Positions 1 through 64,000 of a DNA stretch of 64,000 nt are shown here, piece by piece (the first letter of the stretch is position 1; the number at the start of each line of letters is the position of its first letter). This stretch comes from Candidatus Marinacidobacterium sp. (GTDB taxonomy: Bacteria > Acidobacteriota > Vicinamibacteria > Marinacidobacterales > Marinacidobacteraceae): positions 293,532 through 357,531 of the forward strand of contig CBDCRI010000001.1 in assembly GCA_965220965.1 (NCBI GenBank), written 5' to 3'. The position numbers were made by a program, and so were the translations under genes. The notes under the pieces are model-generated. The model saw only the letters and a list, made by a program, of their open reading frames with translations, did not search any database and had not been told where the DNA came from.

Positions 1-2144
1 TCATGCGGGTGGCCGAGGTCGGCCAGCTGGCCCTTGTGGACCGCGCAGACCCAGGCCGCCCGGCGCAGGTCGCCAAGCGTCCAGGCGTCCTTGGCGGCGA
101 GCGCGCTGCCCGCCCCCACCGTGGCCCGGGAGAAGCCGGCGCCGTCCAGCCTCGAGACGCCGTCGCAGCGCGCCAGGAGGGCGCCGATGCGCGCCATGCC
201 CAGCGCCTGGGCGGCCGCCGGGGCCGGGAGCGGCGCCCGCTCCGGCGCCAGCGCCACCTTCACCGCCTCGGGGGCTGGCGCGTTCTCCCAGTCGATCGGC
301 GCGTCCATCGCCCGGTCGATGGCCTCCTGCTTGTCCACCAGCAGCCTGACGATGCGCTCGTCGAGCGAGCCCTGAAGCACGTAGTGGCGCACGTTGACCG
401 CGGCGTCCTGGCCGATGCGGTGGCAGCGGTCCTCGGCCTGGCTCAGGTCGGACGGGCGCCACGGCAGCTCGGCGAACACCACGTCGCTGGCCGCGGTCAG
501 GGTCAGCCCCACGCCGGCCGCCCCGATACTGCCGATGAAGGCGCGGCAGTCCGGGTCGCCCTGGAAGCGCTCCACCGCCGCCTGCCGGGCCTCGCGCCCG
601 TCGCGGCCGGTCAGCCTGGCGATGCCGTCGACGCCGTTGGCGCGCAGCGCCGCCTCGATGCGGTCAATGGCCACGTGGTGGTGGGCGAAGACCACCAGCT
701 TGGGCACGGACTCCAGCAGCCGCGCCGCCTCCTCGCCGACCAGGCGGGCCTTGCGCGCCCCGATGGCCTGCATGACGCGGGAGATCTTGCGGAAGGCGAC
801 GCCGCCGAGGCCCCCGCCGCCGTCGAGGGCCTCGGACAGGATGGCAAGGGAGCCCTCCCCGATCTCGGCGATGTCGGACTCAAGGGGCGCCAGCACGTCC
901 CCGTCGGCGCGCAGCGGGATGACCTGCCGGCGCTTGGCGGGCAGCTCCCTGAGCACGTCGGCCTTCAGCCGGCGGACCATGCACGTCGAGCGCAGGCGCT
1001 GCTGCAGCTCCTCCATGTTGCTGGCTCCCTGCGCGTTCCAGCCGTGCTCCGTCCGGTGCCCGGCGCAGTAGGCGCTGGTGAAGCCCGGGTAGCTGTCCCA
1101 GGTCCGCGGGTCGATGCGCTGCAGCAGCGGCCACAGCTCGACCGGGCGGTTGAGGATCGGCGTGCCGGTCATGAACAGGTCGCGCCGCGAGCGCAGGGCG
1201 AGCGCCGCCTTGGTGCGCTGCGCCCGAGGGTTCTTCAGGTAGTGGGCCTCGTCGAAGACGATCAGGTCCCACTCCTCCGCCGCAAGGCGCCCCTTCAGCC
1301 GCGTCAGCATGGAGTAGGTGGCGATCGCCGTCACCGGCCCGTCGGGGATGGGCGCCTTGGGCTCCACCAGGCAGGCCGGGGCGCCGTCCGCGCGCCACTT
1401 GCGCGCCTCCAGCCGCCAGTTCAGGGCCAGCGAGGCCGGCGCCACAACCAGGGCGCGGCTGACGTCGTCGGCGTTGTTGATCAGGCCGAGCGCCTGGATG
1501 GTCTTGCCGAGCCCCATCTCGTCGGCGAGCAGCACGCGCTCGCGCGCCATGCAGTAGCGGATGCCGGCGGCCTGGAAGGGCAGGTAGGCGAGGCCCTCGG
1601 GGGCCAGCAGCCCCTCGGCGTCGGCGGCCGTGGCCCGGCTGCGCTCGGACGCCTCCAGGTCCATGTGGGGGGTCCTCCACCAAGCGACCTCCTCGCGCCC
1701 TTGGTAGGCGCCCAGGGAGATGCCGGCCTTGCGCAGGGCGCGCCGCGTCTGCGGCGCCGACCACAGCGCCCGGAACGCATCGTCGGGGGCCGCCTTGCGC
1801 AGCTCGCGGGCGCCGCGCTTGGTGTGGACCGTGCGCGGCTCGCTCCAGTCGAGCAGCCCGTCCAGGCGCATCTCGTCCGGCTTGGCGATGCGCAACCCGT
1901 CGGGCAGCGGCTCGTCGGGGTCGGTCCACCAGCAGACCTCGTCGCGCTCTCCGGAGAGGCTGAAGCCGGCGGCCTTGAAGCGCTTGCGGCTCTGCAGCGC
2001 GCGCTCGAGGAAGGGTCCGTCGGGCGTGGCGGTGAGCAGGCGCCGGACGCCCTTGCGCGTGTGCACCTCCCGGGGCGCATCCCACTCCAGCATCCGCGCG
2101 AGCTCCCCCCGAAAGTCCTCCTCCCCCGCCATCGGCTCGTCCAT
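1..2144 (-). CDS. SNF2/Rad54-family helicase, C-terminus truncated at the window edge. The N-terminus carries two copies of a ~45-aa motif ([DE]W..PR.VHT[KR][KR]G.R.L).
   Basis: My own minus-strand translation from the ATG at 2144: GLGKTIQALG (motif I), VFDEAHYLKNP (DEAH box), FMTGTPILNRPVELW (motif III), VVFAHH..IGSIGAAGVGLTLTAASDVVFAELPWRPSDLSQAEDRCHRIGQ (motifs IV-VI). The frame is open to position 1. It is absent from the ORF track because no stop codon lies inside the window. Confidence 0.85.
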   Translation of the reverse strand, partial: MDEPMAGEEDFRGELARMLEWDAPREVHTRKGVRRLLTATPDGPFLERALQSRKRFKAAGFSLSGERDEVCWWTDPDEPLPDGLRIAKPDEMRLDGLLDWSEPRTVHTKRGARELRKAAPDDAFRALWSAPQTRRALRKAGISLGAYQGREEVAWWRTPHMDLEASERSRATAADAEGLLAPEGLAYLPFQAAGIRYCMARERVLLADEMGLGKTIQALGLINNADDVSRALVVAPASLALNWRLEARKWRADGAPACLVEPKAPIPDGPVTAIATYSMLTRLKGRLAAEEWDLIVFDEAHYLKNPRAQRTKAALALRSRRDLFMTGTPILNRPVELWPLLQRIDPRTWDSYPGFTSAYCAGHRTEHGWNAQGASNMEELQQRLRSTCMVRRLKADVLRELPAKRRQVIPLRADGDVLAPLESDIAEIGEGSLAILSEALDGGGGLGGVAFRKISRVMQAIGARKARLVGEEAARLLESVPKLVVFAHHHVAIDRIEAALRANGVDGIARLTGRDGREARQAAVERFQGDPDCRAFIGSIGAAGVGLTLTAASDVVFAELPWRPSDLSQAEDRCHRIGQDAAVNVRHYVLQGSLDERIVRLLVDKQEAIDRAMDAPIDWENAPAPEAVKVALAPERAPLPAPAAAQALGMARIGALLARCDGVSRLDGAGFSRATVGAGSALAAKDAWTLGDLRRAAWVCAVHKGQLADLGHPH

Positions 2145-2220
2145 GCCGCGCCTCCTCGCCAGCCTGGCCGCGTCCTTGGATTGTAGGATTCCGCCGCCGG
2201 CCGGCCCCGGCGCTTGGGGG

Positions 2221-3343
2221 TCAGGCGCCCAGAAGCAGTGGGGCGAGGTGGCCGACGGCGCCCAGAGCGGCGGCGACGGCCAGCAGGCCGCTGAGCGCGC
2301 GCCGCGCGAGGTCCCCGGCTCCGGCTGCCCGGGGCTGCGGGGGCAGGCCCGCCGCGGTCGCCCGGAAGGCCGGCGACAGCGCCTGCAGCTTGCACTCCGC
2401 CAGCGCCATGGCGCGCAGCCCCTCCGCCATGGCGCGGGCGCGGGCCGAGCGGGCCCGGCCGGAGGCGGCGACCAAGGCCCCGCCCAGGGCGGCCAGGGCC
2501 GCGTGCCCGGAGAGGCCCAGCCAGGACCGCACCGGATCGAAGGCGGCCGGGGCCGCGGCCCACAGGGCGAACTGGCCGGCGATGACGGCAAGCGCGCACA
2601 GGGCGCTCAGGGCGGACGTCCCCATGGCGGCCGCCTGCTCGCGGGCGCACGCGCCGCGGGCGGCCTCCGCGGCGGCGAGCAGGCCCTCCGAGCGGCTCCC
2701 GGCCTGGCCGCGCGCCGACTGGCGCAGCAGCGCCGCCTCGGCGGTGACGTGCCACACGTCGGTCTGCGACGGCGGCTGGCCGACGCCGGCCCCATGGGAG
2801 AGCACCGGCAGGAAGCCCAGCCGCTCGTGGAAGCGCGCCGACCTCAGGTTGGGCGGCTGGCTGACGACGGCCGCGAACACGTCGGCCGGCGGCGCGCCGC
2901 CCGGGCCCCGCTGCGCGGACCGGACGGAAAGCTCCCGGAAGAAGGCGTCGTACAGCGCCCTGCCGATGCCCCGTCCGGCCATGCCCCCGGCGACGCCGAC
3001 CTGCTTGACGACGTGGAAGGGCGGCGCGCCGCCGAACAGGGCCAGCAGGCGCCGCTCCGTGCTCTCGGGAGCGAAGCCGCCGGCGCGCTCGATGTGGTCG
3101 GACCGGTAGGCCAGGAGGAAGCCGACCGGCGGGCCGCCGTCGGCGTCAGTGCAGACCAGGAGGTCCACCCCCCCCCCCCGAAGGCGGGCCGCTGCGCTCC
3201 TGGAAGGCCCGGTAGCGCTCGACGCTGAAGTCGGAGACCAGGAAGCCGGTCTCGCCGTCGGACGTGTCGCGGTGGGCGCGCGACAGGTCGAAGACGGCCC
3301 CCACGTCATCCGCGGCGGCATGGCGGACGGTCCATCCGGTCAT
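2221..3343 (-). pseudogene. GNAT-family N-acetyltransferase interrupted by a frameshift inside a 12-nt homopolymeric C (coding-strand G) tract. It has a hydrophobic C-terminal extension.
   Basis: ORF 3343-3146 encodes MTGWTVRHAAADDVGAVFDLS...ERSGPPSGGGGG. ORF 3321-2221 continues ...GGGVDLLVCTDADGGPPVGFLLAYRSD...VKQVGVAGGMAGRGIGRALYDAFF (GNAT motif A). The two frames join with a +/-1 change at the poly-C run 3168-3179. Confidence 0.6.
3168..3179. repeat. Homopolymeric C12/G12 tract inside the GNAT coding sequence.
   Basis: Read directly from the sequence: aggtccacccccccccccccgaagg. Confidence 0.9.
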
Positions 3344-3695
3344 TTCAAGCCCCTTGGCGGCAAAGCCCCAACGCGTCGGGGGAGATGGTACGCCACGGCG
3401 GCGGAGGCTTTCACCCCCCTTCCGGGCGCACGCTCAAGCCGCGGGCGGCGGGCTTGGGCGGAGCGGGCCAAGCCGGAGCTCCGGGCTTCGAAGGGCCAAA
3501 GAGGCTATAGTTGGCCACACCCCCGCGGATAGGCCCAGGATGCGCGCAAGAGCGAGGAAAAGGACGCATGCGGTCCCAGCCCGCAGGCCTGGCGCCCCCC
3601 TGCCCCGCCCCGGGCTTGGCGCATCCGCTTGGCTGCGGCGTCCGGCGCAGCCTTGAGACGGTTTTCAGAAGCCGTCCCCATTCCAGGGCCTGCCG

Positions 3696-6600
3696 ATGCG
3701 CTGCATTGCCATTGACCTCGAGGTCAAGTCAGACCGCATCGCCGAGCTCGCCGGGGTCGATGCGCGGTCCGGCGAGGCGTTGAAGCTTTCCTGCGAAGGC
3801 CGGACGGGCCGCAACCTGCGCGACGCCCTGGCGCAGCTCGACGAGTTCGCCCGGCCCGGCGACTGCCTCGTGGGCCACAACCTGATCGACTTCGACCTGC
3901 CGCACCTGGCCGCCGCCGCACCCGAGCTGGACCTGCTGCGCATGCCCGTTGTGGACACCTTGCGCCTCAACCCCTTGGCCTTCCCGGCCAATCCCTACCA
4001 CAAGCTCGTCAAGCTCTACCAGGACGGCCGCTGGGTTCGGGGACAGACCAACGACCCGGAACAGGACTCCCGGCTTGCCCTGAAGCTCCTTGAGTCGCAG
4101 CGCGGCGCCCTGCAGGGCGCCGAGCCGGACCTGCTCGCCGCTTGGCATTGGCTGACCGGCGGATCGGCATCCGGCCTCGGATTCGACGCCTTCTTCGCGC
4201 AGTTGCGAGGCAGCCCCCGCCCGCCAGCCGACGAGGCCCGCGCCGCCATGGACCGGCGCCTTTCGGGCAGGGTCTGCCGCGCGCAGGGGCGCTCGCTCCC
4301 CGTCGGCGGGGAGGACGGCTGGCCGCTGGCCTACGCGCTGGCCTGGCTCTCCGTGGCCGAAGGCAACTCGGTCCTGCCAGGCTGGGTGCGCCACCGGTTC
4401 CCCGCCGCCGGACGGCTGATTCGGCGGCTGCGCGACCGTCCCTGCGCGGATGCGCGCTGCGCGTGGTGCCGCGAACGCCACGACGCCGCCAAGGAGCTGA
4501 AGCGCTGGTTCGGCTTCGACGGCTACCGCACGGCGCCGGCCACGCCCGACGGCGCTTCCATGCAGCGCGCGGTCGTCGAACGGGCGATGGCCGGCGGGCC
4601 GGTGCTGGCCATCCTGCCCACCGGCGCCGGCAAGTCGATCTGCTACCAAGTCCCGGCGCTGTCGCGCCACGCCAAGACCGGCGCGCTCACCGTGGTGATC
4701 TCGCCCCTGGTGGCCCTCATGGCCGACCAGGTGGCGGGGCTTGAGGCGCGGGGCATCAGCAGCTGCGTCACCGTCAACGGCATGCTGACGCCGCCGGAAC
4801 GGGCCGACGCCCTGGACCGAGTGCGCCTGGGCGACGCCGCGATCCTGCTGACCTCGCCGGAGCAGCTGCGCAACGAGTCGCTGCGCAAGGCGCTTGGGCA
4901 GCGCGAGATTGGCGCCTGGGTGCTCGACGAGGCGCACTGCCTGTCCGCCTGGGGCCACGACTTTCGCCCCGACTACCGTTTCGTGGGCCGCTTCATTGGC
5001 GAGCGCCGCAGCGCCCAAGGCGCGGCGGATCCGCCCCCGCCGGTGACCTGCCTCACCGCCACGGCCCGGCCGGAGGTCGTGGCCGGCATTCAGGAGCACT
5101 TCCGCGAAACGCTGGGCATGGAGTTCACCGTGTTCAACGGCGGCTCCGAGCGCGACAACCTCGAGTTCGAGGTGCGCCGGACGGACTCGGCCCACAAGCT
5201 CGACGACATCCACGAAGCGTTGACGGCGGAGCTGCCGGTCGGGCAACCCGGCGGAGCGATCGTCTACTGCGCCACCCGCCGCCGGTGCGAGGACGTGGCC
5301 GAGCACCTGCGGCGCAAGGGCGCGGATTGCGAGCACTTTCATGCCGGCCTCGCGCCGGAAGCCAAGAAGCGCATCCAGCAGCGGTTCATCGACGGCGAGG
5401 TGCGCGTGATTGCCGCCACCAACGCCTTCGGCATGGGCATCGACAAGCCCGACGTGCGCCTGGTGGTGCACGCCGACATCCCCGGGTCGCTGGAGAACTA
5501 CCTGCAGGAGGCGGGCCGGGCGGGCCGCGACCGGAAGCGCGCGCGCTGCGTGCTGCTCCACGCCGCCGACGACCTCGAGCGGCAGTTCGGGATGTCAGCC
5601 CGGTCCCGCCTCAGCCGCCGCGAAATCCAGGGCGTCCTCAAGGCGTTGCGTCGCGTCGGCGACCGGCAGCGAGACCCCGTGGTCGTGGCCACCCCCGGGG
5701 AGATTCTGGTGGACGATGAGGACGGGGCCTTCGAGCGCGACAGCGCCACGGACGACACCCGGGTGAGGACCGCGGTGTCCTGGCTGGAGGAGGCGGCGCT
5801 CCTGCGCCGGGAGGAGAACCGGGTGAAGGTGTTTCCGTCGTCGTTGCGGGTGCGCTCGGCGGACGAGGCGAAGCGCAGGCTCGATGCGAAGGCAGGCCTC
5901 ACCCAAAGCCGCCGCGATGCCCTGCTGCGCATCGTGCGGGCGCTGATTGCCGCGGACCCGGACGAGGGCGTCTCCACCGACGAGCTGATGGGCATTGCGC
6001 GGCTGGACTCCCCCGGCGTTCGCAACGGCCTGCATGACCTGGAGCACTTCGGCTTGGTCGCCAACGACATGGCCTTGACCGCGTACGTCCATGTGGCCAT
6101 GAAGGAGTCATCCCAACGACGGCTGAAGCGGGCCTGCGAACTGGAGGCGGCGCTGATCGCGCTGATGCGGGAGCAGTCCCCGGACCTCGCCAAGGGGGAG
6201 GCCCAGGACCTGCACCTGCGCGTCGCCGCGCAACGGCTGAGGAACGGCGGCCTCGCCCAAACGCCGCCCGATCGGCTGTCGCGCATCCTGCGCAGCCTCG
6301 AACGGGACGGGCGCGGCGATGAGCGGGCTGAGGAGGGGTCCGGGGGCAGCATCAAGCTGCACCGCCCGAACCGCGAACTGGCCCGAATCACGCTGCTTCG
6401 GTCATGGCGCGCCCTGGCCCGCACTGCGGAACGGCGCCGCGACGCGGCCGGCCTGCTGCTCGACCACTTGCTGGCCGCCCTGCCCAAGGGCGCCCGGGGC
6501 GCCGACCAGCTGGCGGAGACCACCCTTGGCAAGCTGCGGCAGGCGCTGGCCGAGGACATGGTGCTGAACGTCGAGGCCGGGAACTTGGGCAAGCTGCTCG

Positions 6601-8903
6601 ACCGAGCCCTGCTCTGGCTGCATGAGCAGGAGGTCATCCGGCTCAATCGGGGGCTCACGGTGTTCCAGCCCGCCATGACCGTCCGCCTTGAGGGCCGGCC
6701 CGGAACGGGCGCCCGCCGCCGGCAGTTCGGGCCCGCGGACTTCGAGCCTTTGGCGCTCCACTACCAGGAGCAGGTGCGGCAGACGCACATCATGGCGGAG
6801 TTCGCGGCCCGCGGCCTGCAGGCCCCCGCCGACGCGCTGCGCCTGGCGAGGGACTACTTCGGGCTGGAGCGCGGCGCCTTCCTCGACCGCTGGCTGCCCA
6901 ATCGCGGTTCAGGGATCAAGCGCGAGACCACCCCGGACAGCTGGACGGCAATCGTTGGCGGCTTGAGCCCGAATCAGCGAGAGATCGTTGCCGACCCCCG
7001 GGAGCGCGCCGACGTGCTGGTGCTGGCGGGCCCGGGCGCCGGCAAGACCCGCGTGCTGGCGCATCGGATCGCCTACCTGCTGCGGGTTCGGCGCGAACGG
7101 CCCCAAGGCATCCTCGCCCTCGCCTACAACCGGCACGCCGCCGTTGAGATTCGGCGACGGATTGAGGGGCTGGTTGGGTCGGACGCCAAGGGCGTCACGG
7201 TGATGACCTGCCACGCCATGGCCATGCGCCTTGCGGGCGCCAGCTTTGCGGCCATGCAGCGCACCGACGCCGGGGATGCGCGGAACGCGTTCAGGAAGGT
7301 GCTGCGCGAGGCCACCGCGCTGCTGCAGGGCGAGGGGCTGCCGCCGGACGAGGCCGACGCCCAGCGCGACCGCCTGCTGGCCGGGTTCCGACACATCCTG
7401 GTGGACGAGTACCAGGACCTCGACGGGGACCAGTATGAGTTGATCGCCGCCATGGCAGGACGGACCCGCAACGACCCGGACAGCAAGCTTGCGCTGTTCG
7501 CCGTCGGCGACGACGACCAGAACGTGTACGGCTTCATGGGCGCCTCGGTGAAGTTCATCCAGCGCTTCAAAGAGGACTACGACGCCGAGCCCGTCTACCT
7601 GACCGAGAACTACCGCTCAACCGCCCACATCATCGACGCGGCCAACGCCTTGATCGCGCCCGCCGAGCACCGGATGAAGCGGGAGCGCCCCATCGAGGTG
7701 GACCGCAAGCGGCGCAAGGCGGTGCCGGGCGGCACGTGGGCATCCTGGGACCCGGTCGGCCAAGGCCGGGTGCAGATCATCCCGGCGGGGGGCGACGACC
7801 GGACCCAAGCCCAAGCGGCCATTGCCGAGCTGACGCGCCTGCAGGGCCTGGCGGCCCCACGGAACGCCTGGGACTGGCGCAACTGCGCGGTGATAGCCCG
7901 ACGATGGCAAACCCTGGAGCCGGTGCGGAGCCTGTGCGAACTCAAAGGCATCCCCGCACAGATGGCCTCCGAGGAGACGGGCTACTTCTGGCGGCTTCGG
8001 GAAACCCGCGCGCTGCGCGATTGGCTGGCGGAGCGCGCCGGCGGCTTGGTGACGGCCGGCATGCTGGAGGACTGGGCGGACGCCCAGCACGCCAGCGGCT
8101 GGATGGATGCGCTGCTTGAGGCCGTGGCGGCGTTTCGAGCCGAACACGGCGCTGCGGAATGCGCCTTGGAGGCCTTTCTGGAATGGCTGGCCGAGTGGGG
8201 TCGGGACTTCCGGCGCGCCCAACGGGGCTTGCTGCTGGTCACGGCGCACAGCGCCAAGGGGCTGGAATTCGACCACGTCGTCATTCTCGACGACCAATGG
8301 CGCGTGAGCGAGCGCGATGAGGACCCCGACGCCTGGCGGCGCCTGCACTACGTGGCCATGACCCGAGCCAAGCAAACGCTGGCGTTGGCAAGCCTCGACC
8401 GGGAGGGCCGCGCGCGCCGCCACGGCAATCCGCAGCCGCGCCAGCCGCGTGCCACGCCGGCAGTCCCTTTGGAACTGCGCGACCGGGCTTGCGCACTGCT
8501 TCGCCCGGCGGCGGAACTCCCGCCGCCACCGCCCGAGCTGGGCCGCATCCGCGAGGCGCTGACCCTGGCGGACGTGAACCTGGGCTTTCCCGGCCGGCAC
8601 GTCCCCAGCCACGCAATCCACGGCGCCATTCGCCGGCTGCGGCAGCATGACCCGCTAGACGTCCTCACCGACCGCAGCCCTTGGGAACTGGCCACCAAGG
8701 CGGGACAGGTCATCGGCCGGCTGGCCAAGCAGTACGAGCCAAAGGGGCAAGTTCAATCGGCCCGGGTCCACGCGGTGGTCGGCTGGGGGCGAGACGACAG
8801 CGCGCCCGAATTCCAGGAGGGCCTGCCATGCGACGAGTGGGAGGTGGTGGTCCCCGAGCTGGTGTTCGATTCGACAACTGGCGATGGGGCGCAAGGGCGC
8901 TAG
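3696..8903 (+). CDS. Giant fusion protein: N-terminal DEDD(h) 3'-5' exonuclease, central RecQ-family SF2 helicase, C-terminal UvrD/Rep-like SF1 helicase.
   Basis: Exonuclease motifs IAIDLEV...LVGHNLIDFDLPHL. RecQ motifs ILPTGAGKSICYQ, VLDEAHCLSAWGHDFRPDY, VTCLTATA, VIAATNAFGMGIDKPDVRLVVH, QEAGRAGRD. UvrD motifs VLAGPGAGKTRVLAHRIAYLL, ILVDEYQDLD, TENYRSTAHIIDAAN, LLLVTAHSAKGLEFDHVVIL, VAMTRAKQTL. Confidence 0.85.
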   Translation: MRCIAIDLEVKSDRIAELAGVDARSGEALKLSCEGRTGRNLRDALAQLDEFARPGDCLVGHNLIDFDLPHLAAAAPELDLLRMPVVDTLRLNPLAFPANPYHKLVKLYQDGRWVRGQTNDPEQDSRLALKLLESQRGALQGAEPDLLAAWHWLTGGSASGLGFDAFFAQLRGSPRPPADEARAAMDRRLSGRVCRAQGRSLPVGGEDGWPLAYALAWLSVAEGNSVLPGWVRHRFPAAGRLIRRLRDRPCADARCAWCRERHDAAKELKRWFGFDGYRTAPATPDGASMQRAVVERAMAGGPVLAILPTGAGKSICYQVPALSRHAKTGALTVVISPLVALMADQVAGLEARGISSCVTVNGMLTPPERADALDRVRLGDAAILLTSPEQLRNESLRKALGQREIGAWVLDEAHCLSAWGHDFRPDYRFVGRFIGERRSAQGAADPPPPVTCLTATARPEVVAGIQEHFRETLGMEFTVFNGGSERDNLEFEVRRTDSAHKLDDIHEALTAELPVGQPGGAIVYCATRRRCEDVAEHLRRKGADCEHFHAGLAPEAKKRIQQRFIDGEVRVIAATNAFGMGIDKPDVRLVVHADIPGSLENYLQEAGRAGRDRKRARCVLLHAADDLERQFGMSARSRLSRREIQGVLKALRRVGDRQRDPVVVATPGEILVDDEDGAFERDSATDDTRVRTAVSWLEEAALLRREENRVKVFPSSLRVRSADEAKRRLDAKAGLTQSRRDALLRIVRALIAADPDEGVSTDELMGIARLDSPGVRNGLHDLEHFGLVANDMALTAYVHVAMKESSQRRLKRACELEAALIALMREQSPDLAKGEAQDLHLRVAAQRLRNGGLAQTPPDRLSRILRSLERDGRGDERAEEGSGGSIKLHRPNRELARITLLRSWRALARTAERRRDAAGLLLDHLLAALPKGARGADQLAETTLGKLRQALAEDMVLNVEAGNLGKLLDRALLWLHEQEVIRLNRGLTVFQPAMTVRLEGRPGTGARRRQFGPADFEPLALHYQEQVRQTHIMAEFAARGLQAPADALRLARDYFGLERGAFLDRWLPNRGSGIKRETTPDSWTAIVGGLSPNQREIVADPRERADVLVLAGPGAGKTRVLAHRIAYLLRVRRERPQGILALAYNRHAAVEIRRRIEGLVGSDAKGVTVMTCHAMAMRLAGASFAAMQRTDAGDARNAFRKVLREATALLQGEGLPPDEADAQRDRLLAGFRHILVDEYQDLDGDQYELIAAMAGRTRNDPDSKLALFAVGDDDQNVYGFMGASVKFIQRFKEDYDAEPVYLTENYRSTAHIIDAANALIAPAEHRMKRERPIEVDRKRRKAVPGGTWASWDPVGQGRVQIIPAGGDDRTQAQAAIAELTRLQGLAAPRNAWDWRNCAVIARRWQTLEPVRSLCELKGIPAQMASEETGYFWRLRETRALRDWLAERAGGLVTAGMLEDWADAQHASGWMDALLEAVAAFRAEHGAAECALEAFLEWLAEWGRDFRRAQRGLLLVTAHSAKGLEFDHVVILDDQWRVSERDEDPDAWRRLHYVAMTRAKQTLALASLDREGRARRHGNPQPRQPRATPAVPLELRDRACALLRPAAELPPPPPELGRIREALTLADVNLGFPGRHVPSHAIHGAIRRLRQHDPLDVLTDRSPWELATKAGQVIGRLAKQYEPKGQVQSARVHAVVGWGRDDSAPEFQEGLPCDEWEVVVPELVFDSTTGDGAQGR

Positions 8904-9138
8904 AGGCAGACCGGAAGCCGCGCCAACAAGCGCATCACCGCCCTTCGAGGAAAGGGCGCCCGGCGCCGAGTCCACCGGGCTCCCGATTCCGTCCGCTTGG
9001 CGACGCCGCCCTCGCCCAAGCGGAGCCTCCGAGCAGGACGGGGCGAGCAATGCGCCCACGAAGGGGAAGGCGCTGCAAGTTGCCCAAAACCGTGCTTTAG
9101 CGTTAAGCTTTTGGCTCGTTCGAACCGAGGCCTGCCTC

Positions 9139-9714
9139 ATGCGACTTCGCGATGCCGTTCGCGTCCTGGTCCTCGGCAAGGGGCGCCAAAGGCAGATATT
9201 GACCTCCAGCGACCTAGCCTGCCTCTTCCCTGAGGACTCTCCAGCGGCTCTCGCAAGGGGCGTTCGGTCGCTGGTTGACGTGGGGTTGCTGTCGCGGGTG
9301 ACGCACGGCGTTTACGTGAACTGCGCCGCTGCGCCGATGGGGTTGGAGGCCCCCGGCCGCCTTGTGGCGCACATCCGCCCCCACGACGTCAGCTACCTGT
9401 CCTACGAGTCCGCCTTGAGTTGGCATGGGGCGATCAATCCCATCCCGCACGTGGAGACGTTCGCCACCACGGGCCGTAGCGGTCGATTCAAAACCCTGGT
9501 CGCGCACTTGGAGCTGACGCACACCAGGCGCACGCCAAAGGAGATATTCGCCCGGACGCTCTTCAGGAAGGACTTGCGCTGCCGGGTTGCGTCGCCCGAC
9601 CTGGCCCTTGAGGACCAGCGCCGCGTCCGTCCCTACATGATCGGATGCCACGTCGAGGAGGTCTATCTGAGCGAAGCGCGCGCCGACTGGCGGGAGATGG
9701 GAGGCCCTCATTGA
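9139..9714 (+). CDS. AbiEi-like antitoxin/transcriptional regulator (type IV toxin-antitoxin).
   Basis: ~190 aa with LSRVTHGVYV and YLSYESALSWHG signatures. An AT-richer promoter region lies upstream. Its stop overlaps the ATG of the downstream AbiEii gene (ATGA at 9711-9716). Confidence 0.7.
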   Translation: MRLRDAVRVLVLGKGRQRQILTSSDLACLFPEDSPAALARGVRSLVDVGLLSRVTHGVYVNCAAAPMGLEAPGRLVAHIRPHDVSYLSYESALSWHGAINPIPHVETFATTGRSGRFKTLVAHLELTHTRRTPKEIFARTLFRKDLRCRVASPDLALEDQRRVRPYMIGCHVEEVYLSEARADWREMGGPH

Positions 9715-10673
9715 TGAACAGCTTCATCCACGACCAAGCGGCGGCGATTGTCCAGAACAAAAAGGACCTCGTTACGCACCTTCGGTCCGTGCGAAAGGAG
9801 ATCGTTCAGCTGCATGTCCTGCGCGCCCTCAACAGCAGCGGGATTCTCGATGAGATCACCTTCATGGGCGGCACCTGCCTGCGGCTTTGCCACGGCGGCA
9901 TCAGGTTCAGTGAGGACTTGGGCTTTCGCGGCGGCGGCTTTGACGGCCTCGCGAACGGCTTGGGGGCCACGCTTCAAGACGCCCTTCTGAAGCGCGGCAT
10001 CAATGCCGATGTCCGCCCTGCTGGGGCGCCCGGCAGGGCGAAGGGAGGCGTGGAGCGCTGGTGGGTGCGAGTCGTCGTCAGGAAGGATGCCCCCAAGGAC
10101 CAGCCCTCTGTCGAGCGAATCAAAATCGAGATTAACGCCCGAACGCGTCCGGAGGAGCGCGAACTCGGCCACTTGGCCGACCGTTTCGGCGAGCTGTCGG
10201 GAGACCTGTCGGAAGCCCCCCTGATCCATTGCATGCCCATGCTGGACATTTGCGCTGACAAGCTCGCGGCCTTTCCGTTGAGCGTCGTCCAGCGCCCAGA
10301 GAATCCGCGCTACAGGGATGTGTTTGACTTGGCTTGGGCGTTGCCCCGGCTTGACGATGGAGCCGTGCCGGACCGTGCGGCGGAGGTGGCCAGCCAACGA
10401 GGACTGGCGCCGGACGTGCGCGACGCCATCTCAAAAACGCTGCCAAAGCTGCGCGCGATTGTGGAGTCCGAAGAATACCGACGCAAGATTTCCCCCTTTT
10501 TGACTGACAGCGTGGCTGAAAGGACAGTGCGCGACGCGGAGTACAGGCGCAATTCGATCCAAGCATTGAGGCGGCAGCTGGATCTGTTGGACCGAGCGCT
10601 CGCGCTCCTTGGCCGTGGCCAGCGCGGCAGGCCGACCCAAGGCGGCGTTCGCCGCCGGCCCCCTTCCCCCTGA
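9714..10673 (+). CDS. AbiEii/AbiGii-family nucleotidyltransferase toxin (DUF1814).
   Basis: ITFMGGTCLRLCHGGIRFSEDLGF nucleotidyltransferase motif. Translationally coupled to the upstream AbiEi. Confidence 0.85.
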   Translation: MNSFIHDQAAAIVQNKKDLVTHLRSVRKEIVQLHVLRALNSSGILDEITFMGGTCLRLCHGGIRFSEDLGFRGGGFDGLANGLGATLQDALLKRGINADVRPAGAPGRAKGGVERWWVRVVVRKDAPKDQPSVERIKIEINARTRPEERELGHLADRFGELSGDLSEAPLIHCMPMLDICADKLAAFPLSVVQRPENPRYRDVFDLAWALPRLDDGAVPDRAAEVASQRGLAPDVRDAISKTLPKLRAIVESEEYRRKISPFLTDSVAERTVRDAEYRRNSIQALRRQLDLLDRALALLGRGQRGRPTQGGVRRRPPSP

Positions 10674-11074
10674 CCGTCGGCGCATCGCCTAGACGCACGC
10701 GCAGGCTTGTGGCCGAACTGTCCAACGGACTGACCGCCCCCCCCTCCCGCATCCCAAGCGCATTGGCCATGCGAATTCGAGATGGCCTTGAGTTGGACAG
10801 GCCTGAGTCAAAGGGAGTGTGCGGGTTGTTGAAGACCGCTCGGGACAGCGCTATCATGCCGTCATCCGGACGCGGCCTCATTGAAGCCAAGGCAAAGCCA
10901 TCTGATCCGCACCTTCCGCGTTCGGCAGCCAGCTCCGCCGCTGGATGCGGCCAGCCACCTTGCTATGGCGGCGCTGGCGCCCTTCCCTTCCTTGTTTCGC
11001 GCGGATGCCCTCTGGCCCCAAACGCGGCCCCGGCTGAAGCCGAGCCGGGAGCGCCCCCAAGTCGGCCTCGCGCG

Positions 11075-11854
11075 CTAAAACCGCAAACCCACCGATGACC
11101 TGGCGCGGCGCATGCGATCCATTCGCTTGGTCTCGACGTCCCGCACCCGGCGCCATTCCCGGGTTCCTATCAATTGGGCTGCGCGGTCCCACCGGGCATC
11201 GCGGCCGCGGGTCCGCTCCTCGACGATCAACGTGTTGCCGATGCCCGGCATGGACGCGTTCAGCTTGTCGCCAAATCGAATCAACAATTCGCGTTCCTCA
11301 TGCGGAGCCATCCGCGTGTTCGGCATGACCATGTTGACGGCGCATTGATGCAGGAACGGCTCGTCGGGAAACCGCCTCCCGTGCCGGGCCATCAATTGCG
11401 CGACGCCTGGCGCGGGCTCCAGCATGAATGGCGAATTGCGCACGCCAGAACGGACAGCCCAATCATTGAGCACATGGTGAAACATCGTGCCGCAGTTGTT
11501 GGTCATCAAGCCTTCCGCGCCGCCGGCCAGAGCATCCGCGACGATCAGCATGTCGTTGACGGCGCCCGCGTCCGTCCTTGCCTTGAAAGCCTCGGTCGGC
11601 AAGCGGTCGATCCATTGCTCCCGATCGCTTTCGGTCTTGGCTGCGCAAACGTCGAAGACGCCCGATGGGCCAAGAAAGTCAGTGTCGAGCCAATCCGTGA
11701 CTCTTTCCCGCACCATGTCGCCATAGTCGTCGGACCACTCGGATGTGCGTTCGCGGATGAACTGGCGCTCTGAGTAAGCCACCAGCCTGAGCATTTCGGT
11801 GCGAACCGCAGGGGTGATGGCCAGGCGTTCGCCGGTTGCCGCGCTCAAACCCAT
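11075..11854 (-). CDS. Hypothetical protein.
   Basis: Open reading frame with coding-like composition (ORF 11075..11917 on the six-frame track). No recognisable motif. Confidence 0.35.
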   Translation of the reverse strand: MGLSAATGERLAITPAVRTEMLRLVAYSERQFIRERTSEWSDDYGDMVRERVTDWLDTDFLGPSGVFDVCAAKTESDREQWIDRLPTEAFKARTDAGAVNDMLIVADALAGGAEGLMTNNCGTMFHHVLNDWAVRSGVRNSPFMLEPAPGVAQLMARHGRRFPDEPFLHQCAVNMVMPNTRMAPHEERELLIRFGDKLNASMPGIGNTLIVEERTRGRDARWDRAAQLIGTREWRRVRDVETKRMDRMRRARSSVGLRF

Positions 11855-11898
11855 CAGAAAGCGCCGCGGGGCCGCACAAGCGACCAAACTGCAGTCGA

Positions 11899-12165
11899 TC
11901 ACGCAGAGGGACGCCATCGCTGCGCGAAACCGGGCGACCGGCCCACTCGCCTGCGGTCGATTTCGGCAAGGGTTTCAGGCATGTTTTCGCGATCGGCGAG
12001 CCATTCGGAAACTTGTTCGCCGGTCCATCCGAAACGGTTGGCAAGGCGTTCGGCCAAGCGGCCTGCAAGCCCGCCCTCAACGGCCCGAACCGCGTTCAGT
12101 CGGAGACCCTGCGCTTGCAGGGCGTCTTGGCCAGATGCGTTCATGGCGGCAGCTTGTGCCCCCAT
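11899..12165 (-). CDS. Hypothetical small protein upstream of the 11075-11854 gene, forming a possible two-gene module with it.
   Basis: 88-aa ORF. Its 3' end abuts or overlaps the next gene's start. Confidence 0.3.
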   Translation of the reverse strand: MGAQAAAMNASGQDALQAQGLRLNAVRAVEGGLAGRLAERLANRFGWTGEQVSEWLADRENMPETLAEIDRRRVGRSPGFAQRWRPSA

Positions 12166-12297
12166 GCCCGCACTGTCAACTTCCGCTAGGGGGTGCCTGG
12201 AGCCACAACTGGGTCCGATCCAAGCTTCAAGGCGCCCTTCTCAAGCGCGGGGTCAAGGCGGGCGTCCGCCAGGCCGGGGCGTCCGCAGGACCGCGCC

Positions 12298-13155
12298 TCA
12301 GCGCAGGCCCGCGTCCTCCAAGGCGGCGCGCACGTCCGCCAGACGCCGGGCCTCCGCCGCACGCGCCCTGCCGGGCAGCGCGGCGCGCACCATTGCGAAG
12401 GTCGCCGCGGGGTCGCGGTCGGCCTGAAGCTCCTGAAGGACGCGCCGGCCCATGTAGTCCAGCCCGGCCTCCCTGAGCTGCGCGGCGTTCCGCTCGATGA
12501 TGCGCAGGTCGTCCTCGGAGGGCGCCTCGGGCAGGAACGCGCCGAGCATCCAGTGGTAGAGCGCCTGGTCGCCCGCCGACTCCTCAAGCCTCTGGTGGGC
12601 GAGCCCGTTGGCCTGCACGAGCCGCCTTCGATCCGTCCAGCCGTTGTCCCTGAGCCAGTTGTTGAGGCGCACGTGGCGGATGGTCCGCTCATCCTCCGTG
12701 AGGAGCAGCGTGCGCTCCGTGACCGCGGCCTCGGCCACCATGCGCCGGTCCACCTCCTTGCGCGGGCCGTCCTTGCCCACGAACAGTTCATCGGGCATCG
12801 CCAAGTAGAGCTCGAAGGCCGCCAGATCCTCCTCTGCGGAAAGCGGCTGCGTCGCGAACATGCCTCCCGGCCGGTCGAGCTCGGCCCTGAACCACGCCCG
12901 GGCCGCCCGCTCCGCGGCGACCAGCGCGTCCCGTTGCGTGGCCGGGGGAACCTGCGTTCGGCCGAACTCACGCCTGAGCCGACGCCTCTCGGAGGCGCCC
13001 ACGCAACGCTCGAGCTCATCCACGACCGCGTTCAGCACGCGGATGCGTCGGCGTCCGTTGTCCGCCATGGCCATGTTGACCCGGCGCTGCGGCGGGTCGG
13101 CAAGGTTGTTCGAATCGTGGGCGACGCTCGCCAGCTCGGGGGCATCGGGCCACAT
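12298..13155 (-). CDS. Hypothetical protein (second gene of a 2-gene operon).
   Basis: ORF starting MWPDAPELASV. Its start overlaps the stop of the 72-aa upstream gene (stop TGA at 13161-13163; ATG at 13153-13155). Confidence 0.45.
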   Translation of the reverse strand: MWPDAPELASVAHDSNNLADPPQRRVNMAMADNGRRRIRVLNAVVDELERCVGASERRRLRREFGRTQVPPATQRDALVAAERAARAWFRAELDRPGGMFATQPLSAEEDLAAFELYLAMPDELFVGKDGPRKEVDRRMVAEAAVTERTLLLTEDERTIRHVRLNNWLRDNGWTDRRRLVQANGLAHQRLEESAGDQALYHWMLGAFLPEAPSEDDLRIIERNAAQLREAGLDYMGRRVLQELQADRDPAATFAMVRAALPGRARAAEARRLADVRAALEDAGLR

Positions 13156-13160
13156 GCCCG

Positions 13161-13376
13161 TCACAGCCTCCCCGTCTTGGCGTCCTCCCGCGCCCTGAAC
13201 CGTCGGTCGGCCTCCCAAAGGTAGGCTGCGGACACCGGGCAGGTGGTGCGCACGACGGGGTCGTCATATCCCGCCATGACCGTCTCGATGTCGCCCTCGG
13301 TCACGCCCAGCGCCCTAAGGAGCGGCGGATAGCCGTCCCGGAGCCGGGCTTCGCTGGCGGATGCCTTGGGGGTCAT
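13161..13376 (-). CDS. Hypothetical small protein (72 aa), first gene of the operon.
   Basis: MTPKASASEARLRDGYPPLLRALGVTEGDIETVMAGYDDPVVRTTCPVSAAYLWEADRRFRAREDAKTGRL. Overlaps and is coupled to the downstream gene. Confidence 0.4.
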   Translation of the reverse strand: MTPKASASEARLRDGYPPLLRALGVTEGDIETVMAGYDDPVVRTTCPVSAAYLWEADRRFRAREDAKTGRL

Positions 13377-13518
13377 GGGGCGCTTTGGCCTCGCGTCGCG
13401 TGGAACGTGGCGTCCATTGTAACAGCCACCGCGCGGCAGCCCACCGTTGGCCCCGGCCCGCGCCGGAATTGCTTGAATGCAGGCGCGAACAGCACTTTCA
13501 GCCGCCGGAGGCCCCGCC

Positions 13519-14097
13519 ATGAACACCGCCCCACCGCCCATCAGCCTGCTGCGCCTGGTCGAGACGGCCATCGGCCACGCCCGCGACCTCGAGGCGGGCG
13601 GCAGGCACGTCCCGTCGTACGCCAGCTGGCACGAGCCGCATCGGGACGGCTGCCGCATCAGCCTGGCGGGCGCGTACGCGGCGGAGGCGCTGTGCGTGCG
13701 CCCCGACGAGCCGGGCGGCCCTGAGGACTTCGCGCCGCCGCTGCGACAGCAGGTCCAGGCGATCGGCGCGGCCGACAGGGGCCACGTGGGAATCGCCTAC
13801 GGTCGGCTCGGGGAGCTGGCCTGCGGTCCGGACCGCAGGCGCTTGGCGCGGTGCGCGGAGGATTGGCTGGATGAACTGGAGTCGCCCGCCGTCCGGGGCC
13901 GCATCGACGGCTTGAGGTACCACAGCTGGGACCAGTTCCTGCGCCACCTGGACCAGCTGGAGAGGGCTCTCCTGCCGGCGCTAGGCCGGATCGAGGCGGT
14001 GGCCCCGATGCCGGCCTACGCCCTGGACGCGCCGCGGATGACGGCGGACGCAGGCCGGCCCGGGGCGGCTGCCAAGGCTGGGCCGACCTCCCCGTGA
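13519..14097 (+). CDS. Hypothetical protein.
   Basis: ORF from MNTAPPPISLLRLVETAIGHARDLEAGG, coding-like. No motif recognised. Confidence 0.4.
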   Translation: MNTAPPPISLLRLVETAIGHARDLEAGGRHVPSYASWHEPHRDGCRISLAGAYAAEALCVRPDEPGGPEDFAPPLRQQVQAIGAADRGHVGIAYGRLGELACGPDRRRLARCAEDWLDELESPAVRGRIDGLRYHSWDQFLRHLDQLERALLPALGRIEAVAPMPAYALDAPRMTADAGRPGAAAKAGPTSP

Positions 14098-14296
14098 GGC
14101 GCGACGGCGATGGCGCGTGGCTGACCGAAGCGTTGCCTCCCAGCGCCACGCTGCGCTCCGCCTTGGCGCCGGGCCAGATTGCCCGCCGTGCCAATGCCGA
14201 TTGAAATTTCCCCAAAATCGCCAAAGTAAAATTCCCCGGCTTTTCGGTTCCGGTCAGGTCGCCGCACTGACGTTCCTTCGCTTGGTTGCGGGCGGC

Positions 14297-14704
14297 TCAC
14301 GGCCCCGGCGCGGGGGGCCTCGGCCCGGCCAACGGACTGGCGGACAGGCCGGGGCTCCCGATGAACCTGCGCAGGCCCTCCGAGTGGAACGCCCTGATCG
14401 CCTCCACGGTGGGCTGGAACCCGCCTAAGCGCAGGGTTTCCCGGATGCGCTTCCAATGCCCGTCCTTGCGGATGACGTCGAGGAACTCGGCGCCAGCCCA
14501 CGTCAGGCGCGGCATCCAAACCTCGGCGCTCGTGTATTTCCGCGGCATCGCCTCCCCGTGGATCGAGGTGATGAAGCCGGCGTCAAGCAGCAGCAAAAGC
14601 TGGGCCGACTCCGGCGAGTTGCTCTTCACTTCGAGGGGGCGGCCCGTCCCCGCCTCGACATCCAGAAGCAGCTTCCTGATCGCGTCCATGTCCCGCTTCA
14701 TGCG
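14297..14704 (-). CDS. DUF2513-like small protein.
   Basis: N-terminus MKRDMDAIRKLLLDVEAG resembles the DUF2513 family. A paralog lies immediately upstream. Confidence 0.5.
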   Translation of the reverse strand, partial: RMKRDMDAIRKLLLDVEAGTGRPLEVKSNSPESAQLLLLLDAGFITSIHGEAMPRKYTSAEVWMPRLTWAGAEFLDVIRKDGHWKRIRETLRLGGFQPTVEAIRAFHSEGLRRFIGSPGLSASPLAGPRPPAPGP

Positions 14705-14810
14705 TTTCCCTCCCTTTCGGCCGGCATCGCCGACGTTGCGCAACGCGTCCATTGTAGGGTCCGCAATGGGCGGCGGCTCTTAAAGGCCGCCCACCGCGCC
14801 TGGGCGGACG

Positions 14811-15323
14811 CTAGGGCGACGGCGAGCACTGCTTGGGCGCGGCGGCCCGCTTGACGCGCTCCGCGTGCACCCCCTCAATGGCGGCTTGCGTGACCGGAAC
14901 CTCCTTCGCGGCGAGCTGGCGCTTGATTATCCGCCACTGGCGGGGGTCGCGAATGATGTCGAGGAGCTCCGCGCCCGCCCACGTGAGGCGGACGCCATCC
15001 CAGACTTCGGTTATGGTGCTGTCCGCCTGCAAGGGGCCAATCCTCGGCTCGCCGGCCCGCAGCCGGATGAGGCCGGCGTCCCGCAGCTGCCAAAGGACGG
15101 CGGATCCGTCGGAGCCCCCTTCCGTCGAGACTGCGCCTGGCCCCTTCCCCCCTGCCGCCTCCACCTGCAGCAGCGCCACGCGCGCCTTGTCCATGGACCG
15201 CCTGCCGGGCGGCCCGAACATGCCCGTCGACCACCACCACTCGGACCATTCCGCCGGCTCGCGCCCGGCGGCCTTCCGCATGGCCTTCCACTCCAAGTAC
15301 TCGGGATCACGTTCGACTTCCAT
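14811..15323 (-). CDS. DUF2513-like paralog.
   Basis: Its C-terminal half (VWDGVRLTWAGAELLDIIRD...) parallels the neighbouring gene (VWMPRLTWAGAEFLDVIRKD...). Confidence 0.5.
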   Translation of the reverse strand: MEVERDPEYLEWKAMRKAAGREPAEWSEWWWSTGMFGPPGRRSMDKARVALLQVEAAGGKGPGAVSTEGGSDGSAVLWQLRDAGLIRLRAGEPRIGPLQADSTITEVWDGVRLTWAGAELLDIIRDPRQWRIIKRQLAAKEVPVTQAAIEGVHAERVKRAAAPKQCSPSP

Positions 15324-15430
15324 GCGCTGCGCTCCTGCGGCCGGATTGGGTTGGGTGCGGCCATGCGCCGCAACGCGCTGGATTATAGTGACGAGCCGCC
15401 CGGCGGGGCCGCAGGACGCCTCCGGCGGCC

Positions 15431-16603
15431 CTACCGCCCCGGCGCGGGCGGGGTCCCGGCCCGACGCCGGGCCGCAGCCTCGCGCACGGCGTCCCTCAGG
15501 TTCAACAGCCGCTCGGCGCTGGCCGGGTGCGTGGACGCGTGCTCGATGGCCACCGGGTCGAGCTGGGCGAATCGCCCCCACACGCGGGGCAGCGCGGCCA
15601 CGTCCATGCCGGCCTTGGCCATGAAGCGGCTGCCGAGGCGGTCGGCCTCCAGCTCGTAGCGCTGCGCGTACGCCAGCCGGCGCGACTCGTCGGCCTCCCA
15701 CGGGGCGCGAAGGCGCCGGGCCGCCCGCGCCAGCAGCGGCCTGGGGCCGACCGCGGCCGGCCTGCCGACCGCGGCGGGACCGCCGACCGGCACGGTCGGC
15801 CCGTGGCCGGCGACGTTGTGGGCCAGCTCGTGGGCGAGGATGGCCTGGTGCTCGACGTCGGCGTGCAGGAACTCCAGCATGCCCTCGGTGACGAGGATGG
15901 ACCGGCCGTCGGCGAATGCGTTGACTGCGTGGGAGGTCAGCAGCCGGACCGGGTAGTCGCAGGCGCGGACCTGCGCCATGCGGATCGGCAGCCCACGGCC
16001 GCCGCGCTCGACCGTCAAGGCCAGGCGGCCGTCCTCGCCGCCGGCCCGGACCATGCGCCCGACCCGCGCCTTGGCGCGGGCGTGGGCGCCGTGGGAGGCC
16101 GGCTCGGGCGCGGGCCGGCCCTCGACCTCGAGCAGGCGGTCGCCGACCCGCAGCCCGGCGCGCTCGGCCGGCGAGCCGGCGGCGACGTGGGCGACCACGA
16201 AGCCGGTCCCGTCCATGCCGAGCGCCTCGCGGTGCGCGACGCCCTCGAACAGCGGCATGCTGAAGGACCGCTCCCACATGGACTCCAGCGTGAACCCGCC
16301 GCTCGGGCGCACGCGCGGGCAGGCGTCGGCGTTGGCCGCCAGCAGCCGGAAGGCGTTGTCGCGCAGCCGCGAGAGCTTCGCCAGCCGGGAGGCCACCAGG
16401 GGCCTGGCCTCGGCCAGGCCGCCCTCCGAGCGCTGCAGGCGGTCGAGCGCCAGCCGGTGGGCCGCCCCCGGATCCGGCTGGCCGAGGGGCAGCGCGCAGC
16501 CCTGCAGGAGCATCCCCAGGCAGAGGGCGGCGCAGGCCGAAAGGCCGGTTGCCGAGGAGCGGCGGGCGGGCGTCGGTGCGGCGGTCCGGACGGGCTTGGG
16601 CAT
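15431..16603 (-). CDS. M48-family zinc metallopeptidase with a PDZ domain; predicted lipoprotein.
   Basis: HELAHNVAGH zinc-binding motif. PDZ-like GSPAERAGLRVGDRLLEVEG. N-terminal signal with lipobox LLQGC. Confidence 0.75.
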   Translation of the reverse strand: MPKPVRTAAPTPARRSSATGLSACAALCLGMLLQGCALPLGQPDPGAAHRLALDRLQRSEGGLAEARPLVASRLAKLSRLRDNAFRLLAANADACPRVRPSGGFTLESMWERSFSMPLFEGVAHREALGMDGTGFVVAHVAAGSPAERAGLRVGDRLLEVEGRPAPEPASHGAHARAKARVGRMVRAGGEDGRLALTVERGGRGLPIRMAQVRACDYPVRLLTSHAVNAFADGRSILVTEGMLEFLHADVEHQAILAHELAHNVAGHGPTVPVGGPAAVGRPAAVGPRPLLARAARRLRAPWEADESRRLAYAQRYELEADRLGSRFMAKAGMDVAALPRVWGRFAQLDPVAIEHASTHPASAERLLNLRDAVREAAARRRAGTPPAPGR

Positions 16604-16886
16604 GCAGGGGGTCGCTTGCAGTGGCGGGCGCCTCCGACGCGGCGGGACTTCGAGAGAGGGAAGAACCAGACCCATTGTGAATGGCCGCCGCGCCGGAGTG
16701 CCCGAGCGGAATTTTGCACAAGGCGGGCGGGCGGCGTCAACGGCCGCGTGTCCGGGGCGCCGCAATGGGACGCGCGGCCGCCGCCTCACCAGTTGTTGCG
16801 CCGTGTCGACCGCCGCGCAAGCGTGGCGCTTGGCCCGCCGACCCGACTGCTTGGATCAGGGCGCACGGCGACCGCAAGCTCCTGCC

Positions 16887-17561
16887 CTACGGCAGCTTGG
16901 CGGACCGGTTGCGATTCGGGTTGGGGGCCGGACCTGGCTCATGGGACAGACGGACCTTGGCCCTTACCATGTCGGCCCAGTGGTGCCCCGTGAAGTAGGT
17001 CTTTTGAAGCGCCCCTTCGACGGTTCTGAAAAGCAACGCCGGCATCTCTCCCTCGACGGAATTGTCATAGACATAGGCTCGATCGACAATCGGGATGGCT
17101 CTGGCAAGATTGGTGACGGATTTCCCGTACCTGCTGATTATCTTGCTGATTGGCACGTCGTGCCCGCCTTCCATCACGCGAGCGGCCACCCGCGTGGCGT
17201 TGATCGTCGGCGAATCGGTCCCAACGAAGAACAGCCGGACGAAGAAGCCATGTGAGATCGCCCGCCGAACGAAGGCGAGTTTCTCTTCCGTGGAAAACAC
17301 CGTCTCGAACGCCAGGGACTTGCCGCGTTCCAAGCACGCCTCGCGCCTCCGAGCGGCCTCACGCGCCGCTTCGAGGATTGCCTTTGGGTCATTCCAGTCT
17401 CCGAATGACTGCTGGGCGATCGCATCGGGGTTCACGTATTCGCAGCCTCCCAGCCAGTCGTGAGCCAAGGCGCGCTCAGTCAGGGTGGTTTTGCCGGCGC
17501 CGTTGGGGCCGGCGATCACGATCAGTTTTGGGCGAAGGGCGCTTGCCGATTCAGGAGCCAT
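16887..17561 (-). CDS. Zeta-toxin-like P-loop kinase/ATPase toxin.
   Basis: LIVIAGPNGAGKTTL Walker A motif; ~220 aa. A small gene immediately upstream overlaps it by 11 nt. Confidence 0.65.
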   Translation of the reverse strand: MAPESASALRPKLIVIAGPNGAGKTTLTERALAHDWLGGCEYVNPDAIAQQSFGDWNDPKAILEAAREAARRREACLERGKSLAFETVFSTEEKLAFVRRAISHGFFVRLFFVGTDSPTINATRVAARVMEGGHDVPISKIISRYGKSVTNLARAIPIVDRAYVYDNSVEGEMPALLFRTVEGALQKTYFTGHHWADMVRAKVRLSHEPGPAPNPNRNRSAKLP

Positions 17562-17853
17562 ATCCGAAGCTGGAGGAAGCGGGGGGACTCACGGATTGCG
17601 GGTCATCCAGCATTGCCTCATCGATCGAATCAGCAAGGCTTTGGAAATAGGCGGCTTGCGCCGCGTCGCCGCGCATGGCGACCACGCGCTGGAAGTCGAG
17701 CATGAGAGCTTCGAGCTCCGCATCCGAAGGCTCAGTTTGCGCATCAAGCAAGTTGACTTTTGGAACCATAAGACCCTGCTGGCTTACTCGGAACTGCAGC
17801 AATGGTAGCACGCTGCCCGCAAGATGGTCCGAACCGGATTTTTTTCGTGGCAT
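17551..17853 (-). CDS. Putative antitoxin partner of the zeta-like toxin.
   Basis: 100-aa acidic ORF (MPRKKSGSD...) overlapping the toxin start. Confidence 0.4.
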   Translation of the reverse strand: MPRKKSGSDHLAGSVLPLLQFRVSQQGLMVPKVNLLDAQTEPSDAELEALMLDFQRVVAMRGDAAQAAYFQSLADSIDEAMLDDPQSVSPPASSSFGYGS

Positions 17854-18065
17854 GCGGATGCCCTCCAAGGGACGGCCTCGCCCACCTCCCCGACACCGCC
17901 TGAAGCGCCTCTGCCCGATTGCGCCAGCCCTTGGCCGGCCGATTCGTTCCAGAGCGTCATAAGACCTGACGGCGCGGCTCAAGCTCTCTTAAGCCGGCAA
18001 GCTCGTGCAACATTCGGGCTAGGCAGCCGCGGGGGCCGCCCAAGGGGCTGCGCCGCGCCGGTCGG

Positions 18066-19049
18066 TCATCCGGGGGCGGGGCCGGCCGCCCTCCCCGCCT
18101 GCGAAGGCCCGTCCGTCGGCGCGGGCCGCCCCGCCCCGAGGCCATGCAGCGCGGCGGGGTCGTAGCGGTGCACGGCGGACAGGATGTCGTCGACCAGGCG
18201 CGCCTCCCTCCCGGTCGAGGGCAGCGCCTCGGCCAGCGAGCCGTAGTGCATCTCGAGCGCGTCCATCAGGAGTCCGCGCAGCGCCTCCAGGTCCGGGGAG
18301 CGCGGCAGCGCGGTCCTCGCCTTCAGGGCCTCCAGCTCGCGCTCCTTGTCGGCGAACCAGTCCTTGATCCGCTGCTTGGACCACTCGCCGCGGCGCACCG
18401 CCTTGTACAGCTCGCGGTCGCGGTCGAGCACCAGGTCGCCGCCGGCGAGGATCTGCTCGCACTCGCAGGCCAAGCGCACGATGTGGTAGGCGAACTTGGT
18501 GTCGAAACCGTGGGCGTCGATCGCCGCCTGGCGCTGCGGATTGGCCCGCTTGGGCCGGCCGTCGAGCTTCTTCAGCTGGGCGTAGGCGTAGCCGCGGAAC
18601 CGGGCGAAGGCGCCTTGGTGAAGGAACAAGCGGCGGTGGTCGCGCACGTGCTCGTAGAGCGCGGTGGAGTGGCGCACGCAGCGCCGCGGGCAGAACAGCG
18701 CGTCCACCATGTTGGGGTTGTTGTCGGCGCACAGGTCGAAGAAGCGCACGAGGGAGTAGATCGTGACATCGTACTGCCTGCGCGTCTGCGCAAACTCGAC
18801 GTGGTGCTGCTGGAACTGGTCGAAGGAGGGCGGCGCCGGACCGAATCCCGGTATGTGCCCGGCGAGGTGCGGGAAGACCTGATGCTTGGGCGGCATGGCG
18901 AACCCGACGATGTCCTCGTCCGAGTTGCCTGGCTCCGCGCAGCCGTAGGCGACCGAGCCGGTGGTCGCCTCGAACATGACGTTGTGCGGCAGCCAGGGCG
19001 GCGGCGTGATCAGCCCCTCCCGGGCCAGCTTTGCGGTGATTGAGGCCAT
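18066..19049 (-). CDS. Predicted nucleotidyltransferase (Pol-beta superfamily, RlaP/DUF4037-like).
   Basis: N-terminal GSVAYGCAEPGNSDEDIVGF (GS...D.D nucleotidyltransferase motif); ~330 aa. Confidence 0.45.
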   Translation of the reverse strand: MASITAKLAREGLITPPPWLPHNVMFEATTGSVAYGCAEPGNSDEDIVGFAMPPKHQVFPHLAGHIPGFGPAPPSFDQFQQHHVEFAQTRRQYDVTIYSLVRFFDLCADNNPNMVDALFCPRRCVRHSTALYEHVRDHRRLFLHQGAFARFRGYAYAQLKKLDGRPKRANPQRQAAIDAHGFDTKFAYHIVRLACECEQILAGGDLVLDRDRELYKAVRRGEWSKQRIKDWFADKERELEALKARTALPRSPDLEALRGLLMDALEMHYGSLAEALPSTGREARLVDDILSAVHRYDPAALHGLGAGRPAPTDGPSQAGRAAGPAPG

Positions 19050-19121
19050 GTCGGACTCCTTCGCTCCGGTTGCGGGCCGAAGCGCCGCTTTCGTTGCGGT
19101 CGGGCTTGGGGCCGTCCGACG

Positions 19122-20651
19122 CTAGCGCGTCGCCTGGGCGCCCACCGCGATCTCGCTGTCGCGGGAGATCGCCAAGGCCAGAGCGCTTCCGCCCCCGCCC
19201 GGCTCGCCCTCCCGGTCGCCGACGGCGACGAGCAGCTCCACGTTGAGCGCGATGGCCGAGCAGTCCACCGCCACCGCACCCCGGTACAGGCTGAACGCCG
19301 GGTTGACGCCAGCGAGCGTCCCGGACAGGGCGCAGTCGTAGCCGCCCGCGTCGAGGGAGCCGCCCAGCCGGCCCTGCCCGTCGACCGTGAAGGCCAAGCC
19401 CTCAGCGGACCATTGGCCAGCCAGCGCCGCGGCGTCAGCACCGCGGCCGAAGCCGGCGAACGCCCGGCCGCTGAAAGCCCGGGAGACGCCTGCGATCGAG
19501 TACTCGCCCTTGATCCAGTCGCCTTGGCGGTAGGCGGCGCGCAGCTCGAACGGCTCGCTGCCGCCGCTGACGCCGAGGCCCGCCACGTTGACGACGCCGG
19601 ACTCGTAGGCCCTGCCGCTGGCGCTGAGGCTGCCAGCGCCGGAGTCGTAGTCCGCGTCGGCGACGCGCACGGTCCCCTCGCCTGGCAGCCAGCCGTAGAG
19701 GCGACCGTCCGGGGTGGCGACCAGGTAGCCGTCGTCCCCGCCGGCGGAGGGCAGCCGCCAGACGTTGGCGGCGCCCGCGTAGTCGGCCTTGGCGGCGGAC
19801 AGGTTGGACAGGTGGCCGGTGGGCGTGTCCATCAAGCTCATTACGAGGATGGGGCGGTCCGCCGACACGGCCAAGCGCCACTTCACGGCGCCGTCGCCCA
19901 GGCGCCCCTCCAGGCCGTCGCCGCCGTTCTCCAGCTCCGCGGAGGTCACCGCCCGCGCGGCGTTGGCGGGCAGCGTCAGGGTGACCGGGCCGCCTGCCGA
20001 CCCGGGCCGCCCCCGGTCGTCACGGCCGGTGACGGCGACCGCCGCCGGCTCATCGGACAGGTTGACCAGGCGCAGCCAGCTCCGCTGGCGGTAGTTGCTC
20101 GCGGGGTTGAAGATCGACACCCGGTGGCGCATGCGGCCTTCGGGGGCCACGGCGGACATGCTGGTGAGGAAGCCGTCGCGCCGGGTGCGGATGTAGGCCT
20201 GCGGCTCGATGTCCTGACGGCTGTGCAGGTGCAGGCGCCAGTTGCCCTCGGCCGGCCCAAGGCCGTCCGTGAGGCGCTTGCCGGCGTTGCCCTGCTCCAT
20301 GTCCTCGGAGTTGAGGTGGATGGCCTGCAGGGCGGGCAGCGTCAGCCGCGCCGGTCCGCGCCGCCGGCCCGCGTCGTCGACGCCGAAGATGCGCACGGCG
20401 GCGTCCTCGTCGGAATGGTTGACGACCCGGACGAACCCCTGCTGGTCGAGGTTGGAGGTGGACATGAACAGCGGCAGGACGTGCTCGCGCCCGCCCGGCT
20501 GGCCGAGCGCTCCCCCGGACAGGGAGAACAGGGCCGCCGTGGCCGCGGTGGCGCAAATCACCGTCACGCATCGATGGAACGGCAGGCGCAGTGACGGCCA
20601 CTTCGCCCGCGGCGGGCTGCTGGGCAAGGCCCCGGCGGAGCGGGAGGTCAT
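19122..20651 (-). CDS. Secreted protein with an internally repeated domain.
   Basis: N-terminal signal peptide (VTVICATAATAALFSLSGGALG). Repeated segments VRVVNHSDEDAAVRIFGVDDAGRRRGPARLTLPA and LRLVNLSDEPAAVAVTGRDDRGRPGSAGGPVTLTLPA. Confidence 0.5.
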   Translation of the reverse strand: MTSRSAGALPSSPPRAKWPSLRLPFHRCVTVICATAATAALFSLSGGALGQPGGREHVLPLFMSTSNLDQQGFVRVVNHSDEDAAVRIFGVDDAGRRRGPARLTLPALQAIHLNSEDMEQGNAGKRLTDGLGPAEGNWRLHLHSRQDIEPQAYIRTRRDGFLTSMSAVAPEGRMRHRVSIFNPASNYRQRSWLRLVNLSDEPAAVAVTGRDDRGRPGSAGGPVTLTLPANAARAVTSAELENGGDGLEGRLGDGAVKWRLAVSADRPILVMSLMDTPTGHLSNLSAAKADYAGAANVWRLPSAGGDDGYLVATPDGRLYGWLPGEGTVRVADADYDSGAGSLSASGRAYESGVVNVAGLGVSGGSEPFELRAAYRQGDWIKGEYSIAGVSRAFSGRAFAGFGRGADAAALAGQWSAEGLAFTVDGQGRLGGSLDAGGYDCALSGTLAGVNPAFSLYRGAVAVDCSAIALNVELLVAVGDREGEPGGGGSALALAISRDSEIAVGAQATR

Positions 20652-20902
20652 GTCCGTCCCCATCCATTCAGAACGTCCATTGCGTAGCATAGCGCGTCAT
20701 CCAGCCACCGCCGGGTGACGCCCGGATCGACCTGCCGCAATTTGTGGAACAGCGGAGCCAAAGGCCCAAAGTCGGCGATTGGATGAAGCTCGTTGGCCAC
20801 CACTCTCGCTTGGTGGATTGTCTCGCCGGTGGCGGCGCTGACGAAGTCGAATCCGAGAACCCCCCTTTCGTCGCGCATCGCCGTCACGTGTATCCTGCTC
20901 AT
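20648..20902 (-). CDS. Hypothetical small protein.
   Basis: 84-aa ORF whose stop overlaps the downstream start (ATGA-type coupling at 20648-20651). Confidence 0.3.
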   Translation of the reverse strand: MSRIHVTAMRDERGVLGFDFVSAATGETIHQARVVANELHPIADFGPLAPLFHKLRQVDPGVTRRWLDDALCYAMDVLNGWGRT

Positions 20903-20935
20903 GCCCGGTCTGCCAACGGGAAGGCGCCGGCCGCC

Positions 20936-21142
20936 CTAGTCCACCGTGACGCAGGCGCACGGCCAGGGCATGTCGTCGGTGTCGGGCCGGCTCCGCTCCG
21001 CGATGTGCGTCAGCCCGTGCTTGACGGCGTTGCGGGTGGCCTCCACGAACGGGAGGCACTTCGGGCAGGTGTCGACCTGATAGGTCTCCCCTGTGTCGCT
21101 GCGGGTCTCATAGGTCGTGATGACCTTGGATTGGGACGTCAT
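20936..21142 (-). CDS. Hypothetical small Cys-containing protein (possible zinc ribbon).
   Basis: 68 aa with CPKC...CAC. Confidence 0.25.
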   Translation of the reverse strand: MTSQSKVITTYETRSDTGETYQVDTCPKCLPFVEATRNAVKHGLTHIAERSRPDTDDMPWPCACVTVD

Positions 21143-21208
21143 TGGCCGCCTCCCGGGGCATTGCTGGATGATGTCCGCATTATACCATGGCCGGCGCCCC
21201 GCACCGCG

Positions 21209-21832
21209 CTAGGGGGCCGGCCCGGGAGTCCCGGGCTCGGCGGGCGACGGCGGGTTGGCCTCCTGCCAGGCGGCCTTGCGCTCGTGCAGCCAAGTTTGGG
21301 TGTGGGTGAAGGTCGGCCCCACGGACGTGCAGAAGGCGGCGCCGCCATTGAACCCGTCGGCCTGCGGCCTCGAGCAGTAGTCCGCCCAGGCGAACCCCAC
21401 GGGGGGGAGCCCGAAGGCCTCCACCAGCCCCGAGGCGCAGTGGCCGGCGAGCTCAACGTCGCCGTACTCCTCGGCGTAGATGCTCACGCCCCCGTCCCAT
21501 GTCTCGACCAGGAAGTCGTCGCTGAGCTCATCCAAGTCCTCCGTGTCCGCATCCTTCAGGCAGTTGGGGCGCTCGATGCATAGGCGCGCGAAGAGCTTGG
21601 CGGCCAGCTGCCGCGCAACCGCACGGGCCTCGGCGTCGAACCGCGGCCCGGGCGGCTCCGCCTCCGGAAACATGTCATCGAAGCCGAACGGGCGCCCGTG
21701 CTCAAGGGCCTGCAGCCCCTCGCGCCACCGGGCCGGGCCGTTCACGACCGCTTCAAGCGCCCACTTGGCGGCCTCGGCGCGCCCGCCCAAGTCCTCCACT
21801 CGGAACGAGAACTGGCGGTAGTTGTTGGCCAT
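21209..21832 (-). CDS. Hypothetical protein.
   Basis: 207-aa ORF with coding-like composition. Confidence 0.4.
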   Translation of the reverse strand: MANNYRQFSFRVEDLGGRAEAAKWALEAVVNGPARWREGLQALEHGRPFGFDDMFPEAEPPGPRFDAEARAVARQLAAKLFARLCIERPNCLKDADTEDLDELSDDFLVETWDGGVSIYAEEYGDVELAGHCASGLVEAFGLPPVGFAWADYCSRPQADGFNGGAAFCTSVGPTFTHTQTWLHERKAAWQEANPPSPAEPGTPGPAP

Positions 21833-22022
21833 GGACCTCTCCTGGTTGACTTGGCGGTCGCCGCCCGCGCCGCGGCCCGTGCCGGGCGAATGGCGCGCCC
21901 GGATTCATTATAGGAGGGCGGCCGGCCTTGGGCCGTTACCGTCCGCGGAAACGCCGCCATTGCCTGAGAGGGCTTGCCCAGAGGGATGGGGCGGCTCTGT
22001 GTCTGCCTGCTTTTCAGGTGGT

Positions 22023-22871
22023 CTAGGACGTCTCCAGCGCATGCTTCGTGTCCCACACCGGAGCCGAACTGCCGTCCCGCCTCCAACATCGACGCTCGGC
22101 CAGCTCCTGAAGCAGGTACGGCATTAGCGCTCGCCGGACACGGATGACGCGCTTGCCCGTTTCAGGAATGCCGTACTCGTGCTCGTAGCAGAGCCGCTCG
22201 TCATGGGAAAGCTCCTTGGAAAGGATGAACTCGCGTCTCTCGAACGAGTTCCAATCGTCGTCCCCATCGAGTCCGACAAAGGGCGCTTCGTCGTCTCGCC
22301 ATGCATCGATGGACCGAGCAGGCACGACATCCACGTAGCGATCCTCGAGCGGCCGACTGAACTCGTCACGGCAACCCGCTCTGTACCCTCGCACGTGATA
22401 GCGCCCCCTTGTGCGAACGAGTTCGGATGGCGAAAAGACGAATTCCTGACGGCCGGTTTTGGCTGCGTAGACCAGCCTCACTGGCTCCCTGTCGAGCCAT
22501 GCAGCCACAAATTCCCGAACCGCAGCAGAAGGTGTCGCCGCGGTGAGCGACAAATCGTGTCCTCTGGCCTTGGGCACGGTCGATGCGAATGGGTTTCCCG
22601 GCAAGCCGTTGCCAATCAGCATCAGTGCAAACGCAACGCCCGGATCGATGACTTCGGGCGCCGGTTCAAAGCGTTCGTCCGGCACCAGACATCGTTCCGA
22701 ACTCGGCTTATAAGGTGGCAAGAGGCCGCGAACCCGCCATTCGGAGATCAGGTTCCTTGCGGTGCGCTCGGAAACGCGCGCGAACCTCTGCACATCGCCC
22801 GCTTTGAGGCCTCCTCGCCAGAACAGCATGGTTTCAGCAAAACGGCGTGCAACTGCGCGACCAACATTCAT
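22023..22871 (-). CDS. WYL-domain transcriptional regulator (HTH + WYL), divergently oriented from the cas operon.
   Basis: HTH GDVQRFARVSERTARNLI. WYL-like RLVYAAKTGRQEFVFSPSELVRTRGRYHVRGY. Confidence 0.65.
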   Translation of the reverse strand: MNVGRAVARRFAETMLFWRGGLKAGDVQRFARVSERTARNLISEWRVRGLLPPYKPSSERCLVPDERFEPAPEVIDPGVAFALMLIGNGLPGNPFASTVPKARGHDLSLTAATPSAAVREFVAAWLDREPVRLVYAAKTGRQEFVFSPSELVRTRGRYHVRGYRAGCRDEFSRPLEDRYVDVVPARSIDAWRDDEAPFVGLDGDDDWNSFERREFILSKELSHDERLCYEHEYGIPETGKRVIRVRRALMPYLLQELAERRCWRRDGSSAPVWDTKHALETS

Positions 22872-22976
22872 TACAGATCAAATCTAGGTCAACACCTGCA
22901 ATATTTGCAAGTTTCACTCTCATGCAGATCACGTATGTTAGTCGGCAGTTCGTGTTGTCCAGAGGATACATTTGGG

Positions 22977-23705
22977 ATGCGATTCAGATTGACAGCGCCA
23001 CGCGGTGAGAGTGCGCGGATTCGGTACTTGGACAGCCTCCACGCTGCACTGATCAACGCTTGGACCGCCAGTGGAGCGCAGCCCGAGCAATTGTTGGGGG
23101 GGCGTGCCGGCAACTGGTCCTTCGGGGCAGTGGGCGCCTCGAAATCCAGTGGCTTCGCGCTCAAGTCCGTAGTGATTGGGGCGGAAGACGGCGCCTTGGA
23201 GCCGTTCCTCCAAGACCTAGCTTGCGAAAACGTTCGAAAATCGTCTGTCAATGGCGACGTCATTGATCTTTCCGCTTGGGATCTGGCCCCGGAGGAGCTG
23301 CCGATTGAGTGTCCTCACGGCAGCTCGGCCGTCCTTCCGGCAATCATGCTCTCTCCGCTCGCCGTGTCCAAGCGCGGGGAAAAGAGGCGTTGGCATGACG
23401 ATCTGACGAAGATCGGATCGAACCTCGAGCAGGCGGTCAGCGCGCGTCTGTCGCGACTGACTGGTCGAAAGGTGGACCTTGAGGTTGAACCCGACCGACT
23501 CTACCTTCGAGCGAATCCGAAGCACTCGACGCTGGTTCCTACCCGCACCGCCAGGGGAGCAAGGCCGGCATTCGTGATCGGGACGCTTTGCCCGTTGCTC
23601 ATCCGCGGAAGCATTGAAGACCTCCGTTCAGCCTGGGCACTCGGAATCGGCGAGAAGAATCGCTACGGATTCGGGTGCATTGGCTACGCAGGACAACGCG
23701 CATGA
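22977..23705 (+). CDS. cas6: Cas6 crRNA endoribonuclease.
   Basis: 243 aa with the C-terminal glycine-rich loop GIGEKNRYGFGCIG. First gene of the cas operon. Its stop overlaps the next ATG (ATGA). Confidence 0.8.
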   Translation: MRFRLTAPRGESARIRYLDSLHAALINAWTASGAQPEQLLGGRAGNWSFGAVGASKSSGFALKSVVIGAEDGALEPFLQDLACENVRKSSVNGDVIDLSAWDLAPEELPIECPHGSSAVLPAIMLSPLAVSKRGEKRRWHDDLTKIGSNLEQAVSARLSRLTGRKVDLEVEPDRLYLRANPKHSTLVPTRTARGARPAFVIGTLCPLLIRGSIEDLRSAWALGIGEKNRYGFGCIGYAGQRA

Positions 23706-26695
23706 CGGGCGCACCGCGGGGATTCGCTCACTCGGCAGCCGTTGAGGTCTACGGTGCCTTCCTAGACGAGTGTGTCATTGCGCACGTTGCCAAGGATCGC
23801 GTTGGCGCTCCCGCGAGGACTGCCAATGCAATCGTCGACGGCCGCCCAGTGCGCTTGGTGACGATCAGCGGGAAAGGAGGCTGGTCCCCCGATTCGCAAT
23901 TGCGCGAGCGCTATTCGAAGAACCGCAACGTCAGCCTGCTGGACCACGCGCTCTCCGTGGCGCGCGGTGCGCTCATGTTCTGGCTTGCCAACGCGCCCAG
24001 AGCCTGGTCCGGCGAAAGCGACCTAAAGGAAATAGAGCAGCTAGGGTACAGTGTGGTCTGCATCGCGTTCCTTCACGACATCGACAAGGATCTGGGGTTG
24101 GCGCGCGGGGAGAAAATCCCCGCTGACGCGGTGGCCGAGCGCATGAGGCGCTACGGCATCGATGAGTTTCTCGCAAAGCATGACATCCGCATGTCGCCTG
24201 CAGCGATGCTCAACTACATCGAGGCTGTCGAGGGCACCCAAGTGGCCGGAAGCGCGCCGGCGCCGGATTTCAACGCGCGAATTGCATCCACCTGCCGTTA
24301 CGTCGAGTTGGCCGACAAGCTCGATGGAACCTTCTCGAGCAATGAGCCGGGTGGAGGGGTCGAAGGAGTGGTTGCGTCACTGGGCGACCCAAACCGATGG
24401 CCGGTGCTTGGCGACGATTCGGCACTGAAGCGTTGGGAAAGGATAGAGGTTCACGATCATCTTCACCCCTTTCTCTTGGACGGACTTCAATCGGCACTAT
24501 CCTCCGCCTGTGAGGACCTCTCCGGCCGCCTTCCCTTGGTCGAGGTGGTCCACGGCGGGCGCCTCCTGGCCGTGATTCCGCGAGAGCAAGCGGGACCGAT
24601 CCAAGATCGTGCCCTGGAGCGCTTTCTGCAGGAACTTCCCTACGGCTTGGGCTTCTCGGTCAACAACCGGCTGGCGTGCGAGTTCGTTGGCGGAGCAGCC
24701 TCGTGGCAGGCGTGTCGCGAAGTCATGGACCAAACATCCAACTGGCGTGCCTTCGCAAACCTCCTCGCGCTCCCAAAGCCTTTTGTCCGTGAACACCGTC
24801 AAGCTGTGGACGAGCTTTTTGAGAGCGCGGGCATGTCGAGTTCGTGGAGTTCCATCGACGACGGCGGCGGCGCCACCGCGAAGCCCGCGCTGAATCACCC
24901 CGGAGGATACCCTGCTGACCTGGACATGGAGCCTGCCCATGCGCTGACGTTCCTTGCGATTGCGCTCAACCACAGGGACAGCCCGCGCAAGGGCGGCGCG
25001 CCGGACGCCGCCTCGCGCGAACGGGAACTGACCGACCTGCTGGAGGCCAACGGCACGCCGTTGCCGCGCTTCATCGCGGCGAGCCTTGCGCGTGATGCGC
25101 GGGCGCGGCGGGTCATGCTCGCATTGTGGGCGGTGGCGGAGATATGGAAGCAGGCTGACGACGATCCAGACTCGGCGCAGGAGCTGCTGGACCTCGTCGT
25201 TGGTCGCGGCGGCCTTGCGGGCCTGTGGATTGAAGGCGATGAAGCCCGGCCGGGGCTGGCGGCCCAGGTCGAGGATACGTCGAGTGAAATCACGAGCGCC
25301 CTTCGTGAGCGCTTTGGCGCTCAACTGAAAGGGGCCGCCGCGCGGCCGTTTGACGGCGACCAGCCCCGCAAGCGGTGCATTCTCTGCAACGAGCCGGTCC
25401 GCGAGTCACGGCGGGTGAGGACCGAATCGCGCGCCCACGGCATCAAGTCGTCCGCATTTTCGGGACGGGATCTGCGCAACGACCACCTCGCCTCCCCTTC
25501 CGGCGACACCCACCTTTGCCTAGTGTGCCTCGCCGAGTCACAGCTGCGGCAAGATGCGCAGGAAGAGTTCAAGGGAAGCGGCGACCTTCCCGCACTCATG
25601 TCTTCCCCGACGACGACCGGCCTCTTCGGCGGGCTCGCGTTCCAAAGCGGAGGACCGGGGATCCCCATGGGCCTGAACGACCTCAATCGCCTCTCGATCA
25701 AGAAGGGACGCGTCTACGAAGGCCTCGACTGCCAGAAGCGCCGCATTCGCCTGGCCCGCCTGGAGGCCCAGCCCCGCAAGGATGGCGAGCTCGTCGCCCA
25801 GCTTCGGATGATTCTGCAAGCGGTTCGGCGGCTTGGCCGGCCGATCCACATCTTCCGTGGGGCGCCGCGCCAACACCCCGCCATCTTTCATTCCGATTCG
25901 TTGCCCACATGGCTCGAAAGGCTGCTCGGCGGCGACTCGCTGCGCATAGAACAGCTTGGCGGCGCCATGGCAAAACTGGAGTTGTTCGAGCGCATGGCCG
26001 ACATGCCCGGCCTGGGAATCGAGTGGGCCAAGCAGCTTGCGGATCCCGACCACCTAGTGCGGCTCGGCGCCATTTGCGTTGCGTGGAGCCTGGCGGTCGA
26101 CCGGGAGGGCGCCAGGAACGGCAAACAAGCGCGGTCCAACATTGAAGCAAAGACGCGCGAGCACGCGCTCTCGCTCATCAGAAGCACCGGAGGTGAACCA
26201 GTGAACTTGAAAAACAACGCGGACCCCCTGATTCGGCTCGCATGGCTCGCGACACGCATCCAGAAGCGGAGAGGATTCAAAGATTCAACCGGGAAGCAGC
26301 TGCTTTGCTGGAAAATCGCCGTGGACTTCTACGCGGGCGCTAGGGCTTCGACAACGCAAGATCGAACCGCCCTGATCCTCGGGCTCGCCGGCACGCTTGA
26401 GGAGGAGCTAACGAGAAAGGATGACGCGGCTGCGAAAAAGCACCGCGACGATGAGCTTCGGAAGGACCGAGGGGCAAGTCAAGGCGGCGAGTCGCTTGCC
26501 GATGCTTGCGTCACGTTCGCCGAGCACTTTGCCGACAACGTGTGGGGTGCAGCATTCGGCTCGAAGGAGCCGACCTCGCAGGAGCAGCGGCGCGCGGCGT
26601 CCATTTACCGCTTCGCCTTGCTGGAATCCTATCGCGAGCGCGCGATAGCCGAGTCGGCAAGCGCGGCCTTCAACGACGAAAGCCCGGAATCCTGA
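23702..26695 (+). CDS. CRISPR large subunit with an N-terminal HD nuclease domain and a Cys4 zinc finger (Cas10d-like).
   Basis: HD motifs LLDHALSVARG...VVCIAFLHDIDKDLG. CILCNEP...HLCLVCLAE zinc finger. ~1000 aa, in the large-subunit position. Confidence 0.7.
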   Translation: MTGAPRGFAHSAAVEVYGAFLDECVIAHVAKDRVGAPARTANAIVDGRPVRLVTISGKGGWSPDSQLRERYSKNRNVSLLDHALSVARGALMFWLANAPRAWSGESDLKEIEQLGYSVVCIAFLHDIDKDLGLARGEKIPADAVAERMRRYGIDEFLAKHDIRMSPAAMLNYIEAVEGTQVAGSAPAPDFNARIASTCRYVELADKLDGTFSSNEPGGGVEGVVASLGDPNRWPVLGDDSALKRWERIEVHDHLHPFLLDGLQSALSSACEDLSGRLPLVEVVHGGRLLAVIPREQAGPIQDRALERFLQELPYGLGFSVNNRLACEFVGGAASWQACREVMDQTSNWRAFANLLALPKPFVREHRQAVDELFESAGMSSSWSSIDDGGGATAKPALNHPGGYPADLDMEPAHALTFLAIALNHRDSPRKGGAPDAASRERELTDLLEANGTPLPRFIAASLARDARARRVMLALWAVAEIWKQADDDPDSAQELLDLVVGRGGLAGLWIEGDEARPGLAAQVEDTSSEITSALRERFGAQLKGAAARPFDGDQPRKRCILCNEPVRESRRVRTESRAHGIKSSAFSGRDLRNDHLASPSGDTHLCLVCLAESQLRQDAQEEFKGSGDLPALMSSPTTTGLFGGLAFQSGGPGIPMGLNDLNRLSIKKGRVYEGLDCQKRRIRLARLEAQPRKDGELVAQLRMILQAVRRLGRPIHIFRGAPRQHPAIFHSDSLPTWLERLLGGDSLRIEQLGGAMAKLELFERMADMPGLGIEWAKQLADPDHLVRLGAICVAWSLAVDREGARNGKQARSNIEAKTREHALSLIRSTGGEPVNLKNNADPLIRLAWLATRIQKRRGFKDSTGKQLLCWKIAVDFYAGARASTTQDRTALILGLAGTLEEELTRKDDAAAKKHRDDELRKDRGASQGGESLADACVTFAEHFADNVWGAAFGSKEPTSQEQRRAASIYRFALLESYRERAIAESASAAFNDESPES

Positions 26696-26714
26696 CCCGA
26701 GAGTTTCCAACCAC

Positions 26715-27725
26715 ATGGAGAACATGATGCTCGACCAATTCAATGCGTATCTCAACGACGGCGACCTTACCGAGGAGGTGACCGCCGCCAACGGCAAGGA
26801 CACCTACGTGATGCCCAAGCGGCGCAATGCCGGACATGTGGCCATCGCACTCATCCGCGAGATCGTGGCGCCCACCGTCTTCCGCAATGCGGAGGAGGAA
26901 ATCACCGACATCGAGGACCGGAAGGGCATTCGCCGCGTGCGGGCGACGCCGAACAAGTTCAAGTTCGGGGAGCGCGGCCGGGGCCTGTTGGTGCTGCGCG
27001 CTTGGAACGTCGGTGGCCGGCTGCCGCAAAACCGCACCGCGGTCGGTCAGCGAATGCCGGTCCGTGAGGCGTTGGACCTGAACACCCTAGTGTTCGGCGA
27101 CTCGACCATGTTGGGTACGCGGGTCCTGCCGGTCAAGGCGGCCGTTCAGTACTCCGACGCGCTGAGCACCACGCCGTACCGCGAGGCCGTAGGCGAGAGC
27201 TTTCACCACCGTGGCGACGAGACCGGAACGTTGTGGGACGCAGAGGGAAAGAAGAACACCGAAAACCTGTTTACGCGTCACTTCGTGCGACCCGGGACGA
27301 CGCTGATCCAGATCCTCACCAGCAACGGCCGGCAGCTTCCGCCGATTGGCCTCGACCACCTGCTGCTGAGCCTTGGCCTCGCCGGCTCTTACGGCGGACA
27401 GACCTCGGTGACGGGAGTGAACGTGCGCACGCACATCGCTGGCATCTTCGCCTCGCGTCTTGAGGTGCCAGTTTCGTCACCTTACGAGTTGCTCCGCAAG
27501 GTGCCGGAATCCGGCTCCGCGGACAAGCTGGCAGCCGGGGTGTACCAGGAGATGAAGGAGCACTACCAAACGCGCGCCGATGGCGCCGAAGCGTCAGCGC
27601 ATCAGCGGCAGCTCGTCCATGCGTTCGAGCGCGACGACTCGGAGCTGCGGCGCCGGTATGAAGACGCTGCGCCCAAGATCGCGGACATGTTCGAGGGGTA
27701 CTTCAACCCCGAGAAGAAGGCGTGA
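26715..27725 (+). CDS. cas7: Cas7 backbone subunit (Csc2-like).
   Basis: 336 aa in the Cas7 position. Glycine-rich loop LAGSYGGQTSVTG. Confidence 0.65.
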   Translation: MENMMLDQFNAYLNDGDLTEEVTAANGKDTYVMPKRRNAGHVAIALIREIVAPTVFRNAEEEITDIEDRKGIRRVRATPNKFKFGERGRGLLVLRAWNVGGRLPQNRTAVGQRMPVREALDLNTLVFGDSTMLGTRVLPVKAAVQYSDALSTTPYREAVGESFHHRGDETGTLWDAEGKKNTENLFTRHFVRPGTTLIQILTSNGRQLPPIGLDHLLLSLGLAGSYGGQTSVTGVNVRTHIAGIFASRLEVPVSSPYELLRKVPESGSADKLAAGVYQEMKEHYQTRADGAEASAHQRQLVHAFERDDSELRRRYEDAAPKIADMFEGYFNPEKKA

Positions 27726-27728
27726 ACC

Positions 27729-28391
27729 GTGGCTGCGGCCCTCTTCCCGTTTAAACTGACTGCGCTGTCGCCCTGGGCATGGCACGGGCTCGCCGTGCCA
27801 TCGGGAACCTCGACGCTGAACGATGTCGTCACCGACACCGCAATGGCGTTCGCGACGGCGGCGGCGCTGGGCATGATGCCCCGTTCGCCATGCCTGCCGT
27901 CGGCACCCGACTATCGGAACCACTTGGCCGCCTTGCCCTTCAAGACCGCGCTCTTCACGGGGACCGGCAACCGGCTCAACCGGCCATTGGCGCGCCGCCT
28001 CAACCTCGATCCGGAGTGCGGGATGCCGAAGAGCGTTCACGATGCACGCAACAGCGGCAACGTCAAGGACTACTTCCACATCCACGAGGTCGCGGCGGGA
28101 GCCGTTTTCCACGGGAGCTTTCTCCACGCCGATCCGATGGAGCTGGCATTCGAAGCCTATGGCGAGAGGCCGGAAGGGCTCGTCATCCGGCTGGGTTTGG
28201 GGAGAAACGGCATGGGACTCCTGCAGCGATGCGACGAACAGGCTCCCGTACGGCTCAATCTCCATACGGCGCAACTCTTCGATCCAGACGTCGATCTAAG
28301 GGCGGGGCCGTATCGCCTGCACAACATCCAGCCCAGCGAACCGCTGGATCCTGACGAGGCTTTGCGCATCACCGCCGGTTGGCATCGGTGA
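27729..28391 (+). CDS. cas5: Cas5 subunit (Csc1-like). Probable GTG start.
   Basis: 220 aa in the Cas5 position between cas7 and cas3'. Confidence 0.55.
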   Translation: MAAALFPFKLTALSPWAWHGLAVPSGTSTLNDVVTDTAMAFATAAALGMMPRSPCLPSAPDYRNHLAALPFKTALFTGTGNRLNRPLARRLNLDPECGMPKSVHDARNSGNVKDYFHIHEVAAGAVFHGSFLHADPMELAFEAYGERPEGLVIRLGLGRNGMGLLQRCDEQAPVRLNLHTAQLFDPDVDLRAGPYRLHNIQPSEPLDPDEALRITAGWHR

Positions 28392-28398
28392 ACGGACA

Positions 28399-30453
28399 GT
28401 GATCATCCGTTCCCATTCAGTGCGCATGCTGCCCAGCGGCCTGTCGCCAATGCAGCAAAGCTTGCTGGACTCGGAGCGATTCGTCCGGCTGGTGTCGGCG
28501 CCCACGGGCTCCGGAAAGTCCTACGCATTCATGCGCGCGGTGCTGGAGCGCGATGCGCGCGTGCTGTTCATCGTGCCCACGAAACGCCTGCTGCAGAACC
28601 TGATCGAGGATGCGCGTGAACAGGCGGACGAGCACTGGCGCGATCAGGGCCTCGACGAAGCGCGGCGCACCGCCTGGACCAATGAGCGAATTGTCGAGTG
28701 GTCCGGCAATCAGGCCGACGACGGCGGCGGGAGCCTGGCGGCCAAACGCGCCGGACAGCTCTTTTCGATCAGCGAAGAAAGAACCGGTGGGGTCATCTTC
28801 GCCATCCCTGAGGTGGTGGTCTCGTCGATCTCGGGAATCCGCATCAAGGGGGCAAGCGCAATCAACCCCTTCGAATTCGTGCACGCCTTCGACCATGTCG
28901 TGTTCGACGAGTTCCACACAATCGACGACCGCGCCTTTGGCCTGGCCAGCCTTCTGTCGCTGCTCGCGGTGACGCAACGGCAAGGCAAGGTGTCGCTGCT
29001 CTCCGCCACGCCGATAGACGTGACCGGAGTTCTTGCCCGGTGCGGCGTGGGGCCAGACAAGATCGAGAGCATCCCCGAGGAGATTGTCGATGGGCATCCG
29101 CCAGGGCATCGTGAGATACATGGCGACGTGTCGGTGTCCGTAGACCCGCGCACTTTGCCGGAATTGGTCGAGGCGAACATCGATTCCGTGCGAACCTCGG
29201 TCGCGGGCCAGCGCACGGTGATAGTCATCTACGACTCCCTGCAGCGCCTGCGGGAGGACGAGTCGAACCTGCGAGCGAAGCTTCGCGCCGCCGGCATCGG
29301 AGAGGACAGGATTTGCGCCATCAACTCCATCGAAGACTCCAGGCGGGCGCCAGACGAGCCCCGCCGCGGGCGAAGGTTTGCGGATCCGCGCGACTTCGAC
29401 GTGCTCATCTGCACATCGACCGTAGAAGTCGGCGTCACGTTCCGCAGCGATCTCATGTTCATGGAGCCCGGATTTGGAGAGGCCAGCTTCGTTCAGCGGG
29501 TGGGCCGAGTGTCGCGCGGCGCGGACGACGGGCAGGTCTTCGTGTCGTTGCCAGAACGCACGCGCGCGCGCAACGCATGGACACGACGTGTCGAGACCGT
29601 CATTCGGGAGAATGCGGAGCTGACGATTCAGGAGTTCACCGAGAATGTCCTTCGTGACGTTAGAAGGCGGCTTGAGCCGACGCGCAAGGAAGCCGAAGCC
29701 GACTGGTCCGCTCCCAACACCGCACTTTCGTTCTACCGGCGCCCCTCGTGGCGCGGCGCATTCTGGGCGGCGCTTTTCATTGTCGCGATCCGGCGGCAGA
29801 AAATGACGGTACAAAGGGCGGCGCGGGAGCGGCTGCGCGCGCTCTCGCCCAGCACCGTGAGGTTCGTCGACGCCAAGATCGGCGACATCATGTCCGTGGA
29901 TGCAGTGAACAACAACCTGCGCAGCGCGTCGCAGCCACACCGGGCATGGGCGAACGCTCTTCTTGCAAGCGCTCTGACCTACCGCGACATCGGCCGGACC
30001 ATCCGTGTTGTCGATCCCGACGGCTGCAGCCATGTGGTGTCGGAATCCTATCTCCGGCGAGCCACCGATGTTCTAAGGCGGCACATCGTTTCCGACGACA
30101 GCGGGGAACCTGTGATCCAATTGCTGTCCCGCAGCCTTCGGGAGGAGGAGAGCAAGGGGTCCTCCGGCCAGCCGAGGGCGCAGAGGATGACGCTCTACGT
30201 CCGTTCCCCGATCGGCGAAGGAGACTTCGCTCTGCCGATCTACGAACGGGAAAGGGGAACCGAGCAGCTCAACGTGCGTCTTGTCAAGGAATGGCGCAAT
30301 CAGTTCGCCAACTTCCTGCCAGCGCCGGGCGAGAAAGACATGCATCCGCGGAAGAAAGTGATGGCCGCCGCCACGGCACTGGTCGAGGTCATCGGCCGGC
30401 CGCCGCATGAAGAGGACTATGAGGATTCTGCAGAAAGCGCGATGTTTGCGTGA
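28399..30453 (+). CDS. cas3: Cas3' SF2 helicase (no HD domain).
   Basis: VSAPTGSGKSYAF (motif I), VVFDEFHTID (motif II), LLSATP (motif III), FVQRVGRVSRG (motif VI). No HD domain at either terminus. Confidence 0.8.
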   Translation: MIIRSHSVRMLPSGLSPMQQSLLDSERFVRLVSAPTGSGKSYAFMRAVLERDARVLFIVPTKRLLQNLIEDAREQADEHWRDQGLDEARRTAWTNERIVEWSGNQADDGGGSLAAKRAGQLFSISEERTGGVIFAIPEVVVSSISGIRIKGASAINPFEFVHAFDHVVFDEFHTIDDRAFGLASLLSLLAVTQRQGKVSLLSATPIDVTGVLARCGVGPDKIESIPEEIVDGHPPGHREIHGDVSVSVDPRTLPELVEANIDSVRTSVAGQRTVIVIYDSLQRLREDESNLRAKLRAAGIGEDRICAINSIEDSRRAPDEPRRGRRFADPRDFDVLICTSTVEVGVTFRSDLMFMEPGFGEASFVQRVGRVSRGADDGQVFVSLPERTRARNAWTRRVETVIRENAELTIQEFTENVLRDVRRRLEPTRKEAEADWSAPNTALSFYRRPSWRGAFWAALFIVAIRRQKMTVQRAARERLRALSPSTVRFVDAKIGDIMSVDAVNNNLRSASQPHRAWANALLASALTYRDIGRTIRVVDPDGCSHVVSESYLRRATDVLRRHIVSDDSGEPVIQLLSRSLREEESKGSSGQPRAQRMTLYVRSPIGEGDFALPIYERERGTEQLNVRLVKEWRNQFANFLPAPGEKDMHPRKKVMAAATALVEVIGRPPHEEDYEDSAESAMFA

Positions 30454-30982
30454 ACTGGCGGAGGAGCGCGGCCTGCACGGCCTTTACTTCCAGCATGTGG
30501 CCTTGTGCCGACGACGTGCCTGGCTGCACCTGATGGGCGCGACGCACGCCGCCCATCACTCTCGCGTCCAAAGGGGCCTTGCGCTGCATCAGACCGAGAA
30601 GCGCCCCGGAGAGGCGCCACGGGGACTTGGCATTGCGCCTGACGCAATCGACTTCAAGCGCCGCGTTGTCATCGAAAGGAAGGGGGGCGCCGGAGCAAGC
30701 GACGCGGTTTCCAGGCAGGCGCTGTTCTACGCCGCATTCATGACGGGAGCCTCCGGAGAGCACTGGCAAGCGGAGGTTCACGTCTACGGATCCCGCGCGA
30801 AGAGGACCTACCATCTCACTGAGGATGCGCTGGACCGGCTCATCCGCGACGCGCAGGAGAGCCGTGGCTTGGCAGCCGGGCCGGCGCCACCGGCCCGTCG
30901 CATTCCGCTCTGCGAAGCCTGCAGCTGCAATCCCCTGTGCTGGGATGAGGAGCATGATGGACACAGTGATCGTACCGCGTGA
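30407..30982 (+). CDS. cas4: Cas4 RecB-like nuclease with a 4-Cys cluster.
   Basis: DAIDF...VVIERK (D-ExK motif). Cys at the N-terminus plus CEACSCNPLC at the C-terminus. Confidence 0.8.
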   Translation: MKRTMRILQKARCLRELAEERGLHGLYFQHVALCRRRAWLHLMGATHAAHHSRVQRGLALHQTEKRPGEAPRGLGIAPDAIDFKRRVVIERKGGAGASDAVSRQALFYAAFMTGASGEHWQAEVHVYGSRAKRTYHLTEDALDRLIRDAQESRGLAAGPAPPARRIPLCEACSCNPLCWDEEHDGHSDRTA

Positions 30983-31925
30983 CGCACGGCTGAGCCGTCA
31001 CGAAAACGCGCTGGTGGTCCTGTCTGACGCTGGGCGCAAGGCGATTCCCCTGCACGGGGTAAAGCACGTCGTGTGCATGGGCGACGGTTCGATCTCCATT
31101 CGCCTGCTCAAGGACATGGGACGAAACGGCATTCGCTTCTCGGTGCTCGATGCAGGGGGACGATTTCTGGGCGCATTCGAGCCTGAGGATGAAACGCCTT
31201 CGGGCCGAGTCCGAGTCGGCCAAGCTTCGCTGTTTCTGGATGAGGCGGCCCGCCTTCGTCTGGCCAAGCTGATCGTGGCTGCGCAGGTGAAGTCCATGCG
31301 AGGGCTGCTGCAACGCTATCGGCGGAATGGCGTCACCGGCATCGAAGCATCCCTGGACGGCATTCAGAGCGCCCTCGCCCTGGCAAGTGAAGCCGCCAGC
31401 ATCGAGCAGCTCATGGGCGCAGAAGGGCATGCTCGCGCATTCCTGCACGATGCGTTCAAGGAGGTTTCAATGGATGCCCGCCTCGACCGCAGAGTTCGAC
31501 GTCCGCCTTCAGATCCCGTCAACTGCCTGATGTCGTTCTTCAACATGCTGCTCTACTCCGCGTGCGCGAGCGAACTCGCCAAGACCCACCTGGATCGGAG
31601 CATTTCGTTCCTTCATGCTCCAGGCACCGGCAGGCGTTCGCTCTCGATCGACATGGCCGAGAACTTCAGGCCGGTGTTGTCGGACGCCCTTCTGCTGTCC
31701 ATTTTTCGCCGGGGCCATGCGGACCGGTCATGGTTCGATCGGTCGCCCGGAGTATACCTGCTCAGCGAGAAGGGGCGAATCAAGGCCACGCAGCGCTTTT
31801 GGGGGCGCATCGAGGAAAGCGTCGGCGAACAGACGCTTCGGCAGGCGATCCACCGCCAGTGCCTGTCCTTGGAGCGCGAGGCGTTGGGAATCGGGCGGTT
31901 CAGGCCTTTCGTCTGGCGGGGTTGA
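30954..31925 (+). CDS. cas1: Cas1 integrase.
   Basis: 324 aa starting MMDTVIVPRDARL. Its position and length are typical for Cas1. Confidence 0.85.
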   Translation: MMDTVIVPRDARLSRHENALVVLSDAGRKAIPLHGVKHVVCMGDGSISIRLLKDMGRNGIRFSVLDAGGRFLGAFEPEDETPSGRVRVGQASLFLDEAARLRLAKLIVAAQVKSMRGLLQRYRRNGVTGIEASLDGIQSALALASEAASIEQLMGAEGHARAFLHDAFKEVSMDARLDRRVRRPPSDPVNCLMSFFNMLLYSACASELAKTHLDRSISFLHAPGTGRRSLSIDMAENFRPVLSDALLLSIFRRGHADRSWFDRSPGVYLLSEKGRIKATQRFWGRIEESVGEQTLRQAIHRQCLSLEREALGIGRFRPFVWRG

Positions 31926-31928
31926 TCG

Positions 31929-32228
31929 ATGTTCGTATTGGTTTCCTACGACGTGCCCGCCAAGCGAACGGCGATATTCAGGAAGCTGCTGAAGGGGTTC
32001 CTTGTGCACGAGCAGGCTTCCGTTTTCATGGGCGACCTGCCGGAGTCGGAACTCATCAAGTTGACTTCCGAGATATCGAACAAGATTGGACCGGATGATC
32101 GGATACTGAAGCTGGTGTGCCGAAACCGCCACAACGTGGAGGTGGAGCAGCTCAGCAAGGACGCCCTCGGAGGGCCGATGCGCCAGGACGAAGATGCGTG
32201 GCACGGAAAAAACTGGTCTGTGCTCTGA
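31929..32228 (+). CDS. cas2: Cas2.
   Basis: 99 aa starting MFVLVSYDV, the classic Cas2 N-terminus. Confidence 0.85.
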   Translation: MFVLVSYDVPAKRTAIFRKLLKGFLVHEQASVFMGDLPESELIKLTSEISNKIGPDDRILKLVCRNRHNVEVEQLSKDALGGPMRQDEDAWHGKNWSVL

Positions 32229-32357
32229 CCCATTCATTTACGCGCTTGGAAGAAAATCTGCCGATGGCCGGGCGTCAGGCGCAGTTTTCCAGCCTTTCCG
32301 GCGCGCAATGGTAACTACATGCTGCAATAGGGCAACAAAAACCCTATGATTTCGAGG
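32229..32357 (+). promoter_or_regulatory. CRISPR leader for array 1.
   Basis: AT-richer non-coding stretch between the cas2 stop and the first repeat. Confidence 0.5.
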
Positions 32358-33827
32358 GTTCCCAATCCCCATGAGGGGTAATGAGGAGGACGTTCGAACG
32401 AAGCTTAAGCAGCATACGTTGTTCCCAATCCCCATGAGGGGTAATGAGGAGGTTGTGGAGTACACCCAGAACCTAAAGAACATGAGTTCCCAATCCCCAT
32501 GAGGGGTAATGAGTACTGCGACCCGCCCTATGTCAACAGCGCCGTGAACGGTTCCCAATCCCCATGAGGGGTAATGAGCCCGTCAACCTGCCGAAGCGCA
32601 TCCCGTGGTTCAAAGTTCCCAATCCCCATGAGGGGTAATGAGCGGCAGCCTTGCGCTCGCGCTTGGCCGGTTGGTTCATGTTCCCAATCCCCATGAGGGG
32701 TAATGAGACGGACGCATTCACTCAAACCGTCAGCCAGAGCATAGGTTCCCAATCCCCATGAGGGGTAATGAGAAATGCTGAAAGGCGTGTACAAGTTGCT
32801 CAAGGAAAAGTTCCCAATCCCCATGAGGGGTAATGAGGGTTTGTTTCACCAATGAGGAAAGACAATGCTGCAAAGGTTCCCAATCCCCATGAGGGGTAAT
32901 GAGTATGCCGTGTACTGGATCAAGCAGGCCGTGCAGCGCAGCGGTTCCCAATCCCCATGAGGGGTAATGAGTATCCCGCTGTGGCGCATCACGGCGTAAG
33001 CCGTCTGACGTCGTTCCCAATCCCCATGAGGGGTAATGAGCAGCGACTTCTGAACCGAACTGCCGGCAAGCGTTCCCGGTTCCCAATCCCCATGAGGGGT
33101 AATGAGGTTCAGGTCGATGGTCATCGCAGCAACTCCAGCAGCACGTTCCCAATCCCCATGAGGGGTAATGAGTCTAGAGCAAGGAGGCTCTAAGCAATGG
33201 AGAACAAAGGGTTCCCAATCCCCATGAGGGGTAATGAGCCAGTTGCACTCAAGTATGAAGGCATCGCCGATCCGGGTTCCCAATCCCCATGAGGGGTAAT
33301 GAGATGCAAACCTTCACTTTCGCCGAAACCCCTGCCGGAACGTTTCCCAATCCCCATGAGGGGTAATGAGTTGGCCAGCCCTCGGCAATGCGGGTCAAGG
33401 ATGAGGTTGTTCCCAATCCCCATGAGGGGTAATGAGTTACGGACCGTGCTCTAGTCGCTTCGCGACCCAAGCCCTTTACCAATCCCCATGAGGGGTAATG
33501 AGATGGGAGCAGAGCCACCCGTAGAACTGCAGGACGGACAGTTCCCAATCCCCATGAGGGGTAATGAGGATGACAAGCTGAGGCGCAAGGACGCCTGCAA
33601 GGGTGGTTCCCAATCCCCATGAGGGGTAATGAGAGGGTGACGTGCCTTATGGCTTTTGGTACTGTGAGACGTTCCTAATCCCCATGAGGGGTAATGAGGA
33701 CTTCTGCGCCGACGTCGACGGGGGGCTGACGCGCGTTCCCAATCCCCATGAGGGGTACCCAGTTGAACGCTGACCGCTTCGAGGTTTGCGCGGCGGCCCG
33801 TTCCCACTCCCGATGAGGGGCATGGGT
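32358..33827 (+). CRISPR. CRISPR array 1: 23 copies of the 28-bp repeat GTTCCCAATCCCCATGAGGGGTAATGAG, with 32-37-bp spacers.
   Basis: Repeats counted directly, at 32358, 32421, 32486, 32551, 32615, 32680 and onward. The distal repeats degenerate (GTTTCCC.., GTTCCTA.., ..GGGGTACCCAG, GTTCCCACTCCCGATGAGGGGCATGGGT). Confidence 0.95.
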
Positions 33828-34162
33828 GGGGCCGGTGGCCGCGTTTATGGGTTATGGCCTTCGTGCGGTTCTCGCCGCGCCCTACCTCTTGATTGAGGGC
33901 AGCCAAGCCGGCGCGGCGGGCACTCGCGGACGGACGACTTTTCGCTGATTGCGGAGGCAATGGCCACCTGCGTCTCACCGTCGGTCCCCGACCTGCCGCC
34001 ATCGCCAAGTAGCGCTCAGTTGCGGTTGGAGCGGCGGCTTTGGGGAGAAAATCCGGGGGAAGTCAGCGCTAACTTAGGGCGACAGAGGCCTCCGCCCGGC
34101 GTAGGAGGCAACTGTGGTAGGCCTTGTGGCTTGGGCACGGAGCATTCCCCGCCGCCGGACGC

Positions 34163-34984
34163 TCAGGGCCGCATTGCCCCGCTTGCCGGCGGCGCTCCCC
34201 GCAGGCACTTCAGGTGGCTCTGCAGTTCGGCGTCGGCCTCCAGGTTGGCCATGAGCGCCAGCAGCACGTCGTCGAAGTCGCATCTTGGCCAGGCCAGGGT
34301 CTCGTCCGCCTCGAAAGTCTCGCGCCACGCCCTCTCCTGCTCCCCGTCGAAGTTGAGCGTCCAATCGTGCAGGCGGACCTTGTTGTCCAGCGTGATCGCG
34401 TCGCCGTGCTTGGCCGTCAGCCAAGCGGCGTCGTAGAGGTCCCTGGCCTGAACGCGCCGGTCATCTCCCACCAGCGCGTTCAGCTTGAGGCTGGCGAGCG
34501 TGGGCATGTCATAGACGGCGAGCCCGTCCACCATGACGATTCGGTCCTGGTCAAGGCGGGGCTTGCGGATGCCGTCGCGCACGTTGACGTCGATTTTGGC
34601 GCGGAAGGGCTCCGCGAATCCGGCGTGGCGGAACCAAAGGCGGACGTAGCCGCGCCCGTGCTGCTTGACGTCGAGCCGCTCGACTTCGAGGTCCTTGCGT
34701 TGCGCCAACGTCCTGCCGACCCTTTCCACCACGTCGACGCGCCTGGCCACGTCAAGGTCCAAGTCCATGGAAGGGCGCGTCAGCCCGTAGGCGGCCGCCA
34801 GCGCGGTCCCGCCCTTGAGCGCAAACCACCGCTGGCCCTGCGGCGGGCCAAGGGACAGCCCCCGGACGACATGGACCAGCACGCCCAGCAGGGCGCGCTC
34901 GCGGGGCGAGAGTGCAACCTCCGGCGGCGGCGTGCCGCCGGTCAAGTCGAAAGCCCGTGGCGCATGTGCGTTCCCTTCTCCCAA
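34163..34984 (-). CDS. Second AbiEii/DUF1814-family nucleotidyltransferase.
   Basis: WFALKGGTALAAAYGLTRPSMDLDLDV nucleotidyltransferase motif. Confidence 0.7.
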   Translation of the reverse strand: MGEGNAHAPRAFDLTGGTPPPEVALSPRERALLGVLVHVVRGLSLGPPQGQRWFALKGGTALAAAYGLTRPSMDLDLDVARRVDVVERVGRTLAQRKDLEVERLDVKQHGRGYVRLWFRHAGFAEPFRAKIDVNVRDGIRKPRLDQDRIVMVDGLAVYDMPTLASLKLNALVGDDRRVQARDLYDAAWLTAKHGDAITLDNKVRLHDWTLNFDGEQERAWRETFEADETLAWPRCDFDDVLLALMANLEADAELQSHLKCLRGAPPASGAMRP

Positions 34985-35574
34985 TCCGCATCCGGCGACA
35001 GGTCGCGCGTCCAGCGGCTCCAGAGTCGCAGCGCCTCCCCCTCAAGGGCCGCCGCCAAGGCGCGCACCAGCCGGTGGAGGTGCCCGAACTGGGCCTCAGT
35101 CCACAGCCACTTGGCCACCGAAGGCCCGTCGTAGGGGCCTGGGAAGCCCGTTGGCCGGCTGGCCAACCAGTCCCATGCGCCGTCCGCGATGGCCCGGTCA
35201 TGGCGCGCCGCCCACACGGGAGCCGCCGAGCTCCCCTGCGGGTGCCCGATCAGGCGCAGTGACGGCCGGGCGTCGAACAGCCGGTCCCAGCCAAGCAGAT
35301 TTGCCGGCGTGCGCAACGTGAAGCCGTTTCTGGCCTTGTTGGCGAGCAGCATCTCCATCCCGTTTCCGGTGCGGCCTTCGGCGGGAACGAACCAAGAGCC
35401 CTCGGCGTGCCAGTCGCCGCCTGACGGGCAGTCGGGATCGACGAGGTTGAGCGCATGAATGCCGGTCAGGTACTGGCTCACGCTGGTCGGGGGAATGCGA
35501 ACGGGAATGGCCTGCGCCCAGGCCGGCGCGGGCGCATCAGGGCCTCTTCGGGTCGGTTGGTGCCTGTCGGCCAT
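34942..35574 (-). CDS. Hypothetical protein immediately upstream of and overlapping the AbiEii-like gene; possible cognate antitoxin.
   Basis: 210-aa ORF whose 3' end overlaps the AbiEii-like start by ~40 nt. No AbiEi signature recognised. Confidence 0.3.
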   Translation of the reverse strand: MADRHQPTRRGPDAPAPAWAQAIPVRIPPTSVSQYLTGIHALNLVDPDCPSGGDWHAEGSWFVPAEGRTGNGMEMLLANKARNGFTLRTPANLLGWDRLFDARPSLRLIGHPQGSSAAPVWAARHDRAIADGAWDWLASRPTGFPGPYDGPSVAKWLWTEAQFGHLHRLVRALAAALEGEALRLWSRWTRDLSPDADWEKGTHMRHGLST

Positions 35575-35664
35575 GGCTTCACGGCTCCTGGGCGGTTGGC
35601 GCCGGACAGCGTATCACAGCGCTCCTGAAGGGCGCTCCCGCCCAGGCCCGGCCCAAGCGCCCCA

Positions 35665-36654
35665 TCAAGCCTGCGGCGCGCCCCCGCCGGCCAGCGCTGG
35701 CCGCGGACCCGACCCGGGGCGAGGCGCTTCCAGGATCGCCTCGCGGAGCATGCCGAACCGATGTTCGAGCTCCAACTGGACCGTGCCGGGCAGCAGCAGC
35801 TGGTTGCGCAGCCTGGCGGCAGGCAGGTCGAGCACGGTCAGCGGCGCGCCGCCCTCCCCGCCCTTAGCCAAGCCGATGACGAGGGCCTCCTTGCCGTCGG
35901 GCGCGCGCGAGGTCACGCAATCCTCGTCGTGCCAGTCCGCCGTCAGCCGGTCCAGAAGCGAAAGGCCCGTCTCCCCTGGGCTGAAGGACAGGCCGCGCCC
36001 GGGGAGGGCGCGCCGCCAGATGAAGCGGTTGCGGCGCTCGCCAAGGTCCAGCGCGAGCGCCCGAAGGGCCTTCAGGGCCTGCGAGTCGGGCCCTTCGGAC
36101 AGGCCGCGGCAGACGGCCAAGGCCATGTGGCCAACGACCTCCCCGGCGCGGCCGGCTTCGCCGGAGCGCACCGCCTCCAGCGCCAGCCGGCTGCAGTCCC
36201 GCACAACCTGCTTCGCGTACGTCGCTAGCGGCGGCCCGGCGGGATTGGCGTCCCCGGGCTGCGCGAGCTCGGCCAAGGGGGCCTCCAGCCGCTTGAACAG
36301 GGCCTTGACCTCGGCGGCGTAGGCCGCCTCCCGGCCCTTCGCGTCGGCGTCGGAGCCCTCCGGCCCGGCGGTCACCAACGGATAGCTCATGCGCAGGGCA
36401 ACGAAGGTCCGCGACCAGTCCGTGAGGGCCGCGGGGGCAGCCCTCAACTCGAGCCGGAGGCCGCCCGCGCCCTCCATGAACAGGGGGGCGTTCCGGGTTC
36501 CCTTGGGCATGGTGAGAAACTTCGCCTTGGCCTTGATGGCCCGCTCGACGAGGGCGCGTCCCTCGGCCAGCCCCTCTTCGGGCGCGGCCGCCTCGCCGAG
36601 GACGGACGCCCGATACCCATACTCGGACGCCAAGGCCTTGCGAACCATGCTCAT
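35665..36654 (-). CDS. Hypothetical protein.
   Basis: ~330-aa ORF starting MSMVRKALASEYGY. Confidence 0.4.
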   Translation of the reverse strand: MSMVRKALASEYGYRASVLGEAAAPEEGLAEGRALVERAIKAKAKFLTMPKGTRNAPLFMEGAGGLRLELRAAPAALTDWSRTFVALRMSYPLVTAGPEGSDADAKGREAAYAAEVKALFKRLEAPLAELAQPGDANPAGPPLATYAKQVVRDCSRLALEAVRSGEAGRAGEVVGHMALAVCRGLSEGPDSQALKALRALALDLGERRNRFIWRRALPGRGLSFSPGETGLSLLDRLTADWHDEDCVTSRAPDGKEALVIGLAKGGEGGAPLTVLDLPAARLRNQLLLPGTVQLELEHRFGMLREAILEAPRPGSGPRPALAGGGAPQA

Positions 36655-36879
36655 CTCGGTCTTTCCCTGGCGGCTCGGCTGGCCGTTCCGGCGCATTGTA
36701 GTGGCTCCCTGCCGAACCGGCCCGCCTGGGCCCCTGGCCCGCGGACGCACGGACGTTCGCCGAGGCCCCGCTCAAGGATCAGCCCCGCGGCTCGGAGCAG
36801 GCGGGCGGCATGCCGAGCCGTCCATGCGCTGAGCGGACAGGCCTCGGCCGGGCGTTGCGGCTTTCCCTAGGCGACGGAT

Positions 36880-37021
36880 GCCTCGAGCGGCGCGAGTCAA
36901 GGACTTGACGCTGGGCCTTCGCAACGTGTTGTAGACTGGGCGCCATTGGCCGTTTCGCCCCATGGTAGGAGACGACATCGAATTGACGAAAACAACTGCG
37001 GCTCAGGCGCTTAATCGATAG
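36880..37021 (+). promoter_or_regulatory. Original leader of the I-E-type array block; ends ...CTTAATCGATAGAGG.
   Basis: Homologous to the 3' ends of the three internal leader-like elements (TTGTA[GC]ACTGG ... CTTAA[TG][CG]GATAG[AG]G). Confidence 0.5.
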
Positions 37022-37412
37022 AGGCTGCCCCGCCCGTGCGGGGATGACCCCTCAGAAGCCTAGATTTTCATCACTTTCTGATAGGCTGCCCCGCCCCTGC
37101 GGGGATGAACCCAAACAGGCAGCCACGCACTTCGACGAATTGGCGGCCGCCCCGCCAGCGCGGGGATGGCCCTTGGAAACGGCGGGGTTGATCACTCGGG
37201 TGGAGGATGGCCCCGCCTGCGCGGGGATGGACCCTTCGGCGTGTGTTTCGACGGGCTTTTCATCGAGTTAGCCCCGCCTGCGCGGGGATGGACCCTCGGG
37301 TATTCCTCGTGAAATGCTTTTGGATCAATTAGCCCCGCCAGCGCGGGGATGAACCCACAGCCATGTTGCGACCGGCCGAAAGCTGGCGATGGCGCCGCCC
37401 ATGCGGGGATGG
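37022..37412 (+). CRISPR. CRISPR sub-array 2a: 7 degenerate 29-bp repeats, 61-bp period.
   Basis: Repeats of the form GGCTGCCCCGCCCGTGCGGGGATGACCC and TAGCCCCGCCTGCGCGGGGATGGACCC at a 61-bp period. Confidence 0.85.
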
Positions 37413-37948
37413 GGCCAGGCTTCTGTTGAAGCCTCGGCGAGGGGTCGCCGCGTGCCTGTCAGAGCGGGCGCGGACCGCAAAGCGGCCGCGCCGCATGCTT
37501 CGGTTCGCGGCCGGCGTGCATGCCACGTCCCCACCGGGTTTTCGCGAGGCGCCAGAGGCAGGCATGGGAGGCCGCTGAACCGTCGCTTGCCGCCTATGCC
37601 TGCCTCGACGTAAAGCCTGGGAAGCCCGCCCCTAAGTCAGGGAAGGCCCGGCGGTGGGGGCCCGACTTTCGGCGTGCCTGTCGCGCTCAAGGATCAGGGT
37701 GCCGGTCCGGGCGCGCTCCCACCCAGGATGGCCCATCCATGCCGTGACCGGGGAGGCTCCGTCCGATGACGCGGCCGGCTCGGCGCCGGCCTGCCACGCC
37801 GACCGATGGCGGTGGCGGCGGTGAGGAGCCGATCCCTGGCGCTGGGCCCACGCCAGGTGTTGTACACTGGCGGCGTTGCGCCGTTCATGGGGGAAATCGA
37901 TTTAACGGATCAGACATTGTGAGTTTCAACAAGGACTTAATGGATAGG
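37413..37948 (+). repeat. Leader-like duplicated element A (~536 bp).
   Basis: Begins inside a truncated repeat (..GGGGATGG|GGCCAGGCTTCTGTTGAAGCCTCGGCGAGGGG). Ends with a leader-like 3' end abutting a consensus repeat. Confidence 0.8.
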
Positions 37949-38157
37949 GTCGGCCCCGCCAGCGCGGGGATGGGCCTTTGCCGCCGCACATGTCGATGAG
38001 GCGCGAGCCGTTAGCCCCGCCAGCGCGGGGATGGTCCCCGAGGTGAGACGGCCATTAGGTCGGAAGAAGAAGTTAGCCCCGCCCGAGCGTGGATGGCCCC
38101 TCGATTCGGACGCAGCTTGGTCTAATTGCTTCGTTAGCCCCGCCAGCGCGGGGATGG
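37949..38157 (+). CRISPR. CRISPR sub-array 2b: 4 repeats.
   Basis: GTCGGCCCCGCCAGCGCGGGGATGGGCC, then three copies of GTTAGCCCCGCC.GCG.GGATGG. Confidence 0.85.
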
Positions 38158-38592
38158 AGCGAGCCTTCTGTTGCAGCCTCGGCGAGGGGAGGCTCTGTAC
38201 CTGCCAGAATGGGCACGGACCGCGCGGATCACAAACAATGTCCGCCTCGACGTCAAGCGAAGGAAGCCCGCCACGATGTCAGGGAAGGCACGGCGGAGGC
38301 GGCCCTGACTCTCGGCGTGGCTGTCGCGCTCAGGGATCAGGTTGCCGGTCCGGGCGCGCTCCCACCCAGGATGACCCGTCGATGCCGTGACCGGGGAGGC
38401 CCAGTCCGATGACGCGGCCGGCTCTGCGCTGGCCTGCCACGCCGACCGATGGCGGTGGCGGCGGCGAGGAGCCAAGCCCTGACGCCTGGCCTTCGACATG
38501 TGTTGTACACTGGAGGCGCGCCGTTCATGGGGGGAGGATATCGAGTTAACCGATCAGACATTGTGAGTTGCAACAAGGGCTTAAGGGATAGG
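38158..38592 (+). repeat. Leader-like duplicated element B (~435 bp; lacks a ~110-bp internal segment present in A and C).
   Basis: AGCGAGCCTTCTGTTGCAGCCTCGGCGAGGGG ... TTGTACACTGG ... CTTAAGGGATAGGG. Confidence 0.8.
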
Positions 38593-39044
38593 GTTGGCCC
38601 CGCCAGCGCGGGGATGGACCCCTCTTGAACACCATCGGCGCAACGCTCAAGCCGTTGGCCCCGCCAGCGCGGGGATGGACCCGCTATGTTGGGGAAGGGT
38701 GTCTCGTCGAGAAGGTTGGCCCCGCCTGCGCGGGGATGGACCCCTCTTGGCAAAGATGAATTTTGCCACGCAATCGTTGGCCCCGCCTGCGCGGGGATGG
38801 ACCCTGCATTCGACGGCAGCTTGCTCTCATTGCTTCGTTGGCCCCGCCAGCGCGGGGATGGACCCCTCATTGAAATGATGACCAGTGACTCCACCGAGCT
38901 TGCCCCGCCCGAGCGGGGATGATCCCTTGAGAAAGTGGCCAGCGACGCCAATGCTCCAGTTGGCCCCGCCCGCGCGGGGGAGAGCCCGTTGCATGTTGAC
39001 GCCGCGATCGCGAGCGAAGCTTTGCCCCGCCCACGCGGGGATGG
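38593..39044 (+). CRISPR. CRISPR sub-array 2c: 8 repeats.
   Basis: GTTGGCCCCGCC[AT]GCGCGGGGATGGACCC at a 61-bp period. The last repeats degenerate. Confidence 0.9.
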
Positions 39045-39592
39045 AGCGAGGCTTGTGTTGCAGCCTCGGCGAGGGGAGCCTCTCCAACTGCCAGAACGTG
39101 CTCGGATCGCTTGGATCGCAAAGCGGCCGCGCCACAAGCTTCGGTTCGCGGCCGGCGTGCATGCCACGTCCCCACCCAGGTTTTCGCGAGGCGCCCGAGG
39201 CTGGCTTTGGCGGCCGCTGAGCCGTCGCCTGCCGCCAATGCCTGCCTCGACGTCAAGCGAAGGAAGCCCGCCCCCGGAAGTCAGGGAAGGCCGGCGGTGG
39301 GGCCCCGGCCTTCGGCGTGCCTGTCGCGCACAAGGATCAGGTTGCCGGTCCGGGCACGCTCCCACCCAGGATGACCCGTCGATGCCGTGACTGGGGAGGC
39401 CAAGCCCAATGGCGCGGTTGGCTCGGAGCCGGCCTGCCATGCCGACCGATGGCGGTGGCGGCGGCGAGGAGCCAACCCCTGACGCCTGGCCTGCGCCATG
39501 TGCTGTACACTGGAGGCGCGCCGTTCATGGGGGGAGGCTATCGAGTTAACGGATCAGACATTGTGAGTTGCAACAAGGGCTTAAGGGATAGG
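39045..39592 (+). repeat. Leader-like duplicated element C (~548 bp).
   Basis: Near-identical to A over most of its length. Confidence 0.8.
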
Positions 39593-40292
39593 GTTGGCCC
39601 CGCCTGCGCGGGGATGGACCCACAAGAACCGCCTATGATGGATCTTGAGGCCGGTTGGCCCCGCCTGCGCGGGGATGGACCCTCGTGGAACATCCGCGTT
39701 GGGTAAGCGCGCGTGTTGGCCCCGCCTGCGCGGGGATGGACCCTTTCTAAACGGAAGTTGTGTCGCAGTTGTGTGGTTGGTCCCGCCGGCGCGGGGATGG
39801 ACCCGAGAAGGGAGCGACATCAGGTCGGAAGAAGAAGTTAGCCCCGCCTGCGCGGGGATGCACCGGAGTCCAAGACCGCCTGTGTGCCTGCAGCGCGATT
39901 GCCCCGCCCGAGCGGGGATGGGCCGTTGGATGAGCAGGTCCTTTCCCGCAAGGCAAAGTTGGCCCCGCCCATGCGGGGATGGCCCGCATTCAAAAACCGC
40001 ATGCGCGCCTGCGTTGCGCCGGCCCCGCCCTTGCGGGGATGGTCCCTATGACGATGTGACGCTGCAGACAGCAGAGGAGCGTTGGCCCCGCCTGTGCGGG
40101 GATGAACCCACTCCTCGGTCCGCTTTGCCCACTGCACGGCTTCGCTGGCCCCGCCCAAGCGGGGATGGCCCTTTGTCCAAGACCGCATGCGTGGCTGCAG
40201 CGCCTTGGCCCCGCCCGTGCGGGGATGATCCCGGCGCGCAGTGGATGGCGCCTGCCTTCGTCGGTTTGGCCCCGCCCGCGCGCTCCCCGCGT
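39593..40292 (+). CRISPR. CRISPR sub-array 2d: ~12 repeats, the terminal repeat degenerate.
   Basis: GTTGGCCCCGCCTGCGCGGGGATGGACCC at a 61-bp period, ending in ..CGCGCTCCCCGCGTCC. Confidence 0.9.
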
Positions 40293-40476
40293 CCGCTTCG
40301 GACCCGCGAAAGCTGCGGCTGCGCCACGCGCCGCCGGAGAAGGCCCTTGCTGGCAAAGGCCTCCCGGCAGCCGGCCGGGACCGCCCGTGAACCCGAACCC
40401 GCCATGGCCGCCTGCGGGCGCGAAGGCGGCGGGATTTGCTTCAATCCGCCCTGAACACTTCCGGAGCGGACGCCCG

Positions 40477-41649
40477 ATGAACGACGCCGACATCCTCCCC
40501 GCCCCCCGCATCGCCGATGCCTCCGACGCCTTGCACAGCTGGCTGCGGTCGCACCTTGCCGTCCCCACCAAGGCGAGGATGTGGGGCGTGGAGGGAACCT
40601 TCACCCCGCCGCTGTCCAGGGCGGTCTACGGGGACGGCGGCGCCATCCTCTGCGTCTGCGACAGGCGCGCCCGCCCCGCCTTCTGGCAGGTGCGCATCGA
40701 CAGCAAGTGGCGCATCGGGACCGAGCCCGGCCGCGACCACGCCGCCCTCGACTTGGGCAAGGCCATCCGCGAGATCGCGGCCAACTTGGCGGCTGAGTTC
40801 GCGCCCCTGGACACCGAGGTCGAGGCCGCGGAGGAGAAGGCCCAGCAGGCGGACGACGAAATCGATTGGATGCGGGACTGCGACCCGGAGGCGGCCTTCA
40901 TGGACCCAGGCCTTCCCAGGGACGCGCACGGCAACTTGGCGATCGACATCAGCGACGGCGTGATGTTCTGGCGCGGCGGCGCGACCGCCGCGCCGACGGC
41001 CGTGCGCCACTGCGCGTTCGGCGAGGCGGGCGTCGGCGAGCTCGACGTGATGCACCACGGGATCGTGGAGCCGGTCAGGATCGGGGGCGTCCTAGTGATG
41101 CCCCGCGTCGCGGACGCCTCCGAGGCCGAGCACCTGCGCCTGCAGGCGCTCCTGTGCGCGCCTCGGGAGGGGCGCCTTTGGGAGCACTCCCGGCCGGTCA
41201 AGTTCACGCCAGCGCTGTCGCGCGCGGTCTACGGCGACGGCAAGGGCCTCATCGGCATCACGACCATCAGCGACCGGCCGCGGTACTGGCTGGTGCGCAT
41301 CGACAGCCAGTGGATGGTGCCGGGCCGCAGCTGCGACGCCGAGCGCCGGCTGCCCCCCGACGCGCCGGACGTGGGCGAGGCCATGGAGGGCATAGAGGTG
41401 AACCTCATCGCTGAGTTCGGCTCCTCCGACCCGGAAGCCTACCTCGACGATGAGATCGCCGACTGCGACGACTGCTGCGGCCGCGGGTGCGACGCCTGCG
41501 CCCACACCGGCTACGGGCCCGAGGGCACGCCGCCGGACTTCCCGGCCATCGATCTGACCGACGGGACCAGCTGGTGGCGCGAGGACTACCCGGCGCCGTC
41601 CGCGGACGCCCGGCCGCGCAAGGCGCGCCTTCCCGCCCCCGCCGTCTAG
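40477..41649 (+). CDS. Hypothetical protein with an internally duplicated ~100-aa domain and a C-terminal Cys-rich motif.
   Basis: Duplicated W..EG.FTPPLSRAVYGDGGAILCV.DRRARPAFWQVRIDSKW / W.HSRPVKFTPALSRAVYGDGKGLIGI..ISDRPRYWLVRIDSQW. C-terminal CDDCCGRGCDACAHTGYG...FPAIDLTDGTSWWREDYP. Confidence 0.55.
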   Translation: MNDADILPAPRIADASDALHSWLRSHLAVPTKARMWGVEGTFTPPLSRAVYGDGGAILCVCDRRARPAFWQVRIDSKWRIGTEPGRDHAALDLGKAIREIAANLAAEFAPLDTEVEAAEEKAQQADDEIDWMRDCDPEAAFMDPGLPRDAHGNLAIDISDGVMFWRGGATAAPTAVRHCAFGEAGVGELDVMHHGIVEPVRIGGVLVMPRVADASEAEHLRLQALLCAPREGRLWEHSRPVKFTPALSRAVYGDGKGLIGITTISDRPRYWLVRIDSQWMVPGRSCDAERRLPPDAPDVGEAMEGIEVNLIAEFGSSDPEAYLDDEIADCDDCCGRGCDACAHTGYGPEGTPPDFPAIDLTDGTSWWREDYPAPSADARPRKARLPAPAV

Positions 41650-41726
41650 GCCGTAGGCGCCGGCCGCGGCACCGTTGGTGGCGCGCTTCCTACAATCTCG
41701 GGCATCGCTTCACGTGGGGGGCCGAC

Positions 41727-42842
41727 ATGCCCGACCCGGCAGGCAGCAGGGCGCCATGCGGGCGCCTGGAGGACGCCGTCATCGACGGCGACCGGTTTTC
41801 GCCGCGGACCGCCGCCCCGTCGGACGCCGAGCACGGGCGCTGGCGCGCGCTGCTGGAGGCGCCGACCAGGGCCAAGGTCTGGGGCGCGGGGCCGGAGCGG
41901 GCGTTCATCCCGCCGCTCTCCTCGACCGTGTACGGCGACGGCGAGGCGGTCCTGTGCGTGTCGCCCATCAAGTCGCGGCCGGCCTTCTGGCAGGTGCGCA
42001 TCGACAGCGAGTGGCGCCATGGCGACGGCGGCGGCCCGCCGCGGCGCAACAGCGACGTGGCCCAGGGGGTCCACGCGATCGCCCGCAACCTCGCGCGGGA
42101 GTTCGGCGCCGCGTTCGACCTCTCCGAAGGCTTCTCGTGGCAGCGCGGCGGCCCCGACGCCGCCGTCCCGAGGGATCCGGACAAGCCGCACTACCACCCG
42201 GTCCTGCGCTTCGGCCTCGAAGCGCCGGGCGCGATGGCGCGCAGCGAGCTCGACGGGAGGCTTGGGCACGTGGACGTGGGCCCGGGGAACGCCCTGCGGT
42301 CCGCCGAGGCCATCGCGGTCTGCCCGCGGGTCGCGGACGCCGCCGACGTCGAGCACGAGCGGCTGCGCGCCGCGCTGTGCGTGCCCCAGACGGGAGAGCT
42401 GCGGGGCCAGCCGGTCGAGTTCACGCCGCCGCTGTCCAATGCCGTGTACGGGGACGGACGCGCGCTGCTGTGCGTCTCCACCCGCAACGACCGCCCCAAG
42501 CACTGGCTGGTCCGCATCGACAGCCAATGGCGGGTCGTTGGGGATCCGCACCTGCCGCCGGACGCGCCCGATGTCAAAGGGATGATCCTGGCCATCCTCG
42601 ACAACCTAGAGGCGGAGTTCGGCGACGGCGGCCTCAACAGCCGCTTCACCGGGAAGCGCTGCGGCGCCTGCCCCGCTGAAGGCGCCTGCGAGTCCTGCCA
42701 GGGATGCGGCTTCGAGCCTTGCTGCGAGCCGCCCGAGTTTCCGGCGATCGACACCTCCGTCGGCTTCGGCTACTGGCGGCAGGACTACCCGCAGCCGCCT
42801 GCCCCGAGGCGGCTCCCCAACGCTTCCGCCTGTGGGCCGTAA
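41727..42842 (+). CDS. Paralog of the preceding gene.
   Basis: Same duplicated domain (FIPPLSSTVYGDGEAVLCVSPIKSRPAFWQVRIDSEW ...). C-terminal CGACPAEGACESCQGCGFEPCCEPPEFPAIDTSVGFGYWRQDYP. Confidence 0.55.
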   Translation: MPDPAGSRAPCGRLEDAVIDGDRFSPRTAAPSDAEHGRWRALLEAPTRAKVWGAGPERAFIPPLSSTVYGDGEAVLCVSPIKSRPAFWQVRIDSEWRHGDGGGPPRRNSDVAQGVHAIARNLAREFGAAFDLSEGFSWQRGGPDAAVPRDPDKPHYHPVLRFGLEAPGAMARSELDGRLGHVDVGPGNALRSAEAIAVCPRVADAADVEHERLRAALCVPQTGELRGQPVEFTPPLSNAVYGDGRALLCVSTRNDRPKHWLVRIDSQWRVVGDPHLPPDAPDVKGMILAILDNLEAEFGDGGLNSRFTGKRCGACPAEGACESCQGCGFEPCCEPPEFPAIDTSVGFGYWRQDYPQPPAPRRLPNASACGP

Positions 42843-42993
42843 GGCCGCAGCGCGGGGACGCGGCAGCGAAGCCGCGCGCTTTCGCGGGTTGCTGCAGGCA
42901 GGCGGTTCAGAGCCCCCGAACGCCCAAGGCCGAATCCCCCGCTGTGGCATAATCCCTGCCAGTGCCAAGGCGAGCCAAGGAACCGGGGGAAGC

Positions 42994-43311
42994 ATGCCGG
43001 AGGTGGACTCAGCAGCCGCGCGAAACGGCTTGGGCGCGGTCGAGGCCAAGCCGCCCGACCTGCGGGTTGGGCGCGCGCTCGACGCCGGCTGGCGGGCCAC
43101 CGTCAGGGAAGGCCGCCCGGGACCGCTTCGAAAGGACTTCGAAGCGGCTTTGCAAGCCGTCGCCGAACAGGGCGGCCCGGTTCCCCTGGGGCGCATCCAG
43201 CGCCGGGTCGAGGCCGCCGTGAGGCGCGCATGCGGCCGGGCCGACGCGCGCGCGCATCGCGGGGCCGCGGCCGCAAGGCGGCCCAGGGCGCTTGGCGGGG
43301 CGGACTCATGA
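42994..43311 (+). CDS. Hypothetical small protein.
   Basis: 105-aa ORF. Its stop overlaps the next ATG (ATGA at 43308-43311). Confidence 0.35.
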   Translation: MPEVDSAAARNGLGAVEAKPPDLRVGRALDAGWRATVREGRPGPLRKDFEAALQAVAEQGGPVPLGRIQRRVEAAVRRACGRADARAHRGAAAARRPRALGGADS

Positions 43312-43565
43312 TCTGGAAGACCACCAACGCCTCCACGCAGATCGACGACATCGCCTGGGAGCACGGCTTCGAGGGCGAGCTCGTCGACGCGGATTGCGTC
43401 AGGCACGACGCCAACGGCTTCGCGCCGCCCATCGACGAGGTCAAGCGCGGGCTCTGGACGCTTGCGGGCGCCGAAACCGCGCGCCCGCTGTGGGAGCGGG
43501 CCGACGGGGCGCCGGGCGGGCCGGCCAAGCGCCCCGCCCCCAAGGCCGCGCCCGGGCCGGCGTGA
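43308..43565 (+). CDS. Hypothetical small protein.
   Basis: 86-aa ORF, translationally coupled to the upstream gene. Confidence 0.35.
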   Translation: MIWKTTNASTQIDDIAWEHGFEGELVDADCVRHDANGFAPPIDEVKRGLWTLAGAETARPLWERADGAPGGPAKRPAPKAAPGPA

Positions 43566-43632
43566 GGGCTTGCGCTGCCGGCAGCCGCCGCCTGCCCGGA
43601 GCGCCCATTCACGACGCGGCACGGAGACGGGA

Positions 43633-44148
43633 ATGAACCGAGACGCAACTGACCTCCTGCCCGCCTGGGCGGTCGAGTACCCGCACCGCGGCGACCCCGT
43701 GGCCTACCGGATCGAAAGCCTGGAGAGGCTCGAGGCGCTCGCTCAGGAGGCGGTCGGCAACGGCAAGCATCTGCATCAGACGACCACGTTCGCCGAGGCG
43801 CTGGGGATTTTCGGGGACCTGGACGACATGCGCGAGGCCGGCGGCGCCTGGGCTCGGCTGGCCGACGAGCGCGCCGGCGTCGTGGTGCAGTCGCCGGGCG
43901 AGGACGAGTGGCTCGCGGCGATGCCCCAGCGCAGCTGGCGCGACCGCTACGAGGAGGCCGTCGATGCGCTCAGGAACGACCTGAGCCACCTCAAGCTGGT
44001 GCCGGAGTCCAGGCTCGACGCCGCGCTCGCGGACCCCGCGGAGTGGGAGGGCCGTTGGGGCCAGTGCGGCGGGCCGGCCGGCCAGCGGGCGCTGGCGGCC
44101 GAGACGGACGGCTGGCCGCGGACGCGGGCGCCCTCCCCCGCCCCGTGA
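43633..44148 (+). CDS. Hypothetical protein.
   Basis: 171-aa ORF starting MNRDATDLLPAWAVEYPHRGDPVAYR. Confidence 0.4.
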   Translation: MNRDATDLLPAWAVEYPHRGDPVAYRIESLERLEALAQEAVGNGKHLHQTTTFAEALGIFGDLDDMREAGGAWARLADERAGVVVQSPGEDEWLAAMPQRSWRDRYEEAVDALRNDLSHLKLVPESRLDAALADPAEWEGRWGQCGGPAGQRALAAETDGWPRTRAPSPAP

Positions 44149-44366
44149 CGGGCCGCCGGCGCCGACGTCCCAGCGCCTGACCTCGCCGGGGGCCGCCGGA
44201 CGGGGCGCGGCCGCCATCGCCCTCTCCGGATCCATCGCCCGCATCGCCGCCATGGCCCCTTCCCCCGCCGAAGCCCGCGGGCGCCCGCCTTCGCCCCCGC
44301 CGCGGCGCCCGCCCCGCGGGACGGCCCCGGCCCGCCGGAAGGCGCCCTGAGCCGGCCGGAGCGGTC

Positions 44367-44445
44367 AATCGAATCAAAAAGACGGCGTTTTTGATTCGAT
44401 TAGGGGGCTTAATCGCATCAAAAAACGCTATTATTTGATTCGATT
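44367..44445. promoter_or_regulatory. Two 35-bp palindromic operator-like sites (AATCGAATCAAAAA-N7-TTTTTGATTCGATT and AATCGCATCAAAAAAC..TTATTTGATTCGATT) upstream of the Fic gene.
   Basis: Near-perfect inverted repeats in an AT-rich island 20-100 bp upstream of the ATG at 44464. Confidence 0.6.
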
Positions 44446-44463
44446 AGCGGGAGAACGTCGATC

Positions 44464-45696
44464 ATGTGGATGTGGGAGAGGCCGGACTGGCCGGAATTCA
44501 GGTTCGAGGAGGGTCGCTTGGCGGACGCCATGAGGCGCTTCGCGGAGGCGGACGCGGGTCTCGTCGGCCGCTCGGAGGGCTTCGGGGACGAGTGGCGCCG
44601 GGAGCTGGCCGTCGAGCTGATGTTCGCCGAGGCGCTGGCGTCGCACGCCATCGAGGGCGAGGCGCTTGACAGCGAGTCGGTGCGCTCGTCGCTGCTGCTG
44701 GCCCTGGGGGGGCTGTCGGAGAGCCCGCGCCGGGACCCCCGGATCGCCGAGGGCGGCGCCGTCGCCCTGATCCTGGACGCGCGGCGCCATTGGGACCAGC
44801 CCCTGACCAAGCAACGGCTGTGCGCCTGGCAGTCGATGGCGCTCGCCGGCCGGGCGAAGCCCACTCTGGAGGTCGGCGACTACCGGAGCGGCCCGGAGAA
44901 GATGGGCATCGTCAGCGGCAACGGCAGCCTGCACGGGTTCAAGCCCATGCGCGTGCACTACGAGGCGCCGCCCTCCGACCGCGTGCCCGCCGAGATGGCC
45001 CGCTTCCTTGAGTGGTTCAACGCCTCGCGCGGGCGCATCAACGGCCTGGCGCGCACGGCGGTGGCCCACCTCTGGTTCGAGAAGATCCACCCGTTCGACG
45101 ACGGCAACGGCCGCGTCGGGCGGGCGCTGGCGGACCTGGCGGCCTCGCAGGCGCTCGGGCGCCCGACGCTGTCGTGCCTGGCCACGGCCATCAACCAGGA
45201 CCGCGACCCCTACTACCGCGCCCTGGAGCAGGCCGGCCGGGACGGCATGGACGTCAACCCCTTCCTCGACTACTTCGCGGGCGTGGCGCTGCGCGCCCAG
45301 GAGATCGCCCTTCGGGAGGTGCGCTTCGTGCTCGGCAAGGCGCGCTTCTTCAGCCGCTTCGACGCCCGGCTCAACGCCCGGCAGCGCAAGGCGGCGCTGC
45401 GCGTCTTCGCCGAGGGCTCCAAGGGCTTCGCCGGCGGCCTGTCGCGCAACAACTACCAAGCCATCACCAAGGCCTCCAGCGCCACCGCCACCCGCGACCT
45501 CGCCGACCTGGTGCGCATCGGCGCCATGACATCGGCCGGCGAGGGCCGCAGCGTGCGCTACGCGCTGGCGACCGACCCGCCCCAGCACCTGCTGCTGGAG
45601 GCGCTCGCGGACGGCGCGCCCGCCGGCGCCGCCCCCGAGGCCGAAGCGCACGGCCAGCCGCGGCGCCGGTCGAGGAGCGCCTCCCCAGGCCCCTGA
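44464..45696 (+). CDS. Fic/Doc-family protein (AMPylation-type motif) with a DUF4172-like N-terminus.
   Basis: HPFDDGNGRVGRAL (Fic motif HPFx[DE]GNGR). N-terminal MWMWERPDWPEF. Confidence 0.8.
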   Translation: MWMWERPDWPEFRFEEGRLADAMRRFAEADAGLVGRSEGFGDEWRRELAVELMFAEALASHAIEGEALDSESVRSSLLLALGGLSESPRRDPRIAEGGAVALILDARRHWDQPLTKQRLCAWQSMALAGRAKPTLEVGDYRSGPEKMGIVSGNGSLHGFKPMRVHYEAPPSDRVPAEMARFLEWFNASRGRINGLARTAVAHLWFEKIHPFDDGNGRVGRALADLAASQALGRPTLSCLATAINQDRDPYYRALEQAGRDGMDVNPFLDYFAGVALRAQEIALREVRFVLGKARFFSRFDARLNARQRKAALRVFAEGSKGFAGGLSRNNYQAITKASSATATRDLADLVRIGAMTSAGEGRSVRYALATDPPQHLLLEALADGAPAGAAPEAEAHGQPRRRSRSASPGP

Positions 45697-45844
45697 CCGG
45701 CCGGCCGGCCCCCCTCGGGGGGCGCCCAACGCCGCGCCGGCGCGGGAAAGCGGCGGCATCCGGCGCAAGGGGCTCCCCGCCCGCCCTCGAACTGGGCCGG
45801 CTGCCGGCGGGGGCATGCCCGTCGGGGCCGGCCAAGGGCCCGGT

Positions 45845-45853
45845 TGCTAGAAT
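45845..45853 (+). promoter_or_regulatory. Extended -10-like motif TGCTAGAAT-CCC upstream of cassette gene P1. The same motif recurs at 46851, 48828, 50986, 58622, 59802, 62487, 40438 and 42945.
   Basis: Recurrent TGnTAnAAT followed by CC(C), 40-55 nt upstream of the ATG codons. Confidence 0.45.
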
Positions 45854-45897
45854 CCGTGCCCGCGGCCCGCCCTGGGCCGCCCGGAGAAGGGGGGAGC

Positions 45898-46812
45898 ATG
45901 GCGCAGCGCACCGTCAGATTGCGGCCGGATGCGGCCCGCGAGGCCATCCTCGCCCGGACCTGCCCGCCGAACGCCGTCGTGGCCGGCGACCTGTTCCTCA
46001 CCGGGGAGCCGTGGCTGACCCGGCTGCCCGAGGGCCTCAGGGTCGAGGGCCGGCTGGGGATCAGCGGCTGCCACCGCCTCGCGGGGCCCATCATCGGGCT
46101 GTCGGCGGACTCGCTGGAGATCTCCGACTGCGCCGCCCTGGTGGGCTTGATCGAGGACTCCGCGCAGGGCCTCCTCGTGCCCGGGGACCTGGTCCTGCAG
46201 GACTGCCCCGTGCTGGACCTCTTTCCCGAGGTGGCCGCCATTCGGGGCGACCTCCATGTCAGCAACTGCGGTCTGGGCTGGATGCAAATGGGCCATGGGG
46301 AGCCTTGGAAGCTCGCCGTCGGCGGCTCCGCGACGATCGAGGGGTGCGTCGGCCTCAAAAGCCTGCCGCTGCAAATGGCCGTCGGCGGCGACCTGCACAT
46401 CCTGGACTGCCCGCAGCTCGGCCGCAGCAGCTGGAGGCCGTCGCCGGACGTGTCCGTCGGCGCGGCCTGCCGCATCCAGCGCTGCCACGCCCTCCGGCGA
46501 TTGCCGTCCATCGCGTTCCGGGGGGAGGGCCACCTGCGCATCGCCGAATGCCACAGCCTCTCCGCCGTCTGGGAGGACGTGCGGCCGCGGGGGTCCCTGC
46601 ACCTCGATGACTGCCCGCTGCTGTTGCACCTGCCCGACGGGCTCGCCTTGAGCGGCAGCCTCCATGCGACCGATTGCCCCGCGCTGGAATGGCCGGACGG
46701 CCTTGACGTCCAGGGGGAGGTCAGGGCCTTGGGCACCACCCCGCGCCGGGTGCCGCCCTCGGCAGGCCCCGCCGAAGGGCGCGGCAAGGCGCCGGCCGGC
46801 CCGGCCCCCTGA
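45898..46812 (+). CDS. Cassette-family member P1: ~300-aa cysteine-containing LRR-like repeat protein.
   Basis: N-terminal .AREAIL..TCPP.AVV.G.L.L...P.L..LP.GL.VEG.L.I.GCHRL. Repeats of ~22 aa C(P)xLxxLPxxLxVGGxLxIxxC. C-terminal GTTPRR. Confidence 0.7.
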   Translation: MAQRTVRLRPDAAREAILARTCPPNAVVAGDLFLTGEPWLTRLPEGLRVEGRLGISGCHRLAGPIIGLSADSLEISDCAALVGLIEDSAQGLLVPGDLVLQDCPVLDLFPEVAAIRGDLHVSNCGLGWMQMGHGEPWKLAVGGSATIEGCVGLKSLPLQMAVGGDLHILDCPQLGRSSWRPSPDVSVGAACRIQRCHALRRLPSIAFRGEGHLRIAECHSLSAVWEDVRPRGSLHLDDCPLLLHLPDGLALSGSLHATDCPALEWPDGLDVQGEVRALGTTPRRVPPSAGPAEGRGKAPAGPAP

Positions 46813-46903
46813 GGGCCTGCGGCCCGGCGCCGCCCAGCCGGCCCCGCGGTTGCTAGAATCCCGCCGGGCCCCGCGCAGGGCGGGGCGGCGACGGGAGTGA
46901 GGC

Positions 46904-47800
46904 ATGGCGAACGGCACCGTCATCATGGCCCCGGAGGAGGCGAGCGAGGCGATCCTGGCCGGGACCTGCCCGGCCGGCGCCGTGGTGGCGGGCCACCTGA
47001 CGCTGCACGGCGAGCCCTGGCTGGCCGAGCTGCCCAAGGGCCTTTCGGTCGAGGGGCGGCTGCGCATCGCCGGCTGCCACCGCCTCAAGCGGCTGCCCGA
47101 AGGGCTGTCGGCCCTCGGCCTGGCCGTCGAGAACTGCTGCCTCCTCGAGGGGTTCGACCACGCGGCCTCGCTGCGGTTCGAGACGCCCGGCGACCTCTCC
47201 TTCAGCAACTGCCCTTCGCTGCGGCTGCTCCCGGTTGAGGCCGCCGCCGGGGGCGACCTGACCATCAAGGACTGCCAGCGGGCCTTCGGCCACTCGACGG
47301 GAGGGCCCGCGCTTGCGCCGCGGGCGCTCCAGGCGGGCGGCAGCGCGTTCCTCGCGGGCCTCCCCGGCCTGGTCGAGCTTCGCGGCCGCATCCGCGTCGG
47401 CGAGAGCCTGGAGATCGACGGGTGCCCGTTCCTGGCCCAGGTGGGCGGCGGCCCCGAGCGCATCCGCGTCGGCCGGGGCTGCCGGATCGCCCGCTGCCAC
47501 GCCCTCAGGACCGTGGCGGGCATCGAGTTCGCAGGGGACCGGGGGGAGCTGGCCATCCGCCACTGCACGGCGCTGGAGTCCATCGGCGACGACGTCCGCC
47601 CCTCGGGCAGCCTGGCGGTCATCGGCTGCCCCTCGCTCCCGCGGCTGCCGAGCGGCCTGGCCCTGGCCGGGAGCCTGTGGGCCAACAACTGCCCCGCCCT
47701 GCGCCTGCCCGACGACCTCGAGGTGCGGGGGAGGGTCTGGCAATGGGGCGTGGACATGCGCCGGGCGGCCGCCAAGGGCGGCCCCTCGCCCTCCCCCTGA
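46904..47800 (+). CDS. Cassette-family member P2.
   Basis: MAPEEASEAILAGTCPAGAVVAGHLTLHGEPWLAELPKGLSVEGRLRIAGCHRLKRLPEGLSA...GVDMRRAA. Confidence 0.7.
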   Translation: MANGTVIMAPEEASEAILAGTCPAGAVVAGHLTLHGEPWLAELPKGLSVEGRLRIAGCHRLKRLPEGLSALGLAVENCCLLEGFDHAASLRFETPGDLSFSNCPSLRLLPVEAAAGGDLTIKDCQRAFGHSTGGPALAPRALQAGGSAFLAGLPGLVELRGRIRVGESLEIDGCPFLAQVGGGPERIRVGRGCRIARCHALRTVAGIEFAGDRGELAIRHCTALESIGDDVRPSGSLAVIGCPSLPRLPSGLALAGSLWANNCPALRLPDDLEVRGRVWQWGVDMRRAAAKGGPSPSP

Positions 47801-47872
47801 AGCGCGCCCGGCCACGCGCTCGGCTGCCGGAATCGACGGACCCGCGCGCAACGCGGACCGGAAGGAGCGAAC

Positions 47873-48796
47873 ATGGCGAAGCGAACCGCCCGGCTGGCGC
47901 CGGCGCAGGCCCAAGAGGCCATCCTCAAGGGGGAGTGCCCGCCCGGCGCGGTGGTGGAGGGGGGCTTGGCTTTCGTCAGCGAGCCGGGGCTGGCCGAGCT
48001 GCCCAGGGACCTCACGGTGCTGGGGCCGCTGCAGGTCGACGGCTGCCACCGGCTCAAGCGGCTGCCCAAGGGGCTGTCGGCGACCGCCCTCAGCGTCCGC
48101 GAATGCGCCTCCCTCGAAGGCTTCGAGCCCGCCCCCGGAACGGCGTTCCAAGTGGACGGCGACCTGCTGTTCAGCAAGTGCCCGTCGCTGGCGCGCTTCC
48201 CGGAGGCCCTGGAGGTCGGGCGCGACCTGACCCTCAAGGACTGCCACCAAGCCTGGACCAACCCGATGGGGCTGCCCCTTTGGGTGCCGGAGCGGGTTCG
48301 GGTGGGCCGCGCCGCGGTCCTCGACGGCTGCGTCGGCCTCACCGAGCTGCCGGGCCGCATGGAGGTCGGCCTGGAGCTGCGGATCATCGGCTCCCCCTTC
48401 CTTGCCGAGATCAGGGCGGAGGAGGGTTTCGGGACGCTCACGGTCGGGACCGCCTGCCTCATCAAGCGGTGCCATGGCCTGCGCCGCGTGGCGAGCCTTT
48501 CGTTCGCGGGCGAAGGCGAGCTTGCGGTCATCGACTGCGACGCGCTGGAGGCCATCGGCGACGGCGTCCGGCCCCAAGGGCGGCTGGCGCTCATGGACTG
48601 CCCGTCGCTGGCGCGGCTGCCCAGGCGCCTCGACCTGAAGGGCAGCCTGGTGGCCGACAACTGCCCGTCGCTGGGGGCGCCGCCGGCGGGGATCCGGGCG
48701 CGGGAGGGGCTCTGGCCCTCGGGGACGACGCCGCGCTGGGCGGACGCCCCGGCGGCTGCGGCGCCGGTCGGACGCCCCACCCGCCAGGCCCCTTGA
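47873..48796 (+). CDS. Cassette-family member P3.
   Basis: Same architecture as P1; C-terminal GTTPRWADAP. Confidence 0.7.
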   Translation: MAKRTARLAPAQAQEAILKGECPPGAVVEGGLAFVSEPGLAELPRDLTVLGPLQVDGCHRLKRLPKGLSATALSVRECASLEGFEPAPGTAFQVDGDLLFSKCPSLARFPEALEVGRDLTLKDCHQAWTNPMGLPLWVPERVRVGRAAVLDGCVGLTELPGRMEVGLELRIIGSPFLAEIRAEEGFGTLTVGTACLIKRCHGLRRVASLSFAGEGELAVIDCDALEAIGDGVRPQGRLALMDCPSLARLPRRLDLKGSLVADNCPSLGAPPAGIRAREGLWPSGTTPRWADAPAAAAPVGRPTRQAP

Positions 48797-48897
48797 GCGG
48801 GCGCGGGGCGCCGTCCGGCGCCCGGTTGCTAGAATCCCTGCGCCGCCACCGCCCAGGCGACTGGGCCGGCCGCCCGCAAGCCAGCTGAGGGACGCCC

Positions 48898-49845
48898 ATG
48901 ACGCAACCCGACCCACACGCCAGCGCCGGCCCATTCCACCCCGATGGCTTCCGGGAGGATGCGGTCCGCACTGGCGCCATGATGTCTCCCGAGGAGGCGC
49001 ACGAAGCGATCCTGAAGGGGACCTGCCCCCCCGGCGTGTCGGTGCATGGCAGCCTGGCCTTCCTCAACGAGCCCTCGCTGGCCGAGCTGCCCCGCGGCCT
49101 CGCGGTCGAGGAAGGCCTCGACATCCTGGGCTGCCACCGGCTCAGGCGCCTGCCGGCCGGCCTTTCGGCCCGTTCGGTCTCGGTCAGCCACTGCGACGCC
49201 TTCGAGGGGTTCGACGTCCACGCCTTCGACCGCTTCTTCGTGCCGGGCCACCTCGTGCTGCTCGACTGCCCCTCCCTGACCGCCTGGCCGCGGGAGCTTT
49301 ACGTCGGGGGCCAGCTGCGGGTCGCGAGATGCCAGTGGGCCTGGGACAGGCCCGCGCTGCCAAGGGGGGCGGGGGCGCCGTTCAGGCTGTCGGTGGGCGG
49401 CCAAGCCGATCTCGAGGAATGCGCGGGCCTGCGCGAGCTGCCCCGGGAGGTCGAGGTGGGAACCTCGTTGACGCTCTCCCGGTGCCCGCGGATGACGGCC
49501 CTGCCCGGGGCTCGCGGCGGGCGCCTCGTCGTGGGGGACCTCTGCGTCGTCGAGCGCTGCCACGGCCTGCGGGAGCTGTCGCGCGTCAGCTTCCGCGGGG
49601 AGGGCAAGCTGCGGGTGCGCGACTGCGCCGCGCTGGAGGTCGTCGGCGACGGGGCGAGGCCGGGCGCGACCCTGGCGCTGGCCGACTGCCCGTCGCTGTC
49701 GCGGCTGCCGAGCCCCCTGCCCCCGTCCTGCCGCCTGGCGGTCCGCAACTGCCCCAAGCTTCAGGCGGACGGCGAAGCCAAGGCGGCGCAAGGCCATGCC
49801 CGCCAGGCCGGCGCTGGGCCCCGCGCCCCGTCGCCCGCGCCATGA
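48898..49845 (+). CDS. Cassette-family member P4 (alternative start at MMSPEE near 48976).
   Basis: MMSPEEAHEAILKGTCPPGVSVHGSLAFLNEPSLAELPRGLAVEEGLDILGCHRLRRLP. Confidence 0.65.
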   Translation: MTQPDPHASAGPFHPDGFREDAVRTGAMMSPEEAHEAILKGTCPPGVSVHGSLAFLNEPSLAELPRGLAVEEGLDILGCHRLRRLPAGLSARSVSVSHCDAFEGFDVHAFDRFFVPGHLVLLDCPSLTAWPRELYVGGQLRVARCQWAWDRPALPRGAGAPFRLSVGGQADLEECAGLRELPREVEVGTSLTLSRCPRMTALPGARGGRLVVGDLCVVERCHGLRELSRVSFRGEGKLRVRDCAALEVVGDGARPGATLALADCPSLSRLPSPLPPSCRLAVRNCPKLQADGEAKAAQGHARQAGAGPRAPSPAP

Positions 49846-49972
49846 CGCGCCGCCCCGCCGGCCCGCGCAAGCCACTCGCCAAGCCCGTCCGGCCCCGCCC
49901 CTTCGGCTGCGCTGCGGGCGCTGCCGCCGCCATCGCGCCGCGCCCGAGGGCCGGACGCGCCAGGGGGGCGGC

Positions 49973-50905
49973 ATGGCGCAGCCAACCCTCCGAATGACCC
50001 CAACGGAGGCCCGCAGGGCCATCCTCGACGGCACCTGCCCGCCGGGCGCGACCGTCGAGGGCTCCCTGAGGATCGAGCGGGAGCCGGGGCTGACGCGGCT
50101 GCCCGACGGGCTCTCGGTGCACGGCGGGCTGCGCATCGTCGGCTGCCACCGCCTGCGGCGGCCGATCTCCGGGCTGTCCGCGCAGTCGATCGAGGTCAGG
50201 TCGTGCAGCGCCTTCGAGGGCTTCGACGGCGGCAGGGACGGGGCGCTGCGCGTGCCAGGGCGCTTCGACCTGTTCGACTGCCCCTCCCTTGCCCGCCTCC
50301 CGCGGGCGCTTCACGTCGAGTTCGGGCTGTGGATCGAGCGCTGCCCATGGGGGTGGGCGAGCGCGCCCGGTTGGCTCCCGCGGGCGCCGCAGCGGCTCGA
50401 GGTGGTCGGGCCGGCCCTCTTCGCGGACTGCCCCGGCCTTGCCAGGCTGCCGAAGGCGATGGAGGTCGGCGGGGGCTTGACGGTGCGGCGATGCCCGCAC
50501 CTTCGGGCCGTGGGGGGGCTGGACGCCGACGTGCGCCTGCGCATCCGGGGCGACTGCGTCATAGAGCAGTGCCATGGCCTGCGGGAGGTGGATTTCGTCG
50601 ACTTCTGGCCGGGCGGCGACCTGCGCGTCACCGACTGCGCGGCGCTGGAGCGGATCGGCGACGAAGCGCGGCCGCAGCGCTGCCTCGTCGTCCGCGAGTG
50701 CCCGTCGCTGTCTCGGCTGCCCAGGCGCCTGTTCCTCGACGGCGACCTGGTGGCCCACGACTGCCCCTCGCTGAAGGAGAGGCCGCAGATCACCGTGCTG
50801 GGCGACATCCTCCCAACCGGCGCGACGCCCCGCTGGGAGGCCCCGCCGACGGCCGCCGAAGCGGCGCGCGGGCCAAGGCGCCGCGCCCCTTCGCCCGGAG
50901 CCTGA
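49973..50905 (+). CDS. Cassette-family member P5.
   Basis: MAQPTLRMTPTEARRAILDGTCPPGATVEGSLRIEREPGLTRLPDGLSVHGGLRIVGCHRLRRP...GATPRWEAPP. Confidence 0.7.
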   Translation: MAQPTLRMTPTEARRAILDGTCPPGATVEGSLRIEREPGLTRLPDGLSVHGGLRIVGCHRLRRPISGLSAQSIEVRSCSAFEGFDGGRDGALRVPGRFDLFDCPSLARLPRALHVEFGLWIERCPWGWASAPGWLPRAPQRLEVVGPALFADCPGLARLPKAMEVGGGLTVRRCPHLRAVGGLDADVRLRIRGDCVIEQCHGLREVDFVDFWPGGDLRVTDCAALERIGDEARPQRCLVVRECPSLSRLPRRLFLDGDLVAHDCPSLKERPQITVLGDILPTGATPRWEAPPTAAEAARGPRRRAPSPGA

Positions 50906-51033
50906 GGCGCCGCCCGCCGAGCCGGCGGGCCATCCCGCGAAGCCGCGCGCAACGCCGCCCGCTCGGCCCCACCGCGGGCGCGGTTGCTAAAATCCCGCAA
51001 CGCTCAAACGCCAGTCCGAAAAAGGGGGAAGGC

Positions 51034-51963
51034 ATGGCGCAGTCACGCATCCGAATGGGGCCGACGGCCGCCCGCAAGGCCATCCTCGACGGCACCTGGC
51101 CGCCGGGCGCCGTGGTCGAGGGCGACCTGCGCCTCGATCGGGAGCCGGGACTGGCGGAGCTGCCCGACGGGCTGGCGGTGGAGGGCGAGCTGCGCATCGA
51201 CCGCTGCCACCGGCTGGCGCGGCTGCCGAAGCGGCTGGCCGCCCAGGGGGTCCGCATCACGACCTGCGACGCCTTCCAAGGGCTCGGCCCCGGCGAGGCC
51301 GCCTTCTGCGTGCCCGGCGACCTCAACCTGATTGACTGCCCGGCCCTGGCCCACTTCCCAGGGGAGCTGGTCGTGGGGGGCGACCTGCGCATGGGGGAGT
51401 GCCCAAGGGCCTGGTCGGACCCGAGCCGGTCGGGCCAGGGCGCTCCGGAGCGGCTCATCGTGGGCGGGTCGGTGGCGATCGAGGAGTGCGCCGGCCTCGC
51501 CGGGCTGCCCCACGAGATCGACGTCGGCGGGGACCTGAACGTCGCGCGCTGCCCGAAACTGGTCGCGGTCGGCGGCGGGCCCGGCGCCCGGATCGCCGTC
51601 GGCGAGGGGCGCATGGTCCACATCGAGCGCTGCAACGGCCTGTGGCTCGTAGCGTCCATCGAGTGGCGCGGCGGCGGCACTCTGCGGATCACGGACTGCG
51701 CCGCGCTGGAGCGCATCGCCGACGGCGTGCTCCCGCAGTGGAGCCTGACGGTCCACAACTGCCACTCGCTGACGCGGCTGCCGAGCCGCCTTGTCCTTGA
51801 CGGCGACCTGGTGGCCCACGACTGCCCCTCGCTGAGGACCGTGCACCCCCCGGACGTGAACGGCAACATCATGCCTACCGGCACCACGCCCCGCTGGGAG
51901 GTGCTGCCGACGCCCGCGGAGGCGCCCTATTCGCGGCGCCGCGGCCCGTCGCCTTCTCCCTGA
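51034..51963 (+). CDS. Cassette-family member P6.
   Basis: MAQSRIRMGPTAARKAILDGTWPPGAVVEGDLRLDREPGLAELPDGLAVEGELRIDRCHRLARLP...GTTPRWEVLP. Confidence 0.7.
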   Translation: MAQSRIRMGPTAARKAILDGTWPPGAVVEGDLRLDREPGLAELPDGLAVEGELRIDRCHRLARLPKRLAAQGVRITTCDAFQGLGPGEAAFCVPGDLNLIDCPALAHFPGELVVGGDLRMGECPRAWSDPSRSGQGAPERLIVGGSVAIEECAGLAGLPHEIDVGGDLNVARCPKLVAVGGGPGARIAVGEGRMVHIERCNGLWLVASIEWRGGGTLRITDCAALERIADGVLPQWSLTVHNCHSLTRLPSRLVLDGDLVAHDCPSLRTVHPPDVNGNIMPTGTTPRWEVLPTPAEAPYSRRRGPSPSP

Positions 51964-51997
51964 CCCGCCGCCCGCAAGGCCGCCCCGGGGAGGCAGC

Positions 51998-52918
51998 ATG
52001 GCCAAGGGAGCCATTCGAATGACCGGCGAGGAGGCGCGCGAGGCCATCCTCAAGGGGGAGTGCCCGCCCGGCACGACCGTCCGGGGCAGCCTGGCCTTCC
52101 GCCGGGAGCCGTGGCTCACCCAGCTGCCCCGAGGCCTGACCGTGGAGGGAACCCTGTCCATCGTCGAGTGCCACCAGATGCACTCGCTGCCGAGCAACCT
52201 AGCGGCGGAGGGGCTCACGATCTCCAACTGCGCCCAGATGCAAAGCCTGGGACGCGTCAACCGACCGCCCCTGCACCTCCCGGAGGGCCTGCTTCTGCAG
52301 GGCTGCCCCGCCTTGGCCGAGCTTCCCGACGACGTCGCCGTCGGGGGCGACCTGCACATCCAGGACTGCCCGTGGCTCTGGCCGGGGCCGCGCGTCGGGC
52401 GACCGCGCTCCGTGCATCTCATCGGGCCGCGGCGGCTGTCGGTGGAGGGATCCGCGACGCTGCGCGAGTGCGCGGGCCTCTACAGCCTGCCGGACCGCAT
52501 GGCGGTGGGCGGCGCGCTGACGATAGCCGACTGCCCTGGGCTCTCCGGCATCGGCGGCCCGGACGGCGAGGCCGGCCTCGCCGTCGGCGGCGCCTGCCTC
52601 ATCGAGCGCTGCCACGGCCTGCACGAGGTGAGCGGCATCGCCTTCGGAGGCGGCGGCCTGCTGCGCGTCGACGACTTCAGCGGGCTGGAGGCGCTCGGCG
52701 ACGGCGTGCGCCCGCCGCGCCGCCTGGAGGTGCGCGGCTGCCCGTCGCTGGTCCGGCTGCCGCGCCGCCTCGCGCTCGAGGGCGCCTTGGTGGCACACGA
52801 CTGCCCGTTGCTCGAGGCCCCCGACGGGGCCGTCGCGCGCGGCGGCGTCCGGGCAACCGGCAGCACCCCGCGCTGGGAGGCCGCGCCCGATCGGCGCGCG
52901 CCCTCCCCCTCGCCCTGA
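51998..52918 (+). CDS. Cassette-family member P7.
   Basis: MTGEEAREAILKGECPPGTTVRGSLAFRREPWLTQLPRGLTVEGTLSIVECHQMHSLP...GSTPRWEAAP. Confidence 0.7.
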   Translation: MAKGAIRMTGEEAREAILKGECPPGTTVRGSLAFRREPWLTQLPRGLTVEGTLSIVECHQMHSLPSNLAAEGLTISNCAQMQSLGRVNRPPLHLPEGLLLQGCPALAELPDDVAVGGDLHIQDCPWLWPGPRVGRPRSVHLIGPRRLSVEGSATLRECAGLYSLPDRMAVGGALTIADCPGLSGIGGPDGEAGLAVGGACLIERCHGLHEVSGIAFGGGGLLRVDDFSGLEALGDGVRPPRRLEVRGCPSLVRLPRRLALEGALVAHDCPLLEAPDGAVARGGVRATGSTPRWEAAPDRRAPSPSP

Positions 52919-52930
52919 GAGCGCACGGGG

Positions 52931-53980
52931 ATGCTGGGCGTGGACCTGTTCGCCGGCGCCGGGGGGCTGTCCGCGGGCGCCCGGGCGGCGGGCGTGCGCA
53001 TCGCCGTCGCGGTCGAGTCGGACCCGCGCGCCGCCGACGCCTACCGCCTCAACCACCCCGAGGCGGACCTGCGGGTCATGGACGTCAGGCGGCTGCCCGA
53101 CCCGGCGCCCATTGCCACCTCCCAGCCCACGGTCCTGCTCGGCGGGCCGCCGTGCCAGGCGTTCTCCTCCTCCAACCAGAGGTCCCGAAGCCTGGGCAAT
53201 CCGGCGAACCGCCTCTACGTAGAGATGCTGCGCGTGGCGCGGGCCATGCGGCCAACCCACGTCGTCATCGAGAACGTCCGGGGGTTCGTCGAGGCCCAAG
53301 GCGGGCTGTTCCTCAGCGACGCCCTGAAGCGGCTTCGCGAGCTCGGCTACCACGTCGCCCACGGCATGCTCGACGCCGCCGACTTCGGCGTGCCGCAGCA
53401 CCGGCGGCGCCTGTTCATCGTCGGCTCCCGGGGACGCCCGCCGAGGCTGCCCCGGCCCGTCGGCGGGCCGCGGACGACGGTGGCCGACGCGCTGCTCGAC
53501 CTGCCCGTGCTGGAAAACGGCGCCGCCCTGCCCCTGGCCCGCTACCGGCGGGCGCCCCACTCCGCCTACGCCCGGCGCCTGCGCGGGGACGGCGCCGCGT
53601 GCACCGGCCATCTCGTCACCCGCAACGCGCCCCACATCGTGGAGCGGTACCGGCACGTGCCGCCGGGCGGCAACTGGCGGGCGATCCCGGCCCGGCTCAT
53701 GGCGGGCTACGCGGACCGCACGCGCTGCCACGAGGGCCTCTACCGCCGGCTGCGCTGGGACGCGCCCTCGGTGGTGCTCAACAACTTCAGGAAGAACATG
53801 CTGATCCACCCCTGGGCGCAGCGCGGCCTGTCGGTGCGCGAGGCGGCGCGGCTGCAGTCGTTTCCCGACGCCCACGCCTTCGCCGGGAGCATCGGCTTCC
53901 AGCAGCAGCAGGTGGCCGACGCCGTGCCGCCGCTCATGGCGCGGGCGGTGCTGGAGAGCGTCCTGCAGGGCGCGGGCTAG
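52931..53980 (+). CDS. C5 cytosine-specific DNA methyltransferase (Dcm-like), embedded in the cassette array.
   Basis: DLFAGAGGLS (motif I), GGPPCQAFSSSN (motif IV), ENVRGF (motif VI), QHRRRLFIVG (motif VIII). It sits 13 bp after the P7 stop. Confidence 0.85.
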   Translation: MLGVDLFAGAGGLSAGARAAGVRIAVAVESDPRAADAYRLNHPEADLRVMDVRRLPDPAPIATSQPTVLLGGPPCQAFSSSNQRSRSLGNPANRLYVEMLRVARAMRPTHVVIENVRGFVEAQGGLFLSDALKRLRELGYHVAHGMLDAADFGVPQHRRRLFIVGSRGRPPRLPRPVGGPRTTVADALLDLPVLENGAALPLARYRRAPHSAYARRLRGDGAACTGHLVTRNAPHIVERYRHVPPGGNWRAIPARLMAGYADRTRCHEGLYRRLRWDAPSVVLNNFRKNMLIHPWAQRGLSVREAARLQSFPDAHAFAGSIGFQQQQVADAVPPLMARAVLESVLQGAG

Positions 53981-54042
53981 GGGCCGTCGGCGGAGGGCTT
54001 GGTTCAACGGCCGCAGCGCCGGCTGCCGGCAGGAGGGCGAAA

Positions 54043-54806
54043 ATGGCGACATCCGGGACCCGCATGACCCCGGACGAGGCCCGCGAGGCCATCCTCGGCG
54101 GCGCCTGCCCCGACGGCGCCCAGTCCGCGAGGCCGGCCCGATCCGCCTGCCCGCCGGCCTCACGGTGGAGGGCGGCCTGCACGCCAACGAGTGCCCGGGG
54201 CTCAGGCACCTGCCGCGGGGGCTGTCGGCGGCGTCGGTGGCCGTCGAGGCCTGCGCGGCCTTCGAGGGCTTCGATCCCGAGTTCGAGGGGGCCTTCCGCG
54301 TGCCCGGGAACGCCCACTTCCTCGCGTGCCACGCCCTGGCCCGGTTCCCGGAGGAGGTCGCGGTCGGGGGACACTTCGACCTCACGCGCTGCGCGCGCGC
54401 CTGGGCGGGGCCGTCCGGGACGCCGAGAAGGCTCACGGCGGGAGGCAGGGCGGTCCTCACCGGATGCGCGGGGCTCAGCGAGCTGCCGGAGGAGATGGCG
54501 GTCGGCCAGGCCCTGCTGCTGATCAAGTGCCCGAGCCTGCGCAGCGTGCCCCATGGCGAGGGGGCGGGCGCCCCCCGCGCGGGCGCCTACGCCGGCATCT
54601 TCCGCTGCGACGGCCTGGAGCGCGTTGACGGGATCTCGTTCGAGCCGGGCGGCGTCCTGGAGGTGGTGGGCTGCCGCAGGCTCAGGTCCATCGGCGACGG
54701 CGCGCGGCCGGAACGGCTGTCCGTGGAGGGCTGCCCGCTGCTGGAGCGGCTGCCGCAGCGGCCGGCCTCCCGCCCCGCCTCCCGCAAAGGCCCGCCGTTG
54801 CCCTGA
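54043..54806 (+). pseudogene. Frameshifted cassette-family member P8.
   Basis: The N-terminus MATSGTRMTPDEAREAILGGACPDGAQ runs in one frame. The LRR-like body (ECPGLRHLPRGLSAASVAVEACAAFEGF...CPLLERLP) lies in another frame from ~54165. The frame switch is near 54125. Confidence 0.6.
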
Positions 54807-55072
54807 TCACGCAACCGGGGGCACGGCCTCGACCGGGAGGGAGTCCGGCGAACGCCCAGGCCGCCGCTCGTTCCGGGCGGCCAATGCCGATTCATCGCCA
54901 GCCGTTCACAGCCCTCGGGCAAAGCCGCCCCAATCCCCGACCCGCGGGAATTCGGGGTGCCTGCCAACCCATTCGCCCCGCACCGCCAGGACCTGGAAGG
55001 GAAACCGGGTCCAGTGCTATGGTCCAAGCCGGCTTCAGGGATGCGCGCAGCGCAGCGAACCGAGACTCGAAC

Positions 55073-56419
55073 ATGCGCCTGTCCGTCCTCCTACACGATG
55101 AGCTTGCCGTCGAGCTGCAGGCCGATCCGCGGCAGCGGGCCGCCATCCTGACGCGGGGGGCCGCGATGCGGTGGCTCTCCGCCGCCTGGACGGGCGATGA
55201 GGGACTCAACCCCATGGTCAATTGGCTCGAGGCGCTCCTGCCGGAAAGCGGCAAGCTTGAGCGATGGCTGGGGCAGACGCGGGGGAGGCTGCTCGCAGGC
55301 GGCGTCGAGGACCGGCCCCACATTCCGGAAACGACGCTTTGGATGCATGCGGACGCGGAGTTTGCGGGCGCCGTGTCCCTCGTTCGGGACCAAGGCTCCC
55401 CCCGGAAGGCCCTGCCCATGGACTCCTCCGCCTATCGGAGGCTCGATGAGAAGGACGTTGGGCGGCTGCTTCTCGACGAGAACCAATTGGCCGGACGCGC
55501 GAAGGGCTCCCCCCGGGGCATTGAAGGGCGGGCGCGATCCTCGCTGTCCGGGATGCGTCCGAAGATCACCCTGACGGCCGTTGACGGCGATCCGGACCGG
55601 GGCTGGGCGCAAGGGGAGCCTGGGCAGCTGAACACTTGGATCGTCAAGCATGAGCACAGCCCGAACCTCCCCGGGGAGGCCGGCGTGGAGGCGGTTTGCC
55701 AAAGCGCGCTGGACCTTGCCGGGGTGCCGGCGGCCCGCACGCTGTCCCGGGTGATTGACGGCATGCAGTGCGTCCTGAGCGAGCGCAGCGACCGGGCCGT
55801 CAGGGACGGGGCGGTCGTGCCGGTCCACCAGGAGGACTATCGGCAGGCGGCGGGCAAGGGGATCGTGAAGTTTCGCGAGGCCGTCCAGCCGCGCAGCGAG
55901 TGGCCCTTTGCCTACCGGCTGCTGGACGGCGAGGCCGAGCGTGAGGCGCTGACCCGCTTCCTGGCGGGGTCGTGGCTGTTGGCGCACTGCGACCTGCACA
56001 GGGGCAACTTGGGCTTCACCATCACCCAACGGGGGGCGGGGCCGAAAAGGGCGTCCGTGGCGCCGGCGTACGACGTGTCGAGCGCCGTCGGCACGAAGCT
56101 GAGCGCAAGGCTTGAGTTCCCCATCGCCGCGCAGGGCGACCCCGCGAAGATCAGCGTCCGCCAATGGGCCGCGCACGCCAGGGAGTGCGGAATCGAGGAG
56201 GATGCCACGCTGGAGGCGGTTTCGAGCGTCGCGCGGGCGATGCCTGGCGCCCTCGCCCAAGCCATGGCCGACGCACGGGCGGGCCATGAGAACATCAGGC
56301 AGGATGCGGTCGATGCGCGGTGCGCGGCGGTGATGGGGCACGTCGTCGCCCGCGCCGACCGCTTCGAGCAGGACTTGGCACGGAGGATGAGGAGGGCCTT
56401 CGACGCGCCGGGGCCTTAG
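55073..56419 (+). CDS. HipA-family serine/threonine kinase toxin-like protein, with no adjacent HipB.
   Basis: GMRPKITL, HCDLHRGNLGF and APAYDVSS motifs; ~450 aa. Confidence 0.7.
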   Translation: MRLSVLLHDELAVELQADPRQRAAILTRGAAMRWLSAAWTGDEGLNPMVNWLEALLPESGKLERWLGQTRGRLLAGGVEDRPHIPETTLWMHADAEFAGAVSLVRDQGSPRKALPMDSSAYRRLDEKDVGRLLLDENQLAGRAKGSPRGIEGRARSSLSGMRPKITLTAVDGDPDRGWAQGEPGQLNTWIVKHEHSPNLPGEAGVEAVCQSALDLAGVPAARTLSRVIDGMQCVLSERSDRAVRDGAVVPVHQEDYRQAAGKGIVKFREAVQPRSEWPFAYRLLDGEAEREALTRFLAGSWLLAHCDLHRGNLGFTITQRGAGPKRASVAPAYDVSSAVGTKLSARLEFPIAAQGDPAKISVRQWAAHARECGIEEDATLEAVSSVARAMPGALAQAMADARAGHENIRQDAVDARCAAVMGHVVARADRFEQDLARRMRRAFDAPGP

Positions 56420-56665
56420 GCCGCGGGATTCCCAGCCCGCCCGAAGGTCGCCGGCGGCCAGGAGCGGAGGCCGGGGCGCCGCCGGTTCGGCATCAGGCCG
56501 CAAGGCGCCCCGGATTGCCCCAAGCCAAGGGCGCACGGGGAACCTGAAGGGCGAGCGGCGTGAACGGAAGGCGCCGGAGCCCGGCGGGCCGCCTTTCCCG
56601 AAGGACCGGCGTTGCTTTGATGGGGCAACGGGCGGCACGGCCCCCCACCCGCAGCGAAACGGCGA

Positions 56666-56974
56666 ATGCCCCATGGATTCACGCGCCTGACCACGGACGA
56701 GGCCTGGACGGCCATCCGGGCGGGCACCTGCCCCGACAACGCCTTCTTCGAGGGACGCCTGATCCTCGTCAGGCATGACGAAGCGACCGAGCCGCCCCGC
56801 AGCCTCGGGGCGGACGGGAAGCTCCGCATCATCAATTGCCGCCGCCTCCGGCTGCCGCCCCCGGGGCTGGCGGCCCACGCGCTCGGCGTCAAGGAATGCC
56901 CGTCGTCGGCGTTGCCGGTCGCGAGAGCAGGCGGAACATGCGTAGTGTGTTGCGAAGGCAGAAGCGTGATGTAA
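56666..56974 (+). pseudogene. Truncated cassette-family member P9 (102 aa, N-terminal module only).
   Basis: MPHGFTRLTTDEAWTAIRAGTCPDNAFFEGRLILVRHDEATEPPRSLGADGKLRIINCRRLRLPPPGLAAHALGVKECPS, then termination. Confidence 0.5.
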
Positions 56975-56981
56975 TCAGCGA

Positions 56982-57275
56982 GTGGAATTGGCTCACAAGC
57001 GGCAGGTGGCCGAGATGACGCGCAATCAGATGCTTAAGGCGTGGGCGCAACGCCCGCGAGTGGCTGGAAAGCCCCCCCGATCATGCGATGGGCAGCCGCC
57101 ATGCAGCAAGGCGGCACGGGCGGAGCGCCGGATTGCGGCGGGCGTTGAGTCAGCCGTTCAGTCAGCCCTGGACAGTTCCATTGACCTTCACCATGTCCGC
57201 GAGCGGGAGATCCAGCAGGCGGGCTTGAATCAGCCCTCGGAGTACGCGCTCGAAATGGCGGAGCGAACTCAGTAG
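56982..57275 (+). CDS. Small protein in a low-GC module; possible antitoxin.
   Basis: 97-aa ORF directly upstream of the PIN-like gene. Local GC is clearly lower than the flanks. Confidence 0.3.
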   Translation: MELAHKRQVAEMTRNQMLKAWAQRPRVAGKPPRSCDGQPPCSKAARAERRIAAGVESAVQSALDSSIDLHHVREREIQQAGLNQPSEYALEMAERTQ

Positions 57276-57282
57276 TTGGGCG

Positions 57283-58065
57283 ATGTCCGTCAAGCCGCTG
57301 CTCATTGCGTTCGACAGCAACATTCCAGCCCTGCCTTCAGTTCGGGCGTTCTGGGGAACGTTGTGCGAAGCGGTTGGGCAGCGAATGGCATTGACGCCAA
57401 CCGCCGCCTCTGAACTTCTTCGCCGAGTCAGGCTAGAAACCGAACGTGAATGGGACAGCCGCTTGCGGCTGCTGAAGGCTGATGGCGAAATCAGCTTGCG
57501 CCCCGGCGACATTCGAAGGCTGTCCACTGCGGCGGGCAATGCCGCAAGAGACATGCTGCGCCACGAAATGCGCAACTCCAACGGCATTTACGCAGCGGCG
57601 CACGAAGCCGGCCAAGCGGTGCTCGCTCTGGAAGAGGCGCTTTACGAATTGATGCCCGAGGACATCTTCGATCCAACCACCGACAACGGCATTCGAGACC
57701 GGAAGATCGTCATTGAGTCCCTCGCGCGCGGATTCAACGTCTTGGCCTCCAACAACACCCACAGCATTGACCACAATGGGCTAAAGGACTGGGTTGAAAC
57801 CGATGAGGCAAAGCGCTTGAAAATCCAATCCACCATACTGCGTCCCCAAGGCGCTGAACGAAAGCTGCGCAAGCACTATGGCAAGCCTGCGGATTGGACG
57901 GTTCGCGCCTTGGCGCGATCGTGCGTGACGGATCCCCACAACGCAAAGCGCGCGGTCAAGGAAATGGCCGACGCGTTGCAGCCGTTCGACGAGCGGGGCA
58001 TGGGCGAACTGCAAATGAGGATCAACAAAGTCCTGATGAACAAAAAAAACTGGACTCAGTGCTGA
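57283..58065 (+). CDS. PIN-like domain protein (putative toxin) in a low-GC module.
   Basis: N-terminal LLIAFDSNI resembles PIN motif I; 260 aa. The composition is atypical for the region. Confidence 0.35.
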   Translation: MSVKPLLIAFDSNIPALPSVRAFWGTLCEAVGQRMALTPTAASELLRRVRLETEREWDSRLRLLKADGEISLRPGDIRRLSTAAGNAARDMLRHEMRNSNGIYAAAHEAGQAVLALEEALYELMPEDIFDPTTDNGIRDRKIVIESLARGFNVLASNNTHSIDHNGLKDWVETDEAKRLKIQSTILRPQGAERKLRKHYGKPADWTVRALARSCVTDPHNAKRAVKEMADALQPFDERGMGELQMRINKVLMNKKNWTQC

Positions 58066-58652
58066 GCGCGGTTCGAACCCACGGCAACAGCATGGCAATG
58101 CGCACCAATGTCCTGATAGCGGAAAAGGCCACCAAGGAAGTGTCCAGACTATCAGGGGGCGACATCAGCCTCTAAATCGTCAGTGGCTGGCGGCGTGGAT
58201 CTTGTTTCGCATGTTGCGGGAGGGCGAAAGGGTTGGGCTTGTGCCGATGCCCCTTCCTGGTTCGGCAGCCGGCCGAACTCAACGTCGGGTTCGACCTCCG
58301 CATCCAGGGCCGCTCCCGCCTCTGGCAGTACGCCTTCGGCGCCCTAGGCGCGGTGCCAGAAAGCCACCGCGTCGGCGGCTCGGCGGAGCTGATCGGCAGC
58401 GACGGCCTTTCCGAGCGGCCGCAGCGCCTCCTGGAGGTCCGCTTCCGCCCCTTGCTGGCGCGCGTCCCGGACCGCCCGTCCCCGGAGGACGCGTTCCACT
58501 CCCATGACTGCCCCCTGCCTAGGGCGGACCCCTGGCTCAAGGCCGAAGCGGGAGGCAGGCAAGCGCGCGTGCGGGCGCGGCCTCACTCCAGCGCCTTGCC
58601 CGCGCCCAAGCGGCGCGCCGTTGCTTAAATCAAGCCGGACCGGGGCGCACCG

Positions 58653-58664
58653 CCCCCCCCCCCC
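58653..58664. repeat. Homopolymeric C12 tract in the 5' leader of cassette gene P10.
   Basis: TGCTTAAATCAAGCCGGACCGGGGCGCACCG-C12-ACGGAGAGGACGC-ATG. The tract sits between the promoter-like motif and the ribosome-binding site. Confidence 0.9.
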
Positions 58665-58677
58665 ACGGAGAGGACGC

Positions 58678-59784
58678 ATGGCGCAGCGCACCAACCGAAT
58701 GACCCCCGAGGAGGCCCGCGAGGCCATCGTTGCGGGCGCCTGCCCGGAGGGGGCGTCGGTCGACGGGCGGCTGCTGCTGGAGGACGCGGACTCGCTGACC
58801 GAGCTGCCGCGCGGCCTGCGGGTCGACGGCGAGCTTTGGATCCGCGGGTGCAACCGGCTGCGGCTGCTGCCCGCCGGGCTTTCCGCGCAGGCGCTGCGGG
58901 TGGAGGCCTGCTCCCTCATGGAGGGGTTCGCCCCGGACTTCGGCGGCGCCTTCGGCGCGCCGCGTTGGGTCCACTTCGAGAGCTGCCCATCGCTGCACAG
59001 CCTTCCCGACGCCCTGAGCGCGGGGGGCGACCTCTCGCTGGTCGGCTGCCATAGGCTCACGGCGCTGCCCCGAAGCCTGTCGGCGCGCTCGGTGCTGGTC
59101 GGCGACTGCGCCGCCTTGGAGGGGTTCCACGCCGACGCCAGCGCCTTCGAGGCCGCGGGGACCGTGAGGTTCCTGAACTGCCCCTCGCTGCACCGCTTCC
59201 CGGAAAGCCTGGCCGTCGGCCGCGACCTGCTGCTGATCGACTGCCCGCGCGCATGGGCGAGCCCCGCGGGGGAGCCCGGCGGCGCGCCGCGGCGGCTGTC
59301 CGTGGGCGGCACCGCCACCCTCGAGCGGTGCGCGGCGCTGTCGCGGCTCCCGGAGGACGCCGCCATCGGCGTGCGCCTCTACGTGGACCGGTGCCACCGC
59401 CTGGAGCGGCTGGGCGGGCTCGACGGGCCGCGCCCGCTACGCGTCGGCTTCGGCTGCAGCGTCGAGCGCTGCCAGGGGCTGCGGCGCATCGACCACATCG
59501 CGTTCAGGCGCTTTGGCTCGCTGGAGGTCGTCCACTGCCTGCGGGTCGAGGCCATCGGGGACGGCGTGAGGCCCCAGCGCAAGCTGCGCCTGGTGGGCTG
59601 CGGCGCGCTGGAGCGGCTGCCCGCCGCGCTCTCCCTCGACGGCGCCCTGGTCGCCCGCGACTGCCCCTCCCTGGCGGGGCCGCAGGGCGTTTCGGCCCCG
59701 ATCGTGGCGGCTGAGGGCACGACGCCGCGCTGGGAGGGCGCGGAGGCGGCGGCCGCCAAGGCGGACGCCGGCCCCTCCCCCTGA
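58678..59784 (+). CDS. Cassette-family member P10 (368 aa).
   Basis: MAQRTNRMTPEEAREAIVAGACPEGASVDGRLLLEDADSLTELPRGLRVDGELWIRGCNRLRLLP...GTTPRWEGAE. Confidence 0.7.
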   Translation: MAQRTNRMTPEEAREAIVAGACPEGASVDGRLLLEDADSLTELPRGLRVDGELWIRGCNRLRLLPAGLSAQALRVEACSLMEGFAPDFGGAFGAPRWVHFESCPSLHSLPDALSAGGDLSLVGCHRLTALPRSLSARSVLVGDCAALEGFHADASAFEAAGTVRFLNCPSLHRFPESLAVGRDLLLIDCPRAWASPAGEPGGAPRRLSVGGTATLERCAALSRLPEDAAIGVRLYVDRCHRLERLGGLDGPRPLRVGFGCSVERCQGLRRIDHIAFRRFGSLEVVHCLRVEAIGDGVRPQRKLRLVGCGALERLPAALSLDGALVARDCPSLAGPQGVSAPIVAAEGTTPRWEGAEAAAAKADAGPSP

Positions 59785-59839
59785 GCCGGCCCGGCCCGAT
59801 TTGCTCTAATGGGGGCATCGCATTGCCAAGGAAGGCGCC

Positions 59840-60550
59840 ATGGCGGGAGGGAGCCGCAGCATGTCCCCGGCACAGGCCCGGGCCGCGATCCTCGCGGGGG
59901 ACTGCCCGGACGGGGCGGTCGTCGAAGGGCCTCTCTGGCTGCTGCCGGGGGACGGCGGGGGCGTGCTGCCCGAGGGGCTGACCGTTGAGGGGGAGATGGT
60001 CCTCGATGGCTGGGACGGGATCAGGCACCTGCCCCCCGGGCTGTCCGCGCGCTCGCTCTGGATCCAGCGGTGCGCGGCGCTGGAGGGCTTCCATCCGGCC
60101 TTCGGGGGCGCCTTCCACGTGCCCGGGGACCTGCTCCTGATCGACTGCCCCGCCCTGCACGCCTTTCCCGCCGAGCTGAGCGTCGGCGGCGGCCTGCGCC
60201 TCGAACGCTGCCCGAGGGCCTGGTCGGGCGGGGCGGGCGCCGCCGGGGCGCCCCCCGCAAGGCTCAGGGTGGCGGGCGAGCTACGGCTGAAGAGCTGCGG
60301 GCGGCTGTCCGCGCTGCCCCCGGAGTTGGACGTCGGCGGCAGCCTGCGGATCACCGATTGCCCCGCGCTCAAGGACATCCGCCCGCGGCGCTGCGTGGGC
60401 CAGGTCCAAATCGAGAGCCGCGAGCCGGTGCGGGGCGTGGGAACGCTCTCCTTCAAGCCCTTGGGGGCGCTGCTGCACCCGCCCGCCGGCAGCGCCCTGC
60501 GGCGGAAGGCCCGACCCAATGGAGGGAAGCCCCATGGCCCAGGCCATTGA
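59840..60550 (+). CDS. Cassette-family member P11 (short variant, 236 aa, divergent C-terminus).
   Basis: MSPAQARAAILAGDCPDGAVVEGPLWLLP...GIRHLPPGLSARSLWIQRCAALEGF. Lacks the GTTPRW tail. Confidence 0.55.
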   Translation: MAGGSRSMSPAQARAAILAGDCPDGAVVEGPLWLLPGDGGGVLPEGLTVEGEMVLDGWDGIRHLPPGLSARSLWIQRCAALEGFHPAFGGAFHVPGDLLLIDCPALHAFPAELSVGGGLRLERCPRAWSGGAGAAGAPPARLRVAGELRLKSCGRLSALPPELDVGGSLRITDCPALKDIRPRRCVGQVQIESREPVRGVGTLSFKPLGALLHPPAGSALRRKARPNGGKPHGPGH

Positions 60551-61439
60551 ACTGACCGAGGCCGAGGCCCGCGAGGCCATACTGAAGGGGACGTGCCCGG
60601 AAGGCGCGGCGGTGGACGGGGGCCTCGCCTTCGAGCGGAAGGGCGCGTTGGTCGAGCTGCCCGAGGCGCTCAGGGTCCGCGGGACGCTGCGCATCAGCGG
60701 CTGCGACCGGATCAGGCGCCTGCCGGCCGGGCTGGACGCCGACGCCGTGCTGGTCGAGGAGTGCCCCGTTCTTGAGGGGACCGACCCCTCCAGGGGGGCG
60801 ACCCTGACCGTGAGGCGCGACCTCTCCTTCCTCAACTGCCCGTCCCTGGCGCGCTTCCCGGACCGGCTCAAGGTCGGGGGCAGCCTGTCCATGGCGAACT
60901 GCCCGCAGGCCTGGTCGCAGCCGGCCGGACGGCCAGGAGGCCCGCCCGAGGCCCTGCGCACGGGCGGCGACGTGACCCTGCACGCCTGCGCCGCCCTGCG
61001 GCACCTCCCGGACGCCCTTCGCGTCGGCGGCTCCCTCATCATCCTGGAGTGCCAGTCGCTGGAGGCCCTGCAAGACGGATACCCGGGCGGGCGCTGGCTC
61101 TTCGGCCATGCGGTCGTCATCAGGGGCTGCCACAACCTGCGCCGCGTCGGCGGGCTCAGGCACGAGAGCGCCGGCGAGCTTCAGGTCGAGCACTGCGCCG
61201 CCTTGGAGGAGATCGGCTCGGACGTCGGCCCGCTGCGCGTCCTCGGCCTGCGGAACTGCCCGTCGCTGCAGCGCCTGCCGGACAATCTGCCGGACGACGG
61301 CTGGCTCTCGGCCCGCGATTGCCCGTCGCTCCGGCCGCCGACGGGGTTGGCGGTTCGGGCCGCCTTCAAGCCGTCGGGCACCACGCCGCGCTGGACGGCG
61401 GGCGGCCCCGCGAAGCCGGCACGCCAGCCGGCCCCGTGA
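60534..61439 (+). CDS. Cassette-family member P12.
   Basis: MAQAIELTEAEAREAILKGTCPEGAAVDGGLAFERKGALVELPEALRVRGTLRISGCDRIRRLP...GTTPRWTAGG. Confidence 0.7.
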   Translation: MAQAIELTEAEAREAILKGTCPEGAAVDGGLAFERKGALVELPEALRVRGTLRISGCDRIRRLPAGLDADAVLVEECPVLEGTDPSRGATLTVRRDLSFLNCPSLARFPDRLKVGGSLSMANCPQAWSQPAGRPGGPPEALRTGGDVTLHACAALRHLPDALRVGGSLIILECQSLEALQDGYPGGRWLFGHAVVIRGCHNLRRVGGLRHESAGELQVEHCAALEEIGSDVGPLRVLGLRNCPSLQRLPDNLPDDGWLSARDCPSLRPPTGLAVRAAFKPSGTTPRWTAGGPAKPARQPAP

Positions 61440-61493
61440 CGGCGGCGAGGCCCGATCGGCAAGGCGCCCCGCCGGAAACCGCAACCCAGGGAG

Positions 61494-62408
61494 ATGAAGC
61501 GCATGGAGACGGCGATCGAACTGACGCGGGGGGTGCGCGAGGCCATCCTGAGGGGGGCGTGCCCGCAGGGCGCGGCCGTGGCCGGCGACCTCGTGCTCGA
61601 GGGCGAGGCCGCATTGACGGAGCTGCCGAGGGCGCTCACGGTCCATGGGACGCTGCGCATCGCCGGCTGCCACCGGCTCAGGCGCCTGCCTGTCGGCCTG
61701 GCGGCGGACAGCATCCACATCGAGAACTGCGCCGTCCTTGAGGGGGTGGCCCCAGCCACCGGGGCGGAACTGCGCGTGCGGCGGGACCTGACGTTCAGCC
61801 GATGCCCCTCCCTTGCGCGCTTCCCGGACCAGATCACGGTGGGCGGCAGCCTGTCCATCGCGGACTGCCCGCAGGCGTGGGCGCAGCCGAACGGGCAACC
61901 CGGAGGGCCGCCCTACGGCCTCAAGGCGGGCGGGGACGTGTCCCTGCAACGCTGCGCGGCCCTGCGGCACCTGCCGACGCGCATGCTCGTCGGCGGCTCC
62001 CTCAACATCGCCGAGTGCCACTCGCTGAGCAGCGTTGGCGAGGCATGGCTCGGCGCCGCGCCCATGCCCGAGGTCGGCGCCGTCTGGATCACGAGCTGCC
62101 ACGGCCTGCGTCGCGTCGGCGGGCTGGCGTTTGCGCAGGACGGGGAGCTTGACGTCGAGGACTGCGTCGCCCTGGAGGCCGTGGCGGACGACGTGGGGCC
62201 CCTGCACACCCTCGCCCTCAAGGGCTGCCCGTCGCTCAAGCGCCTGCCCCGCGGGCTGCCGCCCGACGGCTGGCTCTCGGCCCGCGACTGCCCGCTCCTC
62301 GAGCCGCCGCCGGAGCCTGCGGTCCGGGCCGCCTTGGAGACGTCGGGCACCACGCCGCGCTGGGCGCCGGCCAGCGCCGGGCGCCGGCCCCGGCCACCCT
62401 CCCCCTGA
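61494..62408 (+). CDS. Cassette-family member P13.
   Basis: METAIELTRGVREAILRGACPQGAAVAGDLVLEGEAALTELPRALTVHGTLRIAGCHRLRRLP...GTTPRWAPAS. Confidence 0.7.
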   Translation: MKRMETAIELTRGVREAILRGACPQGAAVAGDLVLEGEAALTELPRALTVHGTLRIAGCHRLRRLPVGLAADSIHIENCAVLEGVAPATGAELRVRRDLTFSRCPSLARFPDQITVGGSLSIADCPQAWAQPNGQPGGPPYGLKAGGDVSLQRCAALRHLPTRMLVGGSLNIAECHSLSSVGEAWLGAAPMPEVGAVWITSCHGLRRVGGLAFAQDGELDVEDCVALEAVADDVGPLHTLALKGCPSLKRLPRGLPPDGWLSARDCPLLEPPPEPAVRAALETSGTTPRWAPASAGRRPRPPSP

Positions 62409-62537
62409 GACCCTCGGCGAAGCCCGCGCCCCCGGCCGGACGCCGACGGGGACCGGACCTGCGGGGGGACGCCCGGCGCGCCCGTTTGCTTTAATGCCCG
62501 CAACGTCCCCGGACCCCATGCCCGAAGGAGCGGCCGC

Positions 62538-62976
62538 CATGGCCAGCGCCACGACCCTGACGACGCCAGAGGCGGCGCGCGACGCCATCCAGAGCGGCGC
62601 CTGCCCGGAGGGCGCCGTGGCCGACGGCGACCACCGGTTCGCCGAGGCGCCGGGCCCTACCGAGCTGCCCAGGGGGCTGGCGGTTCGCGGCGAGATGCTG
62701 GCCTGGGGCTGCCATCGGTTCAGGCGGCTGCCGCAGGGGCTGTCCGCCGAATCGCCCGTCATTGACGACTGCGCCCTCTTCGAGGGGATCGCGGCGGACT
62801 TCGGGGGCGCCGTCGAGGCGGGCGGCGACACATGCTTCCGCAACTGCGGGTCGCTGGCCCGCTTCCCGACGCCGATGTCCGTCGGCGCGCGCTTCTCCCT
62901 GGTCCTGCGCCCAGTGGCCTGGGGCGGCCCCAACGCGCCGGCCGCAAGGCGCGCCGGCGGTGCGGCCTCCGCATGA
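62538..62976 (+). pseudogene. Truncated cassette-family member P14 (146 aa).
   Basis: MASATTLTTPEAARDAIQSGACPEGAVADG...WGCHRFRRLPQGLSAESPVIDDCALFEGI, then premature termination. Confidence 0.5.
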
Positions 62977-63539
62977 CCGGGCGCGCGCCCTCCCCCGACG
63001 GGGTCGGCATGGGCCTTGCGCTCATGGGCCAGGCGCAGGCGCTGTGGCGATTCGCGGCGTTCGCCGAGGACGCCGAGCGCGAAAGCGGGGACGCCCAGTC
63101 CGAAGAGGCGCTCTTCCTGGGCGCCTTGCTGGGCGTCCCAATCCTGCTCGCCTTGGCCGTCGAGATCGCGCTGAAGGCGTGGCAGGCCCGGGACAGCGGC
63201 GACCACGACCGCGGCCGCGACGGCCACCACCTGCTGAAGCTCTACGGCAGCCGGCGCATCAAGGCGGAATCCAAGGCCGAGATCGGGGCCGCCGTCGAAG
63301 GCGTGCCCTTCTGGACGGGCCATCCCGTCGCCGCTGGCGGCCCACCGGATCTCTTGATGCAATTTCCGCCGGACGCGGAGACGTACATCCGCGCCGTGCT
63401 TGGGGCGCACGCCACGACCTTCGTGGACGCCCGATACCACGTTGAGACCCTGTCGAGACGGAAGGGCATGACGGTCTGGACCAGCCATCTGCACAGGGTG
63501 CTCAAGGCGCTCATTCAGGCCTTCCCGGGCGCCGCTTGA
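62973..63539 (+). CDS. Hypothetical protein (188 aa); start overlaps the P14 stop (ATGA).
   Basis: MTGRAPSPDGVGMGLALMG... with predicted hydrophobic segments. Contains an RGRDGHH stretch (weak HEPN-like R-x4-H). Confidence 0.35.
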   Translation: MTGRAPSPDGVGMGLALMGQAQALWRFAAFAEDAERESGDAQSEEALFLGALLGVPILLALAVEIALKAWQARDSGDHDRGRDGHHLLKLYGSRRIKAESKAEIGAAVEGVPFWTGHPVAAGGPPDLLMQFPPDAETYIRAVLGAHATTFVDARYHVETLSRRKGMTVWTSHLHRVLKALIQAFPGAA

Positions 63540-63717
63540 AGGCGTCCGCCCCGTGAGACCCAGCACATGGAAGCACGCTCCAGTCGCCCTTCGCCTCCCG
63601 GCCGGCATGGAAGCAGGCAATGAAGGCCCCCTGCCCCCGGCACCGCACTCCGCCAAGGGCAAGGGGAGCCCCCCCCACCCAGCGCCGCCGTGACGGGGCC
63701 TGAACGGAGCCAGAGAA

Positions 63718-64000
63718 ATGAGCGACGAGACCACCTACCACTGGATCGACAGCCCGGACGCCGTTGGGCGGCAGGAGGAGATCTTCGGGGCCGGCGCGGC
63801 CCTGCACGGGGTTTGGCTGGACAGGGAGAACGCGGAGGCCGAGGCGGAGGACTGCGCCGCCGAGCTGGAGCAGATGGACGCGGACGGCAGCTACGCCGGG
63901 GTGACCTATCATGTTGAGTCAGGCCCCTGCCTGCCGGACTGGGCGCGGTTCGACGTTGCGGAGTACCTGATCGACGCGCACGGGATCGAACACCCAACCC
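63718..64000 (+). CDS. Hypothetical protein, 3' end beyond the window.
   Basis: ATG at 63718. The frame is open to the window end (MSDETTYHWIDSPDAVGRQEEIFGAG...). Confidence 0.35.
   Translation, partial: MSDETTYHWIDSPDAVGRQEEIFGAGAALHGVWLDRENAEAEAEDCAAELEQMDADGSYAGVTYHVESGPCLPDWARFDVAEYLIDAHGIEHPT

Follow-up and report, generated by a model that had tools for sequence, protein, structure and literature searches.

The window, that is, the whole stretch of 64,000 nucleotides analysed here, carries a long gene on the forward strand whose product is confirmed to be a fusion of six parts: an exonuclease, a helical module with four cysteines (Cys4), a RecQ core, a winged-helix array, a UvrD core, and a C-terminal domain. 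Upstream of it lies an SNF2 gene on the opposite strand (3..2606), and downstream lie AbiEi (8884..9714) and AbiEii (9645..10673). A type I-D CRISPR-Cas system is found at 23.7-33.8 kb of the window, and other defence-type genes (a Zeta-like toxin, Fic, and a C5 methylase) also occur in the window. The first-pass annotation had placed the gene in a defence island between an SNF2 helicase and AbiE, and the region is indeed defence-rich. The gene and its parts are as follows.

3696..8903, forward strand: Exo-Cys4-RecQ-WH-UvrD-CTD fusion gene (open reading frame list, translation, GC3, homologues)
3696..4205, forward strand: DnaQ/epsilon-type DEDD 3'-5' exonuclease domain, aa 1-170
4206..4550, forward strand: helical module with four invariant cysteines, aa 171-285
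4551..5600, forward strand: RecQ-type SF2 helicase core, aa 286-635 (Pfam, TIGR00614, PADLOC, motif invariance)
5601..6950, forward strand: non-catalytic middle region, aa 636-1085 (tandem winged-helix array and helical linkers)
6951..8396, forward strand: UvrD/Rep/PcrA-type SF1A helicase core, aa 1086-1567 (Pfam, NCBIfam, motif invariance)
8397..8900, forward strand: C-terminal domain, aa 1568-1735 (conservation across members)

The open reading frame (3696..8903, forward strand) starts with ATG and comprises 1735 codons plus a stop, giving a protein of 1735 aa, exactly the coordinates and length first reported for it. Its GC content at the three codon positions is 0.75/0.49/0.90, in surrounding sequence of about 73% GC, and more than 100 listed full-length homologues (58-76% identity) share its MRC... 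N-terminal start. We consider it a real gene because of this GC3 pattern and because so many full-length homologues have the same N-terminus. The three-enzyme architecture (exonuclease, RecQ, and UvrD) proposed in the first-pass annotation is also real, and the three active sites look intact; all of the motifs that it quoted were recovered in the translation, including AIDLE, GAGKS, GPGAGKT, DEYQD, TENYRST, VTAHSAKGLEF, and VAMTRAK.

The N-terminal domain belongs to the DEDD (DnaQ-like) exonucleases, as it has the RNase H-like fold of DnaQ and, in motifs ExoI-III, the four carboxylates that bind metal (D7, E9, D67, and D124; AIDLE spans aa 5-9), which are invariant in 27/27 divergent members. 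Sequence-only searches with aa 1-170 (Pfam, NCBIfam, phmmer, and PDB profile) returned marginal matches only, and the identification of the fold needed structure prediction. In the predicted structure, the nearest match of this domain is DinG of Staphylococcus aureus. The ExoIII general-base position, aligned to the DinG His, is occupied by N119 and is Asn in 25 and Ser in 2 of the 27 members; with neither the His of H-x4-D nor the Tyr of Y-x3-D in ExoIII, the domain falls in neither the DEDDh nor the DEDDy subclass. A candidate substitute for the general base is an invariant NPYH loop (Y101, H102), which was modelled at pLDDT < 50. Because N119 replaces the canonical base and the Y101/H102 loop is modelled at such low confidence, 3'-5' exonuclease activity of aa 1-170 is plausible but not assured. 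In the helical module that follows, C194, C250, C255, and C258 are invariant and H262 is mostly conserved; the cysteine cluster is a putative structural Zn site. This module occupies the same position as the helical bundle that comes after the exonuclease of S. aureus DinG.

The second enzyme is a RecQ-type helicase core. It contains motif 0 (Q290), a Walker A motif (GAGKS, 310-314, with K313), DEAH (411-414), an aromatic-rich loop (CLSAWGHDFRPDY), TAT (454-456), and QEAGRAGRD (604-612), and these motifs are invariant in 27/27 members; the RecQ aromatic-rich loop that follows motif II (DEAHCLSAWGHDFRPDY) is both present and conserved. Pfam places DEAD at aa 289-458 and Helicase_C at aa 511-612. 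Membership of the RecQ family is indicated by TIGR00614 (recQ_fam), which scores 292.2 bits against a cut-off of 219.8. The protein is not a canonical bacterial RecQ as defined by the TIGR01389/PRK11057 equivalog together with the Zn-binding, RQC, and HRDC domains, none of which was detected in the middle region (aa 636-1085). Instead, these approximately 450 residues hold winged-helix domains only, with a confident core at aa ~720-980 and an invariant HY..Q.H patch (H1022, Y1023, Q1029, and H1031). Neither the middle region nor the C-terminal domain gave a significant match in profile searches against PDB sequences.

The third enzyme is a UvrD/Rep/PcrA-type SF1A helicase, with the expected domains present and all motifs invariant in 27/27 members: Q1094, Walker A (GPGAGKT, 1112-1118, with K1117), DEYQD (1237-1241), GDDDQNVY, TENYRST (1303-1309), VTAHSAKGLEF (1515-1525), and VAMTRAK (1553-1559). 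Pfam UvrD-helicase (PF00580) scores 138.7 bits from aa 1091, UvrD_C (PF13361, 53.9 bits) covers aa 1509-1565, AAA_19 and UvrD_C_2 also match, and NCBIfam UvrD/PcrA matches (E 1e-52 to 1e-55) reach aa ~1330. The equivalog cut-offs for UvrD, PcrA, and Rep are far from reached (182 vs 1144 and similar), and the core is therefore a member of the SF1A family but no orthologue of these three enzymes. Its 2B-like insert (aa ~1331-1505) is divergent, with 39% mean identity. The C-terminal domain is the least conserved part of the protein (31% mean identity) and has no match in Pfam, NCBIfam, or the PDB profile search, although a WEVVVPELVF-like motif (W1715, E1716) is conserved at its end.

Across 27 members of 38-77% identity, all motifs checked (the exonuclease carboxylates, K313/DEAH, K1117/DEYQD, and the other helicase motifs) are invariant in every one, which suggests that all three activities are under selection. 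The listed full-length relatives number more than 100, the N-terminal module is present in approximately 700 clusters at 50% identity, and the members span at least six phyla. Full-length copies with 37-63% identity occur in Alpha-, Gamma-, and Deltaproteobacteria, Acidobacteriota, Acidimicrobiia, Dehalococcoidia, and Verrucomicrobiia, in host genomes of 43-71% GC. The fusion that was first described as unusual is so in relation to characterised proteins; as a large conserved family exists, it is not a singular event. No dedicated model for this family was found in the libraries searched, including PADLOC v2, and no paper on RecQ-UvrD or exonuclease/DnaQ-RecQ fusions was found in the searchable literature. 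The NCBI annotation files family members under DNA recombination.

The family is patchy, mobile, and accessory in its distribution. Plasmids and chromids carry 17 near-full-length copies, and five copies on IMG/VR contigs lie at prophage edges or beside methylase/ResIII genes. Orthologues are found, for example, on Cereibacter sphaeroides EBL0706 plasmid p.A, Allochromatium vinosum pALVIN01, and Thiothrix fructosivorans pTfr153, and Rhizobium is another native host. In one genome, the gene is inserted between der and xseA, within a conserved core block that is contiguous in E. coli. Ubiquitous single-copy presence with core synteny, which the first-pass annotation had named as the pattern that would count against a defence role, was looked for and is not what the family displays: it is patchy, has copies on plasmids and at prophage edges, and varies in context. 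A full-length copy is absent from 50,697 curated phage genomes, where the matches are to the generic RecQ core only. This absence indicates that the gene is not typical phage cargo, and it is neutral with respect to defence.

The genomic context changes even among close relatives. The two nearest ones (76-81% identity; L001 and L173) lie in surroundings that differ from the window, and both lack SNF2 and AbiE. Family members are found near a type I R-M system and HNH, a type I-D CRISPR-Cas system, ResIII with an N6/N4 methylase, AbiEii with PIN and IS elements, or a PLD nuclease, and several loci are purely metabolic or housekeeping/core. The 124 neighbours within ±3 genes include PIN (four), ParE (two), HEPN-Toprim (two), PLD (two), and five transposases/integrases, with PADLOC matches to HmaC, ZorA, REase I and IV, MADS, and PDC-S01/S05; it is important to note that these tallies are raw counts and that plasmids in general are often rich in TA and transposase genes. 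Each neighbour family is confined to at most 3 of 30 loci, and the fusion gene is accordingly regarded as a stand-alone unit, since no neighbouring gene is conserved. The adjacent SNF2 gene and AbiEi/AbiEii are independent elements of the same island, not functional partners. The right half of the window has no near-identical plasmid match.

Several known systems resemble parts of the protein. DinG of S. aureus and B. subtilis is a DEDDh exonuclease fused to an XPD-type SF2 helicase, and that of S. aureus is a DNA-repair enzyme (PMC12345164). The DinG motor is of the XPD/DinG type with 5'-3' polarity, whereas the present protein has a RecQ-type motor and a second, SF1 UvrD motor. DinG also retains the canonical DEDDh His where the fusion family has Asn or Ser, and it is a vertically inherited repair gene of Firmicutes, in contrast to the patchy and mobile fusion family; the Cys4 cluster, the winged-helix array, and the C-terminal domain have no DinG counterpart. 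The initial description of the arrangement as WRN-like stands for the domain order, as in both proteins a 3'-5' exonuclease lies N-terminal to a RecQ core with an aromatic-rich loop. It does not stand for the WRN type itself (RNase D-type DEDDy exonuclease, RecQ, RQC, and HRDC), and homology to WRN was rejected, the nearest structural match being DinG.

Among defence proteins, DpdF and PsyrT/RqlH likewise have a RecQ core that lacks the canonical RecQ C-terminal domains, and they are found in defence islands. They give the best PADLOC matches for aa 261-653 (DpdF 368 bits, PsyrT 283 bits), but the similarity is limited to the helicase core, and neither family has an exonuclease or UvrD module. 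Membership of Dpd was rejected (NF041063 scores 213 bits vs a cut-off of 550, and the neighbours include no recognised dpd genes); the match of the SNF2 protein to DpdE reflects generic core similarity. Membership of PsyrTA was also rejected, as the PsyrT model matches the core only and there is neither a PsyrA antitoxin nor a conserved adjacent gene. The RqlH paper describes a RecQ-like clade with neither exonuclease nor UvrD.

A UvrD-type SF1A core is shared with Gabija GajB, ArmD (ARMADA II), DarH, and the DRT-associated helicases, and the PADLOC models of GajB reach up to 171 bits over aa ~1080-1430. The analogy with GajB drawn in the first reading extends only to the generic UvrD/PcrA core, and the partner is missing: GajB forms complexes with GajA, an OLD/TOPRIM nuclease, of which the window has no gene next to the fusion and the 30 loci no conserved one. 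Membership of Gabija was rejected on the same observations, with no GajA-like gene beside the open reading frame and no conserved neighbour. ARMADA II is a multi-gene system of SNF2, methylase, DExH-DUF1998, and UvrD, and is not the fusion family. Domain-centric discovery papers describe other UvrD-containing systems (type II Gabija and DarHTG).

In functional terms, RecBCD, AddAB, and AdnAB combine two helicase-type motors with a nuclease on DNA ends and act both on phage DNA and in repair. These enzymes are multi-subunit, with SF1 motors only and PD-(D/E)XK nucleases, whereas the fusion protein is one chain with SF2 and SF1 motors of the same expected polarity and a DEDD exonuclease. Nhi and Hna are stand-alone helicase-nuclease proteins of defence islands, with one motor and different folds. 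They would be the functional class of the fusion gene if the defence reading is right, and no specific Nhi/Hna model was among the top PADLOC matches listed.

We propose, at about even odds, that the gene encodes an autonomous, horizontally mobile helicase-nuclease for 3'-ended or branched DNA, for which an anti-phage or anti-plasmid role is plausible, again at about even odds, on the basis of context. The winged-helix array and the motors would act on DNA that is branched or has a free 3' end (3' tails, gaps, forks, and D-loops). The RecQ and UvrD families both translocate 3'-to-5' on ssDNA, and the same polarity is expected of both motors here. The two modules would use ATP to unwind the duplex and/or strip bound proteins, and the 3'-ended unwound strand may then be passed to the N-terminal exonuclease and degraded. 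Coordinated unwinding and digestion have been shown experimentally for WRN. They have also been shown for the exonuclease-helicase fusion of S. aureus, DinG (PMC12345164). The genomic context suggests that the protein may work on its own as an effector that targets foreign DNA as it invades or replicates (phage and plasmid replication and recombination intermediates) rather than in core repair. In its fullest form, this would be a single-gene immune effector that combines a RecQ SF2 motor, a UvrD SF1 motor, and a DEDD exonuclease, binds such intermediates or 3' ends via the winged-helix array and the variable C-terminal domain, and then carries out dual-motor unwinding and 3'-5' degradation; we put this forward tentatively, at somewhat less than an even chance. 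The metabolic/core loci count against the defence reading, and so does the classical role of DinG and of the two helicase families in repair.

The main rival is an accessory repair role, as in DinG. The protein would then be a DNA repair or replication-restart enzyme (for crosslinks, stalled forks, or replication-transcription conflicts), kept as an extra copy on chromids, megaplasmids, or islands, with no role in immunity, and we consider this rather unlikely. The RecQ and UvrD families are repair helicases, many copies reside on large non-mobilizable plasmids or chromids, and some loci lie among housekeeping or metabolic genes. The recombination label in the NCBI family annotation points the same way, as does the nearest structural match, S. 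aureus DinG, a coordinated nuclease-helicase required for crosslink repair (PMC12345164). One copy adjoins xseA (exonuclease VII), but that adjacency is the insertion described above. A repair role also fits poorly with the very patchy distribution, in which inter-phylum identities of about 60% do not follow taxonomy, and with a context that changes even at 76-81% identity. Defence, TA, and mobile-element genes are frequent beside family members, and the canonical RecQ accessory domains (Zn-binding, RQC, and HRDC) are missing.

It is improbable that the gene serves the mobile elements themselves, in plasmid or prophage replication, recombination, or anti-defence, to the benefit of the carrier and not the host. 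Copies do occur on plasmids and at prophage edges (Mu-like and others), with integrases and transposases as frequent neighbours, but genes for replication, relaxase, or packaging are not consistently associated with them, and the family is absent from curated phage genomes. Furthermore, many of the copies on chromosomes lack any mobile-element gene within 10 kb, and most carrier plasmids are non-mobilizable megaplasmids.

A multi-gene system with SNF2 and/or AbiEi-AbiEii (e.g., a helicase-guided Abi or an ARMADA/DISARM-like array) is very improbable and is ruled out as a general rule by the context survey (no neighbour family in more than 3 of 30 loci; neither SNF2 nor AbiE in L001 and L173). 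In its favour, the AbiEi open reading frame (8884..) shares 20 nt with the 3' end of the fusion gene, a hint of co-transcription, and another member has an AbiEii module 3 kb downstream; a homologue of the SNF2 protein occurs at one other locus (L030), and ARMADA II combines SNF2 with UvrD. However, the match to the AbiEi model begins only at residue 86 of the called frame and the overlap may therefore reflect longest-ORF calling, AbiE is an autonomous two-gene system, and the fusion gene is not flanked by the ARMADA/DISARM hallmark genes (methylase and DUF1998 helicase).

Helicase-nuclease machines have a central place both in DNA repair and in the immunity of bacteria. To our knowledge, those characterised so far work with a single motor or with a pair of SF1 motors that reside on separate subunits. 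The family to which the present protein belongs, with approximately 700 clusters of the N-terminal module in many phyla, is unnamed in the libraries searched, and its conserved chain of RecQ, UvrD, and exonuclease raises the question of which substrate the protein acts on and how its two motors, which share one polarity, work together. If it is a repair enzyme, it would be the functional counterpart of WRN in bacteria, extended by a UvrD module. If the autonomous helicase-nuclease proposed here acts against phages or plasmids, its gene would be a new addition to the stand-alone defence genes, and a common one in environmental Proteobacteria, Acidobacteriota, and Actinobacteria. As an immune effector, it would introduce a novel architecture among the defences that target nucleic acids and would be the first natural example of SF1 and SF2 DNA helicases working together in cis.

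The open reading frame reported by the first-pass annotation at 3696..8903 on the forward strand, with an ATG start and a 1735-aa product, was found at exactly those coordinates, and all of the motifs quoted for it were located in its translation. Its codon-position GC (0.75/0.49/0.90, in a sequence of ~73% GC), the existence of full-length homologues and an N-terminus that matches the family consensus MRC(I/L)S(L/I)DLE together establish it as a real gene. The Pfam domains of its two helicase motors are as follows:

aa 289-458, DEAD domain of the RecQ-type core
aa 511-612, Helicase_C domain of the RecQ-type core
from aa 1091, UvrD-helicase/AAA_19 domain, stretching to ~1330 in NCBIfam
aa 1509-1565, UvrD_C domain

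The first motor belongs to the RecQ family, as it scores 292 bits with NCBIfam TIGR00614 (cut-off 219.8) and contains the RecQ-specific aromatic-rich loop DEAHCLSAWGHDFRPDY. Its score lies far under the NCBIfam RecQ equivalog cut-off, and Pfam and NCBIfam detected neither a RecQ Zn-binding domain nor RQC or HRDC in the protein. The same two libraries identify the second motor as a complete SF1A core of the UvrD/PcrA type; NCBIfam comparison ruled out orthology to UvrD, PcrA, Rep or HelD. By sequence, the exonuclease signal in the N-terminal 285 residues is marginal, with RNase_T at 19.6 bits (under the cut-off of 24), S. aureus DinG at E = 0.03 and a PDB profile search at E ~0.1-0.3.

Conservation was assessed in an alignment of 27 family members from genome contigs (38-77% identity). 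Invariant in all 27 are the exonuclease carboxylates D7, E9, D67 and D124, together with H61, Y101, H102 and K106; the RecQ motifs checked (Q290, K313, DEAH, the aromatic loop, TAT and QxxGRxGRD); and the UvrD motifs checked (Q1094, K1117, DEYQD, GDxxQxxY, NYRS, HxxKGxEF and VxxTRA). Because these catalytic motifs never vary, all three enzymatic centres must be under purifying selection. Equally invariant are C194, C250, C255 and C258 of the helical module 3' of the exonuclease, which probably form a structural zinc site. An anomaly is seen at the position aligned to the DEDDh general-base histidine, which holds Asn in 25 of the members and Ser in the other two; an invariant NPYH loop, placed with low confidence in the structure model, might substitute for the missing histidine. 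Conservation is lowest over the last ~170 residues, for which a PDB profile search returned no fold match. PADLOC v2, Pfam and NCBIfam hold no model for the whole protein or for its N-terminal, middle or C-terminal parts, and the only NCBI names for members are 'RecQ family ATP-dependent DNA helicase', 'AAA family ATPase' and 'UvrD-helicase domain-containing protein'.

Full-length homologues make up more than 100 clusters in the protein database (1700-1796 aa, 58-76% identity, 99% coverage). When the N-terminal 285 residues were searched against 1.84 billion cluster representatives, 703 proteins were obtained at E <= 1e-10; in every match the module stood at the N-terminus, and the proteins were ~1670-1910 aa long or obvious fragments. 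Named genomes with full-length copies, of 43 to 71% GC, belong to Alpha-, Gamma- and Deltaproteobacteria, Acidobacteriota, Acidimicrobiia, Dehalococcoidia and Verrucomicrobiia. Taxonomy is not mirrored by the identities within the family: copies from Acidobacteriota, Dehalococcoidia and Pseudomonadales match the window protein at ~60%, but several further ones from Proteobacteria at only ~40%. Plasmids or chromids carry 17 near-full-length copies (in Thiothrix, Microvirga, Cereibacter, Rhizobium, Paracoccus, Croceicoccus, Sulfitobacter and Allochromatium) and IMG/VR contigs five, while 50,697 curated phage genomes yielded no near-full-length copy. More distant RecQ-UvrD fusions (~30% identity) occur in Bacteroides, Nostoc, Calothrix and Deinococcus plasmids; the annotation of the relative on Nostoc punctiforme pNPUN02 (L087) divides it into three successive CDS. 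At L173 (10001-15234), the closest relative (81% identity), gene calling gives two ORFs of 1381 aa and 342 aa, the latter carrying UvrD_C; the split reflects either a pseudogene with a frameshift or an error in long-read assembly.

The locus had been described as a defence island, and this is borne out by the features of the window:

3-3321 region, minus strand, SNF2-family helicase, upstream and divergent, with a generic ZorD/DpdE/DrmD-like core
8884-10673, AbiEi (E 7e-36) and AbiEii (4e-42), directly downstream
14297-19049, minus strand, DUF2513, M48 peptidase with PDZ domain, Zeta-toxin/AAA_33 kinase and RlaP-family nucleotidyltransferase
23675-33834, type I-D CRISPR-Cas locus, complete-looking
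34163-34984, minus strand, second AbiEii, beyond the CRISPR array
37022-40178, second CRISPR-like array, ~29-nt repeat GCCCCGCC-N-GCGCGGGGATGGACCC, 61-nt spacing
44464-45696, Fic/DOC protein with DUF4172
52931-53980, C5 cytosine DNA methylase

The SNF2 gene extends past the window start (868 aa visible), and its start and N-terminal domain are ambiguous, because a long ORF at 2221-3321 with a weak GNAT-like match overlaps its 5' part in a different frame. Taken at its longest, the AbiEi ORF extends 20 nt across the stop codon of the helicase gene; since the AbiEi model finds its first match at residue 86, translation may actually begin further downstream. The conflict-type cluster at 14297-19049 may represent one or two more toxin-antitoxin or Abi-like modules. 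Cas10d (E 1e-223), Csc2/Cas7d, a Cas3-like helicase, Cas4 and Cas1 are encoded in the type I-D region, where a 99-aa ORF may be Cas2; an array of 23 repeats follows (core GTTCCCAATCCCCATGAGGGGTAATGAG, ~65-nt spacing), and GC is 57-65%, under that of the flanks. ORF 34942-35574 is a possible partner of the second AbiEii. The array at 37022-40178 is oddly structured: inserts of ~460-630 bp divide it into four or five blocks, each of 5-10 repeats; no adjoining cas genes were recognised, and ORFs called mechanically at 40102-41649 extend over its end. The region 44464-53980 also contains a series of ~300-aa ORFs that have very high GC3 but no Pfam match, and no restriction partner for the C5 methylase was identified there. 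No tRNA or obvious housekeeping gene was found across the 64 kb.

Elsewhere, the company of the gene changes. Clustering of the flanking genes of 30 loci revealed no neighbour family in more than three of them, and the closest relatives (76% and 81% identity) have a common context, with a DUF4143 ATPase upstream and a MaoC dehydratase downstream, that differs from the window. The helicase gene is therefore autonomous, and the AbiE and SNF2 genes beside it are island elements in their own right. The most frequent neighbour, an AAA_14 + DUF4143 ATPase (L001, L024 and L025 of the 30 clustered loci, plus L173), is far from conserved, and one further locus (L030) has an SNF2 homologue ~5 kb from the family member.

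Of 16 annotated contexts, ~6 have genuine defence systems close by: the window itself, and contexts with type I R-M and HNH, with type I-D CRISPR-Cas, with ResIII and an N6/N4 methylase, with AbiEii and with a PLD nuclease. The member on Thiothrix plasmid pTfr153 (L084) has a type I-D locus 4 kb away. Toxin-antitoxin, transposase or integrase genes accompany ~12 of the 16, and surroundings are purely metabolic or housekeeping in 2-3; one copy sits between der and xseA, splitting a hisS-yfgM-bamB-der/xseA-guaB-guaA block that is unbroken in E. coli K-12. The 124 proteins within three genes on either side at 28 loci include PIN, DDE transposase, AAA_14/DUF4143, ParE, integrase, HEPN-Toprim and PLD among their commonest Pfam families, matches to the PADLOC models HmaC, ZorA, type I and IV restriction enzymes, MADS and PDC candidates, and also ordinary metabolic families. 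This pattern, typical of accessory genes in variable regions, fits a defence gene and is at most suggestive of one.

The protein belongs to none of the systems it resembles. DinG and WRN are likewise exonuclease-helicase fusions of similar working, and S. aureus DinG is the best structural match, but DinG differs in its helicase and WRN in exonuclease class and accessory domains; the likeness to RecBCD, AddAB, AdnAB and single-gene defence helicase-nucleases is conceptual. Membership in Gabija (no GajA), Dpd (no dpd cluster, DpdF score sub-threshold) and PsyrTA (no PsyrA) was rejected. The architecture was not found described in the full-text literature, whose coverage mostly leaves out subscription journals, and an earlier description is possible.

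RecQ and UvrD/PcrA helicases translocate 3'-to-5' on ssDNA, and DnaQ-type exonucleases remove nucleotides from 3' ends. Judged by motifs, three intact catalytic modules share one chain here, with a predicted DNA-binding winged-helix array between the motors. In S. aureus DinG, exonuclease and helicase form a coordinated machine that digests duplex DNA with ATP (PMC12345164). By analogy with these families, the most economical model would have the protein load on 3'-tailed, gapped or branched DNA, unwind it with both motors, possibly stripping bound proteins, and degrade the freed 3'-ended strand. The same-polarity motors could work in tandem on one strand, occupy one arm each of a fork or D-loop, or divide the labour, one driving and the other serving as anchor or protein-stripper.

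Since the gene is mobile and keeps the company of defence-type neighbours, we consider an attack on foreign replication or recombination intermediates its likeliest role, at about an even chance. The main rival, an accessory enzyme for repair or fork processing akin to DinG, RecQ and UvrD, we regard as possible but rather unlikely. The family is not yet a demonstrated defence system, and the anti-phage role raised by the first-pass annotation, drawn from context alone, is about evenly balanced. Its three-enzyme architecture and defence island have held up; the flanking genes are not partners, and the fusion is not unique. The architecture would surprise helicase specialists, and "unusual" is apt to that extent, but it marks a family that is conserved, mobile and widely distributed and that has apparently yet to be characterised, a variation on the helicase-nuclease theme.

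Follow-up and report, generated by a model that had tools for sequence, protein, structure and literature searches.

A probable type I-D CRISPR-Cas cassette with I-B-like gene order in Candidatus Marinacidobacterium

To which subtype does a type I CRISPR-Cas cassette belong when its genes follow the order of I-B and its effector proteins carry the architecture of I-D? We addressed this question for a 64,000-nucleotide stretch of Candidatus Marinacidobacterium DNA (hereafter the window), in which positions 22023-33827 hold a divergent WYL regulator gene, the genes cas6-large subunit-cas7-cas5-cas3'-cas4-cas1-cas2, and then an array of 28-nt repeats. With a probability of about 0.9, this is a complete type I-D cassette of a non-cyanobacterial lineage that was horizontally acquired into a high-GC defence island. 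It is apparently a working type I-D immune system, and its bacterial lineage has been little studied. Existing classification tools already file the cassette under I-D, and it is thus not a new kind of system. What is mildly new is that the sequences of the lineage are very distant from those of all I-D systems studied, and that it combines I-B-like adaptation genes with a BrxR/CapW-type regulator and a conserved palindromic candidate operator. The original prediction had suggested an intermediate or unclassified type I variant; against this stand the match of I-D profiles to the effectors, an I-D fold, and an internal cas11d start.

Layout of the locus

The gene content and gene order read in the original prediction are all present where it had placed them. 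All nine genes are intact, with the nuclease, helicase, and Cas1 regions conserved, and the features are as follows.

22023-22871, minus strand: gene for a WYL regulator of the BrxR/CapW family (282 aa), oriented away from the cas operon
22896-22909: candidate operator between the regulator gene and cas6 (intergenic region of 105 bp), palindrome CTGCAA-N3-TTGCA
22977-23705, plus strand: cas6d, pre-crRNA endoribonuclease, 242 aa (PADLOC, Pfam)
23702-26695, plus strand: cas10d large subunit, 997 aa (PADLOC, Foldseek, invariant residues)
about 23909-24511, plus strand: HD nuclease domain, N-terminal in cas10d (H82, H125-D126, D205)
25376-25528, plus strand: Cys4 zinc finger in cas10d (C559, C562, C606, C609)
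26189-26196, plus strand: internal Shine-Dalgarno sequence GGAGGTGA within cas10d
26201-26695, plus strand: predicted cas11d (small subunit, 164 aa), with an in-frame GTG start inside cas10d at residue 834
26715-27725, plus strand: cas7d/csc2 backbone subunit, 336 aa (alternative start 26727)
27729-28391, plus strand: cas5d/csc1, 220 aa (PADLOC Cas5d)
28399-30453, plus strand: cas3' helicase-only subunit without HD, 684 aa (PADLOC, NCBIfam, Pfam DEAD)
30407-30982, plus strand: cas4, 191 aa (Pfam, PADLOC Cas4d)
~30957-31925, plus strand: cas1, about 322 aa, overlapping the cas4 end (Pfam Cas1)
31929-32228, plus strand: cas2, 99 aa (Pfam, PADLOC Cas2b)
32229-32357, plus strand: leader with the inverted repeat GCGC...GCGC at 32242-32282
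32358-33827, plus strand: CRISPR array, 23 repeats and 22 spacers

The ATG start of the large subunit is that of a 100%-identical database protein (P0001, the 997-aa product), and the cas1 start was set by where homologues begin. A 508-aa open reading frame across cas6 (22179-23705) was rejected as a high-GC artefact; the genuine cas6 product has 242 aa, and the WYL regulator is encoded on the other strand.

Effector subunits and their subtype

I-D-labelled PADLOC profiles match Cas10d, Cas3d, Cas6d, Cas5d, and Cas4d over their full lengths, with E values from 9.8e-224 to 3.5e-44. The strongest of these is the match of Cas10_Id to the large subunit (E = 9.8e-224), which spans residues 19-997 of the 1006-aa translation; residue numbers elsewhere are those of the 997-aa product. 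Cas8b profiles do not match the large subunit, and HMM typing gives Cas10d, not Cas8b. The HD nuclease motif that had been proposed for its N terminus is conserved: H82, H125-D126, K129, D130, and D205 are invariant in 20-22 homologues, and H125, D126, K129, and D205 are also invariant across 62 diverse relatives, at least 90% of which conserve H82. The Cys4 finger was likewise borne out, as C559, C562, C606, and C609 are all invariant in 20-22 close homologues, with C559 alone of the four invariant across the 62 diverse relatives. Foldseek comparison of the Cas10d model—a mediocre one (pLDDT 58.7)—with the PDB returned a sole significant match, chain 7sba_I, the large subunit of the Synechocystis type I-D Cascade (E = 4.6e-7, probability 1.0, TM 0.34-0.36). 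No significant match to the PDB or to Synechocystis Cas10d came from phmmer, hmmsearch, or hhalign, and the NCBIfam Csc3 model does not match Cas10d.

Cas10d is related to Cas10, and below significance the fold comparison of its model also brings up Cmr2 and nucleotide cyclases (E = 2.6-3.8). Could this be a type III-like system, in which a Cas10-family large subunit signals via cyclic oligoadenylates and RNA is the target? We find this barely credible. GG[DE][DE] is absent from 62/62 diverse relatives, leaving them with no GGDD cyclase motif, and a non-conserved GGED occurs in just one of the 28 large-subunit proteins of the loci. H82 precedes H125-D126, which we read as the non-permuted, Cas3''-like order, whereas the HD domain of type III Cas10 is permuted (PMC10212523). 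Type III systems combine a GGDD Cas10 with multiple cas7 paralogues and lack a Cas3 helicase; here there is one cas7, a Cas3' helicase is present, and the gene content of the cassette shows neither CARF nor ancillary effectors.

Does the large-subunit gene also encode a small subunit? The search for an internal Cas11 start yielded the Shine-Dalgarno sequence and GTG at 26201, both conserved across loci. An in-frame GTG or ATG is kept at the internal start in 25/28 sequences, and a Shine-Dalgarno-like motif lies 5' of the conserved start in 23/25 loci; a Gly-Gly pair present in most loci is encoded GGA GG(T/A), which keeps the GGAGG core. In the three most distant loci, an ATG follows two codons further 3', with GGAGG or AAGGAG before it. 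Synechocystis Cas11d starts at M830, with a ribosome-binding site 8 bp upstream (bioRxiv 10.1101/2020.04.18.045682), as compared with V834 here, both giving about 17-18 kDa, and in a non-significant hhalign alignment the Met column of the family falls on M830. Gene callers have called stand-alone open reading frames from exactly this internal start elsewhere (e.g., P0211), and the cas11d region is all-helical in the predicted model, at low confidence. On these sequence features, the cas11d-inside-cas10d signature of I-D is present at a predicted position equivalent to Synechocystis M830.

Cas3' is matched over its full length by PADLOC Cas3d (E = 2.8e-124) and falls 1.7 bits short of the cutoff of the NCBIfam model cas3_cyano (67.4 vs. 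69.1 bits). Pfam finds DEAD and Helicase_C domains only, and all SF2 helicase motifs are there, with Walker A, DEFH, SAT, and QRxGRxxR invariant. The helicase core begins at about residue 30, which leaves no space for an N-terminal HD domain; beyond residue 420 the alignment holds no conserved H, D, E, C, or K, and there is no separate HD gene in the cassette. The earlier reading of Cas3' as helicase-only, with HD at neither end, thus stands. Its profile scores are 414 bits for I-D and 40 bits for the best I-B model, and its helicase core is 26% identical to that of Synechocystis Cas3' (BLASTP, E = 5e-8).

The remaining subunits point the same way. Cas7d is recognized by Pfam Csc2 (4.3e-12, 46.3 bits vs. 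a cutoff of 25.5) and by NCBIfam TIGR03157 (Csc2; 38.4 bits vs. a cutoff of 38), with weaker and partial matches to four PADLOC Cas7d models (3e-12). PADLOC Cas5d matches Cas5 over its full length (E = 3.5e-59), while the NCBIfam Csc1 model does not match it; Cas7 and Cas5 match I-D profiles only. Cas6 is matched full length by PADLOC Cas6d (E = 7.8e-69), scores 230 bits on Cas6d and 21 bits on Cas6b, and exceeds the Pfam Cas_Cas6_C cutoff (2.7e-10). BLASTP of Cas10d, Cas7d, Cas5d, and Cas6 against the Synechocystis pSYSA proteins gave no match. Because pairwise similarity to studied I-D effectors is nil or marginal, the I-D label of Cas10d, Cas5d, and Cas6d depends on how third parties labelled their profiles, on a single fold match of a mediocre model, and on architecture.

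Gene order, adaptation genes, and spread of the lineage

The canonical I-B order is cas6-cas8b-cas7-cas5-cas3-cas4-cas1-cas2, and the cassette has this same order, with Cas10d replacing Cas8b. The adaptation genes also look I-B-like in their profile scores. Cas4 matches Pfam Cas_Cas4 (7.5e-16) and, full length, PADLOC Cas4d (3.5e-44). Cas1 matches Pfam Cas1 (1.2e-68), and its best subtype profile is I-B TIGR03641 at 217 bits (below the 304-bit cutoff), compared with 152 bits for I-D TIGR04093; Cas2 matches Pfam CRISPR_Cas2 (5.2e-14) and scores 69 bits on PADLOC Cas2b, its best model, against 30 bits on Cas2d. Is the cassette then an unclassified I-B/I-D hybrid on the path from I-D to I-B, deserving its own subtype or variant? 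The gene order and the top scores of Cas1 and Cas2 would fit such a reading, as would the failure of the curated NCBI I-D equivalog models to reach Cas10d and Cas5d, with Cas3' just under its cutoff, and the lack of pairwise similarity to the model I-D effector proteins. Moreover, in a published evolutionary model other type I systems arose from I-D as HD moved onto Cas3' (PMC10212523).

We nevertheless consider a hybrid quite unlikely. The effector proteins have no special I-B affinity, as the bit scores of Cas3' and Cas6 illustrate, and dedicated I-D-labelled profiles already cover the lineage full length. All defining I-D features are present—Cas10d with HD, a helicase-only Cas3', no GGDD, a Csc2/Csc1 backbone, and the internal cas11d start—whereas those of I-B, a Cas8b without a nuclease domain and a Cas3 carrying HD (fused or as a separate Cas3''), are absent; in place of Cas8b stands a ~1000-aa Cas10d bearing the HD nuclease. 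A small subunit from internal translation is likewise found in I-B (PMC10212523). I-D lineages vary in the order of their effector genes, notably in where cas3' and cas6 lie (PMC10212523); the I-B order, although present, defines no subtype by itself. Adaptation modules have likewise been swapped among I-A, I-B, and I-D (PMC3973734). The I-B flavour holds for gene order and for the profile scores of Cas1 and Cas2, but it does not extend to the effector proteins.

Are these traits peculiar to one locus? Gene order is identical in 27/27 related loci, which come from about twelve bacterial lineages; 3' of cas2, 26 of the 27 have a 28-nt repeat much like this one (the contig of the 27th ends within cas1), and 24 keep the regulator gene in the same position and orientation. 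Shared order, repeat, and regulator mark a horizontally spread I-D lineage, and the I-B-like order and 28-nt repeat are traits of this whole lineage rather than of a single locus. The GC content of the cassette is 0.57-0.65 vs. 0.70-0.75 in the flanks, and flanking genes are not common between related loci. The cassette is clearly mobile between phyla.

The array comprises 23 copies of the predicted 28-nt repeat, GTTCCCAATCCCCATGAGGGGTAATGAG, at 32358-33827, of which the last two, leader-distal copies are degenerate. Its 22 spacers measure 35-41 nt, mostly 36-38, and not the 32-37 nt given earlier. In the predicted fold of the repeat, a tetraloop caps a G-C stem of 4 bp, and the 7 nt after the stem are unpaired. 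In the leader alignment of related loci the GCGC/GCGC arms are invariant, and RNAalifold finds almost no covariation; this inverted repeat may serve as a protein site or as a hairpin. Related-locus arrays carry 5-66 unique spacers each, and the 841 spacers across these loci have a mode of 37 nt, with none common to two loci, which argues for active acquisition. Comparison of the spacers with phages, plasmids, IMG/VR, and related loci found no protospacers.

The mobility of the cassette between phyla and the lack of protospacer matches could also be expected of a decaying or repurposed cassette, for example one that is interference-dead and kept for regulation, or one used by a mobile element; I-D CASTs do exist (PMC9881144, PMC12669027). 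We regard this as highly improbable. The nine genes are intact, with their nuclease, helicase, and Cas1 regions conserved; no Tn7/TniQ genes were found among the neighbouring open reading frames scanned with Pfam and PADLOC; flanks differ between loci; and arrays hold spacers unique to each locus.

This widely transferred lineage combines I-B synteny, I-B-like Cas1-Cas2, a 28-nt repeat, a BrxR-type regulator, and effectors that pairwise comparison with studied I-D systems does not recognise. From these one might propose that the lineage is the extant I-D branch nearest the proposed I-D-to-I-B transition, a reading that we consider unlikely. If it were true, formal variant status would be merited, and the models drawn from Synechocystis, Microcystis, and Sulfolobus might not hold for its PAM, crRNA handle, or cleavage behaviour.

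Comparison with Synechocystis, proposed working, and the regulator

How does the I-D cassette compare with the studied system of Synechocystis sp. PCC 6803 (pSYSA CRISPR1; 7SBA)? Both have a divergent WYL regulator (PMC10212523 for Synechocystis), a Cas10d with N-terminal HD, a helicase-only Cas3', Cas7d, Cas5d, Cas6, Cas4, Cas1, Cas2, and a downstream array. They differ in order, with cas3' first and cas6 after cas5d in Synechocystis, but cas6 first and cas3' after cas5d here. The Synechocystis repeat has 37 nt (8-nt and 29-nt handles, PMC10212523; a 30-nt core was recovered) compared with 28 nt here; the effectors share no pairwise similarity except in the Cas3' helicase core; and Cas1 and Cas2 score nearer to I-B profiles than to cyanobacterial I-D.

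By analogy with these families and with studied I-D systems, the cassette may work as follows. The array would be transcribed from the leader adjoining cas2, and within every 28-nt repeat Cas6d would cleave at the 3' base of the CCCC/GGGG hairpin or close to it. The resulting crRNA would consist of a 5' handle of 7-8 nt (..UAAUGAG), a spacer of ~37 nt, and a hairpin at the 3' end. This crRNA would assemble with Cas5d, the Cas7d backbone, Cas10d, and the Cas11d predicted to start at the internal GTG at 26201. A PAM-dependent R-loop on DNA would then recruit the helicase-only Cas3', while the HD domain of Cas10d, whose catalytic residues are conserved here, would supply the nuclease. Cas1, Cas2, and Cas4, closest to I-B-type modules, would add spacers of 35-41 nt at the leader end.

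What might control expression of the cassette? The WYL protein of the window, taken singly, falls under the Pfam cutoff (WYL E = 1e-3), but Pfam WYL is matched by 19/19 of its homologues and an HTH family by 18/19, in keeping with the divergent WYL regulator originally proposed beside the operon. A profile of the 19 homologues matches BrxR (7t8k; E = 8e-24) and CapW over residues 9-256, aligned to residues 15-254 of 7t8k. On this profile evidence the family is clearly WYL, and the regulator is of the BrxR/CapW type. BLASTP against the Synechocystis I-D regulator Sll7009 detected no pairwise similarity. Whereas BrxR and CapW are familiar from the control of BREX and CBASS, the regulator here is attached to a CRISPR-Cas cassette. 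Like BrxR/CapW (PDB 7T8K, 7TB5, and 9C5G), it has HTH and WYL domains, aligned nearly full length, and lies divergent beside a defence operon, the intergenic region between the two containing a palindrome. The regulator would probably bind this palindrome, a candidate operator in the shared promoter region, and so control cas expression. CTGCAA-N3-TTGCA occurs once in the window, against 0.05 expected by chance. It recurs exactly, once per locus, in 14 related loci—always in the regulator/cas6 intergenic region—and near-variants are found in most of the others.

Composition and type of the cassette

The GC content lies between 0.70 and 0.76 over most of the window and dips to 0.57-0.65 at 22-34 kb, where a CRISPR-Cas cassette resides whose genes are all intact, with conserved nuclease, helicase and integrase residues. 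Its coordinates and gene order are as originally predicted, as is the 28-bp length of its repeat, whereas its 22 spacers measure 35-41 nt rather than 32-37. The features are as follows.

22023-22871, minus strand, WYL regulator gene, the sole minus-strand gene of the low-GC stretch
22977-23705, plus strand, cas6
23702-26695, plus strand, large subunit (997 aa)
26715-27725, plus strand, cas7
27729-28391, plus strand, cas5
28399-30453, plus strand, cas3'
30407-30982, plus strand, cas4
about 30957-31925, plus strand, cas1
31929-32228, plus strand, cas2
between cas2 and the array, 129-bp leader
32358-33827, CRISPR array, 23 copies of the 28-nt repeat GTTCCCAATCCCCATGAGGGGTAATGAG

To which type does this cassette belong? 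It had been described as combining an I-B gene order with I-D-like domains, perhaps as an intermediate or unclassified variant. With the CCTyper/PADLOC profile set, the locus types as I-D.

Best PADLOC profiles for cassette proteins (protein; profile; E value; coverage)
Large subunit; Cas10_Id; 9.8e-224; residues 19-997 of a 1006-aa translation
Cas3'; Cas3d; 2.8e-124; full length
Cas6; Cas6d; 7.8e-69; full length
Cas5; Cas5d; 3.5e-59; full length
Cas4; Cas4d; 3.5e-44; near full length
Cas7; Cas7d; 2.8e-12; partial

Among the curated libraries, the Csc2 models of Pfam (46 bits, cutoff 25.5) and NCBIfam (38.4 bits, cutoff 38) recognized Cas7, NCBIfam cas3_cyano scored 67.4 bits on Cas3' against a cutoff of 69.1, and neither Pfam nor NCBIfam matched the large subunit or Cas5. 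HMM typing did not yield a Cas8b large subunit with an HD-containing Cas3 elsewhere: no Cas8b profile matched the large subunit and I-D-labelled profiles matched each effector, and the locus therefore types as I-D. The I-B flavor persists in Cas1 and Cas2, for which I-B profiles outscore I-D profiles, but no effector profile leans that way. Adaptation modules are exchanged among I-A, I-B/I-G and I-D in archaea (PMC3973734), and a 2023 review of I-D distinguishes four Cas10d lineages, one of them mostly from non-cyanobacterial bacteria (PMC10212523). In light of the published I-D literature, neither the gene order nor the mosaic adaptation module places the locus outside I-D. The cassette is thus a new representative of an under-studied yet already classified I-D lineage, and its description as an unclassified or intermediate variant is unsupported. 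Within I-D, the lineage may be the branch closest to the transition from I-D to I-B, or may merit variant status; the effector profiles do not favor this reading, since none leans towards I-B. The searched passages of the 2025 classification update mention I-D only in its transposon-associated (CAST) form (PMC12669027).

Such loci can seem oddities by eye because the NCBI curated models leave the lineage's large subunit and Cas5d unnamed (NCBIfam recognizes neither). One large-subunit homologue was deposited as a "hypothetical protein", and the ENA gene call at 4597-6099 of a public contig identical to that of the window (window approximately 22203-23705) merges cas6 into an ORF of 500 aa and leaves the WYL regulator of the other strand uncalled.

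The cassette has exactly the same parts as the studied I-D system on Synechocystis pSYSA, which runs WYL (minus strand), cas3', cas10d, cas7d, cas5d, cas6, cas4, cas1d, cas2, array; the order differs only in the positions of cas3' and cas6. The Synechocystis repeat, in contrast, is 37 nt long, with handles of 8 and 29 nt (PMC10212523), as opposed to 28 nt here. Comparison by BLASTP detected only Cas3' (26% identity, 5e-8), Cas1 (27%), Cas4 and Cas2, which places the lineage very far from the studied system. The lineage represents a large divergence within I-D, yet it keeps the hallmarks of the type: an HD domain on Cas10d, an internal cas11d and a WYL regulator.

Domain architecture and a probable internal cas11d

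A survey of archaeal CRISPR systems takes an HD domain on the large subunit as a main structural hallmark of I-D (PMC3973734). In Cas10d, alignments of 20-22 homologues show no variation at H82, H125-D126, K129, D130 and D205; across 62 relatives of 20-60% identity, H125, D126, K129 and D205 are likewise invariant and H82 is kept in at least 90%. This conservation bears out the earlier assignment of the HD domain to the large subunit. We read the single conserved histidine ahead of the HD pair as a putative non-permuted, Cas3''-type order; Cas10d is described as lacking the permutation found in type III Cas10 (PMC10212523). The proposed Cys4 finger also held up, with C559, C562, C606 and C609 invariant in the 20-22 close homologues and only C559 across the 62. 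A GGDD-like motif occurred in none of the 62 relatives, and a conserved Gly-Gly at residues 330-331, considered as a GGDD remnant, was rejected, as it is not kept in the 62-sequence alignment. Cas3' is helicase-only, as predicted: Walker A, DEFH, SAT and QRxGRxxR motifs are invariant, there is not one conserved H, D, E, C or K past residue 420, and the N-terminus is too short for an HD domain.

Comparisons of Cas10d with the PDB (phmmer, a 20-sequence profile and a 62-sequence profile) and with Synechocystis Cas10d (hhalign) were non-significant, and searches of the PDB with Cas7d, Cas5d and Cas3' were negative. NCBIfam returned no family match for ten distant Cas10d relatives, and so did not connect Cas10d through them to the curated Csc3 model. 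An AlphaFold2 model of Cas10d built from 22 sequences (mean pLDDT 58.7; reasonable at residues ~70-550) gave a sole significant PDB match in Foldseek, chain I of the type I-D Cascade 7SBA (E=4.6e-7, probability 1.0), aligned over the whole protein at 13% identity. Judging from Synechocystis gene lengths, only Cas10d among the I-D subunits would account for the 899 residues of this chain. Given the model quality and TM-scores of 0.34-0.36, the fold match is supportive of the Cas10d label rather than conclusive.

Internal Cas11d is widely conserved in I-D, and WYL regulators are frequent (PMC10212523). A search for an internal Cas11 start had been suggested with the original prediction, and a codon-level scan of cas10d in the window and 27 related loci located one: an in-frame GTG or ATG in the 3' third of the gene (window 26201, Cas10d residue 834), conserved in 25 of the 28 sequences and preceded by a Shine-Dalgarno motif in 23 of those 25. 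In the window the upstream sequence is GGAGGTGA. Most loci have a Gly-Gly pair upstream of the start, and wherever it occurs its codons are GGA GG(T/A); the GGAGG core is thereby preserved, which suggests selection at the nucleotide level. In the three most distant loci the ATG lies two codons further downstream, behind GGAGG or AAGGAG. Synechocystis Cas11d (17 kDa) starts at M830 of Cas10d, 8 bp after a GA-rich ribosome-binding site (bioRxiv 10.1101/2020.04.18.045682), and in the co-linear, although non-significant, hhalign alignment the Met column of the family falls on M830. Stand-alone ORFs called on other contigs begin exactly at the cas11d start (e.g., the database protein P0211). From these sequence features, we infer that a Cas11d of 164 aa is probably translated from the internal start, in the gene-within-a-gene arrangement of I-D, I-B and I-C.

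Distribution and horizontal exchange

How widespread is this lineage? Database relatives of the large subunit at 64-73% identity number more than 120, and 195 clusters reached E <=0.001 among 1.84 billion cluster representatives. A scan of species-representative genomes recovered 27 related loci, in MAGs labelled as Latescibacterota, Binatia, Spirochaetia, Thermodesulfobacteriota, Vicinamibacterales and other Acidobacteriota, Alpha- and Gammaproteobacteria, Rhodothermales, Entotheonella and Dehalococcoidia; three more distant loci (32-33% identity) belong to Desulfamplus, Desulfocicer and Competibacteraceae. The order regulator (minus strand), cas6, cas10d, cas7, cas5, cas3', cas4, cas1, cas2 recurs in all 27, a few of them truncated or interrupted. 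A 28-nt repeat with a CCCC-ATGA-GGGG core and a TAATGAG tail is found in 26 (median period 64-66); the contig of the 27th stops inside cas1. Flanking genes differ between loci, and carriage by a mobile element was rejected as these flanks are not conserved. The shared synteny and repeat, the varied flanks and the GC dip together show that everything between the regulator and the array, both included, travels between phyla as one unit of horizontal transfer. Across the 27 loci, in MAGs of very different phyla, Cas10d is 50-67% identical and Cas7 up to ~80%. Entotheonella is a sponge symbiont, and a shared habitat may have allowed frequent exchange of the cassette.

Regulation, interference and genomic surroundings

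The window's own regulator protein matches Pfam WYL only marginally (E=1e-3); its homologues match that family in 19 of 19 cases (best 1.5e-12) and an HTH family in 18 of 19, in agreement with the predicted divergent WYL regulator. The family profile aligns to nearly the full length of BrxR (7T8K, E=8e-24) and of CapW. The 105-bp intergenic region between regulator and cas6 contains a palindrome, CTGCAATATTTGCA (22896-22909), which occurs once in the window, with 0.05 expected by chance; in 14 related loci the exact sequence recurs once at the equivalent position, and most of the other loci have near-variants, which makes it a candidate operator. Promoter and terminator scans found no sigma-70-like or intrinsic-terminator-like sites in this region or in the leader. 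An inverted repeat with invariant GCGC...GCGC arms lies in the leader just past the cas2 stop (32242-32282), in the window and ~21 related loci; RNAalifold found essentially no covariation, and it may represent a binding site for a protein, a leader element or a hairpin.

The 28-nt repeat folds as a hairpin, and the degenerate copies are the two leader-distal ones, consistent with an array that is transcribed, and gains its spacers, from the cas2 end. By analogy with studied I-D systems, Cas6d would produce a handle of 7-8 nt by cutting the hairpin at its 3' base or close to it; Cas5d, Cas7d, Cas10d and Cas11d would assemble into a complex that recognizes its target in a PAM-dependent manner and forms an R-loop; and Cas3' would then be recruited, with DNA cleaved by the Cas10d HD domain. 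For genome editing based on I-D, the lineage could be a source of another effector of this type, one with a compact repeat of 28 nt.

The suggested spacer searches of phage and plasmid databases found no protospacer: the whole array had zero matches among INPHARED phages and weak partial matches only among PLSDB plasmids, and the PAM-proximal 24 nt of spacers 1-3 had none in IMG/VR. The 841 spacers of the lineage peak at 37 nt, and none is common to two loci; against the window and all loci they gave only partial matches of 20-28 nt in GC-rich sequence, which we judged to be chance. Spacers 4 and 5 (32579-32679) are alike (83% matches over a 65-bp period in Tandem Repeats Finder; ~70% spacer identity) and may derive from two variants of one target region.

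A second CRISPR region at 37022-40230 carries 29-nt repeats, GTTGGCCCCGCCTGCGCGGGGATGGACCC, that resemble those of I-E and recur every 61 bp. The region consists of several tandem modules, each a leader-like segment plus a short array, with separators of ~0.4-0.5 kb in which segments of up to 300 bp are 73-92% identical to one another. I-E cas genes were absent from the scanned window ORFs, and neither array region matched a CRISPR repeat or other RNA family in Rfam. Directly after the cassette's array lies an AbiEii nucleotidyltransferase toxin gene (34163-35041, minus strand; Pfam 1.1e-16, PADLOC 1.4e-22), whose upstream neighbor is a possible AbiEi partner. The surroundings (3-8903, 18066-19049, 44413-45696, 52919-53980) resemble a defence/helicase island, with an SNF2-family helicase cut by the window edge, a 1748-aa DEAD + UvrD fusion protein, an RlaP-family nucleotidyltransferase, a DUF4172-Fic protein and a C5 cytosine methyltransferase.

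Follow-up and report, generated by a model that had tools for sequence, protein, structure and literature searches.

At the locus analysed here, four CRISPR arrays of the type I-E repeat class lie clustered in one orientation, with transcription running left to right along the + strand, and every array has its own leader. We read it as the outcome of tandem duplication of leader-plus-array units, followed by further spacer acquisition, in cas-distal arrays that would be served in trans, and assign this account as a whole a probability of roughly 0.6. No new mechanism or system is involved; arrays distant from cas genes, duplicate leaders and I-E loci with several arrays are already on record, and the locus is a real, fairly ordinary kind of CRISPR locus evolution.

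A consensus scan over positions 36800–40400 of the window (the whole 64-kb stretch of DNA that was analysed) recovered 30 full copies and one truncated copy of a 29-nt repeat with a period of 61 nt and the consensus GTTGGCCCCGCC[T/A]GCGCGGGGATGGACCC. Repeat-to-repeat spacing is 60–63 nt, mostly 61, and spacers measure 32 nt in 21 of 27 cases and 31–34 nt in the remainder. The repeats fall into four blocks of 7, 4, 8 and 11+1 copies, all in the same orientation and separated by three non-coding elements, so that the four leader-array units of 7, 4, 8 and 12 repeats described in the initial annotation are borne out, as is the number of interrupting elements, whose sizes come to 532, 431 and 544 nt instead of the range of 435–548 bp given there. 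On the + strand, the leader of the first module, M1 (36771–37022), is followed by the M1 array (37023–37416; seven repeats, six spacers), whose terminal repeat adjoins element A (37417–37948; 532 nt). Then come the M2 array (37949–38161; four repeats, GTTAG variant, and three spacers), element B (38162–38592; 431 nt), the M3 array (38593–39048; eight repeats, seven spacers), element C (39049–39592; 544 nt, a 5' half plus leader) and the M4 array (39593–40282; 11 full repeats, 11 spacers and a truncated twelfth repeat, the 31st copy of the locus, at 40265–40282). The 3' end of M4 passes into unique sequence that lacks the AGCGAG junction found at the element starts. An independent 13-kb long-read contig (ENA assembly ERZ26695579) matches window positions 31912–42218 except for 10 single-base G/C indels, and the identical structure in this separate assembly rules out an assembly artefact. 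The organism is also represented in ENA assembly ERZ25072670 and in run ERR13605531.

Elements A, B and C each begin directly after the ..GGGGATGG of a terminal repeat, the junction reading ..GGGGATGG followed by AGCGAG, or by GGCCAG in the M1/A version. They align collinearly over their full length with 77–93% identity, and the alignment confirms the previously proposed deletion of ~110 bp in B relative to A and C. The 3' ~250 nt of each element constitute the leader; the 5' half of element A is GC-rich, while the last 75 nt are AT-richer, with 53% GC in the M1 leader and 45% GC in element A. A conserved block occurs as GTGTTGTAGACTGG in the M1 leader (36926–36939), as GTGTTGTACACTGG in element A (37857–37870) and as GTGCTGTACACTGG in element C (39500–39513), and in the M1 leader the junction motif CTTAATCGATAGAG adjoins the first repeat. 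The leader parts of B and C are 93% identical, with the leader-proximal 75 nt best conserved and the last 40 nt identical, whereas their upstream halves agree at 82% of positions.

The M1 leader stands apart. Four-way alignment shows it to be distantly homologous to the 3' half of the elements, with local-alignment z-scores of 5.7–9.3 against shuffled sequences, but identity is only ~59–60% over ~250 nt and the common part is limited to short motifs. The elements thus do not end in the same sequence as the M1 leader, as had been stated, nor was that leader the template of the copies, since it is ~60% identical to elements that are 77–93% identical among themselves. It is probable, from the divergence of both, that the M1 leader and the first M1 repeats have a separate origin. 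The 5' 170–290 nt of the elements have no homologue upstream of M1 or downstream of M4, scores there being no better than those of shuffled sequences. Substitutions among the elements show no codon periodicity and no coding signal, tblastn detects no cas2e remnant within or next to the elements and leaders, and promoter prediction yields nothing of the sigma-70 type in any of the leaders. Folding at the element starts (z-scores of -0.07 to -1.8, no convincing covariation) reveals no conserved RNA structure or terminator.

The spacers indicate what was copied together with the leaders. Diverged homologues recur across modules, the second spacer of M2 (M2s2) pairing with M4s4 (score 17.5) and M2s3 with M3s4 (score 19), against a maximum of 7 in the shuffle null; in the former pair, the following repeat carries the rare GTTAG variant in both modules. 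Within M4, a single spacer is present three times in diverged form, as s5, s7 and s10, all of an atypical 31 nt (s5 against s10 scores 21). Common spacers are 76–84% identical, and the pairwise difference of duplicated spacers is 24%. Upstream of the shared spacers, the modules carry private leader-proximal ones: one in M2 and three each in M3 and M4 (s1–s3 in both). Since some spacers recur, in diverged form, from one module to another, the duplicated unit comprised the leader and part of the array, and not just the leader plus upstream region as the initial annotation had proposed. M3 and M4, the modules with the most similar leaders, share no clear spacer, their best pair scoring 6.0 at the edge of the null; this does not fit a simple two-step duplication, and additional deletions or gene conversion between leaders therefore have to be assumed.

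These units were probably duplicated by repeat-mediated unequal crossing-over. The hallmarks of tandem duplication are present: head-to-tail copies, one shared novel junction and co-duplicated content that has diverged to a similar degree. All three element junctions lie at the same repeat position, and the terminal repeat of M2 is a hybrid in which an M2-type 5' part is followed by the common ..ATGG end and AGCGAG. Together with the differing end of M4 and the distant M1 leader, these features count in favour of crossing-over. The ancestor may have comprised two adjacent arrays, M1 and one downstream of it, with distantly related leaders and ~0.5 kb apart. Unequal homologous recombination in which the last repeat of the upstream array paired with a repeat inside the downstream one would duplicate the inter-array DNA, the leader and the leader-proximal part of the array, and would at the same time create a hybrid terminal repeat ending in ..GGGGATGG and AGCGAG; repeated rounds would yield the three units, in which A, B and C are each followed by an array. 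Every leader would have remained an integration site for a Cas1e-Cas2e integrase, which would have added the private spacers and pristine repeats at M2, M3 and M4, while older parts of the arrays would have been reshaped by inter-repeat deletions and small internal duplications. That acquisition continued after duplication is suggested by these private spacers and pristine repeats.

The class of the repeats, previously given as I-E, is upheld by their 29-nt length, the 32-nt spacers, a stem-loop, and nearest plasmid arrays that adjoin cas2e. A hairpin of the form CCCCGC-N4-GCGGGG, with a 6-bp stem and a 4-nt loop, is predicted at repeat positions 6–21 as the minimum-free-energy structure of the consensus and of three degenerate variants, and is followed by an 8-nt 3' tail, the future 5' handle, AUGGACCC. 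The E. coli K-12 repeat likewise has 29 nt, 32-nt spacers and a stem in the same register. The 29-nt repeats have no match among Rfam families, either at E <= 1 or at the gathering score, which is not decisive because the CRISPR-DR models cover only some repeat variants.

The distribution of changes along the repeat is highly uneven. All six stem pairs are kept in 28 of 30 repeats, and there are 5 changes among 510 sites at core positions 5–12 and 16–24, against 99 among 360 sites outside them (Fisher p = 1.5e-35). No more than 8 of the 30 repeats resemble the consensus closely; in the 18 that may be called degenerate, 1.3% of core sites have changed versus 42% of the others, the variation lying outside the hairpin and the AUG that follows it. 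Repeats ahead of each element are degenerate, as had been noted for trailer ends, but they have not decayed freely. At the opposite ends, not one of 224 sites is changed in eight repeats next to the leaders of M3 and M4 when loop position 13 is set aside, the B and C leaders themselves differing at 7% of sites; in M3 the first five repeats equal the consensus except at that position, and the distal ones vary only outside the hairpin core. The first two or three repeats of M1 represent a distinct variant (GGCTGCCCCGCCC.TGCGGGGATGA.CCC), repeats 4–6 being near consensus, and the first repeats of M1 and M2 differ from the consensus at seven and four positions, respectively. The pristine repeat reported after each element is accordingly found after B and C, but not after A.

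Conservation of the hairpin core, as a sequence pattern, shows past selection and not present function. Selection has kept the pre-crRNA hairpin and the AUG after it constant, which would imply that a Cas6e-type nuclease processes the transcripts and that the crRNAs are loaded into a Cascade whose genes lie elsewhere in the genome. Within the 64-kb window, NCBIfam and Pfam revealed neither an I-E cas gene nor a remnant of one, and tblastn with the full Acidiphilium I-E protein set gave a best E of about 0.1, in agreement with the reported lack of such genes nearby. This absence is also what one would see if the I-E cas operon had been lost from the lineage and four non-functional modules were left to drift and recombine, a less likely reading that nonetheless deserves serious consideration. 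The small share of consensus-like repeats, set against 20 of 23 identical repeats in the neighbouring I-D-type array, is compatible with such a relic, as is the ~24% divergence of duplicated spacers, which points to an old locus with slow turnover. Comparison of the whole array region with 50,697 records of cultured phages likewise returned only chance-level matches (E >= 1), the four newest spacers, searched with every sixth base left free, found no protospacer in IMG/VR, and no spacer has a self-target within the window; with no protospacer found, a PAM cannot be derived and nothing points to recent targeting. However, neutral decay does not yield degenerate repeats with 1.3% change in the core and 42% outside it, M3 and M4 carry private leader-proximal spacers with pristine repeats, and the B and C leaders are identical precisely over their last 40 nt. 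Because of the near-invariant core and the private spacers, service in trans is favoured over a neutrally decaying relic, and the balance leans towards arrays served in trans at least until recently; the cas genes may have been lost very recently, and it is on these patterns that we infer service in trans today.

It is very unlikely that the arrays are used by the I-D-like system located 5 kb upstream, its Cas6 processing their transcripts and its Cas1-Cas2-Cas4 filling them. That operon, with cas1, cas2 and cas4, is close at hand, and in both repeat types an 8-nt tail comes after a hairpin built on C4/G4. Nevertheless, the system possesses its own array of 23 copies of an unrelated 28-nt repeat with spacers of about 35–41 nt, whereas the strict 31–34-nt spacers and 61-nt period of the arrays described here are typical of Cas1e-Cas2e. 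The GC content of the I-D island is also distinctly lower (57–65%), and the island looks like a separate acquisition. This I-D-like operon is the only cas operon in the window.

As to the origin of the modules, the distinct M1 leader and first repeats and the position of the locus within a defence island could suggest four arrays acquired independently and juxtaposed by horizontal transfer or rearrangement, or else misassembled. Such an explanation is scarcely credible in view of the full-length collinearity of A, B and C with one common junction, the spacers common to different modules and the recurrence of the structure in the independent long-read assembly. A mobile element (a MITE or small IS with leader-like sequence) inserted three times would place three similar 430–545-nt elements at an identical repeat position, but this reading is largely refuted and the least probable of all, as the elements have no terminal inverted repeats, target-site duplications, coding signal or further copies in the window or among 72,556 plasmids, their 3' halves are homologous to the M1 leader and end exactly at the first repeat, and array segments were copied along with them, which agrees with the initial view that they are neither IS nor MITE.

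Duplication of leader-plus-array units thus remains the preferred origin, and both such duplication and the use of cas-distal I-E and I-F arrays in trans have been described (PMC3903273, PMC13142298, PMC12814883). The E. coli CRISPR-II locus contains two co-oriented arrays, CRISPR2.2 and CRISPR2.3, ~0.5 kb apart, with a leader beside the active array, and relies in trans on the cas-E operon, which lies at a different locus (PMC3903273). The present cluster resembles it in having I-E-class arrays away from cas-E genes, but comprises four arrays instead of two, a leader on every one, inter-array DNA present three times and spacers common to modules. The isolated CR3 array of P. aeruginosa (I-F), away from cas genes, has been read as a duplicate of a leader and minimal array; its leader is nearly identical, it takes up spacers independently and it functions in trans (PMC13142298). 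CR3 belongs to another subtype, is dispersed and not tandem, and has almost no common spacers, in contrast to the diverged common spacers seen here.

Plasmid sequences offer further points of comparison. In Streptomyces albidoflavus plasmid NZ_CP109244, at least four co-oriented I-E arrays each follow the same 61-nt leader, a 91-nt leader-plus-repeat stretch is 96–98% identical among them, and up to 300 nt of upstream DNA are also duplicated; no cas gene is annotated within the 30 kb examined. Those modules lie several kb apart with genes between them, whereas in the present locus the next unit adjoins the terminal repeat. Their nearly identical leaders mark the duplication as recent, and their repeats are uniform, while the copies described here are old and 7–23% diverged. 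The closest plasmid arrays, on Acidiphilium cryptum pACRY02 and Bosea sp. RAC05 pBSY19_1 (the two examined among the listed plasmid matches), start ~55–60 nt after cas2e in complete cas3-cse1-cse2-cas7e-cas5e-cas6e-cas1e-cas2e operons, and their array strand corresponds to the + strand here. They share the repeat architecture, the 61-nt period, the orientation and an AT-rich leader of ~60 nt whose last bases, adjoining the first repeat, form an (A/T)AGAG-like motif; there, however, a single array directly follows cas2e, and here no cas2e or remnant of it lies by the leaders.

The locus offers a clear case from nature of CRISPR array multiplication, and its sequence appears to record an unequal exchange between repeats, by which a leader was copied along with the youngest part of its array, and then independent spacer uptake at each new leader. 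It also illustrates that the crRNA hairpin can survive in degenerate trailer repeats while about a quarter of neutral sites have changed, and this pattern of hairpin conservation provides a practical criterion for distinguishing arrays served in trans, now or recently, from dead relics. That tandem leader-plus-array amplification is a selected strategy and not an accident of recombination seems to us improbable. If it were so, promoters and integration sites would be multiplied and old spacers brought back near a leader, keeping a long immune memory well expressed with the Cascade genes elsewhere, and the conserved 5' half of the element would insulate neighbouring transcription units from each other or terminate transcription between them.

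The surroundings of the locus form a defence island. The protein on the left flank has no homologue beyond itself, and that on the right flank has few, none of them CRISPR-associated. In GTDB representative genomes, JGI metagenomes and IMG/VR, the leader-repeat junction motif is absent, and the exact repeat recurs only in one unrelated Nocardiopsis array (GTDB), which, judged from the array alone, is I-E-like in form, with a 61-nt period and a repeat ending in GGGGATGGACC. As a weak taxonomic hint, the best homologues of the Fic protein (<= 49% identity) belong to Proteobacteria, mostly Alphaproteobacteria.

Direct reading and a repeat finder both revealed a 29-nt repeat with a 61-nt period in 36400-40700. 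Scanned position by position with the consensus GTTGGCCCCGCC[T/A]GCGCGGGGATGGACCC, the region contains 30 full copies and an additional truncated copy at 40265-40282, distributed over four co-oriented plus-strand arrays: M1 (37023-37416, 7 repeats), M2 (37949-38161, 4 repeats), M3 (38593-39048, 8 repeats) and M4 (39593-40282, 11 repeats and the truncated copy). Spacers are 32 nt long in 21 of 27 cases and 31-34 nt in the remainder. The arrays are separated by elements A (37417-37948, 532 nt), B (38162-38592, 431 nt) and C (39049-39592, 544 nt), each starting immediately after ..GGGGATGG of a terminal repeat and running up to the first repeat of the following block. These counts agree with the four leader-array units of 7, 4, 8 and 12 repeats described in the initial annotation. 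Their tandem structure is not a mis-assembly, since a 13-kb contig from a separate low-coverage long-read ENA assembly is identical to 31912-42218 but for ten single-base G/C indels.

The four arrays are assigned to the I-E class and read from left to right, with the leader at the left of each block, because of the fold of the repeat and because of plasmid arrays that follow cas2e on the matching strand. Structure prediction gives a CCCCGC/GCGGGG stem of 6 bp capped by a 4-nt loop, with an 8-nt 3' tail, and an identical fold is predicted for degenerate variants. A blastn search of 72,556 plasmids with part of M4 retrieved arrays in the same 61-nt register. In the two matches examined, pACRY02 of Acidiphilium cryptum (repeat GTGTTCCCCGCAGGCGCGGGGATGAACCG) and pBSY19_1 of Bosea sp. 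RAC05 (repeat GGCTCCCCCGCACGCGCGGGGATGGACC), the arrays start about 55-60 nt past the cas2e stop codon of complete annotated I-E operons, on the strand corresponding to the plus strand here. Among GTDB representative genomes the exact repeat matched only a Nocardiopsis array with a 61-nt period and the similar repeat GTGCTCCCCGC[C/A]CGCGCGGGGATGGACC; no Rfam direct-repeat family matched the repeats. M3 and M4 begin on the left with consensus repeats and finish on the right with variants, in agreement with the left-to-right reading.

Comparison of all spacers against each other supports the proposed duplication of whole units. Against a shuffle null with a maximum score of 7, the pairs M4s5~M4s10 (module 4, spacers 5 and 10 from the leader end), M2s3~M3s4 and M2s2~M4s4 score 21, 19 and 17.5, followed by M4s7~M4s10 (11.5) and M4s5~M4s7 (11). 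Between homologous spacers 16-32% of positions are different (24% pooled), a divergence comparable with that of the collinear elements, which share 77-93% identity. The context argues for copying over independent acquisition of one protospacer: the same rare GTTAG repeat variant, unique within M4, follows both M2s2 and M4s4, spacers 5, 7 and 10 of M4 have a common atypical length of 31 nt, and the repeats flanking s7 and s10 are similar variants. Upstream of the shared spacers lie private ones, one in M2 and three each in M3 and M4, those of M3 and M4 between consensus repeats.

Mobility of elements A-C was rejected, as they possess neither terminal inverted repeats nor a target-site duplication, and no further copy was found in the window or in the plasmids. 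They are non-coding, with substitutions between copies lacking codon periodicity (p = 0.76, 0.77 and 0.05), and B carries a deletion of about 110 nt. Their leader end is AT-richer, the last 75 nt having 45-53% GC against about 70% for the rest of the element, and finishes in CTTAA(G/T)GGATAGG adjoining the repeat, similar to how the Bosea and Acidiphilium leaders meet their repeats (..AAGAG/..TAGAG). An inverted repeat of 18-19 bp (89% complementary, 16-nt loop) is kept in A (37555-37606) and C (39196-39249), its left arm lying inside the segment deleted from B.

The source of the copies differs from the one initially suggested, namely the M1 leader and its upstream region. The homology of leader 1 (36771-37022) is confined to the 3' ~250 nt of the elements and is distant (about 60% identity; local-alignment z-scores 5.7-9.3 against shuffles; common blocks GCTCAAGGATCAG, GTGTTGTAsACTGG, ATCGAnTTrAC and CTTAAnnGATAGnG). 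Neither the sequence upstream of M1 nor that downstream of M4 contains a detectable counterpart to the 5' 170-290 nt of the elements. On this comparison M1 did not serve as template for the other three leaders. The first repeats of M1 (37023-37173) are a different variant, GGCTGCCCCGCCC.TGCGGGGATGA.CCC, whose 5' end resembles that of the Bosea repeat GGCTCCCCCGC; together with leader 1 they look like a different I-E array lineage, which appears to have been joined to the GTTAG/GTTGG-type repeats through recombination between repeats.

All three junctions fall at one and the same repeat position, and in the terminal repeat of M2 a 5' part of M2 type (GTTAG..CAGC) is joined to the common end, ..ATGG followed by AGCGAG; M4 ends differently and M1 has a foreign leader. 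We infer a mechanism of unequal exchange, of which the simplest model would start from two adjacent arrays. If the upstream array then underwent homologous exchange through its terminal repeat with an internal repeat of the downstream one, the inter-array DNA, the leader and the proximal array would be duplicated and a hybrid terminal repeat left behind, and a third unit would arise by another such exchange or by exchange between element copies. The model explains the spacer-sharing pattern only in part, and extra spacer deletions or leader gene conversion must be assumed; the leaders of M3 and M4 are the closest to each other (93% identity), but the two modules have no clear common spacer (best pair score 6.0).

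Across the 30 repeats, core positions 5-12 and 16-24 (GCCCCGCC...GCGGGGATG) show 5 changes in 510 sites, versus 99 in 360 at the other twelve positions (Fisher p = 1.5e-35), and all six stem pairs are kept in 28 of 30. Even in the 18 degenerate-looking repeats the core is changed at 1.3% of sites versus 42% at the remaining positions, which does not fit the free decay initially ascribed to trailer repeats. Judged from sequence, a core so nearly unchanged beside frequently changing positions bears the mark of purifying selection that acted on the pre-crRNA hairpin while neutral sites diverged by about a quarter. In the eight leader-proximal repeats of M3 and M4, none of the 224 sites outside loop position 13 is changed, and the leaders of B and C, differing at 7% of sites overall, are identical over the last 40 nt. 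Taken together, hairpin selection, unchanged proximal repeats and identical leader ends suggest that I-E adaptation and processing machinery acted on the arrays after the last duplication. No sigma-70 promoter was predicted in the leaders, no protospacer was found for the spacers searched, and no related locus turned up in the collections searched.

No such machinery is encoded nearby. NCBIfam and Pfam detect no I-E Cas protein in the 64-kb window, tblastn with all eight Acidiphilium I-E proteins against the whole 64 kb returned nothing (best E ~0.1), and no cas2e remnant was found by tblastn in or beside any leader. The initial annotation stands as regards the I-E class, the four units, their duplication and the lack of I-E cas genes nearby, and is revised as regards the copy source and the decay of trailer repeats.

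The window is an island of defence and toxin-antitoxin genes, dense in 1-21900 and 54800-56500, where an SNF2 helicase, a PDZ-M48 peptidase, a zeta-toxin-like ATPase, an RlaP nucleotidyltransferase and a HipA-like kinase are encoded; it also includes a 1735-aa DEAD+UvrD fusion helicase (3696-8903) and AbiEi/AbiEii pairs at 8884-10673 and 34163-35574. An I-D-like cas operon at about 22.9-32.2 kb (22179-33827 with its array) encodes Cas6, with a matched C-terminal domain, Csc2/Cas7d, Cas3', Cas4, Cas1 and Cas2, as well as a 1006-aa large subunit without family match and a 220-aa protein. A minus-strand WYL-domain gene (22023-22871) overlaps the 508-aa 'Cas6' ORF, so that Cas6 probably begins much farther into the ORF. 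The system's own array (32358-33827) has 23 repeats of 28 nt, GTTCCCAATCCCCATGAGGGGTAATGAG, 20 of them identical and unrelated to the M1-M4 repeat, and spacers of about 35-41 nt. With a GC content of 57-65% against 72-75% in the flanks, this operon is probably a separately acquired island.

Arrays remote from their cas genes are known elsewhere. In E. coli, CRISPR2.2 and CRISPR2.3 are cas-distal I-E arrays, separated by 0.5 kb, which depend on cas-E genes at another locus (PMC3903273), while the isolated CR3 array of P. aeruginosa, read as a duplicate of a leader and minimal array, acquires spacers and works in trans (PMC13142298). According to a 2026 survey, one of the ways in which multi-array genomes originate is the duplication of arrays or parts of them, and I-E array pairs are almost always co-oriented (PMC12814883). 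Repeated duplication of leader plus array can also be seen in a public sequence, plasmid NZ_CP109244 of Streptomyces albidoflavus (97779-128180). Its four I-E arrays are co-oriented and each follows the same 61-nt leader (1877-1937, 9233-9293, 14761-14821 and 24454-24514 within the segment), the 91-nt leader-plus-repeat stretch being 96-98% identical between copies, and the 30 kb examined have no annotated cas gene. Duplicated upstream DNA of up to 300 nt, overlapping lasso-peptide B2 gene fragments, accompanies the leaders at 1877, 9233 and 14761 and recurs in a fourth region (21946-22245), which precedes the leader at 24454 by about 2.2 kb. Unlike these examples, the present locus is compact, the terminal repeat of one unit running straight into the next unit; its copies are of old age, and shared spacers can still be recognised despite their divergence.

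Directly upstream of leader 1, a minus-strand 343-aa gene (35665-36696), whose coding signal is strong (GC3 0.89), matches nothing in Pfam or NCBIfam and retrieves only itself among 5.8 billion proteins. Two paralogous plus-strand genes immediately downstream of M4 (40477-41649 and 41727-42842), neither with a Pfam match, each encode an internally duplicated domain with the motif VYGDG..(L/I)......RP.(F/Y/H)W.VRIDS.W and a Cys-rich C-terminus. Only five homologues were found, all distant (225-247 aa); the single one whose context was looked at lies beside an MmeI-type restriction-modification gene and an IS21 element, with no CRISPR array adjoining. Farther downstream, just ahead of the DUF4172-Fic gene (44464-45696), an AT-rich 44-nt tandem repeat of 1.9 copies (44367-44451) with the palindrome AATCGAATCAAAAA..TTTTTGATTCGATT looks like a putative operator.
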